Assembly: GCA_019358915.1 (NCBI GenBank)
Contig: JAHHIM010000065.1
Location: forward strand, 128,001 to 192,000
Source of the DNA: Trichormus sp. ATA11-4-KO1
GTDB lineage: Bacteria > Cyanobacteriota > Cyanobacteriia > Cyanobacteriales > Nostocaceae
DNA length: 64,000 bases
Direction: 5' to 3'
The notes under the pieces are model-generated. The model ran no database searches, was not told the origin of the DNA, and saw only the letters and a program-made list of their open reading frames with translations. Positions within the stretch are counted from its first letter, which is position 1; each line of letters opens with the position of its first letter. Positions 1 to 64,000 of the stretch are shown here, one piece after another. Both the position numbers and the translations under genes were made by a program.

Positions 1-813
1 CACGGCTGTTTCAAAGTCCGTCGCGGTCACATAATAGTTGGGAAACACGTCAATCAGTTGTCCTTGGGTGATATCTTTGTCAATTAGCCAATTAGCCAGC
101 AGCACCGGTCCCATACCTGCGATCGCACAGTCGCGGAGCGTGAGGGCGTTCGATATTACTACGTCTCCGTCGATAGGTACTTCGTTCACTATGCCATCGC
201 GATCGCGAAACAACCAGCGCGATCGGAAGTTTGGTAAGGTAAAAAGTAGGCATTTGTGATTTCTCAGGTCATCTGGAACATGTAAAGGCTGCGCCTGCTT
301 TAGGTAAGTGGGGCTGACGCACACCCGGTAGCGTGTATTGAATAACTTGATGCCGAACATACCAATGTCAATACTTGGTCCGAGGCGCACCGCCAGGTCT
401 ATGCGTTCGGACACTAAATCGAGGATCGTATCCGATAATAAAAGTTCAAGTTTGAGCTCCGGAAATAAAGCCCGGAATTCTGGAAGCAATGGCACAATGC
501 ACTTATGACCAAACGCCACTGAGGCTGTGAGGCGCAATGTCCCCACAGGACTGGCACTAACTGCAAGAGCTTCATCACGCGCATGGTCTAGCTCATCAAC
601 CAACGCCTCAATGCGACCGAAGTAGAGATTCCCGGCTTCCGACAAGGCTATGCGCCGTGTCGAGCGCTGGAATAGGCGTAAACCCAACTCGTGTTCGAGA
701 GCAGCAATTGCTCGCGATACGGACGACGGGTCTATATTGCGGTTTCGGGCCACAGCAGCAAAGCTACCACTACGAGCGACTTCGATGAAGATGCGTAAGT
801 TATTTAAATCCAT
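1..813 (-). CDS. LysR-family transcriptional regulator (C-terminus runs off window start)
   Basis: Manual translation from CAT at 811-813: MDLNNLRIFIEVARSGSFAAVARNRNIDPSSVSRAIAALEHELGLRLFQRSTRRIALSEAG, a classic LysR winged HTH. Missing from the ORF track, presumably because the stop lies outside the window. Confidence 0.95.
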   Translation of the reverse strand, partial: MDLNNLRIFIEVARSGSFAAVARNRNIDPSSVSRAIAALEHELGLRLFQRSTRRIALSEAGNLYFGRIEALVDELDHARDEALAVSASPVGTLRLTASVAFGHKCIVPLLPEFRALFPELKLELLLSDTILDLVSERIDLAVRLGPSIDIGMFGIKLFNTRYRVCVSPTYLKQAQPLHVPDDLRNHKCLLFTLPNFRSRWLFRDRDGIVNEVPIDGDVVISNALTLRDCAIAGMGPVLLANWLIDKDITQGQLIDVFPNYYVTATDFETAV

Positions 814-825
814 TCTTGTATAAAA

Positions 826-842
826 TGCACGAATATGATGCA
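826..842. promoter_or_regulatory. Putative LysR operator (TGCA-N9-TGCA dyad containing T-N11-A)
   Basis: TGCACGAATATGATGCA lies 13-29 nt upstream of the lysR start, the usual autoregulatory position. Confidence 0.45.
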
Positions 843-955
843 ACAAAAGGCATTGATTACATTGCACGTAATGAAGTATGTTTCATTTAGTTAAGTAAAG
901 AAAGTGTCCTTGAATAATGTGAATGTAAAGCATCTCTGATTAACGGCTTAATCTT

Positions 956-991
956 AGATTCTTTGTGCCGCTTTCTCCACTCAGAATGACA
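956..991. repeat. REP-like small dispersed repeat (AGATTCTT...CTCAGAATGACA type)
   Basis: Resembles a short palindromic repeat family common in cyanobacterial intergenic DNA. Confidence 0.5.
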
Positions 992-1028
992 AAATATATC
1001 AATTCATACTTCCACAAGTATCCTCTCA

Positions 1029-1156
1029 TAAGTAAGTCGGCAACGTAAAAGCGATGTGTATTTGATTTTGTTAAAACTGTGGAATGACATATTTCTAAGT
1101 TAGTTGCTTATTGTACATCTCGTTACATAGTCCAACTTGTTAACGCCAATTTACTT
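1029..1156. mobile_element. MITE-like element with degenerate terminal inverted repeats
   Basis: TAAGTAAGTCGGC...CGCCAATTTACTT ends, with ACATAG near the right end as in the 46844-46974 element. Confidence 0.5.
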
Positions 1157-1696
1157 CAATGGTATCTTCACAAATTGCTTCCATGTCCATATCATAAAGC
1201 AATGTCTTTTGTTCACGACAAATAAGTTATTTTAGGCTGTAATTGTAATCATAGAGCCTAGTGTAACTATTGTATTTAGCGTGTTTCCCGAGATAACTTG
1301 TTTAATATTATATCATTTTCCTTAGCCTATCAAAAAGCTAGGCAAATGAAAATGGTTAAAGATTTTGCTTTTAATAAAAATTAAAAATTGAAAATAATTC
1401 AACAGTCATCAAAACCAAGTATTGAGTTAATCATTGTAGCCATTTTTGGAGACAAATACTCTTGGATTATTTTCGATGAGTAGGTTGACCCACTCAATAA
1501 AAAATATTTTTAAATTTGCATAAACTTCCAATTAAATTCTGATAACTCTACAGATTGTATTTATTTAAGTTTTCTGAGAAAACCAAATTCATTTTTTTAT
1601 CATAACCAGTAAAAAAATAAATTTGGTCAGATAGTTTTGCCATGAAATGTGCGCAGAAAATCTTAACTATTAATTCTAAAAAGGAGATTTTTAGCA

Positions 1697-3181
1697 ATGA
1701 CACTGAACGAAACAATATACTCTATGAAACTTAAAGATCAGTCTTCTCAAGAGAATAAACCGAAATATAGTCATGATCCCAAAGGATTAGAATTGCCGTC
1801 TGATGCTTTGTCTCATGCTCAAGAAAGCAACGAGCTACTTCAGAAGTATCTGAACTCTGATGAGACTGTAGTAGGATTCGGGTACGGCGGCAGTGAATCC
1901 ATGACGCTTTTTTTGCAGAAACCGGGTAGTGAAAAATTTGTCCGCAAGGTACTGAGTGAACAACTGATTACTCCCAAATGGAGTCGCGAGGGAAGCAATG
2001 TTATGTTACCCCCTTGTGCGAAAGCCAAAAGTCAAACTCAATACCTGATGAATCTGCCGGATACAGTTAAACCTCTTTTCCCCAAAGTACTTAATATTAT
2101 CGAGCGTGAACAAAAAGCAACAGAGGATGATGGCTCTACAGTCTACGAATATATTTACGATATGACTTTTGTTCCTGGTATCGAAGTTAGCCAGTTCGTC
2201 AGAAAATATCACCCGCCGAAGAAAATTGTGGCAGCACTCTACCGCATCATCTTTCAACTTCTGAATGAAAAGATCCACAGCCAACGCCGCCGCCAAGTGT
2301 CATGTCCCACTTTGGAGCAATCATACTTTACCAAAATTGAAAAGCGTCTTGCTCTCGCGCAGGATACGGCACCAAAAACTTTTAGCGACAAACTGCTCAA
2401 AGCCGAAGAGATTATGATTAACGGCAAAAGAATGTCTAATTTGCCTCGTCTGCTGAGAAAATTTCGCCATAATTTAGCGTATCTCGATATTCTTGAGCCG
2501 AAATTCCATTCTCTAGTTGTAGGTGATACTAATACTGAGAATATAAAAATCGGCAATATCGAGCCATTGTTAAGGGATTATGTCAACTTCTCTATCACCA
2601 ACCCTCCCTTCAGCGCTGAGGATTTGGAGATTCGTTTTCTCGATCCACGTGCTATTGGGTTTCATGAAAACGGTGTCGATACTGGTGCCGATGATCCAAT
2701 GTACGACAACAAGCCGTGGCATAATAGCCTGGGCAATTATGACAAAATTCACGGTGAACATTTTGATCTTGCCTACCAGCTGCATAGAAACATACCCCAT
2801 ATTTTTCTTGCCTTTCATGAAGATAATCCGTATGAATATTCATACCGAGGCATAGAGGAACACTTTAGCGAAGTCATGAATGCGTGCTGGAATTTGGACA
2901 ATCCAGATTCAGATATCAATCGCAACGATCCTCACTGGCTCATCCGTTTTGTTTTCCTGATGGGTACGCATTTTATGGCTATGCCACCGTTTCACTTCAG
3001 CAAGGGTAAAGATGGTATTTTAATCGATGACGCACATAACCAAAGCCGTCCTTTGGCCATCTATGCTGAAGGAATTAAATGGCTGAATCTGACTCTGGAT
3101 CTACTCGAAGGAAGAATAGATGAGTTCCACGGTATCCCAGTTAATAAGTTCGGAATTCACAGAAATTTAGTGAACACATAA
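1697..3181 (+). CDS. Uncharacterised protein-kinase-fold (APH/choline-kinase-like) phosphotransferase
   Basis: Motifs in kinase order: GFGYGGSES, FVRK, YDMTFVPG, VGDTNTEN, FLDPR, DDPMYD. AAGGAG RBS upstream. Confidence 0.65.
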   Translation: MTLNETIYSMKLKDQSSQENKPKYSHDPKGLELPSDALSHAQESNELLQKYLNSDETVVGFGYGGSESMTLFLQKPGSEKFVRKVLSEQLITPKWSREGSNVMLPPCAKAKSQTQYLMNLPDTVKPLFPKVLNIIEREQKATEDDGSTVYEYIYDMTFVPGIEVSQFVRKYHPPKKIVAALYRIIFQLLNEKIHSQRRRQVSCPTLEQSYFTKIEKRLALAQDTAPKTFSDKLLKAEEIMINGKRMSNLPRLLRKFRHNLAYLDILEPKFHSLVVGDTNTENIKIGNIEPLLRDYVNFSITNPPFSAEDLEIRFLDPRAIGFHENGVDTGADDPMYDNKPWHNSLGNYDKIHGEHFDLAYQLHRNIPHIFLAFHEDNPYEYSYRGIEEHFSEVMNACWNLDNPDSDINRNDPHWLIRFVFLMGTHFMAMPPFHFSKGKDGILIDDAHNQSRPLAIYAEGIKWLNLTLDLLEGRIDEFHGIPVNKFGIHRNLVNT

Positions 3182-3251
3182 ACTTTTCTATACGTGTAAC
3201 AAAAAAAGATTTTTGCTGATGAAGCTGGAAGTGAAAAAAGGTGTTTGTCCT

Positions 3252-4694
3252 ATGAATTTCTCAAAATTTTCGTCGCCAAGTAGCCAAATTTTTAGTCAAA
3301 ACCAGTGCTTTCGAGGGCTGCTAAATGAGCGACGGATTTTTCCTACCCCTTGGCACTGGTGTGTTCATGGACTGGGGATCGGGCAAGAAGCTACTGGTTT
3401 TGAGCCGGATAAATCGAATCGGTTACTCGAAATAAGTCTTGCACTGTCTCGAAAAACGCAAACTGACTTTCACGTATTCACACATCATTTGTTACATGGT
3501 ATTGTTGCCACTTGTGCGGCTCTATCGTTAAGCGATCGCTACGCCCAACAAATTGCCCATGATCAATTCACAAGTGCAATAGAGCGGTTGCCAAGTCAAC
3601 ATTGGCAGTATGCACGTGCTTGCGCTTTGTTAACAGAAAGTCTAGTGAAACTCGGTCAGCTTGAAGCCTATCGAGATACTATTCATTGGCATTTGGCAAT
3701 TGCATTTAGACAAGTGGCGAGACTAGATCCAACCAATGACAAGCTTCGCTATGAAAAACTACAACTTTTCGCCAATCTCTTGTTAGCAGCAGGACAGGCA
3801 GGTTTTTCGGACTTGGGTGATACCTATGCCGATATAGCCTTGCAAGTGTCTACAACCATTTCCGATGTATTTTATCGAGGTAGAGGTTCAGCAATTATTT
3901 TTTCTGTCTTGGCAATTATCGGCTGCCAAGAGCAAGTATGCACTGGCCAAGAAAATCATCTTCAGAGGCTTTTGGATATCTTTGATGCAAAGTTAAATCA
4001 CTCATCAAGCCGAGATGCAGATGGTGTCCATGAGGGAAACGATTACTATATATTTCCCCTCTCGTTGATACTTAATGCAATTGCCGTATTGGATCGTCTT
4101 GATTATTTGATTTATCAAAGAGACTGGGTACAGCAAACCGTATCGTTGTTTCATACGCTTTCGCCAGCTTCCCAAGCTTCGCAGATCACCTTTTTTCTTT
4201 ATGCATTGGATAATCTGGGGATGCTTGATATGTATGTACCCGATGTGGTCACATTCTTTGATCAATGTATGCAAGGATATCTACAATCAACAGATGGCTT
4301 CCGAGTTGATGATTATTTACGCTGTACTTACCTGATTCATCTGGCGTGCCAGTTAGGAAGACCCGATATCCTTCATCCTCGCGTTTTGTCAATCTTGTCG
4401 TCAAGTGTAGCACAAGCGCCAGATTCTCAACGTTATTTGCAAAGCACTTATGGCTCCAGTTATATGGTTGCGGCCTATGCTTTATCTGCGTTCGATAGAC
4501 TCAGCCGATTAGATTTGTTGTTTAGTGAACAATTTAGCCTACCCGATGCCATTAGTCGTTTTCAAGATGACCCTGATGCCACAGCAATACATTCATCAAT
4601 AACTGCGTTGGCGCTGATGGAAACAGGGCTGCGAATGCGTCCTGTTGAATTTAGTGATACGCCGCTTTTCAATAATATTCAAATCAACAAGTAA
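3252..4694 (+). CDS. Hypothetical alpha-helical repeat protein
   Basis: About 480 aa ORF with recurring LxxAxxxLGxLDxx-like units. Start placed at ATG 3252; the ORF track starts at 3213. Confidence 0.7.
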   Translation: MNFSKFSSPSSQIFSQNQCFRGLLNERRIFPTPWHWCVHGLGIGQEATGFEPDKSNRLLEISLALSRKTQTDFHVFTHHLLHGIVATCAALSLSDRYAQQIAHDQFTSAIERLPSQHWQYARACALLTESLVKLGQLEAYRDTIHWHLAIAFRQVARLDPTNDKLRYEKLQLFANLLLAAGQAGFSDLGDTYADIALQVSTTISDVFYRGRGSAIIFSVLAIIGCQEQVCTGQENHLQRLLDIFDAKLNHSSSRDADGVHEGNDYYIFPLSLILNAIAVLDRLDYLIYQRDWVQQTVSLFHTLSPASQASQITFFLYALDNLGMLDMYVPDVVTFFDQCMQGYLQSTDGFRVDDYLRCTYLIHLACQLGRPDILHPRVLSILSSSVAQAPDSQRYLQSTYGSSYMVAAYALSAFDRLSRLDLLFSEQFSLPDAISRFQDDPDATAIHSSITALALMETGLRMRPVEFSDTPLFNNIQINK

Positions 4695-4816
4695 TAGTGT
4701 TGAAAAGCATTACTACATTGTCCGTTCCCAAGCATAGGACACTGTTGAAAAAACGTATCTAGTAATACATTAATATACATCTGATTCAGAAGCACAGATT
4801 CTCAAGGAGTGGGTAA

Positions 4817-5290
4817 ATGAGTGAAATCTCCGTGGTAAAACTACAAGTAAATGGAGAAGAAAAGGTAGTAAATGTTGCATATGACACACCAATTTTATGG
4901 ATACTTCGGGATCATCTGGGACTGAATGGGACAAAATTCGGTTGTGGGATGGCACAATGTGGTGCGTGTACAATACTTTTTGACGGTGTTCCCATACGTT
5001 CATGCGTGACACCAGTATCAGCAGTTGTTAACCAAGAAATATTAACTATAGAAGGTCTTGCGGCAAATAGTAATCACCCGATTCAGCAGGCGTGGGCAGA
5101 ACTAGATGTGCCGCAATGTGGATATTGTCAGTCGGGGCAAATGCTTGCTGCTGCGGCACTACTTTGTCAGAAGCAGCAACCCACAGATGCAGATATTGAT
5201 GCGGCGATGTCCGGCAACATTTGTCGTTGCGGTACTTATCAAAGCATCCGAGCCGCTATCCATAGAGCTGCTGATCTCATGTCCGCCTAA
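4817..5290 (+). CDS. Isoquinoline 1-oxidoreductase/aldehyde oxidoreductase-type small (2Fe-2S) subunit (IorA-like)
   Basis: GTKFGCGMAQCGACT, SC, QCGYCQSG and NICRCGTY cysteine motifs for two 2Fe-2S clusters. Confidence 0.95.
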   Translation: MSEISVVKLQVNGEEKVVNVAYDTPILWILRDHLGLNGTKFGCGMAQCGACTILFDGVPIRSCVTPVSAVVNQEILTIEGLAANSNHPIQQAWAELDVPQCGYCQSGQMLAAAALLCQKQQPTDADIDAAMSGNICRCGTYQSIRAAIHRAADLMSA

Positions 5291-5308
5291 ATAAGGAGAG
5301 TTGCCAGG

Positions 5309-7462
5309 ATGGAACCAAATATAATGAAGCGGCGCACTTTCCTGAAAGCATCCGGTGAAGTCGGCGTGGGTTTGTTTCTTGGGTTTTATTTGCCACTGCC
5401 CAATCGCCTGCAAGCCGCCGCCTCCCCAGCCAATCAAACACAGCCTCAGATCAATGCATTTATCAGGATTGTGCCGGATAATACCGTCACAATTATTGTG
5501 CATAAAGCGGAAATGGGGCAGGGAGTTTATACCTCTTTACCCATGATACTTGTCGAAGAACTCGAGGCCGATTGGGACAAAATTCGCATTGAATCTGCGC
5601 CTGTGCATCCCGACTATGACCATACCGTGTGGAAACATTATCAAGGTACGGGCGCTAGCACTAGTGTCAGCTCCACTTGGGATCAACTGCGGATCGCTGG
5701 TGCTACAGCACGTGAAATGTTGATTGCTGCGGCTGCAACAGTATGGGATGTATCACCGGGGAGTTGTGTGGCCGAAAAAAGTTATATCTTACATCCAGCG
5801 AGCGATCGCCGCTTATCTTTTGGAGAAGTAGCCGATCGCGCCGCTCAAATGCCGATCCCGGAGAACGTAACACTCAAAAAACCGAGTGAATTCAAACTCA
5901 TCGGTAAACCCATCAAGCGCTTAGACACCGACGACAAAGTTAAGGCTAAAGCAGTATTCGGGATCGATGTCCAAATTCCCGGTATGCTGATAGCAGTGAT
6001 GGCGCGTCCGTCAGTGTTTGGCAGTCGCTTGCAGCATTTTGACGCTGAGGCTGCCAAGGCTATTGCAGGAGTGAAACATGTGGTAGCACTGCCTATGGGT
6101 GTAGCTGTGGTAGCAGATAACTTCTGGGCAGCGAAAAAAGGGCGTGATGCACTGACAATCACATGGGATGAGGGACTTAATGCCGAGCTTTCATCTGAAG
6201 CCCTACTGTGCAAATATGCCGACCTAGCAAATAATTCTGGATTGGTCGTCAGAAAAACAGGCGCAGCAACATCAGCACTTGATGCAGCAGCCAAAAAGCT
6301 GGCAGCAGTATACGAAACACCTTACCTCGCCCATGCGCCAATGGAGCCATTAAACTGTGTGGCTGATGTGCGATCGCATAGTTGCGATATCTGGACTGGT
6401 ACACAGATGCAGACGACCGACCAGCAAGCAGCTTGTGAAATTACCGGACTGAAGCCCGAACAGGTGCAGATTCATACGACTTTACTGGGTGGTTCCTTTG
6501 GACGACGTTCTAATCCACATGGGGATTACGTCAAAGAAGCCGTGCAACTATCCAAAGCCATTAACAAACCGGTCAAAGTGATCTGGACGCGGGAAGACGA
6601 TATCAGAGGCGGCTATTATCGTCCGATGCATTACAGCACAATTGCCGCAGGACTAGATAAAAATGGCAACATTACTGCATGGTCTCATCGGTTGATTGGT
6701 GAGTCCATCGGCAAAGGTACTCCCTTTGAAAAGTTATTGATTCATGAAGGCATTGATCACCTTGCCATTGAAGGAGCAGATCACCCTTACGCAATTCCCC
6801 ACCAACTGGTAGATTATCACCCGGTTGATAATGGTGTGCCAGTGCTATGGTGGCGTTCTGTTGGTCACAGTTTCACAGCCTTTGTTGTTGAATCTTTCTT
6901 GGATGAATTAGCCGCCACATCTGGGCGAGATCCACTGGAATTGCGGCTTTCCATGTTAGGTGAGCAGCCACGACATCGAACCACCCTGGAACTCGCTGCG
7001 GAAAAAGCCGGTTGGGGAGGCCAGCTGCCCACAGGTGTTTACCAAGGGCTGTCCTTACATAAATCATTCGGTAGTATCGTTGCCCAGGTTGCTGAAGTAT
7101 CTGTTACCACCGATGGCAAGCCCCATATTCACCGAGTAATCTGTGCGGTGGATTGCGGTATCGTGATCAACCCTGACACTGTGCGCGCCCAAATGGAATC
7201 AGGCATTGTGTATGGCTTATCCGCCGCCTTGTATGGAGAGATTACATTTAAAAACGGTCGTGTACAGCAAAGTAATTTTCACGATTATCCTGTACTACGC
7301 ATGAATGAAATGCCAAAAATCGAAGTTTATATTGTGCAAAATACCGAAAAACCTAGCGGTGTAGGTGAAATTGCCACACCAGCGATCGCACCTGCGGTCT
7401 GCAACGCGATTTTTGCAGCAACAGGCAAACGAATTCGACGACTTCCTATAAGCAGGGGATAG
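5309..7462 (+). CDS. IorB-like molybdopterin-binding large subunit of the xanthine oxidase family, Tat signal
   Basis: KRRTFLK Tat motif; EMGQG, AHAPMEP, GGSFGRR, WRSVG and GVGE motifs. Confidence 0.95.
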
Positions 7463-7525
7463 GGGACAGTAACGATAATGCTCCCTCATTTTTGCAATCA
7501 GCACTCAGATAAACCAGGAGGTAAA

Positions 7526-8623
7526 ATGACCACAACAACAACTGCTGCCGTAGTCCATGAACCCCAGGGGCAATTTACATTTGAAACCATTGAACTCGAT
7601 GATCTACGCAGCAACGAAATATTGGTTCGCAACCAAGCAAGCGGTATCTGCCATACAGATTTTGTAGCGCAAAATCTGATGAAACTGCCGGCTGTATTGG
7701 GTCACGAAGGCGCGGGGGTAGTGGAAGCTGTGGGATCAGGAGTCAGCCGAGTTAAACCAGGTGACCGAGTAATTCTTTCTTATCCTTGGTGTGGTGTTTG
7801 TCATGGGTGTCTAGAGGGTCAACCTTATTTCTGCGATCATCATATTCCCTTGGGATTTGGCGGCACTCGCTTAGACGGCTCGCACACAATTAAGTTGAGT
7901 GCAGAACGCATTTCTGGCGCATTTTTTCAGCAGTCCTCATTTGCTAACCACTCAATTACAGTAGAGCGCAATGTCGTGCCAGTTACTAGCAATCAAGCTG
8001 CCGAGATGTTGGCGGCCATTCCCTGTGGGGTACAAACTGGCGCGGGTTCTATTCTGAATACATTTAAAGTCAGCCCCAGAGACGGTTTGGCGATTTTCGG
8101 TGCTGGTGCTGTAGGTTTGAGTGCAGTTATGGCGGGTAAGCTAGTCGGTGCGTCGCCATTAATTGCTATCGACGTGGTAGAAGCGCGCTTGCATCTCGCT
8201 CTGGAATTGGGTGCCACCCATGTATTAAATGCCAAAGACGGGCAAGTTGCCGAGCGAATTAAAGAAATTGCTCCTCATGGTGTGCGCTATACCTTGGAGA
8301 CCTCTGGAAATGAGCAAGCACTCAACGATGCGATCGCCTGTCTGTCTACTGGTGGAGAATGCGGTATGGTAATTGCGCCCCATTTTGGCGAAAAATATCC
8401 GTTTTCCCCAACGCAAATTTTTAAACGTGCAGCAAATTTGCGGGGAATTATTCAAGGGTCTTCTGTACCAAATACGTTTTTGCCGACATTACTGGAATTA
8501 AATCAGCAAGGACGCTTTCCCTTTGAACGTTTGATCACTGTTTATGATTTTGAAGATATCAACAAAGCTGTGGCAGATACTAAAGCCGGTAAGGCAATCA
8601 AACCTGTTCTGAAAATGTCATAG
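7526..8623 (+). CDS. Zn-dependent NAD(P) alcohol dehydrogenase, aryl/benzyl-alcohol dehydrogenase type
   Basis: GICHTD, GHEGAG, CGVCHGC..C structural Zn, GAGAVG, FFQQSSFA. AGGAGG RBS before ATG 7526. Confidence 0.9.
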   Translation: MTTTTTAAVVHEPQGQFTFETIELDDLRSNEILVRNQASGICHTDFVAQNLMKLPAVLGHEGAGVVEAVGSGVSRVKPGDRVILSYPWCGVCHGCLEGQPYFCDHHIPLGFGGTRLDGSHTIKLSAERISGAFFQQSSFANHSITVERNVVPVTSNQAAEMLAAIPCGVQTGAGSILNTFKVSPRDGLAIFGAGAVGLSAVMAGKLVGASPLIAIDVVEARLHLALELGATHVLNAKDGQVAERIKEIAPHGVRYTLETSGNEQALNDAIACLSTGGECGMVIAPHFGEKYPFSPTQIFKRAANLRGIIQGSSVPNTFLPTLLELNQQGRFPFERLITVYDFEDINKAVADTKAGKAIKPVLKMS

Positions 8624-8678
8624 TCAGCTGTCTTTTACGGCTTTTGAATTTAATAGCAAAGAAAAGGAAATCTCAGTT

Positions 8679-9209
8679 ATGCAATTTATCGTATTTCTCT
8701 TAGCTGCCTTCTTGATGGGAGCCATTACCCCCATCTATCTGCCAATGAATAGCTCAGTGGCTCGGTATGTAGGTTCGCCAATTCTAGCCAATATGGCTTT
8801 CTTTTTCATGGGTCTAGCCACCACTCTCATAGCTTTGTCCATCACCTTGCTATTGACATCAAACACCGATGGGTTAGCGATCGCCGCAAAATTTAGAAAT
8901 GTGCCAATCTATCTATATCTTAGTGGTGTCTTTAGTGCTTTGTTAATCTTGGGAACCAGCGTTTTGATTCCCCGGTTGGGAGCTAGTACTTTTTTTGTTT
9001 TGTTTGTCTTGGGTCAGGTAGTAATGGCAGCAGTGGTCAGTCATCTAGGCATTTTAGAGTCTCCTAAAGACCCAATTTCGCTCCAAAAAATCGTTGGTAT
9101 CATCTTTTTAATTACAGGTGTAGGGCTAACCACATTTTCTCATGCTAAAGAAATCAGTTGGCTACCTACGGTCTTGAAGAGCGTTCGTGCCAGCCTTTGG
9201 GGCACATAG
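8679..9209 (+). CDS. DMT superfamily small transporter (YdcZ/DUF606-like)
   Basis: About 5 hydrophobic segments; NSSVARYVGSP, PRLGA, GQ and HLG pattern. Confidence 0.8.
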   Translation: MQFIVFLLAAFLMGAITPIYLPMNSSVARYVGSPILANMAFFFMGLATTLIALSITLLLTSNTDGLAIAAKFRNVPIYLYLSGVFSALLILGTSVLIPRLGASTFFVLFVLGQVVMAAVVSHLGILESPKDPISLQKIVGIIFLITGVGLTTFSHAKEISWLPTVLKSVRASLWGT

Positions 9210-9253
9210 CAGTGACCAGCAAAAACTTTAGCAAAATTTAGTAGAGGAGTGAA

Positions 9254-9691
9254 ATGCTAGTAAACGTTACAACCAGTTCTGTAATCAACGCATCTGTTAA
9301 ACAAGTGTGGGCGAAAGTCCGGAACTTTAACGGTCTGCCTGACTGGTATCCGTCTGTAATCGACAGCCACATAGAAAATGGTGAACCTAGCGATAAAATA
9401 GGCTGTATCCGGAGTTTTAATCGTGAAGATGGGCTAACTCTACGAGAGCAATTACTAGGACTTGATGATCAAAAACATGTCTGCACCTATCTCCTGTTAG
9501 AGCCTAGTCAGCCAATGACAGACTATATTTGCACTCTGCGGCTGTTACCAATTACAGATGGCGATCGCACTTATATCGAATGGTTGGCAGACTTTAAATG
9601 CTTACCTGAAGAAGAACCCGGATTACGGCAGAATCTAGAACAGGTGTTTCAGGTCGGTTTTGATGCCTTGAACAAAAGTTTCAGCAGCTAA
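9254..9691 (+). CDS. SRPBCC/polyketide cyclase-dehydrase (MxaD-like) protein
   Basis: INASVKQVWAKVRNFNGLPDWYP ... IGCIRSF ... LREQLL pattern. Confidence 0.85.
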   Translation: MLVNVTTSSVINASVKQVWAKVRNFNGLPDWYPSVIDSHIENGEPSDKIGCIRSFNREDGLTLREQLLGLDDQKHVCTYLLLEPSQPMTDYICTLRLLPITDGDRTYIEWLADFKCLPEEEPGLRQNLEQVFQVGFDALNKSFSS

Positions 9692-9713
9692 CAAAAAGAT
9701 TCTGGCTTGAGAT

Positions 9714-9859
9714 TATAGCGTTTTCTCATCTGCTGAAGTACTGAATACATCGCTAATAAAATTTGACAATCTTTGCGTAACTCTGCGCTACCTTAGCGTT
9801 CTTCTGCGTTAAAAAATATTAGTTCTGTACCTCACTTAATTGGGAATCGAATCGCTATA
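9714..9859. mobile_element. MITE-like insertion inside the cluster
   Basis: TATAGCG...CGCTATA termini with internal CTCTGCG/CTTTGCG-type short repeats. Confidence 0.55.
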
Positions 9860-9884
9860 TGGCTTCTCTGTATGTTAAGGAATA

Positions 9885-11036
9885 GTGATGGATTTTAGCA
9901 AACGAGCTTTTTTGAAAACAGCAATGGATTTGTCTATCGGTGCGGTAGTGAGTCCATTGGCGACAGGTGCAGCCGAAGTTGTTGATTATACTCCTAAGAA
10001 CAGCAAGAACGTCGTCAAGAAAATAGCAATTGAAGAGGCCTTTGCAACGCCGGAATTATTTGCTGAGTGGCAAAAACTTCTCGCTACTAATGCGGAAAAT
10101 GAACCAGGATTCCGCAAATTATATGCACCGTTTCTCAGTAGCCCCGCCACTAAAAATATACGTGACCGACTTACTGACCTGGGAGCAGGCCGGATTCGCG
10201 ACATGGATCAACATGGCATTGACATGCAGATATTGTCAATTACGTCGCCGGGTATTCAGGTGTTCAGTACAAACAAAGCAGTTGATCTGGCCAGAAAAAG
10301 TAATGATCAGCTAGCTGAATTTGTACATGCTTACCCAAATCGCTATGCTGGACTTGCAGCAGTGGCAACCCAGGCACCAGATCAAGCAGCACGCGAGTTG
10401 GAAAGGGCGGTAAAAGATTTAGGGCTAAAGGGTGCAATCATTAATTCCCACACTCAGGGTGAGTATTTGGATCAACAAAAATATTGGGTACTGTTTGAGG
10501 CAGCTCAAGCCTTGGATGTCCCAATTTATCTGCACCCCAGAACACCCTCTCCAGAGATGATCAAACCCTTTCTGGCCTATGGACTAGAAGGTGCCGGTTG
10601 GGGGTTTGCAGTTGAGACCAGTTTGCACGCGATGCGCTTAATTCTCAGTGGTTTATTTGATGAATTTCCTCAACTAAAATTTATTTTGGGTCATATGGGT
10701 GAGGGTATACCGTTCTGGCTTCCCCGCATCGATAGTCGTTTTGCTAATAAAACATGGACGGAGATGGATGCTTCTGGTCGAGTAAAACAGAGGCAAAAAA
10801 CACCAAGCGAATATTTCCTAAACAACTTTGCGATCGCCACCAGTGGTGTAAACTGGCCGCCAGCGTTGATGTTTGCACTTTCAGTACTGGGCCCCGACCG
10901 TATTTTGTTTGCCATTGACTATCCTTATGAATCCACAGCCCAAGCGGTAGCAGGAATAGATAGTGCTCCCATCAGCGATATTGATAGGAAAAAGATATAC
11001 CATCTCAACGCAGAAAAGTTGTTTAAACTGAACTAG
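9885..11036 (+). CDS. Amidohydrolase-2 family non-oxidative aromatic acid decarboxylase (LigW-like)
   Basis: IAIEEAF, LSITSPGIQ, INSHT, YLHPR, GHMGEGIPFW and FAIDYPYE match the LigW layout. N-terminal SKRAFLK extension. Confidence 0.85.
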   Translation: MMDFSKRAFLKTAMDLSIGAVVSPLATGAAEVVDYTPKNSKNVVKKIAIEEAFATPELFAEWQKLLATNAENEPGFRKLYAPFLSSPATKNIRDRLTDLGAGRIRDMDQHGIDMQILSITSPGIQVFSTNKAVDLARKSNDQLAEFVHAYPNRYAGLAAVATQAPDQAARELERAVKDLGLKGAIINSHTQGEYLDQQKYWVLFEAAQALDVPIYLHPRTPSPEMIKPFLAYGLEGAGWGFAVETSLHAMRLILSGLFDEFPQLKFILGHMGEGIPFWLPRIDSRFANKTWTEMDASGRVKQRQKTPSEYFLNNFAIATSGVNWPPALMFALSVLGPDRILFAIDYPYESTAQAVAGIDSAPISDIDRKKIYHLNAEKLFKLN

Positions 11037-11072
11037 CCGTCAATTTGTGTGGAGGGTAGGGTTATTTATTCG

Positions 11073-11190
11073 ACCACAGAGACACAGAGGAGCCACTGCG
11101 GTGGTGAGGCAGTCCGCAGAAGAGGGGGTTCCCCCCAGGAGGAACTGCCGAAAGGGTTCCCCGGCATAAAGCAAGTGGCGTGACACAGAG
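11073..11190. repeat. Nested small dispersed repeats
   Basis: GAGCCACTGCGG...GGGTTCCCCGGCATAAAGCAAGTGGCGT interrupted by GAGGCAGT...GGGGTTCCCCCC...AACTGCCG and flanked by ACACAGAG units. Confidence 0.6.
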
Positions 11191-11236
11191 TAAAGAGGCA
11201 ATTTTTACCTACTTTTCATTGAGTTCTGTGCTATCT

Positions 11237-12388
11237 ATGAAAGAACTTCAAAACATACTGGCAGCTTTTAAGCAAGCTCAACAGCAAGGTCACCTGACAG
11301 CCTTAGCTACTGTTGTGAAAACTAGCGGCTCCGTTTATCGTCGCCCTGGTGCGCGGATGCTGCTGACTGAATTTGGCGAAATGATTGGCTGCATCAGTGG
11401 TGGTTGCTTGGAAAGTCATGTGTTTGAACTTGCACAACCACTGATGTTTTATGGTGGCGACCCCGTTGTTATTGAATATGACACCACCGCCAGCAACGAT
11501 ATTATTTGGGGATTTGGTCTAGGTTGCAATGGTGCAGTTCAGGTACTCATTGAGCCGCTCTCTGATTCATTAGCCATCGGTCAGCTAGAATTTATCGCTG
11601 AATGCCTTTACGGGCAGCAGTCAGGGGTCATGGCTACGGTATTTTCTGTGCATGGAGAAATTAATGCTCAAGTGGGATCTCGATTGCTGCTCAAGCCAGA
11701 TTATCCAGTTATGAATAATATTCAAGATCAAGCTTTTGCTGATCGGGTTTTAGCAGACGCTTGGCAAGTACTCCCACAAGGATGCTCCCGAGTAAAATCT
11801 TACACTTTACCTGACGGGATTGTGGAAGTGTTTTTGGAAGTTATCCACCCCCTTGTGCCTTTAGTCATCTTCGGTGCAGGTCATGATGCCATTCCAGTTG
11901 TGAGCCTCGCTAAACACCAAGGTTGGCATGTTACAGTCGTAGATAACAGACCAGGCTACATAACATCTGAGCGTTTTCCCGATGCTGATCAAATTATTTT
12001 CAGCGACCCCCAAGAAATCCACAAGCACCATCTTCTCACATCACGCATGGTCGCTGTAATTATGACTCATCAATATAAAACTGATTTAGTATTGCTCAGA
12101 AATTTGTTACCATTAGCAGTGCGTTACATCGGGATATTAGGTCCAAAAAGCCGGACTCAGCAATTATTACAAGACCTAAAATCAGAGGGATTTATACCAA
12201 CTCCTGCACAACTAAAAAGTTTGTTTAGTCCTGTAGGTCTTGATATTGGAGCTGATTCACCAGAAGCAATTGCGCTCTCGATTGTGGCAGAAATTCAAGC
12301 AGTTTTAGAAAATCGCGCTGGTGGTTTGCTGAGGCAGCGATTCGGGTCAATTCATAGAAAGGATGTATCATGTCCGGTGTCGGTCTAA
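11237..12388 (+). CDS. xdhC: XdhC/CoxI family Moco-insertion chaperone
   Basis: GSVYRRPGARM, GCISGGCLE, GLGCNG, GAGHDA, YIGILGP, PVGLDIGA. Start placed at ATG 11237. Confidence 0.92.
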   Translation: MKELQNILAAFKQAQQQGHLTALATVVKTSGSVYRRPGARMLLTEFGEMIGCISGGCLESHVFELAQPLMFYGGDPVVIEYDTTASNDIIWGFGLGCNGAVQVLIEPLSDSLAIGQLEFIAECLYGQQSGVMATVFSVHGEINAQVGSRLLLKPDYPVMNNIQDQAFADRVLADAWQVLPQGCSRVKSYTLPDGIVEVFLEVIHPLVPLVIFGAGHDAIPVVSLAKHQGWHVTVVDNRPGYITSERFPDADQIIFSDPQEIHKHHLLTSRMVAVIMTHQYKTDLVLLRNLLPLAVRYIGILGPKSRTQQLLQDLKSEGFIPTPAQLKSLFSPVGLDIGADSPEAIALSIVAEIQAVLENRAGGLLRQRFGSIHRKDVSCPVSV

Positions 12389-12975
12389 TTATTCTGGCGG
12401 CTGGTGCATCCACCCGTATGGGAACACCCAAGCAACTGCTTAAATATGGTCAGCAGAGCTTAATCTATCACGTAGTTGAAGTAGCGATCGCCTCAGTTTG
12501 CCACCCAGTAATTGTTGTAATTGGGGCAGATGCTGAACGCATTAAACAAGAGATTGAACCATTACAAGTACATACTGTAGAAAATCCACTTTGGGTGGAG
12601 GGAATGAGTACTTCCATTCGTGTTGGCATGGAAACATTGAATGCAATCAACCCAGAAGCAGAAGCTGTTGTCTTGATGCTGTGTGATCAACCTTTGGTCT
12701 TTCCTCAACTTATTAATCAGTTGGTTGAGATACATCAAACTACTTTGAAGCTAATTGTTGCTTCAGAATATGCAGATATTCTAGGCGTTCCCGCTTTATT
12801 TAACCGTGTTTTATTTTCAAAACTAATTACACTCAGTGGTATGAGTGGTGCAAGACAAATAATTAAAAAGTATGCTCAGGAAGTTATTGGTATTCCCTTC
12901 CCCGCAGGTTTAATCGATTTGGATACACCAAAAGATTACGAGCAATTCCTCGGACTATCTAACTTAGGAGTTTGA
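12370..12975 (+). CDS. mocA: Molybdenum cofactor cytidylyltransferase (MocA-like nucleotidyltransferase)
   Basis: ILAAGASTRMGTPKQLL, GMSTSI, LCDQP, DLDTP; overlaps the xdhC end. Confidence 0.85.
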   Translation: MSGVGLIILAAGASTRMGTPKQLLKYGQQSLIYHVVEVAIASVCHPVIVVIGADAERIKQEIEPLQVHTVENPLWVEGMSTSIRVGMETLNAINPEAEAVVLMLCDQPLVFPQLINQLVEIHQTTLKLIVASEYADILGVPALFNRVLFSKLITLSGMSGARQIIKKYAQEVIGIPFPAGLIDLDTPKDYEQFLGLSNLGV

Positions 12976-13313
12976 GACTCAAGTACAGGGCAAAATTCCT
13001 AAGAAATAATGCTGAGTGAGGAGTAAAAAGTACAAAGGAATAAAAAGTACGGAGGATTATATTTCTTTCGCTCTTCCCGCAGGTTTACCTCCGTTGGAGA
13101 CTCACATTAAAACAGAATTTAAAAGTTATTTTGTCAGAGTCAAATTGCTATTTAAGTCAGACAAAAAGCCTAAATATATGTCTTTTTAATATGTTTTCTG
13201 TCCTTGACTTACTAGAGTTTCATGAATAAAAATAGCAGTAACAGTTAAGCAAAACACAGCTTAATTGTTCACCAAATTCATCGACTAGCAACAAATGCTA
13301 GAGGAGCTAATTT

Positions 13314-13550
13314 ATGGCAAATATCACACTTTCTGAACTACACGCTGCTGGTTCTGAATTGTTTCAAGATTCTGAAAGTTTTCTTCAAGAACTCAACGAT
13401 GTAGATTCTATCTCCGGCGGTGCAGAGGCTTACTACAACCCTGTCAGTGACATTTCCACACTGACTAAGCTAGCTGAAGCCTTTGTTATTACATACAGCG
13501 TTGAGCATATCACCTACTTAGCCAAGTCATTTAGCGTTGGTGTATATTAA
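13314..13550 (+). CDS. Double-glycine-leader peptide precursor (bacteriocin-like), isolated
   Basis: Leader MANITLSELHAAGSELFQDSESFLQELNDVDSISGG; GAGGAG RBS. Confidence 0.75.
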   Translation: MANITLSELHAAGSELFQDSESFLQELNDVDSISGGAEAYYNPVSDISTLTKLAEAFVITYSVEHITYLAKSFSVGVY

Positions 13551-13585
13551 TGACTGCTAATAGCTGTCGGTAACTAGAAGCTAAA

Positions 13586-13664
13586 TGGCTCTTCAGGGAA
13601 TAAAGGTAAAACTAATCTATGTGACGACATGAGGTTTTTTATTACTAATAAACCCTGAGAGCCA
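13586..13664 (+). terminator. Long stem-loop downstream of the peptide gene
   Basis: TGGCTCT-TCAGGG ... CCCTGA-GAGCCA inverted repeat. Confidence 0.4.
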
Positions 13665-13786
13665 GCTAAATTACACAATTTAATACCATTGCCAAAATAA
13701 GAGTATGAAGACAATACCTTCGCCAAGTTTCTTATTGCTGGCTCCTACATCTAGGATGCCATCGAACTTGCTCCTCAAATAAATTT

Positions 13787-14299
13787 TCATTCAGACACAG
13801 TAGTTGCACCAACTGCCATTACTTGAGACCATTCACTGACACGGTTACTATCTAAAACAGCACGCACTCGATAACCAAGCTGAATCTTGTGCATTAACAA
13901 GATTAAATCACGGTTGAGTAATCCTTGTGATTTTTGGTTTTCATTAGATGCAACTTGTAAACGAAAGCAGCGATCGCTTTGCCGTTTCAACTTTGGAGAT
14001 TTCCCCTCCATCAACACCGTTTGTAGTTCGTATTCTTTAGCTTCAGGATACGGTTCCCAGCAAAGTTGCCAGTAAGTTGACCAGCGAATTAAGTCTGATG
14101 GTAATTCCTCGACTTCATCCGACAATGTAGAGACAAGTCCTGTGACTGGAAGTTGTATCACCTCAGGCTGATTAGTGGAGATGTTAGCAGCTAAAGAGGA
14201 ACTTCCATCAATACTTAGTATCAGTCCGAATATCAAAGTGAACAGCACAATCAATCGTAGGCATTGTAATTGCACTAGCAATAAGATTTTCAGATTCAT
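13787..14299 (-). CDS. Hypothetical exported protein (small beta-rich domain, Cys pair)
   Basis: Hydrophobic N-terminus ending SSLA; LCWEPYPEAKEYEL ... YRVRAV ... SEWS resembles an Fn3-like strand pattern. Confidence 0.6.
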   Translation of the reverse strand: MNLKILLLVQLQCLRLIVLFTLIFGLILSIDGSSSLAANISTNQPEVIQLPVTGLVSTLSDEVEELPSDLIRWSTYWQLCWEPYPEAKEYELQTVLMEGKSPKLKRQSDRCFRLQVASNENQKSQGLLNRDLILLMHKIQLGYRVRAVLDSNRVSEWSQVMAVGATTVSE

Positions 14300-14411
14300 A
14301 ATGATGTAAAAGTCAGTTGCTTACACCTGGGATAGGTAGAATTGTTTCAGAGGTCTAGAACTGTTTGATGGTAAGGATTTTGAATCCAAAATCTAAAATC
14401 CAAAATTGGTA

Positions 14412-15710
14412 TTACCACTCCACAGGTAAAATCAGGCTGCCATTATCGGCATAGATTGTTCGAGAACGGATATGCGTTCTGGGAGCTACTGTAGAATTGA
14501 AGACTGCGCTTCTTTGCCCAACTGCTGAGTTGTTGCCGATGCTGGCGCGGAATATAACAGAATTCGGCCCTAGCCCTACGGCATCACCTATGCTAGTCTC
14601 AGGGCCATTAGCAACACCATTAACAACCTGTCTACCACCATGAATTAGAACACGTGGCCCGTAACCAACTCCATTACCAAGAGTCAAACTAGTGGTTTCT
14701 AACGCGTGAAAGACAACATCGTTTGCCATCCCAGCAATTTGGCCAACATTAAAAGGTTCTCCCTCATCAGCACGCAGCGAAATTCTACTAGCTAGTTTGT
14801 TGGTGAGTGTTGCTAAAGAATCTTGGAAAGTGATGTTGCCGATAATGCGGTTACGATAGTTTGGATCGCGAGTCGCACTTCCACCTATCTGCGGCAGACC
14901 TCCAGAGTTAAAAAAGGTGACGGGAGCATAATTAATTCCTGTTACGTTTGTCAAGTCTGCTCTAGCTAAGTCTGTATAACCTTTGGCAAATGCTTCATTG
15001 ACTTCAATGATGCCTTCCATCAATGCAACGTCGGCTTGTGTTAGGTTGACTACTTTCCCCAAAGTGCCGCTAGCAGCTTCTAGGTTAGTTGTAACGTTTT
15101 TACCAGGTAGAACAACTTTACCAGCAGGTAAGGTAACACCAGGGCCAACCCGCGCTAGAAAATTGACTACTGTGTTTCTTTCTATAGTTGCACCATCTAT
15201 TTCACAGTTGAAGGCAAGAAATGTCTCCGGAATATCATTGTTAAACTGAGTATTGGTAACTGGGTCGCTAAAAGGCCCAGTTGAGCCTTGAGTACCAATT
15301 TTGGCTGCACCTTTAACAACAGCCATGTGTGCCATAATCACACGCTCGCCAATTTGTACTCCGGTTCCCGAAGCTATGATTTTTACCTGGTCTTGAGCAT
15401 TAGAATCTGCTGCGATGCTAATAGGCGCATGAGTAGCATCTAACTCAGCAAATGGGGCAACATAGACTTTTTCGCCCAAGGTTATATTTGTGGGATTAGT
15501 GATGATTGCAGTTGGGTCAACGAAACTAGCTGACTCGGAAGGTGCAGTACTTGGGCATATAGGTAGGTTTCCCAAAGTTGGATTACACGTTACTCCAGCA
15601 GCTACTGCGGGTTTTATATATATCTGTGTACTGATGGCAAACGCTAGGATAATTGCAGTTAAGGCACTAAAATTTGTGCGAGATTTGAACATAGAAAGAA
15701 AAGTCCTCAC
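14412..15710 (-). CDS. Secreted tandem left-handed beta-helix protein, gamma-carbonic anhydrase (Cam)-like
   Basis: Signal peptide; hexapeptide repeats; Cam-like motifs FVDPTAII, AHMAVVKG, EVNEAFAKGY, LRADEG, VVFHALET, VLIHGG. Confidence 0.8.
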   Translation of the reverse strand: MRTFLSMFKSRTNFSALTAIILAFAISTQIYIKPAVAAGVTCNPTLGNLPICPSTAPSESASFVDPTAIITNPTNITLGEKVYVAPFAELDATHAPISIAADSNAQDQVKIIASGTGVQIGERVIMAHMAVVKGAAKIGTQGSTGPFSDPVTNTQFNNDIPETFLAFNCEIDGATIERNTVVNFLARVGPGVTLPAGKVVLPGKNVTTNLEAASGTLGKVVNLTQADVALMEGIIEVNEAFAKGYTDLARADLTNVTGINYAPVTFFNSGGLPQIGGSATRDPNYRNRIIGNITFQDSLATLTNKLASRISLRADEGEPFNVGQIAGMANDVVFHALETTSLTLGNGVGYGPRVLIHGGRQVVNGVANGPETSIGDAVGLGPNSVIFRASIGNNSAVGQRSAVFNSTVAPRTHIRSRTIYADNGSLILPVEW

Positions 15711-15871
15711 AGGTTATGGAATATTTAGCTATGGGAAAATCTGTGAAATATAGTTAGGCGATGTCTGGCGACAAAACTTAGAGCGTCTACGCAGGCTGAA
15801 AAATTACTAAAAAACTACACTGCAACAGCCTCTATTGAGATTCTTTTTCTGTTGAGATATGAGACAAAGAA

Positions 15872-16099
15872 TTAACCACACCAAAACCCTGCCAAGTTGA
15901 AGAATATTTGTAAGACAAGTGATAATAAAGGACTCAAAAGCGGCACTGAAATTGTCGTTGTTGCCCCAGCAACCGCATCATTGTAGACAGTCTCCCAAGC
16001 ATCTGGCCCGCTAGTGGATTGTCCATAGACTTTTGTACTTACTGCCAGCGTGAAGCCTAGCACAGTTAAAGTAGCTAGTATTGTGCGACGTTTCAACAT
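15872..16099 (-). pseudogene. Short signal-peptide-bearing ORF, probably a truncated exported protein
   Basis: MLKRRTILATLTVLGFTLAVSTKVYG signal followed by only about 50 residues. Confidence 0.4.
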
Positions 16100-16864
16100 T
16101 ATTCCTAGATACCTAATAGTTAGCCAAGTTAGTTTGACAGGGTAAATCGAAAATCTCAAACAAAAGTTTTAACCTTTCGCTTTACCTAACCTAATAACTT
16201 TCAAATTTCAGTCAATGAAAACTGAATTGCTACCCGCAGCAATTAACAGTTTATTATATGAGCATTTGCCACTTTAAACTAGAGACTTTTATATTAGTAA
16301 AAATTATATTTTTGATATAAATATTAGTTAATTTATTTTTGAGTACTTTATTTTTAGCCTGAACAATAGGAATATATAAACTATCTATCTAACGATAGAT
16401 GTTTTAGCTTTTACGTTCATAATTGGCTTCTAAAGGTTAATTTGAATAATATAAATTAGCTATTGATTAAGCTAAAGCTAATTTGATAACAGACTTTTTA
16501 TGCAGAAACATACAGGTGTTCAAGCATTGAGAATGGTGCGGTTAGCACAAGGACGTTCAATGAAACGCTCAAGATTGGAGTTAAGCACCAATCAAGTCAG
16601 AGGGTCAGTTGTAATGTCATCAATCCCTGTGCAGAAGAAAGTTCAGGCTCTTTTAACTATTCTCTTCTCTAAATCTTATGCGTTCAAGGTTACCATACGG
16701 GTGCTGTATTGTTCTCGGAAACTGGGCAATGATGCCTAGCTCAACAAACTTTTTCTATTTTTCCGGAATTGGTTAAACTCCAGTGGTATTACTTAATAGT
16801 ACAGCGATTTATACAGAACTTCTATAACTACACTTTCGGGGAATATATTCCCACTACATTGAGC

Positions 16865-16893
16865 AAAAACCCGGTCATAATGACCGGGTTTTT
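16865..16893. terminator. Bidirectional intrinsic terminator
   Basis: AAAAACCCGGTCAT-A-ATGACCGGGTTTTT perfect hairpin with A/T tails. Confidence 0.75.
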
Positions 16894-16974
16894 GACTGCG
16901 ATCGCTCTCTGTGGGAGGAAACGCTATACGCACATTTTTGAGTAGATTAGCATTAGATTATCTTAAGGACAGTT

Positions 16975-17781
16975 ATGACTTCTGAAGATTTAGTGCTAGT
17001 TGCTGGTGCTACTGGCGGAGTAGGTCAACTTGTGGTGGCAAAGTTGCTGGAAAAGGGTTTGAAAGTTCGTACCCTCACACGCAACGCAGCCAAAGCCACA
17101 GAAATGTTTAATGACAAAGTGGAAATTGCTGTCGGTGACATCCGCGATGTGACTACACTACCCGCAGCTATGCAGAATGTCACTCATATCATCTGTTGTA
17201 CTGGCACTACTGCTTTTCCCTCTGCTAGATGGGAGTTTGACCCAAAACCTAATTTGATGGAATGGGGAAAGATTTTCTTTGACCCTGCATATAGAAATGC
17301 CAAGGCAAAAAATACCCCTGCAAAAGTAGATGCTCAAGGTGTTAGCAACTTAATAGCAACAGCACCATCTCATCTGAAGCGGTTCGTTTTCGTCTCCTCT
17401 TGTGGAGTTCTGCACAAAGATGAATTTCCTTATAAAATTCTCAATGCCTTTGGTGTGCTTGATGCTAAACAGCAGGGTGAAGTAGCCATCATTGACTCGG
17501 GATTGCCCTACACTATTATTCGTCCAGGGCGTTTGATTGACGGGCCTTATACTTCATATGACCTCAATACCTTACTACAGGCAAAAACGGGGGGTAAGCT
17601 GGATGTGGTATTGGGTACGGGTGACACATTATCAGGTGATGCTAGCCGGATTGATGTAGCAGCAGCTTGTGTAGAATCGATTTTTCACCCAGCAACTCAA
17701 AAGCAAACTTTTGAGTTGGTAAATAAGGGAGTAAGACCACCTGTAATGGACTGGGAGACACTTTTTGCCCAGCTAGCATAG
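16975..17781 (+). CDS. Atypical SDR / NAD(P)H-binding oxidoreductase
   Basis: VLVAGATGGVG Rossmann motif, YTIIRPG, SRIDVA. Confidence 0.9.
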   Translation: MTSEDLVLVAGATGGVGQLVVAKLLEKGLKVRTLTRNAAKATEMFNDKVEIAVGDIRDVTTLPAAMQNVTHIICCTGTTAFPSARWEFDPKPNLMEWGKIFFDPAYRNAKAKNTPAKVDAQGVSNLIATAPSHLKRFVFVSSCGVLHKDEFPYKILNAFGVLDAKQQGEVAIIDSGLPYTIIRPGRLIDGPYTSYDLNTLLQAKTGGKLDVVLGTGDTLSGDASRIDVAAACVESIFHPATQKQTFELVNKGVRPPVMDWETLFAQLA

Positions 17782-18099
17782 CTATGACACCTGATCCTTC
17801 AAAGGTGTACTTAAGCTATTGTCCCGCAATTTCACCCAAACAAAGCAGGGAATTGCCAGTAGCTGTGTTGTACCAGAAAAAATAACTAATGCAGTGATAG
17901 AGCGATCATACAAAATACCCATGAAAGCGCTACCTAAAAACCATGATAAACCATAGCCAGTGCTGAAAATGCCGTAAGCTGTGGCACGTTTATTTTTTGG
18001 TACCATCCCAGCGATCGCGGCTTTGAGAACTGATTCTTGCGCTCCCATGCCAACACCCCAAAATGCCATGCCTAAAAGAGCGAGATGGGTATCTCCTAG
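17782..18099 (-). pseudogene. C-terminal fragment of an MFS transporter
   Basis: LGDTHLALLGMAFWGVGMGAQESVLKAAIAGMVPKNKRATAYGIF... covers only the last TM helices; repeat DNA lies immediately upstream. Confidence 0.75.
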
Positions 18100-18143
18100 A
18101 GTGGGGTGTAGTTATCAGTAGCCATCATGAACACATAAAAACT

Positions 18144-18205
18144 CTTTGTGTCTTGGTGTCTTAGTGGTTCAAGATTTTTTACCACCAAGGCACAAAGACA
18201 CTAAG
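18144..18205. repeat. Inverted array of 9-nt short repeats
   Basis: CTTTGTGTCTTGGTGTCTTAGTGG ... CCACCAAGGCACAAAGACACTAAG. Confidence 0.6.
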
Positions 18206-18519
18206 TTTTTTTAAGTCAGTTATTCAATCAAAATTTATAGCAATTCTTTATAAATAAGCAGAATTGAAATTTTGTGCTAAAATCCTCGGATGGTTTGCAA
18301 AGTCCGCCCCATTTGGGTTAATTCCTAAATGGGGCGGTGTTTCTTGTTAGTAACCGTCGCACGGATGAAAACGGGGCTAGAGGCTGGTATTCTTACTCAG
18401 TACTTGATTGGTTTGCTGAGTATGGCCAAAGATTACAGATGGAGAAATCCGTAAATGAGGTGATTTTTACATTGGTTGTATAGTATTTTTGGTGCAAGTC
18501 TGTCTTAAGAGATCATCCG

Positions 18520-19290
18520 ATGAAACAGCTCCTCAACCAAATATTTAGTGTTAAAAAATACTTAATCAGGCTAACTATACTGTGGCTGATGGTAATTTTG
18601 AGTTCTTCTGCGTTTGTGACACCTGCATTAGCAACAGGTGTGTATCAAATACCAAACCTGACAGCAAGCGATCGCTACTGGGTTTTAGATCAAGGTGAAG
18701 TTATCAGTCGCCTGAATGAAGGTAAAATTAGCAGCACTTTGGAGGATTTGGCTAAACAAACTGGTAACGAAGTCAGATTTGTGACGATTCGCCGCCTCGA
18801 CTATGGTGAAACACCAGAAAGTTTTACTCAAGAACTGTTTGAAAAGTGGTTTCCCACACCAGAAGCGCAGTCTCATCAAACCTTATTAGTACTCGACACA
18901 GTTACCAACGGTACTGCCATCATTACTGGAGATCAAGTTAAGTCCCTGTTGACTGACTCGATTGCTGAAAGTGTAGTGGCGGAAACTTTGGGTGTGCCGT
19001 TACGGGACGGTAACAAATATAATCAGGCCTTTTTAGATGCCAGCGATCGCTTAGTTACCATCCTTTCTGGTGAACCAGATCCAGGTCCACCCCAAGTCGT
19101 TGATACTGTACAGGTAGAAGGGACTTTCACCAAAGCAGAAGATACTGATCAAGGTAATGCGACTGCTTGGGTGGTAGGACTTTTGATTGCCGCTACGATT
19201 ATTCCCATGGCGACTTACTATGTTTACCAGATCAATCAACCATCGTCTGATGGTAATCAAAAAGTCACAAATCAGAAGTTAGAAGATTGA
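18520..19290 (+). CDS. psb32: Photosystem II repair protein Psb32 (TPM domain)
   Basis: ALATGVY, VLDQGEVISRLNEG, RRLDYG, PGPP, LLIAATIIPMATY. Confidence 0.9.
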   Translation: MKQLLNQIFSVKKYLIRLTILWLMVILSSSAFVTPALATGVYQIPNLTASDRYWVLDQGEVISRLNEGKISSTLEDLAKQTGNEVRFVTIRRLDYGETPESFTQELFEKWFPTPEAQSHQTLLVLDTVTNGTAIITGDQVKSLLTDSIAESVVAETLGVPLRDGNKYNQAFLDASDRLVTILSGEPDPGPPQVVDTVQVEGTFTKAEDTDQGNATAWVVGLLIAATIIPMATYYVYQINQPSSDGNQKVTNQKLED

Positions 19291-19307
19291 AAAACTAACT
19301 TCTGACT

Positions 19308-19697
19308 TTAATCTTGAACATACTCTTGCCCTGTCACTAAAGCTATCTCAGCCCGGACAAATTCTCGACCTAAATAAGCTGCATGGTTTAACTGAGTTAC
19401 TGGACAGGGCTGAGTTTTTTCAAAAATCTGCACACACAGTTCCTTTGCTGTCCTCCCGCTAAAAACTGTGGTGTGAGTTCTGTCTACTTTTCCTTTGGCG
19501 GGGATTACCTTCCCCGTTTGGGGATCGACAGCTAAACCTTGTTCGTCAATTACATTTGTGTAATGCTTGGCGTAAATTAACCCCGCCGCTTGATCCAAAT
19601 AGATAATAAAATAACCACCTGGGTCAAGGTCAATATGACGCTGAGAAAGTTTGTGATCAATTGCCGCCAAATTTTCAACTATCAAATCCATAAGCAT
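19308..19697 (-). CDS. DUF4346 domain protein
   Basis: LDPGGYFIIY, GRTAKEL, HAAYLGREF...YVQD. Confidence 0.85.
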   Translation of the reverse strand: MLMDLIVENLAAIDHKLSQRHIDLDPGGYFIIYLDQAAGLIYAKHYTNVIDEQGLAVDPQTGKVIPAKGKVDRTHTTVFSGRTAKELCVQIFEKTQPCPVTQLNHAAYLGREFVRAEIALVTGQEYVQD

Positions 19698-19778
19698 CTA
19701 AACAAATAAAGCAAATTTCTTTCTTCAGGGTTTTTACACTCCATATCAAGTGTAATTCCTATCTTCCGTTTCTCTAAT

Positions 19779-20474
19779 TTAAATCGGCAAGCGATTAATA
19801 TCTTTGTTGCAGCCAATAACTACCATTGCTGTACCGCGTTCTAGACGTTTGGTAGGTTCTGGATTAATTTTAAATTTGCCATCCTGACTCACAGCTAGTA
19901 AATTCAAGCCATAACGGTTACGAAGTTGGAGTTCGGAAATAGTTTTGCCGTGAAATTCATCAGGCACAATCAACTCGACAATACTGTTATCTGGGTCGAG
20001 GTCAAATCTGTCTAGGATAGATGGTTTAGTTAGCGATCGCGCTAGAGCACAACCCGCCTCATATTCCGGAAAAACAACATGGTCTGCGCCCACTCGCTTT
20101 AATAGCTTGCGATGAACTTCACTAGAGGCCTTAGCGACTACATGAGGTACTCCACCTTCTTTCACATTTAAAGTAGTGATGATACTTTCTTGAATATAGT
20201 TACCAATGGCTATAATTACGGTATCAAATTCAAAAATTCCTGCTTCTTTAAGGGCACCTGGTTCAGTTGAGTCTAGTTGTAAAGCATGACCAACTATTTC
20301 CTCATTTAACGCTTCTGATACTCGCTTTTCATCAACATCGGTTGCTAATACTTGGTAACCCAGTTTGTGCAGTGTTGAACAAACGGATCTACCAAAACGA
20401 CCTAACCCAATCACCGCGAATTGGTGATTATCTCTACGTAAACTGCGAAAAAAACCTAACGATGCCAGATTCAC
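19779..20474 (-). CDS. ktrA: KtrA/TrkA potassium uptake regulatory subunit
   Basis: FAVIGLGRFG RCK_N domain and RCK_C domain; GTG start at 20474. Confidence 0.92.
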   Translation of the reverse strand: MNLASLGFFRSLRRDNHQFAVIGLGRFGRSVCSTLHKLGYQVLATDVDEKRVSEALNEEIVGHALQLDSTEPGALKEAGIFEFDTVIIAIGNYIQESIITTLNVKEGGVPHVVAKASSEVHRKLLKRVGADHVVFPEYEAGCALARSLTKPSILDRFDLDPDNSIVELIVPDEFHGKTISELQLRNRYGLNLLAVSQDGKFKINPEPTKRLERGTAMVVIGCNKDINRLPI

Positions 20475-20639
20475 AGTCGATATCCTTATTATCACTCCCT
20501 GTATCAGGGCAAAAAATTATTATACTGAGATTAATCAAAAATTTGATTTTTTGCCTGCTCATGAATATTTTATCAGTTTAGGCTACTGGCATTGATTAAT
20601 TCATTAATTATTAGTCATGTCTTCATCTACCCTCATCAG

Positions 20640-21974
20640 CTATCCCACAAGTAAATTTTCTTCAGGATAGTGAACTCTACTAGGGCGGGGATCTCCCAAT
20701 ACGGCAGCCATCAATAGTAACACACCTACACGTCCCACATACATGATGGCAATTAAAATAAGTTTGGTTGCCAATGAAACACTGCCAGTGATACCTGTAG
20801 AAAGTCCTACAGTGGCGAAGGCTGATACCAATTCAAACAAAATTTGAATAAAGTCTAATTTTGGCTCGGCAAGAGCGATTAAAATTGTTGAAAAAATTAC
20901 TACAGCCACCGAGCCAACTAAAACGCCAACAGCTTTCAAAATTAAATTGATCGCTATCTTACGGTCATATAATAAAACTTCTTCTTTACCTTGAAGAATG
21001 GCTTTTGTGCAGCTAGTGAGAACCCTGACAGTTGTCGTTTTTATACCTCCTCCTGTGCCACCCGGACTGGCACCAATGAACATCAATGCAATCGTAATAA
21101 ATAGACCAGCAGTGGTCATTTTGCTGATATCAATGGAATTAAAACCAGCAGTTCTGGTAGTTACTGATTGAAACCAAGCTAATAAAAACTGTTGATATAA
21201 ATTGAGTGAGCCAAAGGTTGCAGGGTTTTTGATCTCTATGGCAAAAAAGGCAATTGTGCCTAAAAACAACAGGATTAATGTTGTACTAGTTGCTACTTTG
21301 AAATCTAGGGAAAATACGAGATTTGTATTTTTTTTGAGCAGGCGATCGCGCAACCAAAGATAAAGTTCTAAAATTACTTGATAACCAATTCCTCCAAAGA
21401 TAATCAACATAGAAATAGTGAAGACAACTAATAAAGATGACTGATATCCTATTAAGCTATCTGAGAACAAACTAAAACCTGCATTATTCCAAGCAGAAAT
21501 ACTATGAAAAATCGCTAGCCACAGTCCTCTACTCCATCCATGCTCAGGAATAAATACAGGCAGAAGTAACAAAATACCTGTAATTTCAAAAATTAAAGTA
21601 GTGGCAATAATTGAGCGAATAACTTGAGTGCTACCACTCATCCCTGGTCGATCTAAAGCTTGTTGAATGGCTACTTTTTGTCGCAGATTAAATTTACGTC
21701 CAACTAGCACAATCAAAAAGGTGGTGCTGGTCATATAGCCCAAACCGCCAATTTGAGCCAACAACAAAATAAACAACTGACCCCAAAACGAAAAATAAGT
21801 ACCAGTATCCACTACAGCTAAACCTGTAACGCAAACTGCGGATGTCGCTGTGAACAGTGCCACAATTGGGTCATTCCATGTACCATCGCTAGTCGAGAAC
21901 GGCATCAGCAGCAGGATAGTTCCCACGGCGATGACAGCTAGAAATCCCAAACAAACTGTGCGAGAAACCGTCAT
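20640..21974 (-). CDS. ktrB: KtrB/TrkH potassium uptake membrane subunit
   Basis: SAVCVTGL, NNAGF, RTAGF, GGTGGGIKTTT, ATVGLS. Confidence 0.93.
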   Translation of the reverse strand: MTVSRTVCLGFLAVIAVGTILLLMPFSTSDGTWNDPIVALFTATSAVCVTGLAVVDTGTYFSFWGQLFILLLAQIGGLGYMTSTTFLIVLVGRKFNLRQKVAIQQALDRPGMSGSTQVIRSIIATTLIFEITGILLLLPVFIPEHGWSRGLWLAIFHSISAWNNAGFSLFSDSLIGYQSSLLVVFTISMLIIFGGIGYQVILELYLWLRDRLLKKNTNLVFSLDFKVATSTTLILLFLGTIAFFAIEIKNPATFGSLNLYQQFLLAWFQSVTTRTAGFNSIDISKMTTAGLFITIALMFIGASPGGTGGGIKTTTVRVLTSCTKAILQGKEEVLLYDRKIAINLILKAVGVLVGSVAVVIFSTILIALAEPKLDFIQILFELVSAFATVGLSTGITGSVSLATKLILIAIMYVGRVGVLLLMAAVLGDPRPSRVHYPEENLLVG

Positions 21975-22122
21975 ATCAAGGTAAAACTGATAAATCGTTC
22001 CTAGGCTGATCAATAAATTGACCTGCCTGGAATCAAAAACACTCTTATTTAATTAAAAACACACATGGTAGCCTACCAGTATGTTTATTTAAATTCGGCT
22101 TTGTTTTAACAATGCTTTCTTC

Positions 22123-22965
22123 ATGAGTGCAACACTTTACCAGCAAATACAGCAATTTTACGATGCTTCCTCCGGGCTGTGGGAACAAATTTGGGGCGAA
22201 CACATGCACCACGGTTATTATGGGGCAGATGGCAGCCAAACAAAAGACCGTCGTCAGGCGCAAATTGATTTAATCGAAGAACTGCTGCATTGGGCAGGGG
22301 TGCAAACAGCAGAGAATATTTTAGATGTGGGTTGTGGCATTGGCGGCAGTTCTCTTTACCTAGCAGCTAAATTTAATGCTAGAGCAACCGGGATTACTTT
22401 GAGTCCAGTACAAGCCGCTAGGGCTAAAGAACGTGCCCAAGAGGCTGGTTTGATTAGTAGAAGTCATTTTCAGGTCGCAGATGCCCAGGCAATGCCCTTT
22501 GCTGACAACTCTTTTGACTTGGTGTGGTCGTTGGAAAGTGGTGAACACATGCCAGATAAAACCAAGTTTATGCAGGAGTGCTACCGAGTGTTGAAACCCG
22601 GTGGCACTTTGATCATGGTGACTTGGTGTCATCGACCAACTGATCATGCACCATTGACAGCAGATGAACAAAAGCACTTGCAAAATATTTATCGGGTATA
22701 TTGTTTACCCTACGTGATTTCGTTACCAGAATATGCAGCGATCGCTCGTCAACTTTCATTAAACAATCTCCGCACTGCTGATTGGTCAACGGCTGTTGCC
22801 CCATTTTGGCATGTGGTAATTGATTCGGCATTCACACCCCAAGCGCTTTGGGGCTTACTCAATGCTGGTTGGACTACCATTCAAGGCGCATTATCGCTGG
22901 GGTTAATGCGTCGGGGTTATCAGCGTGGGTTAATTCGGTTTGGGTTATTGTGCGGGAATAAGTAG
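22123..22965 (+). CDS. vte4: Gamma-tocopherol methyltransferase
   Basis: FYDASSGLWEQIWGEHMHHGYY, LDVGCGIGGS, WSLESGEHMPDK. Confidence 0.9.
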   Translation: MSATLYQQIQQFYDASSGLWEQIWGEHMHHGYYGADGSQTKDRRQAQIDLIEELLHWAGVQTAENILDVGCGIGGSSLYLAAKFNARATGITLSPVQAARAKERAQEAGLISRSHFQVADAQAMPFADNSFDLVWSLESGEHMPDKTKFMQECYRVLKPGGTLIMVTWCHRPTDHAPLTADEQKHLQNIYRVYCLPYVISLPEYAAIARQLSLNNLRTADWSTAVAPFWHVVIDSAFTPQALWGLLNAGWTTIQGALSLGLMRRGYQRGLIRFGLLCGNK

Positions 22966-23364
22966 GCAAGAGCATGAATTCATAGCACTTTGCGAGAATT
23001 CATGGCTATAAAAGCCCACTTGTGTGGGCTAAGAGTTTTTATCACAAAACCCCTTCAGGACGAGAACAGGGAAGAATTAGTCCCAAAGCAAGGTTTTAAG
23101 CGCAATGAAGCCGACAGCAAACCATAAGTGCAACTATTTGTAGCCACTAACAATCTAAAACATCAAGGTTACATCCAAATTTGATAAATAAAATAGGGAC
23201 AAAAATAGTTTAATTATGTCGCCTCTTTTTTAGAAAGAGTCATGCTCAATGATGATATCCACCAGTTCTTCTTTGGATAACTGGTTCAAACTTTCTTGAT
23301 CTAATCTTGAAGCAGGTTTTGAATGATAATTTTAAGCATTGGGAACCCTGAAAAATTTAACTTT

Positions 23365-24051
23365 ATGAACGTAGCTGACGATAAAACGATTGTTCGCGAA
23401 TATTTTAATTCCATAGGTTTCGACCGATGGCAGCGAATTTACGGTGATGGCGAAGTTAACAAAGTCCAGCTAGATATCCGCAATGGACATCAACAAACTG
23501 TAGATACAGTTATCAGCTGGTTGAAAGATGATGACAATTTAGCAGAATTATCAATTTGCGATGCTGGTTGTGGTGTGGGTAGTCTCAGTATTCCCTTAGC
23601 CGCAGCAGCAGCTAAGGTCTATGCCAGCGATATTTCTGACAAAATGGTAGCAGAAGCTCAAGATAGAGCCTTAGAAACTTTGGGAAATTCTGAAAATCCC
23701 ACTTTTGCCGTGCAAGATTTGGAATCCTTAAGTGGTAGCCACCACACCGTGATTTGCTTGGATGTGCTGATTCATTATCCTCAGGAAAAAGCTGACAAGA
23801 TGATTTCTCACTTGTGTTCTTTGGCACAGTCACGGATAATTATCAGTTTTGCGCCCAAGACCTGCGCTCTCAGTATACTTAAGAAAATTGGCAGTTTCTT
23901 TCCTGGACCAAGTAAAGCCACTCGTGCCTATCTGCACCGTGAGGCTGATGTGGTGAAAATCCTAGAAAGCAATGGTTTTTCAGTGCAACGCCAGGCCATG
24001 ACTAAGACTCGCTTTTATTTCTCCCGCATACTGGAAGCTACACGCAAATGA
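23365..24051 (+). CDS. chlM: Magnesium-protoporphyrin IX methyltransferase
   Basis: YFNSIGFDRW, DAGCGVG, CLDVLIHYP, FYFSRILE. Confidence 0.95.
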   Translation: MNVADDKTIVREYFNSIGFDRWQRIYGDGEVNKVQLDIRNGHQQTVDTVISWLKDDDNLAELSICDAGCGVGSLSIPLAAAAAKVYASDISDKMVAEAQDRALETLGNSENPTFAVQDLESLSGSHHTVICLDVLIHYPQEKADKMISHLCSLAQSRIIISFAPKTCALSILKKIGSFFPGPSKATRAYLHREADVVKILESNGFSVQRQAMTKTRFYFSRILEATRK

Positions 24052-24095
24052 GGTTAAAATTGCGGCAAGGTACTTAAATATCCTCTGCCGCAATT

Positions 24096-24515
24096 ATGAA
24101 AATCATGATAAAAGTTTGTGCTGGTTTCATGCTTTCTTTAGGATTTTTGTTTTTGATGGTTAGCCTCAGTACACTATCTGATTTAAACGCAGAAAACAAC
24201 ACTCCAGAACAAAAAAGCGCGCAAAGTGTTTTTTGGGGGGGAATAGCTCTAGGTATGCCATTAACAGCAGGCGGAGGATATATGTTTTGGGGATTGCGTC
24301 GCCGATATCAAAAACAGTTAAGCGATCGCCTGGATGCTATTTTTTATCAGCTGCTCAGAGCTAATAATGGTAAAATTACTGTTTTACAGTTGGCAATGGA
24401 AGCAAAGTTAACGGGAAAACAAGCCAAACAATATCTAGATCAGAAATCCCGAGAATTTAACGCTTCTTTTGAACCTAGTGAGCAAGGTGATATTAGTTAC
24501 CTATTTCATATTTAA
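24096..24515 (+). CDS. Hypothetical 2-TM protein
   Basis: Two hydrophobic segments plus a C-terminal domain shared with the next gene. Confidence 0.75.
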   Translation: MKIMIKVCAGFMLSLGFLFLMVSLSTLSDLNAENNTPEQKSAQSVFWGGIALGMPLTAGGGYMFWGLRRRYQKQLSDRLDAIFYQLLRANNGKITVLQLAMEAKLTGKQAKQYLDQKSREFNASFEPSEQGDISYLFHI

Positions 24516-24586
24516 ATGTTTTTAATGGAAGCTTTTGACAAGTAAGGTTAAAATCGCAAGCAAAGTTAAAAATCTGATGTGAAACT

Positions 24587-25075
24587 ATGAAGACTGCTGA
24601 AAAATTGGCTGCGGGTTGGCTTTTAACACTGGGATTCATGTTTTTGACACTATCAGTCTCGGCAGCACTTGAGAAAAAATCTGCAACCAAGCCTATTGCG
24701 CTAGGAAATAACGAGTATTTAGCAAAAGAATATCTAAATAAAGACGCTCTTTATCTACTTGATACTACTGCTAGGAATGGGATAATTTTTGGCGTTCCGA
24801 CAATGGTGCTGGGTAGTTGGATGAGCTTAGGATTGTATCGTCAAAGCAAGTATGAGAAAAAAGCACTCCAGCAACAACTAAGCGATCGCCTACAATCAAC
24901 TTTTTATCAAATGTTACATGAAAACCAAGGGCGCGTCACGGTTTTAGGCTTTGCCATGAATTCTCAGTTACCAGCAGCCGATGCCAGACAATATTTAGAT
25001 TTGAAAGCTAAAGAATTCAATGCGAATTTTCAGGTGAGCGAAGAAGGGGCTGTATCATATCATTTTGATATCTAA
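24587..25075 (+). CDS. Hypothetical 2-TM protein, paralog of the upstream gene
   Basis: LSDRL..FYQ..TVL..AM..QYLD.K..EFNA..SE.G..SY.F.I shared. Confidence 0.75.
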   Translation: MKTAEKLAAGWLLTLGFMFLTLSVSAALEKKSATKPIALGNNEYLAKEYLNKDALYLLDTTARNGIIFGVPTMVLGSWMSLGLYRQSKYEKKALQQQLSDRLQSTFYQMLHENQGRVTVLGFAMNSQLPAADARQYLDLKAKEFNANFQVSEEGAVSYHFDI

Positions 25076-25093
25076 GACCAATCTTAGTGAGAA

Positions 25094-25474
25094 ATGGCGC
25101 AAATTTTTGTGAGTGTAGCTGCTGTTTTCGGCGGTTTGTCTGTTGCCGCAGGTGCTTTCGCTTCTCATGCCTTGCGGGAAAAAATCAGTGAGCGCTCGCT
25201 AGAAATTTTTGAAACTGGCGCTCGTTACCAAATGTATCATGCTTTAGCACTTTTGTTGGTAGCAATACTTATTAGTCGCAGCGAGTCTCCTCAACCCACA
25301 CTAGTAGTCAGTGGCTGGCTATTTATCATTGGTATGGCTATTTTCTCAGGTAGCTTGTACGCCCTGAGTTTAACGGGTGTGAAATCATTGGGTGCAATTA
25401 CACCACTAGGCGGTGTAGCTTTTCTAGCTGCTTGGGGTGCTTTAGCTTTTGCGGCCGGGAATTTAAAGTTGTAA
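25094..25474 (+). CDS. DUF423 (YgdD/TMEM256) membrane protein
   Basis: GAFASHAL, YQMYHALAL, FSGSLY, GAITPLGG. Confidence 0.92.
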   Translation: MAQIFVSVAAVFGGLSVAAGAFASHALREKISERSLEIFETGARYQMYHALALLLVAILISRSESPQPTLVVSGWLFIIGMAIFSGSLYALSLTGVKSLGAITPLGGVAFLAAWGALAFAAGNLKL

Positions 25475-25559
25475 CTTGGTGGAACGTGGGATTAATTAGG
25501 GTTCAATCCCTGATACAGCAGAGATTACATATGTGGCAAACTAGTTGACACAGCATCAA

Positions 25560-26153
25560 CTATTGCCAGAAATCAGTCACATCGTATCCCAACTCCTCTA
25601 GCATCTGCCGCAGCAGAGGTAAACTAAGTCCGATCACGTTGCTGTGACAACCGACAATTTTTTCCACAAATAGACTACCAAAACCTTCAAGAGCGAAAGC
25701 ACCAGCACACTTGAGGGGTTCACCCGTAGCCACATAAGCTTGAATAGTGCGATCGCTCATTTGTGCAAAGTAAACTCTTGTCACCTGACACTTGACTAGA
25801 GTGCGGTTCTTTTCAAGGTCAATCAAGACATGGCCTGTATACAAGTCACCAAAGTTACCTCGCATTAATTGCCAACGAGCGATCGCTTCAGCCGCGTCTG
25901 CTGGTTTGCCATAAATCTCATGATTCACAGCCAGAACCGAATCACAACCCATAATCAAAGCTGATGCAAACTGTGGTACTACAGTTTCCGCCTTACATTG
26001 GGCCAGAGTTTGCACTAACTGTGCTGGATCACTGAGTTGAATTTGTGATTCATCAAAATCACTAGGTCTCACTATCGGTTCAATTCCCACAGTTTGCAGC
26101 AAGCGGCGGCGTGCTGGAGAAGCTGAAGCAAGTACAAATTGAGGCATGTTCAT
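25560..26153 (-). CDS. maf: Maf nucleoside triphosphate pyrophosphatase
   Basis: [30 protein letters not shown]. Confidence 0.93.
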
Positions 26154-26212
26154 GAAATTTGTTAATTTGGGTACTGGGTATAGGGAAGACTTAATTTTTC
26201 ATACACTTTTCA

Positions 26213-26240
26213 CTCCCATTCCCTATTCCCCACTCCCCCA
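26213..26240. repeat. STRR heptamer tandem repeats
   Basis: CTCCCATTCCCTATTCCCCACTCCCCA-type array. Confidence 0.6.
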
Positions 26241-26786
26241 TTAATACACTGAGAAAGAATTTACAACATCTTCCATCATTCCTTGAACTCTCTGCCAACG
26301 TCTTTCGGGAATTGAGGCGTTGAAAGTAAACAACTTACCACGGCTGACAGCGACGCTGGCGACGTTGTGTCTGTCTTCCCGATTGGGAAGTTTCACCTCA
26401 TACTCTAAGATATAGTATGTTTTTCCCTGAGATTCTCGCTCTAGGGCGTTGACTAATTCGGCTGAACGACCGGAATTAGGGGGAGCAAGAGCGGCTTTTC
26501 CCAATTTATATCCAACTTCTGTAGGTGTCCCCAATTCGGTCAAACTTTTGTTATCCGGAACAGGACTAATCACCACAGAGACATTTTCAGATACTTCAAT
26601 CAAATCGTGGAACACCACATCAGGACCATTGGCAACTTTAACTTGTAGCCAACCGTTAGGATATAAAAACTCATAGCCATCAGTAGTGTCTACAAAGCTT
26701 TTGAATCCAGCCGCCGCCGCTACACCTGGATTACTCAGACTAATGCTCAATACCAATAGCAAAATAAATACAATTTTTTTCCACAT
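26241..26786 (-). CDS. psbP: PsbP (CyanoP) photosystem II protein
   Basis: DGYEFLYPNGW, DVVFHD, ENVSV, LGTPTEVG, GKLFT. Confidence 0.92.
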   Translation of the reverse strand: MWKKIVFILLLVLSISLSNPGVAAAAGFKSFVDTTDGYEFLYPNGWLQVKVANGPDVVFHDLIEVSENVSVVISPVPDNKSLTELGTPTEVGYKLGKAALAPPNSGRSAELVNALERESQGKTYYILEYEVKLPNREDRHNVASVAVSRGKLFTFNASIPERRWQRVQGMMEDVVNSFSVY

Positions 26787-26993
26787 TTTTAAATATTCCT
26801 TTGGGCTGGAAGCAAAACAAAACAAGTGTTATTTCTCGTTTTTATTGTCCCATCAACTGGGTCGCTTCGGATGACACATTCAGACGGGAAATGGGGATAA
26901 ATAGTTGGCCAAAATTAAATTTATTCGTGGAGACAGGGAACAGGTAACAGAAAAACAATGTGTGTAATTAATTTTATTTAGGCATTTCAAAAT

Positions 26994-27031
26994 TACTGAG
27001 TTAAAAGACCACCTGGTCTTTTAACTCAGTA
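26994..27031. terminator. Perfect 18-bp hairpin downstream of the rubrerythrin gene
   Basis: TACTGAGTTAAAAGACCA-CC-TGGTCTTTTAACTCAGTA. Confidence 0.6.
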
Positions 27032-27073
27032 CTCAGCACTCAGGAAGGAAGCACTCAATAAGAATCACCCTAA

Positions 27074-27784
27074 TTAAACGACAATCTCCTCAAGCGGTTT
27101 AAAAGTCTTTTTACTGGCACCGCAGATGGGACATTGCCAATCATCGGGAATATCTGCAAAAGGTGTACCAGGGATAATTCCCGAATCGGGGTCGCCAGCT
27201 ATGGGATCGTAAATCATGCTGCATTGTTGGCAAATCCATTTCTGCGTTTTCGGATCTGCATCGGCAATTCTGGTGACTGCTTCTCCTCCGTTTAAGACTT
27301 GCAAAGCTTCAGCATAGCGGTCAGCATGGTAATGTTCGACAAACTTGAGCAAACCAAAACGGTGCGCTGCCTCCCGAAATATATCGGCATGATCAGTAGA
27401 TTCTTTAGCTTGCTTGAGAAATTCTGCTACGGCGACATCATCGCGATCGCGTTTGGCAGCTGCGGCAAACTCAGGATACATCGTAGTATATTCATAAGTC
27501 TCGCCTGCAATAGCCAAAGTTAAACAACGAGAAATTATTTCCCGCTTTTGTCCTTCAGTTAAAGCATTGACATCTTTGACAACAAGTTCTGGGTGTAGCA
27601 AAACAAAATGTGCAAAGGCATGTTCAGTTTCTTGTTGTGCTGTTTCTTGAAAAAGTTTTGCCAAGTCTTTAAAGCCAAGTTTACGTGCCACCTCAGCAAA
27701 AAACAGATACTTGCGGTTTGCCATCGATTCACCACCGAAAGCTGCTTCTAAGTTTTGTAGGGTGGTAAAATTTGACATATCCAT
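27074..27784 (-). CDS. Rubrerythrin with C-terminal rubredoxin domain
   Basis: [31 protein letters not shown]...CPICG. Confidence 0.93.
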
Positions 27785-27983
27785 AATTTTGGGATGCCTG
27801 CAAAGTGATTTTTTCTTGAAGAAACGCAGATTCTAAAATCGGGTAAATGAGCCTAGTTTCGTATAATAAGAAACTGGTTATCCAAAGTCATTCAGCCCAT
27901 ATTTATTTCCCCGTTTTATTAGCTGCCCTGGGAGAATTATAAAACTGATAACTTTGCCAGCAGAAAATTTTAGTCTTATATTC

Positions 27984-28113
27984 CAATACCTTCAGTTAAG
28001 GCTAAAATTCACCATCTATATTAGTATCAGGAACAAAATCCCATATATGCGAGGCTTTATTGGGTAACGCTTGCGCTCAACCCAACCTAAAATAATGATT
28101 AACTAAGCCGTAT
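27984..28113. mobile_element. Degenerate MITE-like element
   Basis: CAATACCTTCAGTTAA ... TTAACTAAGCCGTATG imperfect terminal inverted repeats, internal AACCCAACCTA. Confidence 0.45.
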
Positions 28114-28285
28114 GCTCTTAATATTCCATCCAGTAGACTAAATTCAGTTGCTCCTTCAGGAAGTAAGTCTTGATTTCCCGCCGACTTCCTGTAAGATGGG
28201 GGACAAAATATGAATTTACCGTCGTAACATCAGAACTATTGCTAAAATCCAAATAATTTTACGTAAATATTCATACCTGACTGCT

Positions 28286-30172
28286 ATGAGAGAAACTGTC
28301 CTAGAGGTTCGCAATCTACAAGTTGAGTTTTCCGGTGATGGCAGTATTACCAAAGCTGTGGATGATATATCTTTTCAGATTAATCGAGGTGAGACTCTAG
28401 GAATAGTAGGTGAGTCGGGTAGTGGTAAATCAGTTACAGCACTGGCTGTCATGGGTTTAGTACAAAGTCCCGGTAAAATTAGCGGTGGTGAAATTTGGTT
28501 TCGTCCCCAGGCAAATGCTAAACCTGTAAATTTAGTAGAATTGCCTGCTGAGGAAATGCAGTTACACCGAGGCGGTGACATCGCCATGATTTTTCAAGAA
28601 CCGATGAGTTCGCTCAATCCGGTTTATACTATTGGGTTTCAGCTAGCTGAAGCGATTATGCGACATCAAAAGGTTGCAGCAGCTGAAGCGCGAAGAATTG
28701 CGATCGCCGGACTGCAAGAGGTGAAACTCCTGCCTAGTGATGAAATAATCAAACAGCAGTGTCTGGAAACTTGGCATCAAACTAACTCTAATTCGTCTCC
28801 ACTAGATGAGCTAAGGTTGGCACGGTTAGTGAAGCAGCACAAAGAAGCTATCCTAGAACGCTACCCGCACCAACTTTCTGGAGGTCAGTTGCAACGGGTA
28901 ATGATTGCAATGGCTATTTCCTGTAACCCATTGCTGCTGATTGCTGACGAACCAACTACAGCTTTAGATGTGACAGTACAAGCCACAATTATTGAATTGT
29001 TGGCAGAATTGCAGCAAAGCCGTGATATGGCAATGATTTTCATCACCCACGACTTGGGGCTAATTTCCGAAATTGCCGACCAAGTAGCGGTAATGTACAA
29101 AGGTAAAGTTGTCGAATCCGGTGCAGCAGAACAAATTTTTAGCAATCCCCAACATCCATATACTAAGGGATTAGTAGCTTGCCGCCCCACACTCAACCGC
29201 CGTCCTCACAAACTACTCACCGTTTCTGATTATATGAGTGTGGAAGAGACACCAACTGGAAATGTGGTAATTCAAGCGAAAGAACCTCCACATCCCCCAG
29301 AAGTGACCATAGAGGAAATGTCTCAAAGATGGGCAAATCTCAACGATAAATCACCCCTATTACAAATTCGCGGACTTCAAGTGGGGTTTCCCATCCGGGG
29401 TGTGTTTGGTGGGACAAAACGCTATCACATGGCAGTTAATGATGTTTCCTTTGATGTTAAACCAGGGGAAACATTGGGATTAGTGGGCGAATCTGGTTGT
29501 GGTAAAACTACCCTGGGTAGAAGCTTGCTGCGGTTAATTGAACCGATGAGTGGTCAAATTATCTTTGAAGGTCAAGATATTACTACCCTCAAAGGCGAAG
29601 CGTTGCAGAAACTCCGGCGGGAAATGCAAATCGTTTTCCAAAATCCTTTTAGTTCCCTCGACCCCCGCATGAAGATTGGGGACGCAGTGATGGAGCCGTT
29701 GTTAATTCACTCTGTGGGAAAGACAAAACGCCAACGGCGAGAACGTGTCGCTGAACTTTTAGAACGAGTGGGTTTGAGTGCAGAGGCGATGAACCGCTAT
29801 CCGCATCAGTTTTCTGGTGGTCAACGCCAACGAGTTTGTATTGCTCGTTCTTTGGCTTTAAATCCCAAATTCATCATCTGCGACGAATCGGTTTCGGCGT
29901 TGGATGTGTCTGTACAGGCGCAAGTATTGAATTTGCTCAAAGAATTGCAGTCAGATTTTCAACTGACTTATATTTTCATTTCCCACGATTTAAGTGTGGT
30001 TAAATTTATGAGCGATCGCATTTTAGTGATGAATCGCGGTCAAATTGTCGAACAGGGGACAGCAGAAAGTATTTACCGCGAACCCAAGGAAGAATATACA
30101 CAAAAATTAATTGCTTCGATTCCTACAGGTAGTGCTGAACGGTTACGTAGTCGCCAATTGCGGACTTTATAA
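28286..30172 (+). CDS. Peptide/nickel ABC transporter ATP-binding protein with two fused ATPase domains
   Basis: GESGSGKS and [13 protein letters not shown] and [13 protein letters not shown] and DESVSALD. Confidence 0.95.
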
Positions 30173-30541
30173 TATCGGCAACTTACGAATACGTACAGAA
30201 TTATCCTCGATGGTTAGGGCTGCACCTGTTCTCAGTTCTAGTTCTAACTGAGGTAGAACTTCCAGTAACCTTTGTGTTACTACATTGGGATTTGCAGAAG
30301 ACAGGCGCAACGTGATCAGACTTGGTTGCTCATATTTTCCAAGAGCTACCAACATAGAAAAGTCTAAATCTTGTGTGACAATGACTCTACCTTCAACTCT
30401 TGCCAGATCCAAAATTTCTGTATCAGTAGCAGTTGCAGGAAGTAAATCTGTAGTACGCAAAATATCATAACCTTGTTGTTGCAGAGCTATGACTGTTAAA
30501 GGAGAAATATGCACATCGGCCAGAAAACGAAGGGTGTTCAT
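30167..30541 (-). CDS. DUF5615 PIN-like (VapC45-type) putative toxin
   Basis: RFLADVHIS, DTEIL, IVTQDLDF; ATGA overlap with the upstream DUF433 gene. Confidence 0.85.
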   Translation of the reverse strand: MNTLRFLADVHISPLTVIALQQQGYDILRTTDLLPATATDTEILDLARVEGRVIVTQDLDFSMLVALGKYEQPSLITLRLSSANPNVVTQRLLEVLPQLELELRTGAALTIEDNSVRIRKLPIL

Positions 30542-30771
30542 GCCCAAGGAATACTTGTGATTCGATCCGAAACTGCCCAAGCAGCATAGTTGAGAGCTTG
30601 TCGGATATCTTCATCCTCTAATTCAGGATAAGCTGCCAAAACTTCTTGAATGGACAGGTCACTAGCTAGTAATTTGAGAACAAAGGCTACGGTGATACGC
30701 ATTCCCCGAATCGTTGGTTGTCCAAGACAGACATGGGGATTAACAGTAATACGGTCTAGTTGAGAAATCAC
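30538..30771 (-). CDS. DUF433 putative antitoxin
   Basis: RITVNPHVCLGQPTIRGMRITV ... YPELEDEDIRQALNYAA. Confidence 0.9.
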   Translation of the reverse strand: MISQLDRITVNPHVCLGQPTIRGMRITVAFVLKLLASDLSIQEVLAAYPELEDEDIRQALNYAAWAVSDRITSIPWA

Positions 30772-30843
30772 CGTGGGACTCCTAAGCTGTTTAAATCCTG
30801 AGCTTATTCTTACATAACAAAATCAGGACTTGGTAGGTTTTGC

Positions 30844-32379
30844 ATGAATTCTCCACAAGAACCTCAAAAAAGTACAAAATTTGCTTGGTTGGGACAGGCT
30901 TTAGCTTTCATCGAATATTTAGGGAATAAATTACCCGATCCACTGACACTGTTTTTTTTATTATCCTTGCTGGTAATTATCGTTAGTGCGATCGCAGCTG
31001 CTTTCAATCTCTCTGTTATCCACCCCGGAAACGGTAAAACCATCACGGCTGTATCCCTATTGACACCTGATGGTATTCGCCGCATTTTTACTTCCGCAGT
31101 GAAAAATTTTACTGATTTTCCGCCTCTAGGCACTGTGTTAGTTGCTATGTTGGGTGTAGGTGTGGCTGAAGCCACAGGTCTGCTTTCCGCATTACTACGT
31201 AAATTGGTGTTAATTGCCCCCAGTAAATTCATCTGTCCCGTCGTTGTATTTGCTGGTATCATGGCAAACATTGCTGCTGATGCTGGCTATGTAGTACTTA
31301 TACCCCTAGGCGCAATTATATTTTTAGCATTTAGACGGCATCCTTTGGCTGGTTTAGCTGCGGCTTTTGCTGGTGTATCTGGTGGTTTTAGCGCCAATTT
31401 GCTGATTAGTTCTCTTGACCCTTTACTTGCTGGAATCACCCAAAGTTCAGTTGAATTAATTAATCCTAATTATCAAGTTAATGCTACTGCCAATTATTAT
31501 TTTATGGCAGTTTCTACATTTTTAATTACTGCAATTGGTTGGTTTGTGACCGAGAAAATTGTGGAACCAAGATTAGGTAATTACGATGGAGAAATACATT
31601 TGCCAATGGCACAACTCAGTGTAGCCGAACACAAAGGTTTACGCTGGGCTGGATATTCTTTATTAGCATTTATTAGCTTTTTGCTAGTAATGGTGTTATT
31701 ACCACAAGGAATTTTGCGAGATCCAGAAAAATTGACAATTATTCCTTCACCTTTTCTGGATAGCATCGTTTTTATTATTTCCCTGGCTTTCCTAATTCCC
31801 GGAATTTTCTATGGTAAAGCAGCAGGAACAATTCAAAATGACAAAGATGTGGTAAAAGCGTTGAGTAATTCCATGAGTGCGATGGGATATTACATTGTTT
31901 TAGCATTCATTGCCGCGCAATTTATTGCTTATTTTACCTGGAGTAATTTAGGAGTAATTATGGCAACAAATGGGGCTGAATTTCTCAAATCCACAGGAAT
32001 TACAGGCGCACCGTTACTGATATTGTTTATTTTAATTAGTATGTTGCTTAATCTTTTTGTCGGTTCTGCTTCAGCAAAATGGGCAATTATGGCTCCTGTG
32101 TTTGTACCAATGTTTATGTTAATGGGTTATTCCCCAGAGTTAACCCAAGCAGCATATCGGATTGGTGATTCCACAACGAATATTATTACTCCATTAATGC
32201 CTTATTTCCCTTTGGTGGTAGCCTTCGGGCAAAAGTACGATAAAAATTTAGGCATTGGGACATTAATTACAATGATGTTACCTTATGCGATCGCCTTTTT
32301 GTTAGGTTGGTCTAGTCTATTGATTATTTGGTTTGTCTTGGGTTTACCCCTTGGCCCTGGGGCGCTGATGAAGATTTAA
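30844..32379 (+). CDS. AbgT family transporter
   Basis: GNKLPDP, NFTDFPPLG, SGGFSAN, SASAKW, YRIGDSTTN. Confidence 0.93.
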   Translation: MNSPQEPQKSTKFAWLGQALAFIEYLGNKLPDPLTLFFLLSLLVIIVSAIAAAFNLSVIHPGNGKTITAVSLLTPDGIRRIFTSAVKNFTDFPPLGTVLVAMLGVGVAEATGLLSALLRKLVLIAPSKFICPVVVFAGIMANIAADAGYVVLIPLGAIIFLAFRRHPLAGLAAAFAGVSGGFSANLLISSLDPLLAGITQSSVELINPNYQVNATANYYFMAVSTFLITAIGWFVTEKIVEPRLGNYDGEIHLPMAQLSVAEHKGLRWAGYSLLAFISFLLVMVLLPQGILRDPEKLTIIPSPFLDSIVFIISLAFLIPGIFYGKAAGTIQNDKDVVKALSNSMSAMGYYIVLAFIAAQFIAYFTWSNLGVIMATNGAEFLKSTGITGAPLLILFILISMLLNLFVGSASAKWAIMAPVFVPMFMLMGYSPELTQAAYRIGDSTTNIITPLMPYFPLVVAFGQKYDKNLGIGTLITMMLPYAIAFLLGWSSLLIIWFVLGLPLGPGALMKI

Positions 32380-32592
32380 TCAACCACAGAGACATAAATC
32401 AGGCAATCACACCACTTTTCATAGATAAAGCCATCAGCCAATATCTGCAAGCTAGGATTCTCTCAATATAAACTTTTCACAAAGCTTCCATGATATTACG
32501 TAAAAGCATCAGGCTGTTGTACAGTTAAGTATTAATATTTATATAAATTACTCTAAAATTTTTCAGTCTAAAAAAGAGGTATTCACTGAGAA

Positions 32593-32787
32593 ATGAAAAA
32601 AGAGCAGTTTAATCTGGTGACTTATGTTGAGCAAATGGGCTGCTTATTGGATTTGCCGCTAAGAGATGAAGATCGCGATGGGGTATTAGAAAATTTTGCC
32701 AGAATTCAAGCGATCGCTCAACTGGTAAATGAGTTTCCTTTACCAGAAGAAATAGAAATCTATCACCCTGGTTGTGAACATGTCTAA
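32593..32787 (+). CDS. DUF4089 / AtzG-like small amidase partner
   Basis: YVEQM..LLDL....RDGV..NF..I..IA.LV.EFPLP; lies upstream of an AtzE-like amidase. Confidence 0.8.
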   Translation: MKKEQFNLVTYVEQMGCLLDLPLRDEDRDGVLENFARIQAIAQLVNEFPLPEEIEIYHPGCEHV

Positions 32788-33610
32788 AAAATTTTGCTTT
32801 TGTACCTTAGCAGTAGGAAATCGCTATCGTACCCATGCACGGATGCTAGCGAGTGATATTCAAAAACATTCACCTGGAACTTCCTTGATAGTTCTTACAG
32901 ATCAGCCCCATGATTTTGAGGAATATCCGCACGTTATTGCTTGCAAACACCGACTGCAAAGCGTAAAAGGATATCATGATAAGCGTTTTGTACTGGAAAA
33001 GTCCCTCAAATTGTTTGACACCTGTATATATTTGGATTCTGATGTACGCATCTTGGGTTCTGTACCAGAGGACATAGAGTGGCTACCTGGAATTACCGCC
33101 AGAACTGGCTGCAATATCCTTAAACACAATGCAGGGATGAATCAGCGCCAAGCACTTCCAGTCATCAAAAAAGTGGCACAGAAACTAGATGTTGACCTTG
33201 AGAAAACACAATGGTTTCATGAATTTATGTTTGCAGTCAAAAAACAAGATGGCGCAGAAGTTGAGTTTTTAAAGCTTTGGCAAACAATTTCTTACTTCTT
33301 TGAGATGCAAGGAATTTATGATGGAGAAGGTAACGTTATGGGATTAGCGGCTGTTTTAGCAGGGTTGACAGTTCAATTCGACTCTGGGGACAAATTCCCA
33401 TTCTTCAAAGACAATATCGAGCAAGTGAGAATTAAAAAAGGGCAGTCACAACTTAAGGATAAACAGATTTACTTCGACATACATAAAAAGATTGAATATC
33501 CAGAACATCCCATTTGGAGAAAGGTAATTAATAAGTTGATAGGAAAAGCTGTGTTTCTTTATCGATTATTCAGGTTGAGAACTTTTGCCAGGCAGGATTT
33601 AGGCTTTTAG
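32780..33610 (+). CDS. Hypothetical protein, possibly glycosyltransferase-like
   Basis: FCTLAVG, IVLTD, DKRF, CIYLDSD (DxD-like). ATG overlaps the end of the upstream gene. Confidence 0.55.
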   Translation: MSKKFCFCTLAVGNRYRTHARMLASDIQKHSPGTSLIVLTDQPHDFEEYPHVIACKHRLQSVKGYHDKRFVLEKSLKLFDTCIYLDSDVRILGSVPEDIEWLPGITARTGCNILKHNAGMNQRQALPVIKKVAQKLDVDLEKTQWFHEFMFAVKKQDGAEVEFLKLWQTISYFFEMQGIYDGEGNVMGLAAVLAGLTVQFDSGDKFPFFKDNIEQVRIKKGQSQLKDKQIYFDIHKKIEYPEHPIWRKVINKLIGKAVFLYRLFRLRTFARQDLGF

Positions 33611-33655
33611 ATTCTGGGATAAAAATTGTTTTGTCATAGAAATTGCAAAAAAAAC

Positions 33656-34516
33656 ATGAAGCTTCTTTATTACCGAGAAAATAATTTTGGTGACAAACTT
33701 AATCCTTGGTTATGGGATAAGTTAATCCCAGGCATCATTGATAATGACCAAACAACTGCTTTTGTTGGCATAGGTACTCTGATTAATGATGGATTACCTA
33801 TTAAAACCAAAAACTCTCGGTTGCGAGTAATATTTGGTACAGGTGTAGGGTATGGCAAAGGAATACCACAGATAAATGATTCTTATAAGATTTATTGTCT
33901 CCGTGGCCCGTTATCAGCCCAGGCATTAGGTGTTGCAAATAAGTTAGCAGTCACAGATGGAGCTGTACTGATTAGAAATTTATTTGATAATTATAGCCAT
34001 AAGAAAGTATACAAATTTTCTTATATGCCTCACTATGAACTAGCTGGAGAAGGTTGGAGTTTAGTTTGTGAAGGACTGGGATTTGGATATATTGATCCAC
34101 GCTGGTCAATAGAAAAAGTTTTGTCATGTATTAGCGAAACAGAAGTCTTATTTGCAGAGGCTATGCATGGTGCTATTATTGCTGATGCACTACGTGTACC
34201 ATGGGTTCCCATAATTACTAACCCTACTATTCTGCAATTTAAATGGCAAGATTGGTGCCAATCTATAGGTGTAAAATATCAGCCATCATATATCAAACGC
34301 TTACATCATCCTAGTCAAAAACGAGATATTTTATCTCCACTGCGTTTAACTCGTGATTGGTTAAGACAACAAGAATCTAAATCACAATTAATGCATATTG
34401 CCAAGACTGTACAACCTACTTTAAGTAGTGATATACACATAGAAAATCTGACTCAGGAAATGAACGCCAGACTTGAGGAATTTAAACAGGATTTTGCCCA
34501 AGGAATTTATGCCTAA
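33656..34516 (+). CDS. Polysaccharide pyruvyl transferase (ExoV-like)
   Basis: NFGDKLN, VGIGTL, LRGPLSA, DGA, MPH, AMHGAIIADALRVPW, FKWQDW. Confidence 0.88.
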   Translation: MKLLYYRENNFGDKLNPWLWDKLIPGIIDNDQTTAFVGIGTLINDGLPIKTKNSRLRVIFGTGVGYGKGIPQINDSYKIYCLRGPLSAQALGVANKLAVTDGAVLIRNLFDNYSHKKVYKFSYMPHYELAGEGWSLVCEGLGFGYIDPRWSIEKVLSCISETEVLFAEAMHGAIIADALRVPWVPIITNPTILQFKWQDWCQSIGVKYQPSYIKRLHHPSQKRDILSPLRLTRDWLRQQESKSQLMHIAKTVQPTLSSDIHIENLTQEMNARLEEFKQDFAQGIYA

Positions 34517-34551
34517 ATAACTAAATTTCCTGAATAAACCCGATTTATAAG

Positions 34552-35955
34552 ATGAATATTAACTCAGCCGATGTCTTATCAATAGCTGTTGCTGTGCGTA
34601 CAGGTGAAGTCAGCGCGGTGGAAGTTACCCAGGCGGCTTTAGCAAGAATTGCAGCAGAAAATCCTCAACTCAACTGTTTTACGGCTGTAATTGCGGAAAC
34701 AGCTTTGACAGATGCAGCCACAATTGATAGAGAAATTGCCCAAGGTCATTATCCTGGTTCGTTGGCTGGTGTCCCGTTTGCCGTAAAAAATCTTTTCGAT
34801 ATCGCTGGTTTAACAACTTTAGCGGGGTCAAAAATCAATGCCGAAAATCACCCAGCTACCCAAGACGCAACCGCAGTAACTAAATTAAAACAAGCAGGTG
34901 CAGTGCTGGTTGGTGCTTTAAATATGGATGAGTACGCCTATGGGTTTGTCACAGAAAATTCCCATTACGGTGCTACCCACAACCCCCATGATTTACAACG
35001 GGTAGCTGGTGGTTCTTCTGGTGGTTCGGCGGCGGCTGTGGCGGCTGGGTTAGTACCACTAACACTAGGTTCAGATACTAATGGTTCTATTAGAGTACCG
35101 GCGGCTTTGTGTGGTGTGTTTGGTTTTAAACCAACTTATGGACGCTTATCTCGTGCTGGGGTAGCTTTATTTTCTAGTAGTCTTGACCATATTGGCCCAT
35201 TTGCGCGTTCGGTACAAGATATTGCGATCGCCTTTGATGTGCTTCAAGGAGAAGATCAGCTCGATCCTGTTTGTACAAAACGTCCTCCCCAATTATGTGT
35301 ACCACAATTAAATCAAGATATCTCTGGTATCAGAATTGCCATCGCTGGTGATTATTTTGCGAAAGGTGCAGCACCGGAAGCCTTAGCAGCAGTACAAAAA
35401 GTAGCAGATGCTTTAAATGTAACTGAATATGTAACCATACCAGAAACCCACCGCGCCCGTGCCGCCGCCTTTGTAATTACTGCTAGCGAAGGGGCAAATC
35501 TGCATTTAGATAAATTAAAGTCACGTCCCCAGGATTTTGACCCCGCCACACGCGATCGCTTTTTGGCTGGGGCGTTAATCCCAAGTAATTGGTATTTACA
35601 AGCACAACGGTTGAGAAGCTGGTACCGCGATCGCCTGCGGGAAGTATTTCAAAATGTAGATATTATTCTCGCCCCTACCACACCCATCTCTGCACCACTG
35701 ATTGGTCAACAAACCATGATTTTAGATGGTGAAGAAATTCTCGTACGTCCTCATCTGGGGTTATTCACTCAACCATTATCTTTCATTGGCTTACCCGTTT
35801 TATCAGTACCAATTCAGCGTCCCAATGCCTTACCTTTGGGTGTGCAATTAATAGCTGCACCCGACAACGAAGCTTTGATTTTACAAGTAGCTGCTGTTTT
35901 AGAGTCCCAAGGTGTAATTTCTGCAAAAGTAGCTGTTAATCAAGTAACCAATTAA
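34552..35955 (+). CDS. AtzE-family amidase (amidase signature)
   Basis: AVKNLFD, GGSSGGSAAAV, GSDTNGSIRVPA. Confidence 0.9.
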   Translation: MNINSADVLSIAVAVRTGEVSAVEVTQAALARIAAENPQLNCFTAVIAETALTDAATIDREIAQGHYPGSLAGVPFAVKNLFDIAGLTTLAGSKINAENHPATQDATAVTKLKQAGAVLVGALNMDEYAYGFVTENSHYGATHNPHDLQRVAGGSSGGSAAAVAAGLVPLTLGSDTNGSIRVPAALCGVFGFKPTYGRLSRAGVALFSSSLDHIGPFARSVQDIAIAFDVLQGEDQLDPVCTKRPPQLCVPQLNQDISGIRIAIAGDYFAKGAAPEALAAVQKVADALNVTEYVTIPETHRARAAAFVITASEGANLHLDKLKSRPQDFDPATRDRFLAGALIPSNWYLQAQRLRSWYRDRLREVFQNVDIILAPTTPISAPLIGQQTMILDGEEILVRPHLGLFTQPLSFIGLPVLSVPIQRPNALPLGVQLIAAPDNEALILQVAAVLESQGVISAKVAVNQVTN

Positions 35956-36499
35956 ATAAATTTTCTACAGAAAGACTAAAATCTTGAGCAAAAGTTGGTA
36001 CTGGTAACTGTGCTTTTGGTTCATCGTAAATAGCAGTAGGCTGATCTGGTAGATATATAAACACAGATTTTTCTTCTGGGTCAATCAGCCATCCCATCTG
36101 AGTCCCATACTGCAAGCAATACAAAATATTTTTGATGACTCTAGTCTGACTTTGGTTGGGTGAAAGTATTTCGATTATCCAATCTGGGGGAATGGAAAAA
36201 ATATTGGCGATGACTCCATTTTCCAGGCGGGGAATCTTACTCCATGTAAATACAGAAATATCAGGTACAATCGAGCGAACACCAAAAGTACAGCGAAGTT
36301 CACAAAAAGCTCTGGCAATTTTTTTTGACTTCAAAATTGAGTTGATAGCAGGGGCTAACTCGGTTTGAATGACGCTGTGTTCTCCTTGTGGCATCGATTT
36401 TTGGTAGATACGCCCGTCAATATATTCGCTGGCTGGTTTTGTTTCCGGTAACTGTAAAAATTCTGCCAGTGTGAGGGCTTGAGCAGCTGTTTGTACCAT
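35936..36499 (-). CDS. Uma2 family putative endonuclease
   Basis: LPETKPASEYIDG, PDISVF, PDWIIEILSP, GWLIDP. Confidence 0.92.
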   Translation of the reverse strand: MVQTAAQALTLAEFLQLPETKPASEYIDGRIYQKSMPQGEHSVIQTELAPAINSILKSKKIARAFCELRCTFGVRSIVPDISVFTWSKIPRLENGVIANIFSIPPDWIIEILSPNQSQTRVIKNILYCLQYGTQMGWLIDPEEKSVFIYLPDQPTAIYDEPKAQLPVPTFAQDFSLSVENLFNWLLD

Positions 36500-36513
36500 T
36501 TAAGTGTTCCTGC

Positions 36514-36804
36514 TTAAGAATTGCTTTCCTTGATTTTTTCTCCCATCTCCTTCCCAGAATCCCACAGAGTATGACCACAGCAATGTGACGTAGCCTCTGG
36601 AACAGGATCGTAACCACCTGGATGAAAGGGATGACAACGCAAAATCCGCCGAGTAGCCATCCACCCACCGCGCCATAAGCCAAATCGCTCAATTGCTTCG
36701 ATAGCATACATAGAACAAGTTGGTTGAAACCGACAAGTCGGGGGAAACAGTGGCGAAATAAACATTCTGTAACCTTTAATTAACCAAATGAATAATAGTT
36801 TCAT
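36514..36804 (-). CDS. yidD: Membrane protein insertion efficiency factor YidD
   Basis: [18 protein letters not shown] ... [14 protein letters not shown]. Confidence 0.93.
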
Positions 36805-36867
36805 CACAGTCACCTAAATCTTATAAATTAGTAATATCAGGTAAAAAATTTCTATCTTGTAGTTTCT

Positions 36868-37575
36868 TTGTTATCTTCAGTTATCGATTTAACCTCAATC
36901 CCACCTTTGTGGCTGCAAATTACCATAGTTGCAGTTTGGGTATTACTTATCCTCCTGATCGCATGGGTGGTAAAACGCTTTGCTAAAGGCGATCCAGAAA
37001 TAGTTAGGAAAATAGTTCATATTGGCACTGGTAATGTAATTTTACTGGCTTGGTGGCTAGATATCCCTGCGAGTGTAGGCATTACAGCTTCAATTGTAGC
37101 GAGTACCATCACCTTGTTATCGTACAGATTTCCCATTCTTCCCGGTATTAATAGCGTGGGCAGGCAAAGTTTGGGAACATTTTTTTATGCTGTCAGTGTT
37201 GGCATTTTAGTAGCCTGGTTCTGGCACATACAACAACCCCAATACGCAGCTATAGGCATAATGGTGATGGCTTGGGGTGACGGGTTAGCAGCATTGATTG
37301 GACAACGCTTTGGTAAACATAAGTATAAAGTCTTGGGAGCGCAAAAAAGCTGGGAAGGCTCCTTGACTATGGCTTTAGTTAGCTATCTTGTCAGTAGTTT
37401 AATTTTACTGAGTGTTGAAGGAAACGTCTGGCAAGCTTGGGTCGTATCGCTAGCGATCGCTTTAGCTGCTACAACTTTAGAAGCTATTTCATTTTTGGGT
37501 ATTGATAATTTGACAGTGCCTTTATGTAGTGCAGCCTTAGCATTTATGTTAACTGAGATATTGTTGTTTAAATAA
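36868..37575 (+). CDS. Phytol/polyprenol kinase family (CTP_transf_1) membrane protein
   Basis: RKIVHIGTG, GDGLAALIG, KSWEGS, DNLTVP. Confidence 0.88.
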   Translation: MLSSVIDLTSIPPLWLQITIVAVWVLLILLIAWVVKRFAKGDPEIVRKIVHIGTGNVILLAWWLDIPASVGITASIVASTITLLSYRFPILPGINSVGRQSLGTFFYAVSVGILVAWFWHIQQPQYAAIGIMVMAWGDGLAALIGQRFGKHKYKVLGAQKSWEGSLTMALVSYLVSSLILLSVEGNVWQAWVVSLAIALAATTLEAISFLGIDNLTVPLCSAALAFMLTEILLFK

Positions 37576-37916
37576 ATTTGCTCTTAGCAATAAAATCCTA
37601 TTTTTGATAAATATTTGTATCTCTAGAAACCGGAGTTATCATCAACTACGGATGAGCGATACCTACACTAACGCCTAAGCAGATGATAGAAAAGTCGATT
37701 ATTTGATTACATATCTGCAAAAACATTGAATATTGACAATTTTTTCTCTAGAGGTATAAGTATATCTAGAAAAAATAGCAGATTTTATATCTACTTTGAG
37801 GAGTAAATATACAAGATTGATTTCTACCTTGGGATTTATGAATTCCTGACAAACAGTGCCTATAGTTGAGGTCGTAGGTGGTCATAAACCTATATACGTA
37901 AGTGAGGCTAACAATC

Positions 37917-38234
37917 ATGTCACATCAAATATTTGCATCTGACTTGTTTGTCACATTATCTGATGAACAACAAGAGCATCTAGCTGGCGGTGCCGACTTT
38001 GAACTGGCTGGTAGCAATTTTGCTAACAGAATCGCAAACTTACAGGGGACAAGCAACGCTGGCCCAGATGGCAGCACTGCCAACTCTACAGGTAATGTTA
38101 CAGCTGTTAACACTGCTGCACAAGACTTGTTGGGATTGGGTGCAGCAAGCGTTCCGACGGTTGACCCATTGGGTGGTGCACCAGTTCTCAACGGCGTCAG
38201 CAACGGCGGAAATGGCAATGGTAACAATGAATAA
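37917..38234 (+). CDS. Double-glycine precursor 1 (cyanobacterial tandem bacteriocin, CTB-like)
   Basis: Leader SDLFVTLSDEQQEHLAGG; N/G/S/T/A-rich core. Confidence 0.85.
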   Translation: MSHQIFASDLFVTLSDEQQEHLAGGADFELAGSNFANRIANLQGTSNAGPDGSTANSTGNVTAVNTAAQDLLGLGAASVPTVDPLGGAPVLNGVSNGGNGNGNNE

Positions 38235-38521
38235 AACTGTAACCCAGCCAAACTGTTGAACCATTCCTACAGTTGACCCGGAAAGCTGATCTTTCACATC
38301 AAAGCGTTTCACTAATCTAAGTAGGGAATGGTGTGTGGGGGTTACAAAAAGTTAACAGTATAAGACTGTACCTAAAATCTGCAATTGTTATCCCACATAA
38401 CTGACTATTGCCCTGGTCACCTTGGTTGATTTCTCTGGTCAGTGTTGCAAAATCTAGGGTTACGGTGGCGCTAAGCTAATTGAGCATTCCGGGTTTTTTC
38501 TTTGGCGTGGGAGGAAGGCAT

Positions 38522-38600
38522 GGATTCCAGAATTTTCTTGCCATCTTGATATTTCAAAACCTCATTGGCTGACTGAATATTAAGTCAGTTTCTGGAATCC
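38522..38600 (+). promoter_or_regulatory. Structured non-coding element upstream of precursor 2 (copy 1)
   Basis: GGATTCCAGA/TCTGGAATCC 10-bp stem enclosing a CTGACT..AGTCAG hairpin; homolog at 39413-39512. Confidence 0.55.
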
Positions 38601-38612
38601 TTTATTTGTATT

Positions 38613-38728
38613 AAGACTTACGCACAAGTTACGAAATAATAGTTCGCGTAGCGTGCGCGCAGCACATACCGCAGAGGCACAGAGAACACGGAGGAATGAG
38701 AGTTAGAGAAGTATTTTGCGTAAGTCCT
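38613..38728 (+). mobile_element. MITE-like element (GACTTACGCA...TGCGTAAGTC termini)
   Basis: 10-bp perfect terminal inverted repeat; closely similar copy on the minus strand at about 59698-59843. Confidence 0.75.
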
Positions 38729-38764
38729 ATGTATTTGAAAGTTACGTAAGTGAGGCTAACAATC

Positions 38765-39070
38765 ATGTTGTATCAAGCTATTGCATCACAGTTGTTTGTC
38801 GCGTTATCAGATGAGCAACAGGAGCATGTAGCTGGCGGTGTTGACTTTGAACTGGCTGGTAGCAATTTCGCTAACAGAATTGCCAGTTTACAGGGGTCAG
38901 TCAGTTCCGGACCAAATGGCAGCACTGCTAACTCCACAGGTAATGTTACAGCTGTTAACACTGCGGCACAAGACTTATTAGGATTGGGTGCAGCAAGTGT
39001 TCCTACAATTGATGCCTTAGGCGCTGCACCAGTTCTTAATGGTATAGGAACAGTTACCAATGGCGAATGA
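38765..39070 (+). CDS. Double-glycine precursor 2 (CTB-like), close paralog of precursor 1
   Basis: Leader SQLFVALSDEQQEHVAGG; core near-identical to precursor 1. Confidence 0.85.
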   Translation: MLYQAIASQLFVALSDEQQEHVAGGVDFELAGSNFANRIASLQGSVSSGPNGSTANSTGNVTAVNTAAQDLLGLGAASVPTIDALGAAPVLNGIGTVTNGE

Positions 39071-39077
39071 CGTATTT

Positions 39078-39350
39078 GATGCCAATTTCCGAAAAGAATG
39101 CTACAGATACGTAGGTTGGGTTAAACGTAGGATGAAGAGTGCTGAGTGAGGTCAAACTCCTAGAGAAATTTACCATCGCTAGCTTGAAGAATTGATGATT
39201 GCAGAGGTCATACCAATTTGAGAAGGGAATGCGAGAGATGCGTAGATTAGCGAGAACGGAGAAAACCCAACATATACAACATTTTGAAGTGTTGGGTTAA
39301 GAACCAAAACACAAATGAGATGTGTAGCGATGATTTTTCAAATTGGCATC
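39078..39350. mobile_element. Composite MITE-like remnant
   Basis: GATGCCAATTT ... AAATTGGCATC termini with a second internal left end (CATACCAATTT at about 39209). Confidence 0.5.
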
Positions 39351-39412
39351 ACTGTTTTAATTTCTGCCACTAGTGCTCAATTCATCTGGGTGTTCTAACT
39401 TTCTGCAAGGAC

Positions 39413-39512
39413 GGATTCCAGATTTTTCCTGCGTTCTTGCTATTTACACAACTCAATTATTTGGCTGAATGCCTCAGGAAAAACTGACTTTCTCAGTCAT
39501 TTACTGGAATCC
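39413..39512 (+). promoter_or_regulatory. Structured non-coding element upstream of precursor 3 (copy 2)
   Basis: GGATTCCAG/CTGGAATCC 9-bp stem enclosing a TGACT..AGTCA hairpin. Confidence 0.55.
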
Positions 39513-39575
39513 TTATATTTGACCTAAAAATCACGCCAAATCATATTGGGTTGATTGACAATGAGGCTAACAATC

Positions 39576-39848
39576 ATGTCACATCAAAAGATTACATCGG
39601 ATTGGTTTGTTGAGTTAGAATTATCTAATAAACAGCAACAGTTATTAGTTGGTGGTGTTAAGTATAAACTGAGCGATAACAATTTTGCTCAAGGAACGGC
39701 AGCAACAACAAAGACAAATAACAGTAGTCCCGAAGGTAACTCTTCCGACTCCAATACTCAGATTTCCGATGTAAATGCTGGTGCAAAAAGTTTTTTATCT
39801 ACTGATGCTACAGAATTTCCTTTACTGTCCAGTCTTCAATCACTATAG
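39576..39848 (+). CDS. Double-glycine precursor 3 (diverged CTB-like)
   Basis: Leader SDWFVELELSNKQQQLLVGG; S/T/N-rich core alignable to precursors 1 and 2. Confidence 0.8.
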   Translation: MSHQKITSDWFVELELSNKQQQLLVGGVKYKLSDNNFAQGTAATTKTNNSSPEGNSSDSNTQISDVNAGAKSFLSTDATEFPLLSSLQSL

Positions 39849-40470
39849 TTGCATCAATTGCACAATGCTGTAAGTAGTAAAACAGCATAATTGAGTAATG
39901 AATTTTACACTCAATAGTAAATTTTTCTTGCTCTTGGCGAAAGTTTAGAGATGAATTTTGATGGTATTTTTGCTATGTTCACGACAAAAACTCATGATGC
40001 TGCTCAACGCTACCAAAAAAGCTTTTTGTTTACAAATGAAAAGGGGGTAGAGGAGATAATTATAACTCGCTCATCGTAAGTGAGGTCTTTGAGAGAGTTT
40101 GAGCATTCTCCTCTATTGTTTCTACACGTTATCCACGTTAGATACATGAGAAAGGTTATTGCCGTACAAAGCGTACTTCTTTCTCTTTCCCCATCACTAA
40201 TTATAAGACATCATAAACCATGATGTTTGGTAACGTTAGCATCATATGTTACCGTTTGACTTTTTAATTTCATTCTGACCAATTGTTGATTACTTTTATT
40301 ATCAGCTTTATTCTCAGCCGATGAGGAAAATACTCCTGATTACGGGAAATTTCTGAGAGCTTGATTATAAGCGATCGCCTGATAAAAAAATCTGGGATTC
40401 ATTAATTTGTTGCTGCAACGTTACCTAAATTAACAGACAATTATCCACTTCAAATCCAAGGTGCATTACC

Positions 40471-41973
40471 GTGAACTCCTTTCCCCACCAAGACAATCAT
40501 TTTTGGCAGAGGTTTAATGAACCTACTCCAGAGGAACTCAATCTAGTTGATGCTAACGAATTTCTTCCCCGGATCAGTAAATGGACAAACATCGGCGCAG
40601 GAGTTCTGCTAACTATTTTTATGGCGGGGATTGGTCTGACATCTGTATTTAATTACAATGTCACAGTTAAAGTTCCTGCGAGTATCCGACCAAAAGGGGA
40701 ACTGCGCGTTGTTCAGTCTGCCGTTGTCGGCACCGTGCAAAAAATTGACGCGCGAGAAAATCAGATGGTGCAGCAAGGACAAGCAATTGCTTACGTTGAT
40801 GATTCTCGCCTACAGAATCAAAAAAGCCAACTAGAAAACAGTATTCAGCAAACTCAATTACAACTGGGTCAAATTGATGCTCAATTCAGTGAAATTGTTA
40901 CTCAGACTGCGGCTCAAAGAACCTTAATTAACCGGACAATTATCGCTGCACAAGCAGAATTAAGTGGTATTCAACGTAACTATGAAGACCAGCAAGTAAA
41001 AGCTACGGCTGAAATGACACAAGCAGAATTAGCCTTGAACTTAGCTAGAGTACAACGCGATCGCTTACAACGAAATAATTTATTAACTGCAACTGTACAA
41101 GAAGCTGAAGTGGCTTTAAATTTAGCCAAAGCGCAACGCGATCGCTTACAGTCAGTGATGGCATCAGGCGCAATTTCTCGCAATCTGTTTGAAGAAAAGG
41201 AACAGGCGGTAAAATCAGCCCAAGCCAAGCTAGAACAAGCAAAGGCTAATGCTAAAGACCTGATGGAAGAAAAAGAACAAGCTCTCCAGGTTGCCCAAAT
41301 CAACCTAGACAAGGCTAAAACTAGTATCAATCCCAGTAATGCTGCTGTCACCGTGGCATCTGAAAGAATTAAGCAGGAACAAGCCAAAGGTGAGGCTACT
41401 TTAGCTGCTTTAAATAAAGAACAAGAAACTTTACTTCAGCAGCGTATAGAACTGCAAAAGCAACTTTCTCAGACTCGTAAAGAACTACAACAAGTAGAAA
41501 CTGACTTAAATCAAAGTGTGATTCGAGCGCCAATTACAGGTACACTGCTGCAATTGAATCTGCGTAATCCGGGACAAGTAGTGCAACCAACGCAGCCTAT
41601 TGCTCAGATTGCTCCCCTCGATGCGCCAATGCTGATCAAAGCTTTTGTCCAAGCTCAAGATATTGACAAGGTAAAACCTGGTCAAAAAGTGCAGATGCAG
41701 GTTTCTGCTTGCCCCTATCCAGATTACGGTACTCTCCACGGGACAGTGAAAACCGTTGCCCCAGATGCCCTACCAGTGGGAGATAAAAGTACTGGTAATT
41801 CTCAGAAAGTTGCCTATGAAGCAACTATAGAGCCAAAAACCGTATATGTGGGTAGAGGCGATCGCCAATGTCAACTCCAACCCGGTATGGAAGGTAGAGC
41901 TGATATTATTTCCCGTCAAGAAACAGTACTTAATTTCATTCTTCGCAAAGCCAGATTAATCACAGATTTATGA
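40471..41973 (+). CDS. HlyD family periplasmic adaptor of type I secretion
   Basis: N-terminal TM, long coiled coil, IRAPITG, PYPDYGTLHG, LQPGMEGRADI. Confidence 0.93.
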   Translation: MNSFPHQDNHFWQRFNEPTPEELNLVDANEFLPRISKWTNIGAGVLLTIFMAGIGLTSVFNYNVTVKVPASIRPKGELRVVQSAVVGTVQKIDARENQMVQQGQAIAYVDDSRLQNQKSQLENSIQQTQLQLGQIDAQFSEIVTQTAAQRTLINRTIIAAQAELSGIQRNYEDQQVKATAEMTQAELALNLARVQRDRLQRNNLLTATVQEAEVALNLAKAQRDRLQSVMASGAISRNLFEEKEQAVKSAQAKLEQAKANAKDLMEEKEQALQVAQINLDKAKTSINPSNAAVTVASERIKQEQAKGEATLAALNKEQETLLQQRIELQKQLSQTRKELQQVETDLNQSVIRAPITGTLLQLNLRNPGQVVQPTQPIAQIAPLDAPMLIKAFVQAQDIDKVKPGQKVQMQVSACPYPDYGTLHGTVKTVAPDALPVGDKSTGNSQKVAYEATIEPKTVYVGRGDRQCQLQPGMEGRADIISRQETVLNFILRKARLITDL

Positions 41974-42131
41974 AAAGTGTTGAGTTGAAAGTGCTGAGTG
42001 CTGAGTAAACATTTTTCGGGTCACTTTACAAAGTTTAGGAATTTAATCTCCTGTATTTCCAGAAGTTTTGTCTCAAGGTCTCAATCCCTGTGCCAAAACT
42101 CAATTACGAATTACGAATTACAAATTAACTT

Positions 42132-44300
42132 ATGTTTGGTTTAGTTAAACTTCAAAACAACTATCAATGCGTTTCACAGTTGAGCGAGGAAGACTGTGGA
42201 GCAGCTTGTCTAGCTTCAATTAGCAAACATTATGGGCGGTTTTTAAGCATCAATCGCAGCCGAGAAGCAGTAGGCACTGGACAGCTAGGAACAACGCTGC
42301 TGGGTTTAAAGCGTGGAGCTGAGAATCTGGGTTTTAATGCTAGGGCGGTTAAAGCCTCGCCAGCCATCATAGACAGAATCAAAGAAGTGCAACTGCCAGC
42401 TATTATCCATTGGCGAGGCTATCACTGGGTTGTTTTATATAATCAACGAGGCAAAAAGTATGTAATTGCTGACCCGGCTGTAGGTATCCGTTATGTCACA
42501 AAAGAAGAGTTAACCGCCGCTTGGAACGGGGTGATGCTCTTACTAGAACCAGATCCAGAGCGCTTTTTTGCACAGCCCCAAGATAAACCAATCGGTGGCT
42601 TAGGACGCTTTATTAAACGGATCTTGCCTTATCGTGGTCTGCTAACTCAGGTTTTAATGCTCAACATTGTCCTAGGTGTACTCGCTTTGGGTTCTCCCGT
42701 CCTCATCCAAATACTCACAGATGATGTTCTCATCCGTGGTGATACTCAGTTACTTACTGTTGTGGTATCAGCAGTTGTAGTCATGACCGTATTTAGTAGC
42801 ACTCTGCAAGTATTGCAATCAACTATGATTGCTCACTTCGGTCAACGGCTGCAATTGGGTCTAGTTTTGGAGTTTGGGCGCAAGATGCTCCAGCTACCTT
42901 TGAATTACTACGAAGCCCGCCGTAGTGGTGAAATCACTAGCCGATTGCGAGATATCAATGACATTAATCAGTTGGTGTCGCAAATTGTAATTCTTTTACC
43001 TAGCCAGTTTTTCATTGCAGTGATTTCTTTTTGCTTAATGTTGTTTTATAGCTGGCAATTGACACTGGCAGTCATCGTCATCGGTGGTTTAATGACTTTA
43101 TCCACCTTGCCTTTTTTACCGATCCTGCAACAAAAAACCCGTAGTCTTTTGGTTTTGGGAGCAGAAAATCAAGGTGTATTAGTAGAAACCTTTAAGGGCG
43201 CACAAGTAATAAAAACTACAAATGCTGCTCCTCAATTCTGGGAAGAATTTCAAAGTCGTTTTGGTCGTCTGGCCAATCTGACGTTCAGCACTGTGCAGAT
43301 CGGCATTATTAACGGTACCATAGCAAGACTTTTTTCCACCATTGGCGGTGTGGCTTTACTGGGGCTAGGGAGTATTTTAGTGATTCGGGGACAATTAAGT
43401 ATCGGGCAAATGCTCGCTTTTAATGCATTACAGGTGAATGTTTTAAATTTAATTAATTCCTTAGTTGGCTTAGTCGATGACTATTATCGCTCACAAACAG
43501 CAATCTCTCGCCTCTTAGAAGTCATTGATGCTACGCCGGAGGTAGTTGGAGGTAGTCAAAAGCCAGTTGCTCAAATCTCTGGCGATGCAGATATCCATTG
43601 TTCCCACATTACATTTCACCATCCTGGCAGAATTGACTTGTTAGAAGATTTTTCGATTAAGCTTCCTGGTGGACAAGCGATCGCTTTAATTGGTAAATCT
43701 GGCTGTGGTAAAAGTACTTTAGCAAAACTGATTGCAGGTTTATACCAACCAACTTCAGGCAATATCCGCATTGGCTTGTACAATCTCGATGACCTAGCCC
43801 TGGATTGTTTACGACAACAAGTGGTGTATGTACCCCAGGAACCTCATTTTTGGAGTCGCTCGATTTTAGAAAATTTCCGTTTAGGAACACCCTACATCTC
43901 CTTTGAGGAAATTGTCAAAGCTTGCCATATTGCAGATGCAGATAGCTTTATCAGTCAACTGCCAAATAAATACCAAACTGTGTTAGGTGAATTTGGAGCT
44001 AATCTCTCTGGTGGACAAAGACAACGATTAGCGATCGCCAGAGGAATTCTTACTAATCCACCTGTACTAATTTTAGATGAAGCAACGGCAGGACTAGACC
44101 CAGTTAGTGAAGCTAGCGTGTTAGATCAAATATTGGCATACCGCAAAGGCAAAACGACAATCCTCATTACCCATCGTCCCAGTGTTGTCAATCGTGCTGA
44201 TTGGATTGTGATGTTAGAAAAAGGTCAAGTGCAACTACAAGGCACTCCAGATACTTTTCTCTCGCTAAAAGGAGAGCATTTAAAGTTTTTAACGTTATGA
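42132..44300 (+). CDS. Peptidase C39-containing ABC exporter (PCAT)
   Basis: Q..EEDCGAAC, HWVV, ADP catalytic residues; TM domain; GKSGCGKST, LSGGQ, ILDEAT. Confidence 0.95.
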   Translation: MFGLVKLQNNYQCVSQLSEEDCGAACLASISKHYGRFLSINRSREAVGTGQLGTTLLGLKRGAENLGFNARAVKASPAIIDRIKEVQLPAIIHWRGYHWVVLYNQRGKKYVIADPAVGIRYVTKEELTAAWNGVMLLLEPDPERFFAQPQDKPIGGLGRFIKRILPYRGLLTQVLMLNIVLGVLALGSPVLIQILTDDVLIRGDTQLLTVVVSAVVVMTVFSSTLQVLQSTMIAHFGQRLQLGLVLEFGRKMLQLPLNYYEARRSGEITSRLRDINDINQLVSQIVILLPSQFFIAVISFCLMLFYSWQLTLAVIVIGGLMTLSTLPFLPILQQKTRSLLVLGAENQGVLVETFKGAQVIKTTNAAPQFWEEFQSRFGRLANLTFSTVQIGIINGTIARLFSTIGGVALLGLGSILVIRGQLSIGQMLAFNALQVNVLNLINSLVGLVDDYYRSQTAISRLLEVIDATPEVVGGSQKPVAQISGDADIHCSHITFHHPGRIDLLEDFSIKLPGGQAIALIGKSGCGKSTLAKLIAGLYQPTSGNIRIGLYNLDDLALDCLRQQVVYVPQEPHFWSRSILENFRLGTPYISFEEIVKACHIADADSFISQLPNKYQTVLGEFGANLSGGQRQRLAIARGILTNPPVLILDEATAGLDPVSEASVLDQILAYRKGKTTILITHRPSVVNRADWIVMLEKGQVQLQGTPDTFLSLKGEHLKFLTL

Positions 44301-44329
44301 AATATTACGCGGTGTGAGCAAGTAAAATC

Positions 44330-44647
44330 ATGTCGGAAAATAACACATCCCATAACTCAAAATTTTTCCAGTATCTTTCTGAAGAAGAACAAGAAAGCCT
44401 AGTTGGTGGACAAAATTTTAATCCCCTAGGTGACAGTAAATTTTTCTTCCAAAAAACTGACATTCAAACAGAAGCAGAAAATAAATTAAATCTTGCCGAT
44501 GCTGAATCTGGTTCACAAATCACCAAATATAATTTATCACAGGTTACTATGGCCTCTTCCATCACCTTTGGGTTACCAAACTTTAATTCTAGTAGTAATA
44601 GTCTAAATAATTTAATAAGTAAAATTTTAAGTGGATTGTTTTCCTGA
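44330..44647 (+). CDS. Double-glycine precursor 4
   Basis: Leader SKFFQYLSEEEQESLVGG. Confidence 0.8.
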   Translation: MSENNTSHNSKFFQYLSEEEQESLVGGQNFNPLGDSKFFFQKTDIQTEAENKLNLADAESGSQITKYNLSQVTMASSITFGLPNFNSSSNSLNNLISKILSGLFS

Positions 44648-44700
44648 AGTGCCATTTGATTAATTAGTAATAGTTATAGAGGCATTAACATTTATGTTTC

Positions 44701-44832
44701 TATAGCAATCTTATTTAATTTCTAGACAGCGATAGGCTGAGACTCCCGACTTCTTGTAGACACCTTATACGTGTCTACAAGAAGATATAATTCGGGAAAT
44801 TTTTATTCATAAATCCATTTAGACTTGCTATA
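44701..44832. mobile_element. MITE-like element
   Basis: TATAGCAA ... TTGCTATA termini; internal CTTCTTGTAGACAC/GTGTCTACAAGAAG palindrome. Confidence 0.55.
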
Positions 44833-45034
44833 TAAATATATCCGTATAATATTTAAAAACAACAAATTAAATCTTTGGCAAAAAGTCAGGTTTTAATTAA
44901 AATTACATGAGTCTAAAGAGGTAGATTTATTTAATGAATTTACAACCTTAGAATAATTTAAATCACAGGAGAATAATTAATAATAAAAACATAGGTGATT
45001 ACACACCTAAGTAAGTAAGTGAGGTTAATAATTT

Positions 45035-45286
45035 ATGTCAACCCAAATCATCACATCTGATTTGCTTGAAGAGTTATCCGCAGAACAACAACAGCTTCTA
45101 GCCGGCGGACAAAGAGGATTTGAAGACCAGCAATTCGACGATCAGCAATTTGAAGACCAGCAATTTGACGATCAGCAATTTGATGGAGAAGGTAGAGAAG
45201 ATAGACAAGATTTTACCCCTTCCAGAGGTCGTAGTGTTAAACGTGTTCCCATCCGCTTGACTGGTGTCCTTGAAGTTATTAAATAA
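45035..45286 (+). CDS. Double-glycine precursor 5 with acidic F(E/D)DQQ pentapeptide repeats
   Basis: Leader SDLLEELSAEQQQLLAGG; 30-bp tandem DNA repeat at 45119-45178. Confidence 0.82.
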   Translation: MSTQIITSDLLEELSAEQQQLLAGGQRGFEDQQFDDQQFEDQQFDDQQFDGEGREDRQDFTPSRGRSVKRVPIRLTGVLEVIK

Positions 45287-45614
45287 GGACTGAGTAGTTC
45301 CATAGTCTAAACTTTGCAATTAGTGATCCGAGAAGAAAACTTATATAACTCACTCAACTTAAATTAAGTTTTGAGAGAGTTTTGGTAGTAAAGTATGGTC
45401 TCTTATGACTCAAAAGCCAAAGAACAACTGCCAAATACAGCACCAAATTTTTCTCGACTATCACTCTAATTGCAAATAATTTTGACTATTTAGCAAATAC
45501 AGTTTTTACGGTAAAAAGTAAAGCCTTAGCCGTAATTTTACACCCATATAAGAAGTGAAGTTTTTTAGTATGGGTGTTACCTAACATTTATCTACGAGAT
45601 TGAGGCAATCAACC

Positions 45615-45857
45615 ATGTCAAAATCAATCATTCAATCTGAATTGTTTGTGGATTTATCCGCAGAAGAACAACAAATTCTTGCTGGTGGTCAAATATTATT
45701 AGGCGGACAAACTAGACCTGATATTACTGTCACTGGTATTCTCACTGATTCTAGCGGTCAACGTATTCCTGTGCGAATTTTAGGTTTCATTGCTAGACCT
45801 AGTGCTGGTGGAGGTTTTGGTGGTGCGGGTGGCGCACCTATTGGCGGTTTCCAATAG
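45615..45857 (+). CDS. Double-glycine precursor 6 with Gly-rich tail
   Basis: Leader SELFVDLSAEEQQILAGG. Confidence 0.82.
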   Translation: MSKSIIQSELFVDLSAEEQQILAGGQILLGGQTRPDITVTGILTDSSGQRIPVRILGFIARPSAGGGFGGAGGAPIGGFQ

Positions 45858-46309
45858 TGTAGCTAAAGAATACTCTTAAGATGTTTAGACAGATTCTACT
45901 AAACATTAAAGCCATCAAAAAATTACCCTAACCTTTTCTGTAAAGAAGGGGGAAATTCAAAGCCTCTCTCCTCATAGAAGAAGAGAGGTTTATTTTTATA
46001 TCTTGTGACTTTTTAAACATCTCTTCTAACTTGTTCAATATAAATCAAGTTTATATAATTTGAGAAGCGATCGCCAAATATAACAGGTTTAGATAGATTG
46101 CTGTTAGATATATTTGTATATTTTTCACACTTGAATTAAAGCTAAATTTAGCATATATCAAAAGGTGGAATAACTGCTAGTTTATTTATCACTGTGGGAT
46201 CATTTAATCACCAATAAACATGTTTAGAAATAAAAGTATTAGAAGTAAACACCTGTATTCCTTGGGAAATAGGCGTGTACTTCTAATTGATGAAGTTGAG
46301 GAAAAAATT

Positions 46310-46504
46310 ATGTTAGTTCAAGACATCCAATCCGATTTGCTTGTGGATTTATCTACAGAGGAACAGCAGCTTGTATCTGGGGGCTTCGGCTACGGTGGCT
46401 ACGGTGGCTACGGTGGCTATGGTCGGGGTTTTAGTCCTGGCTTCGGCTACGGTGGCTATGGTCGTGGCTTCGGTCGTGGCTACGGCTTTGGTGGCTTTTT
46501 CTAA
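46310..46504 (+). CDS. Double-glycine precursor 7 with Gly/Tyr/Phe/Arg-rich core
   Basis: Leader SDLLVDLSTEEQQLVSGG; core FGYGGYGGYGGYGRGFSPGFGYGGYGRGFGRGYGFGGFF. Confidence 0.82.
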   Translation: MLVQDIQSDLLVDLSTEEQQLVSGGFGYGGYGGYGGYGRGFSPGFGYGGYGRGFGRGYGFGGFF

Positions 46505-46570
46505 GTGGCCAACAAAGTCCACAAACCGGGTAATCCCATAGTTTAAACTTGGCTGAGCCAGCAGAGATTT

Positions 46571-46613
46571 GTATAACTCATTTAAAACCAATCTAGTTTT
46601 GAATGAGTTATAC
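46571..46613 (+). terminator. Hairpin downstream of precursor 7 (member of a repeated 3' element)
   Basis: GTATAACTCATTTAAAAC-CAATCTA-GTTTTGAATGAGTTATAC. Confidence 0.55.
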
Positions 46614-46755
46614 TATCTCAAAAAATGTTTGCGATACATGTGCTCATATCTATAAATGGTTATAAAATGTGTTAGTTAGGAGCGTCCGACTGGCGGCGCG
46701 CTACCCGCTACGAAGGAAACAAACACATCCTTTCTGTTCCCTGTCACCGTTCGGA

Positions 46756-46799
46756 CTTCGGCGTGAGCGCTTAGTCGAACGCTGACGCTCACGCCGAAG
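46756..46799. repeat. REP-like palindrome
   Basis: CTTCGGCGTGAGCG ... CGCTCACGCCGAAG 14-bp perfect arms. Confidence 0.65.
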
Positions 46800-46843
46800 C
46801 CTGTGTTTCTTCAGAGTTAATACCAATTTCCCTAATATGCAGC

Positions 46844-46974
46844 TAAGTAGGTGGGTGGGAAAATTTATCGCTAGGATAAGGCAGAAGGCAGAAGGCAGGA
46901 GGCAGAAGGGAAGAGGGTTTTAAGCTGATTCATATTTCTTTACATAGTTGATTTTATTTGTGCCTACCTACTTA
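46844..46974. mobile_element. MITE-like element with GGCAGAA heptamer repeats
   Basis: TAAGTAGGTGGG ... CCTACCTACTTA termini; AGGCAGA tandem array inside. Confidence 0.65.
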
Positions 46975-49900
46975 CTTCGACTCAGTGCCTACTAGTTTTT
47001 CCCCTTTGAGCATCCGCACTGCGGCTTCAAGTAAAGCTTCTTCTAAATATGGCTTGGTAAAGTAGCCACTAGCACCGAGTTGAATTGCCATTTGTCTGTG
47101 TTTATCTGCGCCCCGTGAGGTGAGCATCGCAATGGGTAGATGATTGAGGCTAGAATCTTTCTGGATGCGAGAGAGCAATTCTAGACCATCACAACGCGGC
47201 ATTTCAATGTCACAAAATACGATATCGCAAGGTAGACCGGAGCGGAGTTTGTCCCAAGCTTCCTGACCGTCACGCGCCTGTTCAACGCGATAACCTGCTT
47301 TATTAAACGTCAGCGACAGTAACTCCCTAACTGTAATTGAGTCATCGACAATCAGCACTGTCGGATCAATCTTCTCCGCAGAAGTGTCTGGCAGGTTGGG
47401 AATATCTTGTTGCTGCCAAGATGTACTACCACTGTGTTTAGAAATCCGTCCTTGGAAGATGTCAATAATCTCCAGTACATCAGCAATTGGCATAATGCGA
47501 CCATCACCAAGGACTGTAGCACCAGCGACACCGATGGGTTTGGGTGCTGGGCTTTCAAATTGCTTAATGACAATTTCTTGTTCACTCAGCACTTGGTCAA
47601 TTTGTAGGGCAATCAAGGTATTTCCCGATCGCACCACCACAACTGACACCATATCATCATCTCGGTTGCCGCCATAAACATTACCGCGACTCAGTTGACG
47701 ATTAAAGGTTAAGAGTTCTTTCAAAGGTCGGAAAGGGAGTACTGTATCGCGCCAAGAAATATATGATTGTCCGTCGGCATTATGCTGGATATTTTTGACT
47801 GGTATATCAAGAGTATCTTCCACACCGTCCATCGGGAAGGCAATCCGCGCTTTATCGGAGACACAACAAAGAGCTTTGCAAATACTCAAGGTTAATGGCA
47901 GACGAATAGTAAAGGTCGTTCCTTTGCCGATGGTAGAGTCTGTATTAACTATGCCGCGAATTTCGCTAATTTCAGAACGCACCACATCCATTCCCACACC
48001 ACGGCCAGAAATCTCATCGGCTTTGTCTTTGATACTAAAACCCGGTTGGAATAGCAGGTCGTAAACTTCCATGCGCGAAATGGTTTTTGCTTGCTCTGCG
48101 GTAATCATTCCCATTTGCACCGCTTTGACCTTAACCCGTTCAGAATCGATACCAGCACCGTCATCACCTACGGAAATCACTGTTTGGTTACCTTGGTGAA
48201 ACGCACGGATGGTAATGTATCCCACAGGTTGCTTACCGCCTGCTTGCCTGATCTCTGGGGTTTCAATGCCATGAGCGATCGCATTATTCAACATATGGGT
48301 TAATGGGTCGGTGAGATGATCTAAAATCATCTTGTCAATTAAGGTGTCTCCGCCTTCAATCACCAACTCTACTTGTTTGCCATACTTGATGGCATTGTCC
48401 CGCACTCCTCGCCGCAAGCGATCAATGGCTTGGGAAAAAGGCACCATTCTAGCTCGTGTAAGTCCCTCTTGTAGCTGAGTGGTGACTTGACGAAATTGCC
48501 TCGCTACTCTTTCGGTTTCTTCAGTTACAAAGTCAATGTCACTCGCTGACTCACGCACCCGGACAATAAATTCAATCATTTCTTGGGATAGGGTGTGGAA
48601 AGGAGTAAAGCGATCCATTTCTAATTCACTAAAACCCCTGTCTGTATCTGCTTCTTCAGCGTGAAAGCTAATTTCTGTAGTTTCTTTGGTTTCTTTAGTT
48701 TTGCGACTGGCTAGAAGTGAAGCTTCCAAGAGCGATCGCTCATATAATTCTTGCATCCTTGCGCCCACATCCGAGAGCTGTTGCACCTGAATTAGCAAGT
48801 TATCTAATGATTGTCGCAGCCGTTCATGATCCTGTTCTAAAGTATTGCGGTTTACCACCAACTCCCCAACTAAATTACTCATATCGTCCAGCTGCTTAAC
48901 TGGCACTTTCATTGTTTCTTCAAATCTGGCAGTACGACGAGTAGAAGAACGGGGGATTTTGCTGGTGTTTGGTTTTATTGGCGCTGAGTGGGAGATAGTT
49001 TGATCTGCTTCTGCTAGCAGTTTCTCCAAATCGCTAAATTCATCATCTACATCTGCTGATGCAATAATTTGACTGACAGTTTGGTTAGTATTTGGTGTAA
49101 TTTGTTGTGTGTAGGATGCCTGCTCATCATCGTTGTCTGTACCCAACAAAGCTTCCAAAGCGGCAAAATCTTCTTCTGGTATGGAACTAGCTGCTAATTC
49201 TGCATCTAGTAATGCTTCTAATTCAGCAAATTCATCTTGGATATATGTATCGGTATTATTTTGTTCAGTAGCTGCTGCGTCTGTAGTTTCTGCGGTTACT
49301 GATACTGATATTACTTCTTCAGGTGGGATTAAATTAGCAGCTTCGCTCTCAGCTACTAATGCAGTTTCAGATGTTAAATATTCTGCTTCTAGATTGAGTG
49401 CTAGTTGCTCGGTTTCTATTGCTGATGAATCAGTATCTAAATCCGGTTTTTCGGTTTCCTCTATCGTTATTTCTGTAATATCATTAATTGTGGTGTCGTT
49501 GGCTACTGTATTTAATAAATCTGCTTCTGAATTGAGTGCTTTCTGCTCAACTTCTATTACTAATGAATCAGGTTCTGCAATTTCTTCTATTGTTCTTTCT
49601 GTTGAATTAGCATTAACGCTAATATCTAACAATTCTAATTCGCTTTGGGACTCTTGTAAGTTTAAATCTTCTGTAAAACTTATATCTGAAAAGAATGCTT
49701 CTTCATCCTCAACCAGATTTTCTACACTTTCTAATTGGATATAAGTTGAGTTATCTGTAGAGGCTGTGTCATTAAATAGGATTTGTGGATTCTCATCCAG
49801 AGAATCAAATAAATCAAGTTCCAAATCTGCCAATGTTTGGGTAAATACGGGCTGATTAGTAAATTCGGGTGTGAAATCTAGAGCTTCTGGTTCTTGGGAA

Positions 49901-52164
49901 AAACCACCAATTTCCTGGAGAGATAGGTCTTCATCATTAACTGTCAGAGATCCTGATGTAATTTCTGCTAAGTCTGCAAATAAATCATTTTCATTAGCAT
50001 TATCTGATGAGACTATTAAATCTGGCTGATGGAAAGTCAGGTCAAAATCTTCTAGATCAGAACTTGTTGGAGGGGAAGGTATAGACTCCTGAGAGTTACC
50101 AAAAATCTCACCAGAAGCCGCAGCCGCAAACAAACTTTCTTCTAAGGCTTTTGCTACATCCTGCTCAAGTATAGAAGCACCTTGGTGTTGTTGCTCTGTG
50201 GCAATTTCCTGATTCCAAAAGTCGTTAACATCATCTTCTGTTTGAAAAGAGTCTATGGTGATTGCAGGTGATTCATCAAATAAATTACTGATTTCTAACT
50301 CATCAATAGACAGTATTGTATTTTCTGCTAAATCAGCAAACAAACCGTCTAAATTTAATATTTCAGGCTGAATGACGGTAGGCTGTGATTCTATGTGGTC
50401 ATCAAGGGAAATCTCCTCCAAGAGATTTGCATTATCAGTTTCTAAGAATAAGTCATCAGTACTACTTTCTTGCTTGATGGGTGCTTCAATATTGGCAATA
50501 GTTTCAGTTTCTGGTTGAGCTACTCCGCCTATGGATAGTAATTCATTTTCATCCAGTGCTAGTGCTAATAAATCGCTGAATAAATCCTTACGGTCAGTCT
50601 CCTGTAATTCGCTAGATATTTCTGTAATTTCCTGTTCATTTTCCACAAAATTTGTCGCGGATTTTTGTTGATTTTGTAGAACTGGATTTTCTCTTTCTAG
50701 GAAAGTGTCGCCAAATAATAGACTTAAGTCTTCTGTTGTAGCTAGGCTGATTTGCAAATCATCATTGCCTGTATTTTCATCAAAGGACAGAAAATCAGTT
50801 AAATCGCTATCACCATCTTCAATATCGCTGTCACTGATATCTATTCCCAATTCATCGACGGCGGTAATATCTAGAATTTCCTCTTCTTGCCAGGTTTCAT
50901 CTAGTTCTGGAGTTTCACCTTCAAATAAATCAGCAAGAGTATTTAACTCAGCTAATCCTACCTCTGGCCCGTTTTGGTCAAGATTTATATTGGTAATATG
51001 TATGTCTTCTTCACTGTTAAAGAAGGAAGAAGTAACGGCAATTTCCCTATCAATATTTTCTGCTGCTGCCTGATCTAGCTGAATTTCTGCGGTTAGTTCA
51101 GTTAAACTAGTTACACTATCTGTAGGCTGCAACGTGGTCAGAGGTAATACCTCATCTAGTGCGGGTTCTGTCACAGTAGGCTGGTCATCAAACAAGTCTT
51201 GAGCTTGTAACAAGTCAAGTTCTTGCAAGCTTAAGAGTGCTGCTAACTGCTGATTAATTGCAATCTCAGTTTCTCTACCTTGGAGAACTAATTCTTGAGC
51301 TTGTTTGATTTCGGTAATGACGATTTTGGCTAGGGTAAGATAAGTATTTTCCGGACTAGCGATCGCATTGGCGGCTGCTTGACATAAACTACACCAATTA
51401 GGCAAATTCCACGTTTGCCCCAGCCTAACTAACTGCTGACAACATTGTTGAAGATTTTGTCGAGATTCAGGTGTGGTTTTTTGTTTGAATAGTTGTAACA
51501 TTTCCCGCAGTGCTTGTAGCACCTGGGTTTGAAATTCACCCCAATGATCATGTGCTTGGGCAGTGATTGGCGATCGCTCTGACTGGGATACTACAGATAA
51601 TGGCACTTCTGTAGATGTCTGATCGCTATCTGCTTCCAGATCGGGAATATCTCGCCGCAGGAACAACTCAGTGAGTGTACTGACACTATCTGGAGGAATT
51701 GGTTGTAGTTCTGTTGTATCGCTGACTACACCATTAATACTTTGTTGTACCAGTATTTCTAAATGCTCATTTAGCCATTTAAACACTGGCTCAGTTTCAG
51801 ACATCAGAGTATTAGCAGCTTCTTCCGACAGACCAAACGGCCCACTCAAATGTTCTAATAGCACCTTGAGGGTATCAGATACACCGAGAAATAAAGATTC
51901 TAACTTTTGGTCAACCTGAACCGGATGTTCTTTGAGAACTTTAAAACAATCTTCCAGACGGTGGGAGGTGTGCTGGATGCTACTCAATCCCAGCATGGCT
52001 GCTCCCCCTTTGATCGAGTGAGCCGCCCGGAAAACTTCGTTGACCATTTCCGGGTCATTCAGGGTTCCTTGGAGATTCAGTAACCCTTGCTCAATCGTAT
52101 TCAAATGGTCTCTGGCTTCTTCAATGAAGTAACCTAAAATTCGCTGTTGTTGTTCCGGCAGCAT
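46972..52164 (-). CDS. hmpE: Hybrid CheA-like histidine kinase with receiver (HmpE/PilL)
   Basis: Hpt FRAAHSIKGGA, long acidic linker, NAIAHG, DDGAG, SGRGVGMDVV, CheW domain, C-terminal REC. Confidence 0.92.
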   Translation of the reverse strand: MLPEQQQRILGYFIEEARDHLNTIEQGLLNLQGTLNDPEMVNEVFRAAHSIKGGAAMLGLSSIQHTSHRLEDCFKVLKEHPVQVDQKLESLFLGVSDTLKVLLEHLSGPFGLSEEAANTLMSETEPVFKWLNEHLEILVQQSINGVVSDTTELQPIPPDSVSTLTELFLRRDIPDLEADSDQTSTEVPLSVVSQSERSPITAQAHDHWGEFQTQVLQALREMLQLFKQKTTPESRQNLQQCCQQLVRLGQTWNLPNWCSLCQAAANAIASPENTYLTLAKIVITEIKQAQELVLQGRETEIAINQQLAALLSLQELDLLQAQDLFDDQPTVTEPALDEVLPLTTLQPTDSVTSLTELTAEIQLDQAAAENIDREIAVTSSFFNSEEDIHITNINLDQNGPEVGLAELNTLADLFEGETPELDETWQEEEILDITAVDELGIDISDSDIEDGDSDLTDFLSFDENTGNDDLQISLATTEDLSLLFGDTFLERENPVLQNQQKSATNFVENEQEITEISSELQETDRKDLFSDLLALALDENELLSIGGVAQPETETIANIEAPIKQESSTDDLFLETDNANLLEEISLDDHIESQPTVIQPEILNLDGLFADLAENTILSIDELEISNLFDESPAITIDSFQTEDDVNDFWNQEIATEQQHQGASILEQDVAKALEESLFAAAASGEIFGNSQESIPSPPTSSDLEDFDLTFHQPDLIVSSDNANENDLFADLAEITSGSLTVNDEDLSLQEIGGFSQEPEALDFTPEFTNQPVFTQTLADLELDLFDSLDENPQILFNDTASTDNSTYIQLESVENLVEDEEAFFSDISFTEDLNLQESQSELELLDISVNANSTERTIEEIAEPDSLVIEVEQKALNSEADLLNTVANDTTINDITEITIEETEKPDLDTDSSAIETEQLALNLEAEYLTSETALVAESEAANLIPPEEVISVSVTAETTDAAATEQNNTDTYIQDEFAELEALLDAELAASSIPEEDFAALEALLGTDNDDEQASYTQQITPNTNQTVSQIIASADVDDEFSDLEKLLAEADQTISHSAPIKPNTSKIPRSSTRRTARFEETMKVPVKQLDDMSNLVGELVVNRNTLEQDHERLRQSLDNLLIQVQQLSDVGARMQELYERSLLEASLLASRKTKETKETTEISFHAEEADTDRGFSELEMDRFTPFHTLSQEMIEFIVRVRESASDIDFVTEETERVARQFRQVTTQLQEGLTRARMVPFSQAIDRLRRGVRDNAIKYGKQVELVIEGGDTLIDKMILDHLTDPLTHMLNNAIAHGIETPEIRQAGGKQPVGYITIRAFHQGNQTVISVGDDGAGIDSERVKVKAVQMGMITAEQAKTISRMEVYDLLFQPGFSIKDKADEISGRGVGMDVVRSEISEIRGIVNTDSTIGKGTTFTIRLPLTLSICKALCCVSDKARIAFPMDGVEDTLDIPVKNIQHNADGQSYISWRDTVLPFRPLKELLTFNRQLSRGNVYGGNRDDDMVSVVVVRSGNTLIALQIDQVLSEQEIVIKQFESPAPKPIGVAGATVLGDGRIMPIADVLEIIDIFQGRISKHSGSTSWQQQDIPNLPDTSAEKIDPTVLIVDDSITVRELLSLTFNKAGYRVEQARDGQEAWDKLRSGLPCDIVFCDIEMPRCDGLELLSRIQKDSSLNHLPIAMLTSRGADKHRQMAIQLGASGYFTKPYLEEALLEAAVRMLKGEKLVGTESK

Positions 52165-52240
52165 AATAAAAGTTCTGAGTGCTGAGTGCTTAGTGCTGAG
52201 TAATCAACCGTCATTTACCAATGATTAATGACTAAGTTAA

Positions 52241-55165
52241 CTATCGAGATTCGAGAGTTTCCACGCGGAAACGCTCAACAGAGGAAATCAAGTCGCGGGA
52301 AACACCTACTAAGAGTTGTAAAGCACCAGAAACTCGCTGGGCTTCTTGGGAGGTTTCTTGGGCTGTGAGTTCCACCGATTGCATAACGTGAGCGACGGCG
52401 CGGGAAGTTTCCGTCTGTTCTACTGTGTCACTGGTAATTGAGCGCACCAGAGTATCAATGCGATTCGCTACTTGAATGATATTTTCGAGCGATCGCTTGG
52501 CTTCTTCAGCCAGTTTTGTGCCTTTAATTACCTGTTGTGTGCCTTCTTCCATTGCGGTCATGACTGAGCCTGTTTCGCTTTGGATTTGCATGACAATCTG
52601 TTCAATTTCCTTCAAGGATTTGGCAGATTTATCTGCTAGCTGCCGGACTTCATCTGCCACAATGGCAAACCCACGCCCGGCTTCTCCAGCCCGTGCAGCC
52701 TCAATACTGGCGTTGAGTGCTAGCAAGTTGGTGCGGGAGGCAATCTGAGAAATTAACGCCACAATTTTAGAAATCTCTTGGGAAGATTCCGCTAGCCGCT
52801 TCACCTTACGGGTAGTTTCGGCTACAGTTTCGCGAATTTCTAAAATCCCTGCCACAGTATTTTCCACTGCTTCCCCACCTTTGAGGGCGATCGCACTGGC
52901 ATCACGGGCAACGGTTTCGGCTTCCCTTGCTGCTTCTGCTACCCGTTGAATTGAGTCAGTCATCACCTGCACGGAATTTAAGGTGACTCCTAACTCTTCT
53001 GCTTGGCGCAAAGCATCGCTAGATAATGCTCTGGCAAATGTTTCGGAGTTGGTTGCACCTCTTGTTACCTCCTTGGCTGCGACTTTTACCTGTTGAACAA
53101 TATCCCGCAAATTTTGGATTGTCAGGTTAAAGGCATCGGCAACGGCTCCGAGTACGTCGGCTGTCACCTCAGCTTGAACTGTTAAATCCCCTCTGGCCGC
53201 ACCTTCCACGTCATCCAACAGGCGAATTACTTGACGTTGGAGATTTTCTTTGGCTTCTTCTTGTTCATCGGCTTTGCGCTGGGCTTCATGTGTAGTCGTA
53301 AAAATTACACGGGCCATTTCATTAAAGCCTGTAGCTAAATGCCCTAATTCATCTTCGGAATACACTGTAGCTTGCACATTGAGATTACCTTGGCGGACTG
53401 CATCAAACTGAGCTTGCAAATCCTTAGTGGTGCGGCGAATTTGCTTGAGTGTGAGATTGCCCATCAAAGCGGCGGTGCTAAAACCCGCAAGACCCGCCGC
53501 TAGTGACATCGCCCAGCCTGTGTTCCGCACTGATTCTCGTTGTTCGGGTGGAGAAAAACTGGTGGTGGCAAAGCTGACTGTGGCTACAACTAGCGCGGAA
53601 AAAACACCCACAGTACCAGCAACGAACCAGGGTTTCACATCTAAGGGGGCATTTTCTAAAGGTGCTAACCAGCCTTGCTCAATGCTGACGTTGGGTTCTA
53701 GCTTAGAGACATCTGTTTGGGTAAAATTAGGAACTGCTTCTTGAGCGCCAGTATGTGAACCGGTAATGGAAAACAGTTCATCATCGCGATTCCTGTGGAG
53801 CGCTTCGCTATCGCTAGTTTCGTTACTTGGGTTAATCTCAACGGCTTTACTTTGTGGATTACTACCGGTTTCTAGTGAACTAGAAAGCATAGCCACGTCA
53901 CTGAAGCTAGAATCTGTTTCTGCTAGATCAAATCCAGGAATATTCCCTAAATCATCAAACTCATCAAAGTCATCTAAAAACTCTATATTACTTTTAGAAC
54001 TTTCAGCTTTTAAGAGATTATTTGTATCTTCTTCAGAGCCAAAGGCAGATTCAAATGCTTCGAAATCAAAAGCTTCATCGCCGTCAAAGTTTTGTGTCTC
54101 TACCTCTATTTCAGTGTTAATCTGTTGCTCTTTCCGGGAATAATTCCCATTCACAGATGGGGATATTTCTGGGAAATTTTCCGTAATTTCTATTTTCTCT
54201 AACCAATTACTCGGTTCACTAGGAAGTAGATTATCTTGACTGCTGTTTCTCAAGTTATTGGTTGTTGCTAAACCATTTTTGAGATTTTCTTTATCTATGA
54301 ATAAAGTTTCATCTTCTGGGCTATTTCTTGGCAATTCAAGATTTGCCCCACTTGGTTTTTGATGATTTTCTTCCTGCAAAAGCTCAGGCTCAGGTTCCCA
54401 GATATTGCTTGTTGATAAATTAACTTCTGTAAAAGTTGTATCAACACTATGAGCGGCACTTTCGTTATCTGATAAGTCGCTGCTAATTTCTGGCTCGTTA
54501 AAACTTGCTTCGGCAATATCTTCTTGCCAGAAAACAGGTAATTCTAATTCAACTGGCTCATTTTCACTATGGTCATCAGACTTTTGCTCGTTTTGATTCA
54601 CGGCAAAAGGATCTTCACTAAAAGTTGGGGTAGAATCTGGTGTTTGATTAAATGAAGTACTGTCTGTGATAGTTCCAAATGGATTACTTAGGGATAGTTC
54701 TTCTACATCCACAGATTCCCCAGAAGCATCAAAGGAATTTAAATCAAAGCTGCTGCTATCTAAATTTTCTAACACCTCCAAACCTTCTAAGTCTGGTGTA
54801 CCAGATTCCAGAGCATCATTCATCTCTGTAAAATTTATTGGCTCTTGCTGATGATTTTCTTCAGCCGCCACCTTTTCCTCTAATGGCTGTTGGTATTGAT
54901 TGATGTTTTCTAACCCATTATTGGCAAAACCAAGTATTTCTGGATCATCAGACAACTGCAAAACTTTCTGATATTCTTTTTGGGCAATATCATACTGCTG
55001 CAACACGTAGTAGATGTGACCCCTTAACAAATGGCAGTTGGGGTCATCTGGTACATTTTTTACTACTTCGTCCACTAAAGTGGCGGCAACTTCATAGTTT
55101 TGTTGCGCGTAGGCTGTACAAGCCTGCTTATATGTTTCCAAGTAATCGTTTATACTTGCTGCCAT
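52241..55165 (-). CDS. hmpD: Methyl-accepting chemotaxis protein with N-terminal TPR (HmpD/PilJ)
   Basis: TPR start, acidic linker, 2 [37 protein letters not shown]. Confidence 0.92.
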
Positions 55166-55181
55166 TTGCTCCCTCCCAATT

Positions 55182-55712
55182 TCATCCTGCCCACCTTGCA
55201 CTCCGCAAAATTGCCATTTGATCGAGCAGCCTTAAACACTGATTATTTTTAGCACCTAATAACCACTCACCACGCAAAAAGGGAGCCATAGTATCTGGTA
55301 GATTGGTTGGTGGCATGAGATGCTGTACATCCAGCCAATCCATACCACCAATTTCCTCTACTGCTAAGCCCACTATTGTGTCTTGCTCTTCAATAGCAAT
55401 CACCGGAATTTCTGCTCGATCCGTGTTTAACGCGGTTGCTTCGCCAAGAAATTGACCCAAATCAGCTACCCAAATTACTCGACCTCGTAAATTTAGAGTA
55501 CCCAAAAGTAAGGGAGAAGCATTAGGAATCGGGGTGATTCTATCAGGACTTAATTCCATGACTTCTCGAATACCAGTTGCGGGTAGTGCAAACTCCTGAT
55601 GCGAGGGAATGTAAAACCGCAAATGTAACTCACCTTCAGGACTTTCTACTTGTAATTCAGGGCGAAAGTGATCTTGACCACTACCACTTAAAAAGTCCGG
55701 TTTGCTGACCAT
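55182..55712 (-). CDS. hmpC: CheW-like adaptor (HmpC/PilI)
   Basis: ITPIPN...[16 protein letters not shown]. Confidence 0.92.
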
Positions 55713-55725
55713 ATTGTTTTCATCC

Positions 55726-56091
55726 TTATCCTCGCAGCAGTTGTTTGACTGTTCCCACCAACTCGGTTGGTTGAAACGGTTTGGCTATGTAAGCGTCCGC
55801 ACCTTGCTTCATTCCCCAGTAGCGGTCAAATTCTTCGCCCTTGGAAGAACACATCACTACGGGGACATTTTGAGTTTTTGGATCGGACTTTAACCGACGA
55901 CAGACTTCATAGCCGTTCATCCGGGGCATGACAATATCCAACACCACTAAATCGGGAGGGGCAGTTTGAATTGCCTCTAGTGCTTCTACTCCATCACTGG
56001 CATGGGTGACTATTAAGCCACTTGCTTTCAGGAGGTCTGTAATCATCTCCCGTTGTGCGATACTGTCTTCCACAATCAGAACTGTACTCAT
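55726..56091 (-). CDS. hmpB: CheY-like response regulator (HmpB/PilH)
   Basis: VED, LDIVMPRMNGYEVCR, WGMKQGADAYIAKPF. Confidence 0.92.
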   Translation of the reverse strand: MSTVLIVEDSIAQREMITDLLKASGLIVTHASDGVEALEAIQTAPPDLVVLDIVMPRMNGYEVCRRLKSDPKTQNVPVVMCSSKGEEFDRYWGMKQGADAYIAKPFQPTELVGTVKQLLRG

Positions 56092-56263
56092 AAATACCTA
56101 TCTACCTCCTGATGTAGACGTTCCTTTTTGGAACATTCCCTGATACCCCATAAAGATTTAGTGTATAAATTAGTTTTATGTTTTCACTAATGTACTAGAT
56201 ATTAACGTTGTACTGGAGTTAGCTGATTCTGTGATAACATCTTTTACTCGATATTTTATGGAA

Positions 56264-57487
56264 TCAACAAGTCTTATATTTTGTTTGTGTCCCAACACAA
56301 GATCGGACGTTTATATATTTCTCTACGAGCGTGAGTAACTCAGTATCTCCAAAAGGCTTTGTTAAATAATCCGTCGCTCCGACCATAGTCGCCCTGACTC
56401 GATCAATAAATTGGTCTTTACCAGTTAGCATGATAATCGGGGTATTTTGAAATGCGCTACTGTGTCGCAGCATGGCACAAATCTCGTAACCATCCAATTC
56501 CGGCATGGCAATATCGCATAAGATTAAATCTGGTTGGAGTGGAAAAATCAGACTAAGTGCTTCTAAGGGCTTTATGAAGGCGATCGCTTCATACCCCTGT
56601 GGTTTTAAGATAGACTCTACAGTTTCACCGATAGTCTTGGTATCGTCAATACATACTACTCGCACCTTGTGCTGGCTATCCACTTCTGAATATTGAGTGG
56701 GTAACTTCAAGTTAGATGTAGCTGAGTATACTAATTGCAACCAGCCCTGTTGTATGTATGGATATATAGCCTTGGCGACTGTCAAAATATCTCGGTTGAG
56801 ATGACGAGCTAGTTGACGCAGGGATTTTTTCCCATCTGCCCAATGCTGTAACTTATTTACTGTTGCTGCTGGCAGTGAGGATTGTAGTTGCACTATATCA
56901 GCGAGCATCGGCAATTGTTCAGGAGACTGAATATGCGGATAAAGCTGTTTCCATTCTTGTATTTGTTGCGTAATTTTGGATACTATAGGGTCAATTTCCC
57001 AGCTGGTTAATTGCGGGGTCAGAGTCGCACCCTGGTGGAAAATGAAACTACCCTGGTGTAAACTCAGCAAATCAAACAAAGTTTCATAAACCAAGCTGTG
57101 GACAATACTATGAGCTACCTTGGGGTTGATGATATTTCGCTCTAGGAGTGCCCAAAGATAGCCATACTCTGGTACGTTCTGTGATCCTAAGGAGGCAAGT
57201 TGCTGTTCATCAAGTCTCATCTCGACTCGGTAATGACGTAAGTAATCGTCAATTCGCGACAAATTACTATCACCTTCTTGGCAATAGATAATTTGACCGT
57301 TGAGGAAAAAGACAAACCAAAACTGTTTTTTACAGTTTCCGGTTTGGCGGTGTTTGGCTGTCTCGTGTTCTTTGAGTTTGTCACTATTGTGAAAGCAGGC
57401 TTCCACTAAAAGTTGCCCAGTTCGCTGTCCTAACTCAATCAATTGCAGGATACTGCGAATATCAATTTCGGTTAAATTTCCCTGCAT
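56264..57487 (-). CDS. hmpA: PatA-family response regulator (HmpA/PilG)
   Basis: MQGNLTEIDIRSILQLIELGQRTG PATAN start plus C-terminal REC; first gene of the cluster. Confidence 0.85.
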   Translation of the reverse strand: MQGNLTEIDIRSILQLIELGQRTGQLLVEACFHNSDKLKEHETAKHRQTGNCKKQFWFVFFLNGQIIYCQEGDSNLSRIDDYLRHYRVEMRLDEQQLASLGSQNVPEYGYLWALLERNIINPKVAHSIVHSLVYETLFDLLSLHQGSFIFHQGATLTPQLTSWEIDPIVSKITQQIQEWKQLYPHIQSPEQLPMLADIVQLQSSLPAATVNKLQHWADGKKSLRQLARHLNRDILTVAKAIYPYIQQGWLQLVYSATSNLKLPTQYSEVDSQHKVRVVCIDDTKTIGETVESILKPQGYEAIAFIKPLEALSLIFPLQPDLILCDIAMPELDGYEICAMLRHSSAFQNTPIIMLTGKDQFIDRVRATMVGATDYLTKPFGDTELLTLVEKYINVRSCVGTQTKYKTC

Positions 57488-57886
57488 TTAGCTTAAAAGC
57501 TCTCCTGATCATCCCGTTTACATTCTCTGTTAATTTTGCTCATCAATTTTTTATGTTTTTAGCAGATGAATAACGTATGAGTACTCAAAATATTATTTCC
57601 TTTACAACTATTCCAGATCAGGGAATACATTTAGCTATAAACTGTAAATTTTCGTAATAGATTTTGATAAAGCTAGTGATCACACCGAAGTCATCATCAC
57701 TGTCATCAGGACAAAATATAAGGGCGTATCCAAATCGTATCTATAAATATCAAGACGTTTATTCCACGTCTATAAATAGTTTTGTCTGTCTTTTTTCCTC
57801 ACTTTAGGTGAAATAAGACCAGTTAACAGAATTATCTCAGGTATATTCCCCAGCCCGGACATTAAGTACACAAGAGGACGAACGGT

Positions 57887-59647
57887 GTGCTGTATTTAGC
57901 AGAAGTACAAAAGCAGAAAGGCGGCTTACTCAGTGGTGGTGCTAAAACCGAACTAAAACTGCTAGCGTGTCAGCGAACCGACCAGAATTGGAGTACTGTG
58001 TCGGAAGAAGTAATTGCTGCTGAGGACGCTAGCAAACTAAATGATGGCGCACTAGTACTAGTGGAACTGAATCCAAATCGTCAAGTGCAACGGATTCAAG
58101 AAGCAGGCCGTCCACTAGTTAACATTTTGCAAAATTTTTCCCGTCAGTTGGAAAAATTTAAGCTCAAAGAAGATGAAATTGATCAGTGGAAGGAGTCATT
58201 GACATTTCAGGCGCAAGAGATGAATCGCCGGGAAATGGATATGGAAGCTCGCCTAGAGCAGTTGCAACAAATGGAGGAAGAATTTCAACGCCTGGAGACG
58301 CAAAAACAGGAAATTGAGACATCTCATGAACAGATTTCACAGTTGCAAGCTGAAATTGAGCGTAACCGTCAGGAACTAGAAGGAGCTTGGGAACATTTGC
58401 GGGGTGAGCAACGCCGTCTTGAGGAGTGTCAAGCAGACTTCCAACAAGGGATGGTTTTAGATGAGGAGCAAAGTCGGGTGATGAGCGAGTTACTTGACCG
58501 CTTGTCTAATAAGGTTGCACCCACGGAAACCGTCAGAGAACACCTGAATTTGGCCTTTGAACTAGTGGAAACCCAGCAAGCTAATTTAAACCCACATTGG
58601 GAAAAACTAGAGCAGCAAAAAACTGTAGCGACTCAACAGCAAGAAGAAATTGATCGTCTATGGGAAAGTTTTAGCGATCGCCAAAATGCATGGCAACAAG
58701 CACAAGATTCTTTAGAACAACAAATAGCCCAATTAAAAATAAATACCACAATTCTTGTTAGCAAAGAAGATTATGTTCGGATAGTCAAAGAACAGTTGCA
58801 ACATCAAGAAGAGTTGCATCAACAAATTCATGCTTTAGCTGCTACTTCAGGTAATGTGGTTCTGAGCCAAAAAGTTGATGTAGAAGCTTTGGAGAAAATG
58901 CCTCTAGAGGAACTACAAAAGATAGTCCAAGACTTGCTAGATAAGTTAGAAATAGATTCTACTTTTGTCCAAGATCAAGAACAAGAACTGAAATATAAGC
59001 AAGAAATTATAGAAGAAATAGAAAATAAAATTAAGGAAGCACCCGACCAAGACCAAATCAATTTGGAAATGGAACTTGCGGATGAAAAAGACCTATATCA
59101 AATGTTAAATGAAACTTTGGTAGGGCAACGCCGCAATTTACTACAACGGCAAAAGTTAATTAAGCAACATCAAAATATATTGCTACGGCGACAAGGGCAG
59201 ACTGTTAACAATACAGAAGAAAATAACCAAATTGATTTTGGTCCAATTCTTTTGCAAATAGAAACTCAACGACAACAACAGTCGCAGGAATTGCAAAAAC
59301 TGGAACATGAAATTGAGCAGATGCGTGCTGCCATTGAGATGGATCAAGGGATGATTGACAATCAAACCCATGATCAACAAAATAAGCAGCAAGAACTCAA
59401 GGAGATAGAGGAAAAGTTATTGTCTCTGCGAGCAACAACGACTGAATGTTGGGTACGGGTGAATCTCTATCAAGAGACACTACAACCAATTCAGGATACT
59501 CTAGAGAGTCTACGGCATAAAATACAAGGAATTGCCGATTCATTGGCTCAAGTCCAAGAAACGGGTGATTATCAACTCCAAACTATTAATGAAATGCGTC
59601 AAACTCTCCAAGGTTTGATGTCTCAGCCAGAGTTGTTAGCGTCCTAA
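57887..59647 (+). CDS. hmpF: Pilus motility/taxis coiled-coil protein HmpF
   Basis: MLYLAEVQKQKGGLL...ELKLLACQR N-terminus, long coiled coil, divergent from the hmp operon. Confidence 0.9.
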   Translation: MLYLAEVQKQKGGLLSGGAKTELKLLACQRTDQNWSTVSEEVIAAEDASKLNDGALVLVELNPNRQVQRIQEAGRPLVNILQNFSRQLEKFKLKEDEIDQWKESLTFQAQEMNRREMDMEARLEQLQQMEEEFQRLETQKQEIETSHEQISQLQAEIERNRQELEGAWEHLRGEQRRLEECQADFQQGMVLDEEQSRVMSELLDRLSNKVAPTETVREHLNLAFELVETQQANLNPHWEKLEQQKTVATQQQEEIDRLWESFSDRQNAWQQAQDSLEQQIAQLKINTTILVSKEDYVRIVKEQLQHQEELHQQIHALAATSGNVVLSQKVDVEALEKMPLEELQKIVQDLLDKLEIDSTFVQDQEQELKYKQEIIEEIENKIKEAPDQDQINLEMELADEKDLYQMLNETLVGQRRNLLQRQKLIKQHQNILLRRQGQTVNNTEENNQIDFGPILLQIETQRQQQSQELQKLEHEIEQMRAAIEMDQGMIDNQTHDQQNKQQELKEIEEKLLSLRATTTECWVRVNLYQETLQPIQDTLESLRHKIQGIADSLAQVQETGDYQLQTINEMRQTLQGLMSQPELLAS

Positions 59648-59697
59648 AAAGTGCTGAGTGCGCTTGTCCTGAGCGAAGTCGAAGGGGAGTGCTGAGT

Positions 59698-59843
59698 AAA
59701 AATACTTCTCCAACTCTCATTCCTCCGTGTTCTCTGTGCCTCTGCGGTATGCGCTACGCGTAAAGCCTACGGCATAGCTGCGCTTAAAGCGGAGCTTTAC
59801 GCTTTAGCGATACGATTCTTCCGTAACTTGTGCGTAAGTCCTA
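59698..59843 (-). mobile_element. Second copy of the 38613-38728 MITE-like element, one end missing, with a nested palindrome
   Basis: Reverse complement reads GGACTTACGCACAAGTTACG...CATACCGCAGAGGCACAGAGAACACGGAGGAATGAGAGTT. Confidence 0.75.
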
Positions 59844-59899
59844 TGAAGGTTGAAAGGCAAGCCCACAGGCTAACGGGTGCGGCTACCGCAAATGAGAAC

Positions 59900-60895
59900 T
59901 TAGGACTGTTTCCAGCAAATCCAATCGCCTTGAACTTGAGCGATCGCACCACCGGGAAATGGATCGGTTTGTGAACGGTTTGGTGCTAAAATCAGGGCTG
60001 TCAATTTTTCAATGTGTTCAAAACTGGGAGCATCCCTCAGTATTTGCTGTAATATTTGTCGCATTACACGACGCTGCAAAGCCAGTGGTGCTGTCTGCAA
60101 TACTCGTCTATTTAACCTGAAATGAACCCTATTTTCCCCACTCTCTAGTCCTTCTTCTATCACTTCTTCCCTCAATTTTTCGGCTGCTTGCTCTAAATAT
60201 TCCACCTCGACTTGCAGTAATTCTGCTGTCTGGGCTAGAGCAGATTCTACTTTGGGGTTAAAATTTGTTTGCAAATAGGGAATTAACTCTTGGCGGATGC
60301 GGTTGCGGGCATATTTGACATCTTGATTGGTGGAATCTTCCCAAATTGGTAAATTAAACTCTTGACAAAATTGCTCAGTTTCTTTTCTAGTAATCTCTAA
60401 AAGTGGACGCACTAGTAAAATATCTCCAGTCAGTGGACGTTGCCAAGTGAGTGCTTGCAAACCATCAGCACCAGTACCACGCATGAGGTTGTAAAGGAGA
60501 GTTTCGGCGCGATCGCTGGCGGTATGTCCTGTAACAATATACTGGTAATTATTTTGTTGAGCGATCGCACTTAAAGCTTGATACCGCCAATTACGCGCCG
60601 CCGCTTCACTATTTAATGGCTGTGTTGCGGTTTCTAAATAAAAAGATACACCCCAAGTTTTCGCTAATTTTTCTACATGATGAGCATTAGCTTGAGAGTC
60701 GCTACGCCAGCGATGATCACAGTGGGCAATACCTAAATACCAGCCCCATTTGGGTTGTAAATCTAACAATAATTTGATTAAACACAGAGAATCTTGACCA
60801 CCAGAAACCGCTACCAATAATCTTTGGTTGCGCTCACATAAGTGGCGCGATCGGATGGTACGATGTATTTTTGCATGTAGGGCAGTCCATACCAT
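59900..60895 (-). CDS. tilS: tRNA(Ile)-lysidine synthetase
   Basis: VAVSGGQDS, EAAARNWRY, HTASDRAET, RPLL, DSTN, RNRIR. Confidence 0.96.
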   Translation of the reverse strand: MVWTALHAKIHRTIRSRHLCERNQRLLVAVSGGQDSLCLIKLLLDLQPKWGWYLGIAHCDHRWRSDSQANAHHVEKLAKTWGVSFYLETATQPLNSEAAARNWRYQALSAIAQQNNYQYIVTGHTASDRAETLLYNLMRGTGADGLQALTWQRPLTGDILLVRPLLEITRKETEQFCQEFNLPIWEDSTNQDVKYARNRIRQELIPYLQTNFNPKVESALAQTAELLQVEVEYLEQAAEKLREEVIEEGLESGENRVHFRLNRRVLQTAPLALQRRVMRQILQQILRDAPSFEHIEKLTALILAPNRSQTDPFPGGAIAQVQGDWICWKQS

Positions 60896-60934
60896 TTTTG
60901 GTGTTTAATAGTTGTCATTTGAGATATAGCTAAC

Positions 60935-61243
60935 CTAGGGTTCAATTTTCTGGAGTTGTTCATAAATTTCGTCTAATGGGAATTCAGGTTCATCAGGACA
61001 AAATTCTAAAGACAGTCTAACTTTTCCCTTAATCCATCCCTCAGCACTAAATTTTAAAACTTCACACTTCAATCCTTGTCCATACAAGTTTTCTTCACTC
61101 GTTCCTTCTGCTCCAACATATTCTTTAATTGCTGTAATCAAATCATGAACTTTAAAAGTTCCAGAAACATCTAAGTTATTAAAGGTGTTTGGTTCTACAT
61201 ACACAACTTCATCATGATTTAGCCGATCAAATCCATTTTCCAC
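60935..61243 (-). CDS. KGK domain protein
   Basis: GLKCEVLK...GWIKGKVRLSLEFCPDEP. Confidence 0.88.
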   Translation of the reverse strand: MENGFDRLNHDEVVYVEPNTFNNLDVSGTFKVHDLITAIKEYVGAEGTSEENLYGQGLKCEVLKFSAEGWIKGKVRLSLEFCPDEPEFPLDEIYEQLQKIEP

Positions 61244-61587
61244 AACAATTTCCTGTTACTACTTCTATAGTTTCCATAGAGATAGATGTTAAGCTCAAAT
61301 AAAATAATCTAATGTTTTTTAATAGATGCTGCCTAATTTAATGTATTAATTAATGCAACAAAGAATACGTTACGAGGAGCCTAACCCACCCTAATTATTC
61401 AGTGATTACATTTTATCCGTGTTTTTTTGTTATGACAATTAGCAGTTAAATCTAAATAAATAAATAATTATTCACGAGTTATTAGACACGCTCAGGATGT
61501 AATACTATATGTTTGCTAAATATTAATTTCATCTTCCAGGAAGTTTGGTATCGGAAGTTACCCATTTTTAAGAAATTATATAATAGT

Positions 61588-62154
61588 TCATACTCTTCGT
61601 GATTTCGCATATAGCCAGGAACTAAATAGACGACTCACCCAAGGCATGACAATATAAGTCAACAATCCCACCATGATTGCGGAAATGATTAATGAAATTA
61701 TCAAAGGAGGTAAGTTGCGAAGCATGGGTGTTAAAAGCGTATTCAACAAATTAATCAATACATATACAACTGCCCAAGTTAGCAATGCTGTTTTATAACG
61801 AGGTGGAGTTTTTAGTGGTTGATTGGGAAGAGAAAACCAAGCTGCTAATCCATTGATTTGCTGAATATGTGGGTCAGATTGCACTAAATGTTGAGCTTGA
61901 GTCAGCCAATATTCGCGATCGCGTGATGTCATCCATAGCTTCAAATTTTCATAGCCGTCGAACCGGAAGATAATCACATATTCTGGTCGCACGCCTGGTT
62001 GTGGGCGAATCACATTTGTGCCTAAATGACCAATATAGGTTTTGGAAACATTAGTAATATCTCTCAACCAAGCCTCGTAAGCGCTTTCACATCCTGGTTT
62101 GACAATTTGTGAAATGACTATGGTTACAAATTGATCTTCTTGTTCCATCTCCAT
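61588..62154 (-). CDS. Antibiotic biosynthesis monooxygenase-like (ABM) domain protein with 2 C-terminal TMs
   Basis: VKPGCESAYEAW, GHLG, IIFRFD, PPRYK..LLTW, YIVMP. Confidence 0.85.
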   Translation of the reverse strand: MEMEQEDQFVTIVISQIVKPGCESAYEAWLRDITNVSKTYIGHLGTNVIRPQPGVRPEYVIIFRFDGYENLKLWMTSRDREYWLTQAQHLVQSDPHIQQINGLAAWFSLPNQPLKTPPRYKTALLTWAVVYVLINLLNTLLTPMLRNLPPLIISLIISAIMVGLLTYIVMPWVSRLFSSWLYAKSRRV

Positions 62155-62181
62155 TAGTTATGTCGCTATCAAGCTTTTTCT

Positions 62182-62697
62182 CTAGTCTTTTAATACACGA
62201 GCATTTTCTCGTACTAAGATGACAAAAGGCACACTCTGGTACTGATGCTCAAAATTATCAACAATGTGAAACCCTACTCCACACCATACATGGAGGGCGC
62301 GTTGATTAAACGCCGCGATCGTCACCCGGAAAATAGGAGGCGCAAACATCTGTTGAGCAAAATCTAAAACTGCTGCAACATAATAGCACCCCCGACCTTG
62401 CCCTGTTAATTTTGGGCAAATACCCATGCCAATATCCAGCCCTGGCATACTGTAATCACCTCCAGGTACTTGACCATCTTCACCAAAACTACAATAGCCA
62501 ACAAACTCTCTTGAGTCTTCAAAAATACCGTAAAAGTTGTTCTGAGGATCGAGAAAATAATCTACGTTTTGTTCAATTTCGTCGGGGTTTAAATTGTAGA
62601 AATTATAAGGTGCGTCATAACGCCACCCAGCTATCTCCCGCACATTTGCTTCATCCAAAGGTTGAATACTCAAGGGCGTTGCCAGTCTCTCATACAA
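62182..62697 (-). CDS. GNAT N-acetyltransferase
   Basis: WRYDAPYNFY, DIGMG..PKLTGQGRG, FNQRA, GF. Confidence 0.88.
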   Translation of the reverse strand: MYERLATPLSIQPLDEANVREIAGWRYDAPYNFYNLNPDEIEQNVDYFLDPQNNFYGIFEDSREFVGYCSFGEDGQVPGGDYSMPGLDIGMGICPKLTGQGRGCYYVAAVLDFAQQMFAPPIFRVTIAAFNQRALHVWCGVGFHIVDNFEHQYQSVPFVILVRENARVLKD

Positions 62698-62890
62698 TTC
62701 GGAAGCAAGCTACTAAAAGAGATATCCAGCTTTCCTTACCTCAAGTCGGACAACGTTGGCAGGAACTACGCCTGTAGGAGGTGGTAAAAATATTCCCCCA
62801 TTCATCACAACATAAATTGCCGTGCGATCGCTTATATATTGTTGACCCGTCTCTGTTGGTGGAGACAGGTAACAGGTTAGAAAAAGGTTG

Positions 62891-63949
62891 TTAAAAAAAC
62901 CAACCGTAAGAATGCAAACCTTTTCCTAAAAGATTGACACCGAGATAGCAAACCCAGACGACGACAAAGCCACTAGCAGCTAAAATTGCTGGACGACGAC
63001 CTTGCCAACCGCGAGTAATTCGGGCGTGGAGATAGGCGGCAAAAACTAACCAGGTAATTAAAGCCCAGGTTTCTTTGGGGTCCCAACTCCAGTATGAACC
63101 CCAAGCTTCGTTAGCCCAAACTGCACCAGCAATAATACCTATTGTGAGTAGAGGAAATCCTAGTCCAATGACTCGATAACTAATATTGTCTAGGGTTTCA
63201 GCAAGGCTGAGGCGCTGGGGTGACAGGGGTTCTTCGGCAGTGGCTACTGTTGGAGACTCAGAAGCAGCGACTAAATTTAACACAGCAGTGTTGCTGTTGC
63301 CGTTGTTATTGCTTTCAAAACGAGCAAAACCGTTATTTTCTCCCACAGATGTTGCTGGTTGAGAAACTAACTCACCTGCTTTATGCAAACGGTAGCCGTT
63401 GCTCCGATAACCGCCAGTACCTACAGAACTGCCTTGTAATTGAATATTTTGACCGCGAGTGACAATTAGAAATGCGATCGCTAGTAGTGACCCTACCATC
63501 AAAGCGGCATAACTCAACATCATCACACTGACGTGCATCATCAGCCAGTTGGACTTGAGTGCAGGTACTAAGGGTTCTGCTGATTGCATTTGGGATGGCA
63601 GAGTGAGGGCTGCAAAAGCAGTAATCCCCATGGCTACGGGAGCTGTAACAACTCCCACTAGGCGGCTACGGCTGGTATTTTCAGCAAACAGATGCACGGC
63701 AGTAATTCCCCAAACCAAGAAAAATAGGGATTCATACAGATTACTGAGGGGAAAATAACCAGCTTCTATCCATCTTGCCCCTAATAAAGTAGCTATGCAT
63801 AAATTAGCGATCGCCATTCCTGCTGTTCCCAATGTAGCAATTGCTGGCAGCTTCGGAAAAGCTGCACCTCCCCAATACAGGAGCATGGTGAGGAATAATA
63901 CGGCAAAAGAGACATTATCCAACCAGTTCTGGAGTGCAACCAGATTCAT
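62891..63949 (-). CDS. ccsB: c-type cytochrome biogenesis protein CcsB (CcsA/Ycf5)
   Basis: [43 protein letters not shown]. Confidence 0.96.
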
Positions 63950-64000
63950 AAAGTGTTCTCCCCAGTGGATTTTTTAAAATATTGATTCTGACTGTTCTGA

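Follow-up and report, generated by a model that had tools for sequence, protein, structure and literature searches.

The described systems closest to this locus resemble different parts of it. In class V lanthipeptide biosynthesis (LxmK/LxmY) an APH-like kinase likewise adjoins its partner enzyme, and LanC cyclases may share with the second protein of the locus a helical toroid, predicted here, whose conserved residues lie close to where every other helix begins; unlike both, the present pair lacks a precursor peptide and conserved zinc ligands, counts nine hairpins and has small-molecule enzymes as partners. The first protein has the catalytic Lys, Asp-x4-Asn loop and metal-binding Asp of APH/choline-kinase small-molecule kinases, but it shows 9-16% identity to them, has no Pfam APH match, is ~150 residues longer and is always paired with the toroid. 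Gene 8 resembles the sphingomonad 5-carboxyvanillate decarboxylase LigW/LigW2 (E 1e-84), with Mn ligands and general acid kept, yet it bears a Tat-like leader and stands apart from any lig catabolic genes. Periplasmic molybdenum aldehyde dehydrogenases (the 8gy3 large subunit, PaoABC and probably the IorAB type) also combine a twin-arginine Mo subunit with a 2x[2Fe-2S] subunit and XdhC/MocA alongside, whereas our cluster lacks a FAD or cytochrome subunit and is tied to the leading pair. A sibling form of the locus resembles gamma-butyrolactone-controlled Streptomyces clusters, having AfsA/ScbA, TetR receptors, a response regulator, ArsR and an MFS exporter beside the core; these siblings differ in having only two core genes, with no PKS, NRPS or carrier protein seen, and the butyrolactone-type cassette is absent from the redox form described here.

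The window, the whole stretch of 64,000 nucleotides that was analysed, comes from Trichormus sp. ATA11-4-KO1 (GCA_019358915.1, JAHHIM010000065.1, forward strand 128,001-192,000; position 1 is its first letter). At 1697..12975 it holds ten + strand ORFs, each intact, and the spacers from gene 1 to gene 10, with likely starts taken at 3252, 7529 and 11237, measure 70, 122, 18, 66, 55, 44, 193, 200 and -19 bases. The ten consecutive genes with short spacers of the first-pass annotation are thus present, three of the spacers being 120-200 bases. Its family assignments for genes 3-10 were borne out by Pfam (Fer2/Fer2_2, MoCoBD_1/2, ADH_N/ADH_zinc_N, DMT_YdcZ, Polyketide_cyc2, Amidohydro_2, XdhC, NTP_transf_3), and genes 1 and 2, here KIN and REP, gave no match in Pfam, NCBIfam or PADLOC. 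Scanning the cluster yielded promoter-like sites (24 versus 27.7 expected) and terminator-like sites (11 versus 12.1) at chance level. The joint recurrence of the same genes in other genomes and phyla confirms that the cluster is real, beyond chance: it is a rare group of ten genes, headed by two proteins without a name that are kept together in distant bacterial phyla. What is new is this core pair; each of the eight tailoring genes falls into a known family.

The predicted kinase-fold and toroid proteins

KIN (1697..3181, + strand, 494 aa) is predicted to be a phosphotransferase of the APH/choline-kinase fold, from an unnamed family. Its AlphaFold model (pLDDT 88.6) matches Rv3168 (3att; Z 17.2, rmsd 3.9 over 311), choline kinase B (2ig7; 17.1), LicA (4r77; 16.9), N-acetylhexosamine kinase (4ocj) and 25-hydroxysteroid kinase (9fsg; 15.3), all within Z 15-17. 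Foldseek returned 206 matches at E <= 0.001 and a bilobal kinase fold, and a feature search placed the protein at 0.96-0.98 to clusters bearing APH; the kinase fold proposed earlier is thereby upheld. The motifs of APH/choline kinases have established roles, and KIN retains the catalytic Lys (K84), the Asp-x4-Asn loop (D277, N282) and the metal-binding Asp (D316), which are invariant in a 53-row alignment together with G62/G64/G65 and D337. We predict a small-molecule kinase with its catalytic residues intact. By sequence, KIN matched neither PF01636 nor any other Pfam family even at E <= 0.1, and its profile found nothing among PDB sequences. Many of its nearest folds are antibiotic- or xenobiotic-modifying kinases, and the 25-hydroxysteroid kinase acts in a catabolic phosphorylation-dehydration (PMC8449060).

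REP (3252..4694, + strand, 480 aa) is predicted to form a closed alpha/alpha toroid of nine helical hairpins and likewise belongs to an unnamed family. The AlphaFold model (pLDDT 91.9, pTM 0.91) is all-helical, in keeping with the helical-repeat build suggested before, and in fold it comes closest to a designed toroid of nine repeats (Z 16.1, rmsd 4.4 over 372). Y167, R211, Y360 and Y409 are invariant in a 99-row alignment, and these Tyr and Arg residues suggest that REP is likely an enzyme; C358 is invariant among 37 close rows only, not family-wide. The profile matched no PDB sequence, Foldseek gave nothing at E <= 0.001, and the Atlas search returned hypothetical clusters alone, all < 0.9. 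Against 1.84 billion representatives the profile gave 90 matches, and Pfam analysis of 27 of them placed the REP domain in no named family, the weakest matches being TPR/ankyrin noise. No phage-borne homologue was found in 50,697 phage records. The core as a whole has no family model and no solved relative by sequence; a KIN-REP complex prediction scored 0.00, which counts neither way.

These folds bring to mind a peptide-modifying system, with a lanthipeptide-like kinase and a LanC-like cyclase, or else a protein kinase with a helical scaffold, standing by chance before a redox operon. Among natural proteins, LanC-type cyclases rank with the best fold matches to REP (Z 10-11.5, nisin cyclase at 11.5; rmsd 5.4-6, below the tool's meaningful level for helical repeats), KIN has the class V kinase LxmK among its fold neighbours (Z 15.0), and a leader-type peptide gene follows the cluster at 13314. 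That gene, however, is one of a set with seven further paralogues in the genome and is without a homologue at related loci, and among 1468 ORFs of 20-100 aa none recurs besides shadow frames. Furthermore, REP has nine hairpins, no Cys conserved across the whole family and no LanC-type Cys-Cys-His zinc site, and the redox orthologues track KIN strictly. Already disfavoured, this explanation is very improbable. Nor did an anti-phage defence system emerge, the sole PADLOC match being a chance-level KwaA among 5 proteins.

Redox genes and the LysR regulator

Genes 3 and 4 encode the subunits of a molybdenum hydroxylase, an IorA-like small one with 2x[2Fe-2S] (4817..5290, +; PF01799, PF00111) and an IorB-like molybdopterin large subunit (5309..7462, +; PF02738, PF20256), and together they have the twin-arginine leader, MoCo domains and 2x[2Fe-2S] partner of a Tat-exported molybdenum hydroxylase. 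The nearest solved chain of the large subunit is 8gy3_C, 'large subunit of aldehyde dehydrogenase' (E 1e-84), and the RR leader, Tat-like leaders being judged by eye, is present in the orthologues shown. We consider it likely a periplasmic aldehyde dehydrogenase. Gene 5 (7529..8623, +) is a zinc aryl-alcohol dehydrogenase without a leader; its nearest match is the benzyl alcohol dehydrogenase 1f8f (E 3.7e-89), and it has motifs for the ligands of two zinc sites. It is followed by a YdcZ-type DMT protein, a putative inner-membrane transporter (8679..9209, +; PF04657, E 7e-27), and by a SRPBCC protein (9254..9691, +; PF10604; matches 7tmu, 3f08, 3cnw). The latter had been called a cyclase-fold gene; being nearest to uncharacterised XoxI-like proteins, it offers no evidence for a cyclase.

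Gene 8 (9885..11036, +) encodes a LigW-type metal decarboxylase nearest to LigW2 (4inf), whose Tat-like leader reads KR in cyanobacteria and RR in loci L017 and L018. E50, H217 and D345 align with Glu19, His188 and Asp314, and the amidohydrolase-2 metal ligands are present, as assigned in PMC8187880. Since the Mn ligands and general acid are kept, the enzyme likely acts on an ortho-hydroxy aryl acid, and the genes around it include none of the lig pathway for lignin-dimer catabolism. In the region that carries Tyr51 and Arg58 in LigW2, gene 8 has Phe and Lys. The last two genes encode an XdhC molybdenum-cofactor chaperone (11180..12388, +; start possibly 11237; PF13478, PF02625) and a MocA-like cytidylyltransferase (12370..12975, +; TIGR03310, E 2e-45, below the model cut-off), and tblastn found no second copy of either in the genome. 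The leaders make a periplasmic location likely for both the molybdoenzyme and the decarboxylase.

A LysR-type regulator lies divergently at 1..813 (- strand) and extends beyond the left end of the window (whole gene G000:C65:127917-128813; best NCBIfam model YafC, E 8e-59, below cut-off). Orthologues with 48-98% identity adjoin the cluster in L001, L002, L009, L014, L017 and L018, and a beta-hydroxyacid dehydrogenase and an azoreductase also travel with it, so that 'self-contained', as the cluster had been called, does not fit. Beside the lysR start, the strandless dyad TGCA-N9-TGCA at 826..842, which contains T-N11-A, is likely the LysR operator; the same dyad precedes azoR both on contig C12 of the Trichormus genome and in L002, and the beta-hydroxyacid dehydrogenase gene in L009. 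From this dyad LysR might control gene 1, 880 bases away, but the operator profile gave no site upstream of KIN in Nostoc loci.

A LysR regulator with companions such as these (azoreductase, GSTs, a beta-etherase-like GST) is what electrophile stress modules typically contain (cf. CrgA-mdaB; PMC2724274). GSTs in the vicinity of the loci share ~25% identity between groups and are not orthologues, and were therefore not counted as a conserved part. This setting raises the somewhat unlikely alternative that the cluster detoxifies or partly breaks down a hydroxy-aromatic or heteroaromatic aldehyde or alcohol from outside, of plant, fungal or microbial origin. Oxidation and decarboxylation would occur in the periplasm, reduction or phosphorylation inside; KIN and REP would conjugate or dehydrate the compound, which would be pumped out. 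The dyad shared with the azoR and beta-hydroxyacid dehydrogenase upstream regions, the GST, flavodoxin-like reductase, ArsR, MarR and MFS neighbours, and the Tat-like leaders, with periplasmic steps that would suit an incoming compound, are in its favour, as are the drug- and xenobiotic-modifying folds near KIN and the catabolic steroid kinase precedent.

Distribution of the core and its two partner sets

The pair had been described as orphan genes, yet genome comparison placed it at 123 loci. The core recurs in at least 7 phyla, plasmids included, and its existing annotations read 'hypothetical protein' or 'ACP S-malonyltransferase'. REP lies <=10 kb from KIN in 76 of 80 loci, and the two are fused within Omnitrophota giant proteins. 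Their partner sets are mutually exclusive: a FabD-like acyltransferase (AT) accompanies the core in 58/80 loci and an aryl-alcohol dehydrogenase (ADH) orthologue in 18/80, never together. Loci of the redox form belong to one kinase clade spanning Cyanobacteriota, Pseudomonadota and Myxococcota, and the AT-less loci fall on one side of a branch with support 99 (quick tree; long branches at L015, L017 and L018).

Orthologues of both ADH and LigW occur in 12 of 389 family genomes, all within the 13 KIN genomes and on the same contig as KIN, and are absent from the 376 without KIN. The predicted co-conservation of the leading genes with the redox genes is supported across phyla. Generic aldehyde detoxification would need no KIN, and the fact that redox orthologues never occur without it speaks against a detoxifying role. 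About 100 near-invariant KIN positions are common to both clades, whereas REP H35, H39, D257, H260, D264, S310, Q311 and R357 are every one exchanged in the AT clade, a pattern suggesting that the kinase chemistry stays constant while the toroid pocket changes with the partner set.

The decarboxylase slot is taken by a different amidohydrolase (25-27% identity) in L015, L019, L022, L095 and L100, and a different Mo large subunit (31-33% identity) serves in L019, L022 and L095; such replacement by non-orthologous enzymes suggests that reactions, not genes, are conserved. Three loci, L010, L011 and L012, depart from the full cluster, an observation that counts against biosynthesis: L010 keeps KIN, REP and SRPBCC but has lost the redox line, its downstream genes being an NmrA reductase and a PapA5-like acyltransferase, and has no ADH or LigW orthologue in the genome; in the MAG of L011 KIN sits away from the redox genes, and no REP was found; and L012 has an internally deleted IorB and no LigW orthologue. 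The composition of L010 and the internal IorB deletions in L012 and L091 would suit a quite unlikely scheme in which a reactive alcohol or aldehyde, formed by KIN and REP, perhaps with SRPBCC, is already the true product. The redox line would then be dispensable self-protection, breaking down product that leaks instead of finishing it. The redox line is nevertheless kept in 17-18 of the 21 AT-less loci and refilled by non-orthologous enzymes, and the AT clade does without it.

Neighbours at AT-type loci are a 12-helix-type MFS protein (n=37), ArsR (n=23), a response regulator (n=19) and an AfsA-family gene (n=13), and a ScbA/BarX synthase, TetR receptors and a response regulator adjoin the form. 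This set is the layout of butyrolactone-controlled production clusters of the jad/mmy type, with L082 as an example. AfsA-bearing loci form mostly one Streptomycetaceae clade plus one Curtobacterium locus, so the association reflects one or two events; a motif for receptor binding was found in only 1/14 such loci. The AT domain keeps a G-E-S motif and one His invariant over 59 rows, a Ser-His dyad, and weakly matches FabD (5ypv, E 0.008) and MdcH (E 2e-8). At the place that corresponds to the malonate-binding Arg of FabD, judged from its spacing to the Ser, 92% of rows have Phe. A second, downstream region, 'AT2', is degenerate AT-like at most, since its similarity to AT1 is marginal, and the Trichormus genome holds no AT homologue.

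A proposed biosynthetic route and its alternatives

The explanation we consider best, at about even odds, is biosynthesis: starting from a primary metabolite, the KIN-REP pair would build a small hydroxy-(hetero)aromatic that is then oxidised, exported and decarboxylated in the periplasm. KIN may phosphorylate a hydroxyl of a sugar- or polyol-type precursor, from which REP would eliminate phosphate and/or close a ring to give an ortho-hydroxy(hetero)aryl alcohol or aldehyde, a product class reasoned back from the decarboxylase. The cytoplasmic aryl-alcohol dehydrogenase would set the aldehyde level and the DMT protein may move the compound out; the molybdoenzyme, probably Tat-exported and matured by XdhC and MocA, would oxidise it to the acid, from which the LigW-type enzyme, probably exported in the same way, would then remove CO2, in what we infer to be this order and location. 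As both last steps would belong to exported enzymes, the cytoplasm would be spared a reactive end product, formed outside it. An acyltransferase replaces the redox line in the sibling clade. Candidate products, as leads only, are gentisyl or salicyl alcohol, gabosine-type cyclitols, hydroxymethyl-furans, kojic-acid-type pyrones and pyridoxine analogues.

Searches for catabolic genes bear on the choice between biosynthesis and detoxification. Intradiol, gentisate and Rieske ring-hydroxylating dioxygenases are absent from the 99.9% complete genome, which holds one unlinked DODA-type extradiol dioxygenase, a further point for detoxification. The statement that the cluster has no ring-cleavage or uptake gene holds: there is none in it, and neither a linked ring-cleavage dioxygenase nor an uptake system recurs beside the pair among the neighbours scanned, a point against detoxification. 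The ten genes and recurring neighbours also contain no NRPS/PKS carrier, condensing or ketosynthase domains. No described operon matched the cluster, consistent with the first-pass annotation; in the literature, titles and abstract openings gave no description of these nameless genes, with light coverage of subscription papers.

The exporters and the gamma-butyrolactone synthase of the sibling clusters speak for biosynthesis, and the ScbA/BarX synthase, TetR receptors and response regulator abutting the AT form weigh against detoxification, under which that form would inactivate the same compound class through acylation. The AfsA association concerns the sibling clade, not the redox clade, and this counts against biosynthesis, as do the electrophile-stress-type LysR companions, the 25-hydroxysteroid kinase fold neighbour and the unlinked DODA-type dioxygenase. 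The earlier preference for biosynthesis over catabolism thus gains from the siblings, but the likely periplasmic molybdoenzyme and decarboxylase suit an incoming compound equally, leaving the overall interpretation partly supported.

More tentatively still, small-molecule biosynthesis may include a class that has gone unrecognised and has KIN-REP as its founding core. In it the kinase and a new nine-hairpin toroid enzyme would, through phosphorylation and elimination, turn a sugar-type metabolite into an aromatic ring that is finished by an acyltransferase or by a membrane-split pathway with a periplasmic decarboxylase. If biosynthetic, the core would mark a class of natural-product clusters without the customary signature enzymes, one that uses a toroid enzyme of a new kind and completes its product in the periplasm; if detoxifying, it would still be an undescribed pathway with a new enzyme family. 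The core reaches widely: it spans at least 7 phyla, is present on plasmids, adjoins butyrolactone regulators in streptomycetes and forms part of giant proteins in Omnitrophota.

The ten-gene cluster and the distribution of its leading pair

All ten plus-strand ORFs of 1697..12975 are intact, separated by spacers of 18-200 bases plus one overlap, with a G+C content of 44.7% versus 41.7% for the genome. Matches to family models (Pfam, NCBIfam) confirmed the families assigned by the first-pass annotation to genes 3-10 (IorA, IorB, aryl-alcohol dehydrogenase (ADH), DMT transporter, SRPBCC, LigW-type decarboxylase, XdhC and MocA; hereafter the redox line), and the two leading genes, KIN (1697..3181, +) and REP (3252..4694, +), had no match to Pfam, NCBIfam or PADLOC models. 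A LysR gene diverges from the cluster on the minus strand, with its start at 813, and promoter and terminator scans of the cluster gave chance-level results only. The nearest named locus is that of Anabaena sp. CCY 9613 (KIN identity 97%). At 13314-13550 (+), a 78-aa peptide, whose leader we take to be of the double-glycine type, has seven paralogues in other parts of the genome, an array on contig C10 accounting for six of them, and no homologue in related loci. Outside the cluster, 13787-15710 (-) encodes a hexapeptide-repeat protein that looks secreted and weakly resembles gamma carbonic anhydrase, together with a 170-aa gene.

A genome scan identified 123 KIN loci, the best 80 of which were analysed (flanks limited to 10 kb; one genome contributes two loci; many of the loci are close kin). 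REP is present in 76 of these 80. Three of the four remaining loci lie near contig ends; REP occurs elsewhere in the genome for L028 and L056, and a search of the L011 and L013 MAGs found none. The KIN-REP system is rare and patchy, a phylum-wide sample of 401 genomes having REP in 2, and KIN being present in 13 of 389 family genomes. The REP family itself is small (90 matches in 1.84 billion representatives, with repeat-protein noise making up the last few).

Giant proteins of up to 4795 aa (L020:4982-14656, L021, L024, L028; P0158-P0163) combine acyltransferase (AT), AT-like and KIN domains with one to four REP copies per chain; they belong to Omnitrophota and Eisenbacteria where named, and some also carry ARMT1, HAD, APH or aldolase domains. 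The 12-kb Acinetobacter larvae plasmid pRW1 (L081) encodes KIN (absent from the record's gene table), REP and two toxin-antitoxin pairs, and its MFS and AT regions match in several separate pieces.

Predicted structures of KIN and REP

The KIN model (pLDDT 88.6) matches APH/choline-kinase-fold enzymes (Z 15-17, identity 9-16%), and the glycine-rich loop, K84, D277, N282, D316 and D337 are invariant in an alignment of 53 homologues. Given this fold match and the invariant catalytic residues, KIN is likely an active small-molecule phosphotransferase.

The REP model (pLDDT 91.9, pTM 0.91) comprises an N-terminal segment followed by nine helical hairpins, with a designed nine-repeat alpha/alpha toroid as top structural match (Z 16.1, rmsd 4.4 over 372 residues). 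Y167, R211, Y360 and Y409 are invariant (99 rows), with P33 and W34 nearly so; by secondary structure, each of the four invariant residues sits in a hairpin's second helix, 4-6 positions from its start, a placement that would be expected for a pocket on one toroid face, and we read REP as a probable enzyme rather than a scaffold. LanC-type cyclases follow (Z 10-11.5), a score level that may merely reflect a common arrangement. The cluster falls outside lanthipeptide systems, having no precursor peptide and a REP without the zinc site, and a peptide or protein system is highly improbable. It likewise falls outside NRPS/PKS clusters and complete aromatic catabolic operons, and can be likened to a kinase-plus-lyase pair supplying an alcohol-aldehyde-acid-decarboxylation line.

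Two mutually exclusive partner sets

A FabD-like AT domain occurs in 58 of the 80 loci, mostly fused to KIN and at times free or fused to REP, giving these loci a kinase-toroid-acyltransferase architecture. Its Ser and His are invariant, and the malonate Arg is apparently missing. None of the 58 carries IorA, IorB, SRPBCC, LigW or aryl-ADH genes; one ADH match, in L041, was discounted as unrelated (22% identity).

Of the 22 AT-less loci, L042 begins inside KIN and groups with the AT clade, leaving 21. Among these, aryl-ADH (58-99% identity) and IorA-type genes are each present in 18, the Mo large subunit, SRPBCC and an amidohydrolase each in 17, and DMT in 12 by BLAST, plus L017 by Pfam; XdhC (9/21) and MocA (8/21) are frequently cut off by the flank. 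In a quick-method KIN tree of 82 rows (long branches flagged; partial L027 excluded), a branch of support 99 sets the AT-less rows apart, and these span Cyanobacteriota, Myxococcota and the alpha-, beta- and gamma-type Pseudomonadota. The co-occurrence of both leading genes with redox genes across genera, which the first-pass annotation named as support for its reading, is borne out over several phyla, and Aquabacterium L018 preserves the window's order (KIN-REP-IorA-IorB-ADH-SRPBCC-LigW). Metagenome loci supply further cases, L087 being left out of the count as identical to the window.

Within the family, ADH and LigW orthologues (E <= 1e-100) occur in the same 12 of 389 genomes, all among the 13 KIN genomes and on the same contig as KIN. 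The LigW slot is held by a different amidohydrolase subfamily (25-27%) in L015, L019, L022, L095 and L100, and L019, L022 and L095 have a different Mo large subunit (31-33%). These sequence patterns argue that the KIN-redox link is functional, not merely inherited.

KIN retains ~100 near-invariant positions across both clades, with few and mostly mild differences, and H35, H39, D257, H260, D264, S310, Q311 and R357 of REP are replaced in the AT clade relative to a His-type group, some of whose members are database proteins with no known context. The kinase step therefore seems to be shared by both clades, and the toroid pocket appears to change together with the partner set. Distant REP relatives (P0190, P0199, P0208, P0216, P0225, P0228, P0241) retain H35, D257, H260 and R357.

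L010:4387-9569 contains redox-clade KIN-REP-SRPBCC and, beyond a 460-base gap, a putatively linked group made up of NmrA, a PapA5-like acyltransferase matching 8s6l (E 3e-27), an NHL protein and an SDR. The order REP-SRPBCC-NmrA recurs in L089, L090 and L094.

Candidate roles: production, or handling of an outside compound

IorB carries a twin-arginine leader, and its nearest solved chain is the aldehyde dehydrogenase large subunit 8gy3, presumably a periplasmic enzyme of an acetic-acid bacterium. A Tat-like leader (RR in L017 and L018, KR in cyanobacteria) is also present on the LigW-type protein, which retains the metal ligands that bind the substrate hydroxyl and its neighbouring group in LigW (PMC8187880). 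No leader was seen on KIN, REP, ADH or SRPBCC. The replacement amidohydrolases likewise lack one, so export is not universal.

Production with periplasmic finishing has about an even chance of being correct. Counted in its favour are the neighbours of AT-type loci, namely MFS (37), ArsR (23, plus L042), response regulators (19) and AfsA-family genes (13; that of L063 passes the ScbA/BarX cut-off), with L082 as an annotated example; the absence of any recurring importer or ring-cleavage gene among scanned locus neighbours; and the absence of intradiol, gentisate and Rieske ring-hydroxylating dioxygenases from this genome. The biosynthetic role favoured by the first-pass annotation remains the likeliest candidate. 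A producer whose redox line serves self-protection is unlikely.

Detoxification or breakdown of an outside compound is a tentative alternative, less probable than production. It would accommodate the DODA-type dioxygenase of this genome, which lies unlinked to the cluster in a stress block (C4:143704-149891) with putative MarR, DoxX-like and two GST genes, and the loss or scattering of the redox line in L010, L011 and L012. The narrow origin of the AfsA link, which traces to the sibling clade and to one or two events there, also counts on this side. A putative LysR operator common to azoR and a beta-hydroxyacid dehydrogenase resembles in arrangement the CrgA-mdaB quinone response (PMC2724274). 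Furthermore, a fold neighbour of KIN, 25-hydroxysteroid kinase, serves in ATP-dependent dehydration within steroid catabolism (PMC8449060).

At C12:86718-87469 of this genome, an azoreductase gene 71% identical to that of the L002 cluster lies behind a lysR-start relic and the same operator dyad; it has likely moved out of the cluster and kept its regulon membership. Left of the window, on the minus strand beyond lysR, C65:118267-126827 encodes vanadium-haloperoxidase-like, WD40, peroxiredoxin-like, spondin-domain, MsrQ-like and beta-etherase-like GST proteins and a beta-hydroxyacid dehydrogenase. The last recurs in 7 of the 21 AT-less loci, and a haloperoxidase-like gene (29%) also flanks the Aquabacterium L018 cluster.

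No published description of the cluster was found in the open-licence literature, where unnamed genes limit searching. The system is genuine and rare, occurs across phyla and has an undescribed enzyme pair at its core.

Follow-up and report, generated by a model that had tools for sequence, protein, structure and literature searches.

A conserved double-glycine peptide cluster of Nostocaceae with predicted beta-hairpin cores and a candidate small RNA complementary to precursor ribosome-binding sites

Multi-subunit secreted amyloids such as Pseudomonas Fap and E. coli curli have repeat-built subunits and export routes other than a peptidase-containing ABC exporter (PCAT); the C39 protein of Fap is not an ABC exporter. 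A first-pass annotation of the DNA described here offered Fap as precedent, but the likeness lies only in the concept of a multi-subunit secreted amyloid, with subunit build and export both different, and closer precedents exist. The ebfG1-4/pteB/hlyD genes of S. elongatus PCC 7942 form a published double-glycine (GG) peptide matrix system in which EbfG1-3 form amyloid (PMC4997328; 10.1101/2022.07.13.498973), and its counterpart has already been proposed to be the asr5139-alr5148 cluster of Anabaena (PMC12267927), with precursors that by eye resemble cyanobacterial tandem bacteriocins (CTB). Through this operon and the Anabaena proposal the idea of a secreted matrix, a plausible one, is in print. 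Short PCATs with HlyD and GG precursors, as found here, also characterise the group III "bacteriocin" clusters (PMC3140520), and the available parts of PMC3140520 and PMC12267927 mention no RNA in these clusters. Here, we describe a related cluster from Trichormus sp. ATA11-4-KO1 and a candidate small RNA (sRNA) encoded within it.

The window (the whole stretch of DNA analysed, 64,000 nt of contig JAHHIM010000065.1) carries seven GG-leader ORFs around hlyD and an intact C39 exporter, re-found where they had first been placed, at 37917-46504; all of these genes lie on the plus strand. A conserved p1 promoter/5' leader (37780..37916, plus strand; -10-like box at 37861-37866) is matched by a similar sequence at 55/82 loci and persists even at loci whose first precursor has become a pseudogene. 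It precedes the CTB precursors p1 (37917..38234), p2 (38765..39070; a p1 paralogue with a 79% identical core) and the divergent p3 (39576..39848), followed by genes for an HlyD-family adaptor (40471..41973; PF13437) and a short-type C39 peptidase ABC exporter (42132..44300; PF03412, PF00664 and PF00005) with all catalytic motifs in place (C22, H98, D114, Walker A/B and LSGGQ). Downstream are p4 (44330..44647), from a family in 25/81 loci; p5 (45035..45286), with an acidic repeat core and a hydrophobic/basic C-terminal segment; p6 (45615..45857), a conserved 25-residue core flanked by Gly-rich ends, from a family of 23 in 22/81 loci; and p7 (46310..46504), with a low-complexity Gly/Tyr/Phe/Arg core. 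In related clusters the last precursor is often a Gly-rich gene. A short C39 exporter without an N-terminal cNMP domain, HlyD, GG precursors and no LanM together match group III as defined by Wang et al. 2011.

The leader pattern described earlier is common to the seven precursors, apart from two extra residues in the p3 leader. It matches nine short ORFs in the 5.97-Mb genome, seven of them in this cluster, which is therefore not a chance grouping. The first-pass picture of one exporter serving seven substrates stands as to presence and falls short as to exclusivity: the genome also holds a second short exporter with HlyD and two precursors of its own (contig C11) and an orphan GG precursor (contig C7).

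Precursors p1-p3 had been likened to CTB, and all three score above the curated cut-off of 32 for NF038167 (83.8, 82.9 and 45.8 bits), as members of that family (NF038167/PF28158). The remaining four fall below it (19.9-27.3 bits, the match confined to the leader region), and comparison of the p4 core with the CTB profile was negative or weak (13/1000 shuffles; hhalign, 2%). The assertion that CTB proteins are labelled from the leader only does not hold, as the model spans 72 positions, core included; its description includes neither a hairpin fold nor RNA control. CTB genes carry a bacteriocin annotation, and no functional test for the family was found in the papers that name it. Cores 1-4 had all been called rich in N/S/T/G/A, which is true of p1-p3 (60-64%, at least the 99.8th percentile) and not of p4 (just 42%, 89th percentile). 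Likewise, the absence of Cys applies to these seven cores and not to their relatives, at least two Cys occurring in 37/253 related cores, which are spread over 21/59 close loci.

The p1 core is predicted by AlphaFold2 to form a single long beta-hairpin (residues 3-23 and 28-48 of the core, pLDDT about 90 within the strands) with a disordered tail, and the p4 core a second hairpin of matching length (core residues 6-27 and 33-53) with a C-terminal helix. No face of either hairpin has a hydrophobic mean (-0.16 to -0.59), the tips are polar and small, and face analysis of A1 and A2 gave no alternating hydrophobic membrane belt of the kind found in beta-barrel pore-forming toxins; CTB cores and p4 as single long hairpins without such a belt would be a new prediction. 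Fold searches returned nothing significant (Z of at most 3.3, rmsd of 3-6 Å over about 50 residues, E of at least 0.13), the nearest, all insignificant, being pore-toxin stems, FliF/LP rings and phage collars, so that a barrel is conceivable; the best sequence match to a solved structure had E 0.74. Codon comparison points to purifying selection on p1, p2 and p4: core dN/dS was 0.12 for p1, 0.16 for p4, 0.21 for p6 and 0.38 for p3, and the cores of p1, p2, p4 and p6 (0.12-0.21) are held more tightly than their leaders (0.24-0.50), with p3 the opposite (0.38 in the core against 0.21 in the leader). The cores, judged earlier to be unlike cationic pore-formers in composition, are indeed mostly acidic (p1-p5 net acidic) and predicted as beta-hairpins, and self-assembly is therefore a better fit than a cationic pore.

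The order CTB-hlyD-PCAT-(p4)-acidic-(p6)-Gly-rich is repeated across 59 close loci (exporter at least 81% identical) with no enzyme genes inside, and the layout is kept across Nostocaceae. Many lineages have lost the CTB genes and retained the exporter and the RNA, and the p5-p7 cores vary widely between lineages. The PCC 7120 genes alr1200-asr1204 share gene order, core types (by eye) and a downstream reductase neighbour with the window, which, unlike alr1200-asr1204 or asr5139-alr5148, unites CTB genes, p4 and asr1202-type genes at one exporter. In PCC 7120 the syntenic asr1202 is 11-fold up in biofilm and responsive to several stresses too; the CTB cluster (asr5139, alr/asr514x) is absent from the biofilm differentially expressed genes.

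A GG precursor array, a short C39 exporter and HlyD are common to this cluster and ebfG/pteB, as are cores of extreme N/S/T/G/A content (56-64% in EbfG-like cores), and the exporter of one ebfG-like locus (G086) is 56% identical. In contrast, EbfG-like cores are neutral to basic and CTB cores acidic, and the extra acidic and Gly-rich substrates belong to this cluster. An Atlas feature comparison with EbfG gave a lead of 0.90, leader included. A similar turn and AQ[ND] motif, seen by eye, had suggested EbfG-CTB homology, which did not survive a shuffle control: no sequence homology was detected between CTB cores and those of EbfG1-4 (548 and 660 of 1000 shuffles equal to or better than EbfG4-like cores; hhalign below 1%). 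In a midpoint-rooted tree of 82 exporters, built without an outgroup, PteB-like exporters fall outside a group that includes LanM-linked exporters and so give no sign of special kinship.

Trans-acting RBS-masking sRNAs and type I antitoxin RNAs pair a single-stranded seed with the ribosome-binding region of mRNAs that encode small proteins. A candidate of this kind, about 160 nt with three predicted stem-loops (40031..40193, minus strand, ends approximate; seed loop 40076-40085), is encoded upstream of hlyD; the gene is absent from the first-pass annotation. It has what appears to be its own promoter, a TATAAT -10 box (40200..40205, minus strand) whose last five bases are invariant in 45/45 aligned sequences and whose first is at least 90% conserved, together with a conserved predicted structure (z -4.67; compensatory changes in 11/27 pairs) and a seed predicted to be accessible (opening cost 1.15 against a median of 7.2 kcal/mol). 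A blastn match occurs in 54/82 loci, with the loop exact in 44/44 aligned, and among the genomes searched the RNA occurs in Nostocaceae and in a single genome outside them. The balance of G-U (73) over A-C (19) favours the minus strand, in a count that leans on the structure predicted for that strand. Rfam gave no credible match (one chance match, mir-67, E 0.085), and a generic promoter/terminator scan performed at chance level. In PCC 7120, leftward reads lie between alr1199 and alr1200 (PMC3141674), and no description of the sRNA was found in the literature beyond this unnamed RNA-seq signal: the loop string is not in the supplements of PMC4734099, and the main text of PMC12873609, whose supplements may list the structure, has no match to HlyD or bacteriocin.

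The invariant loop is complementary to the extended ribosome-binding sites of p1 (37898..37907, -19 to -10), p2 (38746..38755) and p5 (45015..45024, -20 to -11), all on the plus strand, and of the orphan precursor elsewhere in the genome; these four GG precursors head the genome-wide ranking of 5' UTR matches. The full site is thus present in only three of the seven precursors of the window, p3 being among those without it. Across RNA-bearing loci, 94/225 precursors have a match of at least 10 nt, against 1/35 in close loci where the RNA was undetected, 0/29 in distant loci and 1/860 other genes, and GG precursors account for 13 of 19 site-plus-ATG matches in five further genomes. This RNA would resemble known RBS-masking and antitoxin RNAs in its single-stranded seed, and differs in being cluster-encoded yet matched to a whole paralogous family, unlinked orphans included. 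Compensatory change between loop and targets was not seen, since the loop never varies.

The last stem of the RNA has relatives among ordinary 3' hairpins on the plus strand, several of them behind precursors (one behind p5, at 45336..45384, has a different loop), and the element could instead be such a hairpin or a cis element, the shared motif an inherited ribosome-binding site and trans pairing absent. Both strands fold nearly alike (plus -49.9, minus -47.1), and orphan precursors keep the site in two RNA-less genomes. We regard this as improbable, given that only the sRNA copy carries an invariant loop, a minus-strand -10 box and two additional covarying stems, that shortened forms (L024, L035 and L039) retain promoter region and seed stem, and that cluster sites decay, with exceptions, in lineages without the RNA (0/11, against 8/28 in sister loci; one substitution in L093, where L087, L091 and L097 have the site intact). 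Two related ideas were dropped. Pairing of the sRNA with precursor 3' hairpins was matched in just 10/204, of which seven mismatch at the variable base; secondary model matches, taken for paralogous RNAs with co-varied loops, turned out to be 3' hairpins with unrelated loops.

For the peptides, the GG leader and PCAT are a microcin route, and the family name would suit unmodified multi-component bacteriocins whose hairpins form a beta-barrel pore in competitors, with an antitoxin-like RNA limiting self-harm. The polar hairpin tips, missing lipid-facing belt, acidic p1-p5 cores and purifying rather than diversifying selection make this unlikely, even though the weak fold matches are largely to pore-forming toxin stems and four CTB genes of Nodularia rise under P starvation (PMC9846622); moreover, an RNA gives no protection from peptide coming from outside. 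In line with the first-pass annotation, no modifier and no conserved immunity ORF of the class II microcin or unmodified bacteriocin type turned up in the cluster, and no conserved small hydrophobic ORF was found among 19 intergenic candidates; an immunity gene may lie farther away. That the PCAT exports diffusible signals or regulators of development is less probable still: HetC is a PCAT with a role in differentiation (PMC10986499, in the part available), and the variability of p5-p7 and the stress responses of asr1202 would fit, but related cores are 39-80 residues long with predicted hairpin structure and up to six tandem paralogues, and the cluster has no conserved receptor or two-component gene beside it. 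Conversion to RiPPs by a trans-acting enzyme seems very unlikely. LanM adjoins more distant exporters (L055-L057), and the Ser/Thr-rich cores, or related cores that bear Cys, might serve as substrates; however, LanC-like genes (found in two control genomes by the same search), YcaO and TIGR04261 were not found in the 99.89%-complete genome, and its two PqqD genes lie in clusters that, by eye, resemble those for lasso peptides.

We favour, with moderate confidence, an EbfG-like matrix system of exported unmodified hairpin peptides that stack into a fibre and whose translation is blocked by the RNA. By analogy with known families, the C39 exporter would clip the leaders and secrete the peptides by type I export, and the long hairpins might then polymerise into a surface or biofilm fibre, with p1-p3 as bulk subunits, p4 as nucleator or possibly surface anchor and p5-p7 as accessory components. 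Pairing of the sRNA with the ribosome-binding sites of p1, p2, p5 and the orphan would repress translation rather than stabilise the messages, plausibly setting a threshold so that aggregation-prone peptides are not made until transcription is strongly induced. More tentatively, heterocyst-forming cyanobacteria may possess a multi-subunit fibre of novel single-hairpin subunits, mis-named CTB, with an sRNA master switch acting on linked and unlinked precursors through a shared 10-nt ribosome-binding-site tag.

Protein-level accounts of aggregation, sheath formation and biofilm growth in Nostocaceae that form blooms and mats are poor, and both the hairpin subunit model and the conserved candidate regulator lend themselves to direct testing in a standard laboratory strain. 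Control of paralogous precursors by one sRNA through a common UTR tag would be an unusual arrangement among peptide-export clusters and would offer a means of starting or stopping biofilm formation in cyanobacterial cultures.

The seven small double-glycine (GG) open reading frames (ORFs; p1 to p7), hlyD, and the exporter proposed in the first-pass annotation were confirmed, positions included. The exporter is intact as claimed, with C39, membrane, and ATPase domains and all catalytic motifs kept, and p1 to p3 scored above the cutoff for the cyanobacterial tandem bacteriocin (CTB) family (NF038167) which they had been said to resemble; p4 to p7 match that model through the leader only. Searches of the whole Trichormus genome for LanC-like, YcaO, and TIGR04261 genes found none. 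The two PqqD genes of the genome look by eye like parts of lasso-peptide clusters (L142 and L143; contigs C9 and C36), which also appear to carry protease-like and cyclase-like genes.

Genome-wide, the leader pattern occurs in nine short ORFs, seven inside the window cluster. Of the remaining two, one is a CTB gene that belongs to a second exporter cluster (contig C11), and one is an orphan precursor (contig C7). The C11 cluster (L017:5476-9788) runs CTB, p4-like, exporter, hlyD, a gene order identical to that of ebfG-pteB-hlyD of S. elongatus. The C7 orphan (L018:6410-6619) has an Arg/Cys start followed by Gly-Tyr-Asp repeats, and similar orphans are present in L138 and L139. An inverted motif (GGATTCC...GGAATCC) is repeated upstream of p2 and p3 (window 38522-38600 and 39413-39512) and precedes 13/284 precursors, mostly CTB. 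Directly downstream (window 46972-59647) lies a chemotaxis-like locus (hybrid CheA, MCP, and hmpF), a neighbor of the cluster in only 2/81 loci.

Of 585 exporter loci, the top 80 were compared (59 with an exporter at least 81% identical). Across 81 loci, the window among them, an HMM of the leader identified 289 precursors; it required an ATG start and so missed GTG-started ones. Only the exporter and HlyD were near-universal in the examined loci; the usual gene order was CTB genes, hlyD, exporter, p4-type, acidic, p6-type, Cys-rich or other, and Gly-rich. Within close clusters, no ORF of at least 110 amino acids was present except three that overlap precursors on the opposite strand and a single overlooked precursor, and LanM was found solely beside exporters of 65 to 67% identity. 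NF038167 matches occurred in 36/46 sampled family genomes and were few outside the family (45/401 genomes in a phylum sample).

The first CTB gene is a 13- to 41-codon remnant, yet the promoter/leader, RNA (described below), and exporter are kept, in L028, L029, L031, L032, L060, L062, L065, L069, L070, L075, L078, L089, L112, and L113. In L028 to L032, L060, L093, and others, where no modifier gene lies nearby, downstream cores (the mature parts behind the leader) are rich in Cys-Cys and Cys-x-Cys or His-Gly repeats and might form disulfide cross-links or bind metal. Three RNA-less loci (L037, L093, and L096) have one precursor gene in inverted orientation inside the cluster. A Mastigocoleus cluster encodes a GG-leader protein of 641 amino acids (L044:6226-8160) that is rich in Ser and Asn and may be a large substrate of the matrix system; a Pfam search gave no match for it.

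Between p3 and hlyD, a small RNA of ~160 nt, overlooked in the first-pass annotation, was predicted (window 40031-40193, minus strand), and its spacer upstream of hlyD was conserved in 54/82 loci. Common to 45 copies, read on the minus strand, are a TATAAT box, a start rich in G, three stem-loops, and an end rich in C and U. The window copy had a folding z of −4.67, compensatory change was seen in 11/27 predicted pairs, and 96.5% of cells pair versus 49 to 63% in slid controls, although the shuffle control may be inflated by relatedness of the sequences. The loop, CCUCACUUAC, was exact in 44/44 copies with a low opening cost. The RNA model matched once in the Trichormus genome, in 47/121 family genomes, and in 8/150 order genomes (7 of the 8 inside the family), and our literature search found no description of it. 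In Anabaena PCC 7120, leftward reads have been reported between alr1199 and alr1200 (PMC3141674) and may stem from a copy of this RNA. Shortened forms occur in L024, L035, L039, and L020; the first three retain the promoter region and seed stem and have lost the 5′ stems. The last stem is related to plus-strand 3′ hairpins of precursor genes, from which the RNA may have arisen. We are highly confident that the RNA is real.

A complement of the loop lies 10 to 20 nt ahead of the start codons of p1, p2, p5, and the C7 orphan (the best site), covering the GAGG Shine-Dalgarno core; these rank as the top four of all ORF leaders in the genome (predicted duplex, about −20 kcal/mol). The complement 10-mer occurs 12 times genome-wide, which is chance level, so the signal lies in position, not count. 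Matches of at least 10 nt preceded 94/225 precursors in RNA-bearing loci, 1/35 in close loci without detected RNA (one such locus truncated), 0/29 in distant loci, and 1/860 other genes. Sites were almost never found at p4-type genes (0/19), and none precedes the precursors of the C11 cluster. Across five further genomes (RNA confirmed in four), GG precursors made up 13/19 site-plus-ATG matches, two of the 13 unlinked, with one more a pseudogene remnant; a reversed-pattern control gave 2 matches.

Six cluster-bearing genomes lack the RNA (150 candidates scored per genome) and fall into four distinct positions in the exporter tree. Their cluster sites are mostly decayed, with GAGG usually retained. 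Site counts against sister loci were 0/11 versus 8/28 (L026/L027), 1/5 versus 17/52 (L061), 0/5 versus 3/17 (L037), and 0/11 versus 0/12 (L093/L096), the last sister count missing three GTG-started genes with intact sites. Against decay, two RNA-less genomes keep an intact site at orphan precursors, and the kinship of the last RNA stem with precursor 3′ hairpins also counts against the target-site case. On balance, the loop likely pairs with precursor ribosome-binding sites.

For the peptides, a pore was weighed against a fiber. The p1 core was predicted as a single hairpin of two 21-residue strands with a P-x-G turn (pLDDT, ~90; 83-sequence alignment) and a disordered tail; p4 was predicted as an equal-sized hairpin plus a C-terminal helix, and homology of the two families is not clear despite that equal size. 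A lone hairpin is unlikely to be stable and therefore probably oligomerizes. No match from the fold searches was significant; those obtained were to hairpins that form part of oligomeric barrels and rings. Small and polar residues abound on the hairpin faces, and neither bears a lipid-facing belt. Pooled pairwise dN/dS was 0.12 to 0.21 for p1, p2, p4, and p6 cores, below their leaders, and 0.33 to 0.48 for p3, p5, and p7 cores (4 to 11 nonindependent pairs per pool). Together, folds, faces, and selection favor a fiber over a pore, without proof.

Several precedents are in print. S. elongatus biofilm requires four GG proteins and the PteB peptidase (PMC4997328); EbfG1 to EbfG3 are reported to form amyloid and EbfG4 to be surface located (10.1101/2022.07.13.498973). 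Anabaena asr5139-alr5148 was put forward from predictions as the ebfG counterpart (PMC12267927), and by eye, Asr5139 to Asr5142 are CTB-like and Alr5143 is p4-like. Also by eye, asr1202 to asr1204 are of the p5 and p7 types and follow their order. These Anabaena clusters were classed as group III (PMC3140520). The asr1202 gene rises 11-fold in biofilm, and the asr5139 cluster is absent from the genes listed there (PMC13156569). Under P starvation, one CTB cluster rises and another does not (PMC9846622). We took ebfG-like operons from genomes G086 and G430, their motifs agreeing with published ones. Their cores share composition with those of p1 to p3 and gave no sequence signal with CTB cores (7/8 matched by 367 to 677 of 1,000 shuffles, one by 20); an Atlas feature search placed an EbfG4-like precursor nearest to a CTB cluster (0.90; a lead only). 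By analogy, the window cluster may work like EbfG, and the matrix concept as such is already known.

Most likely, the exporter cuts off the leader and the unmodified peptides are secreted via HlyD and an outer-membrane channel, the type I route. Hairpin subunits would then stack into a surface fiber in which p4 may be the anchor and p5 to p7 would have accessory roles; translation of the tagged subunits would be subject to a threshold that the RNA sets. We give this explanation as a whole an even chance. So far as our searches reach, neither the hairpin model nor the family-addressed RNA has been described before, and both are easily testable.
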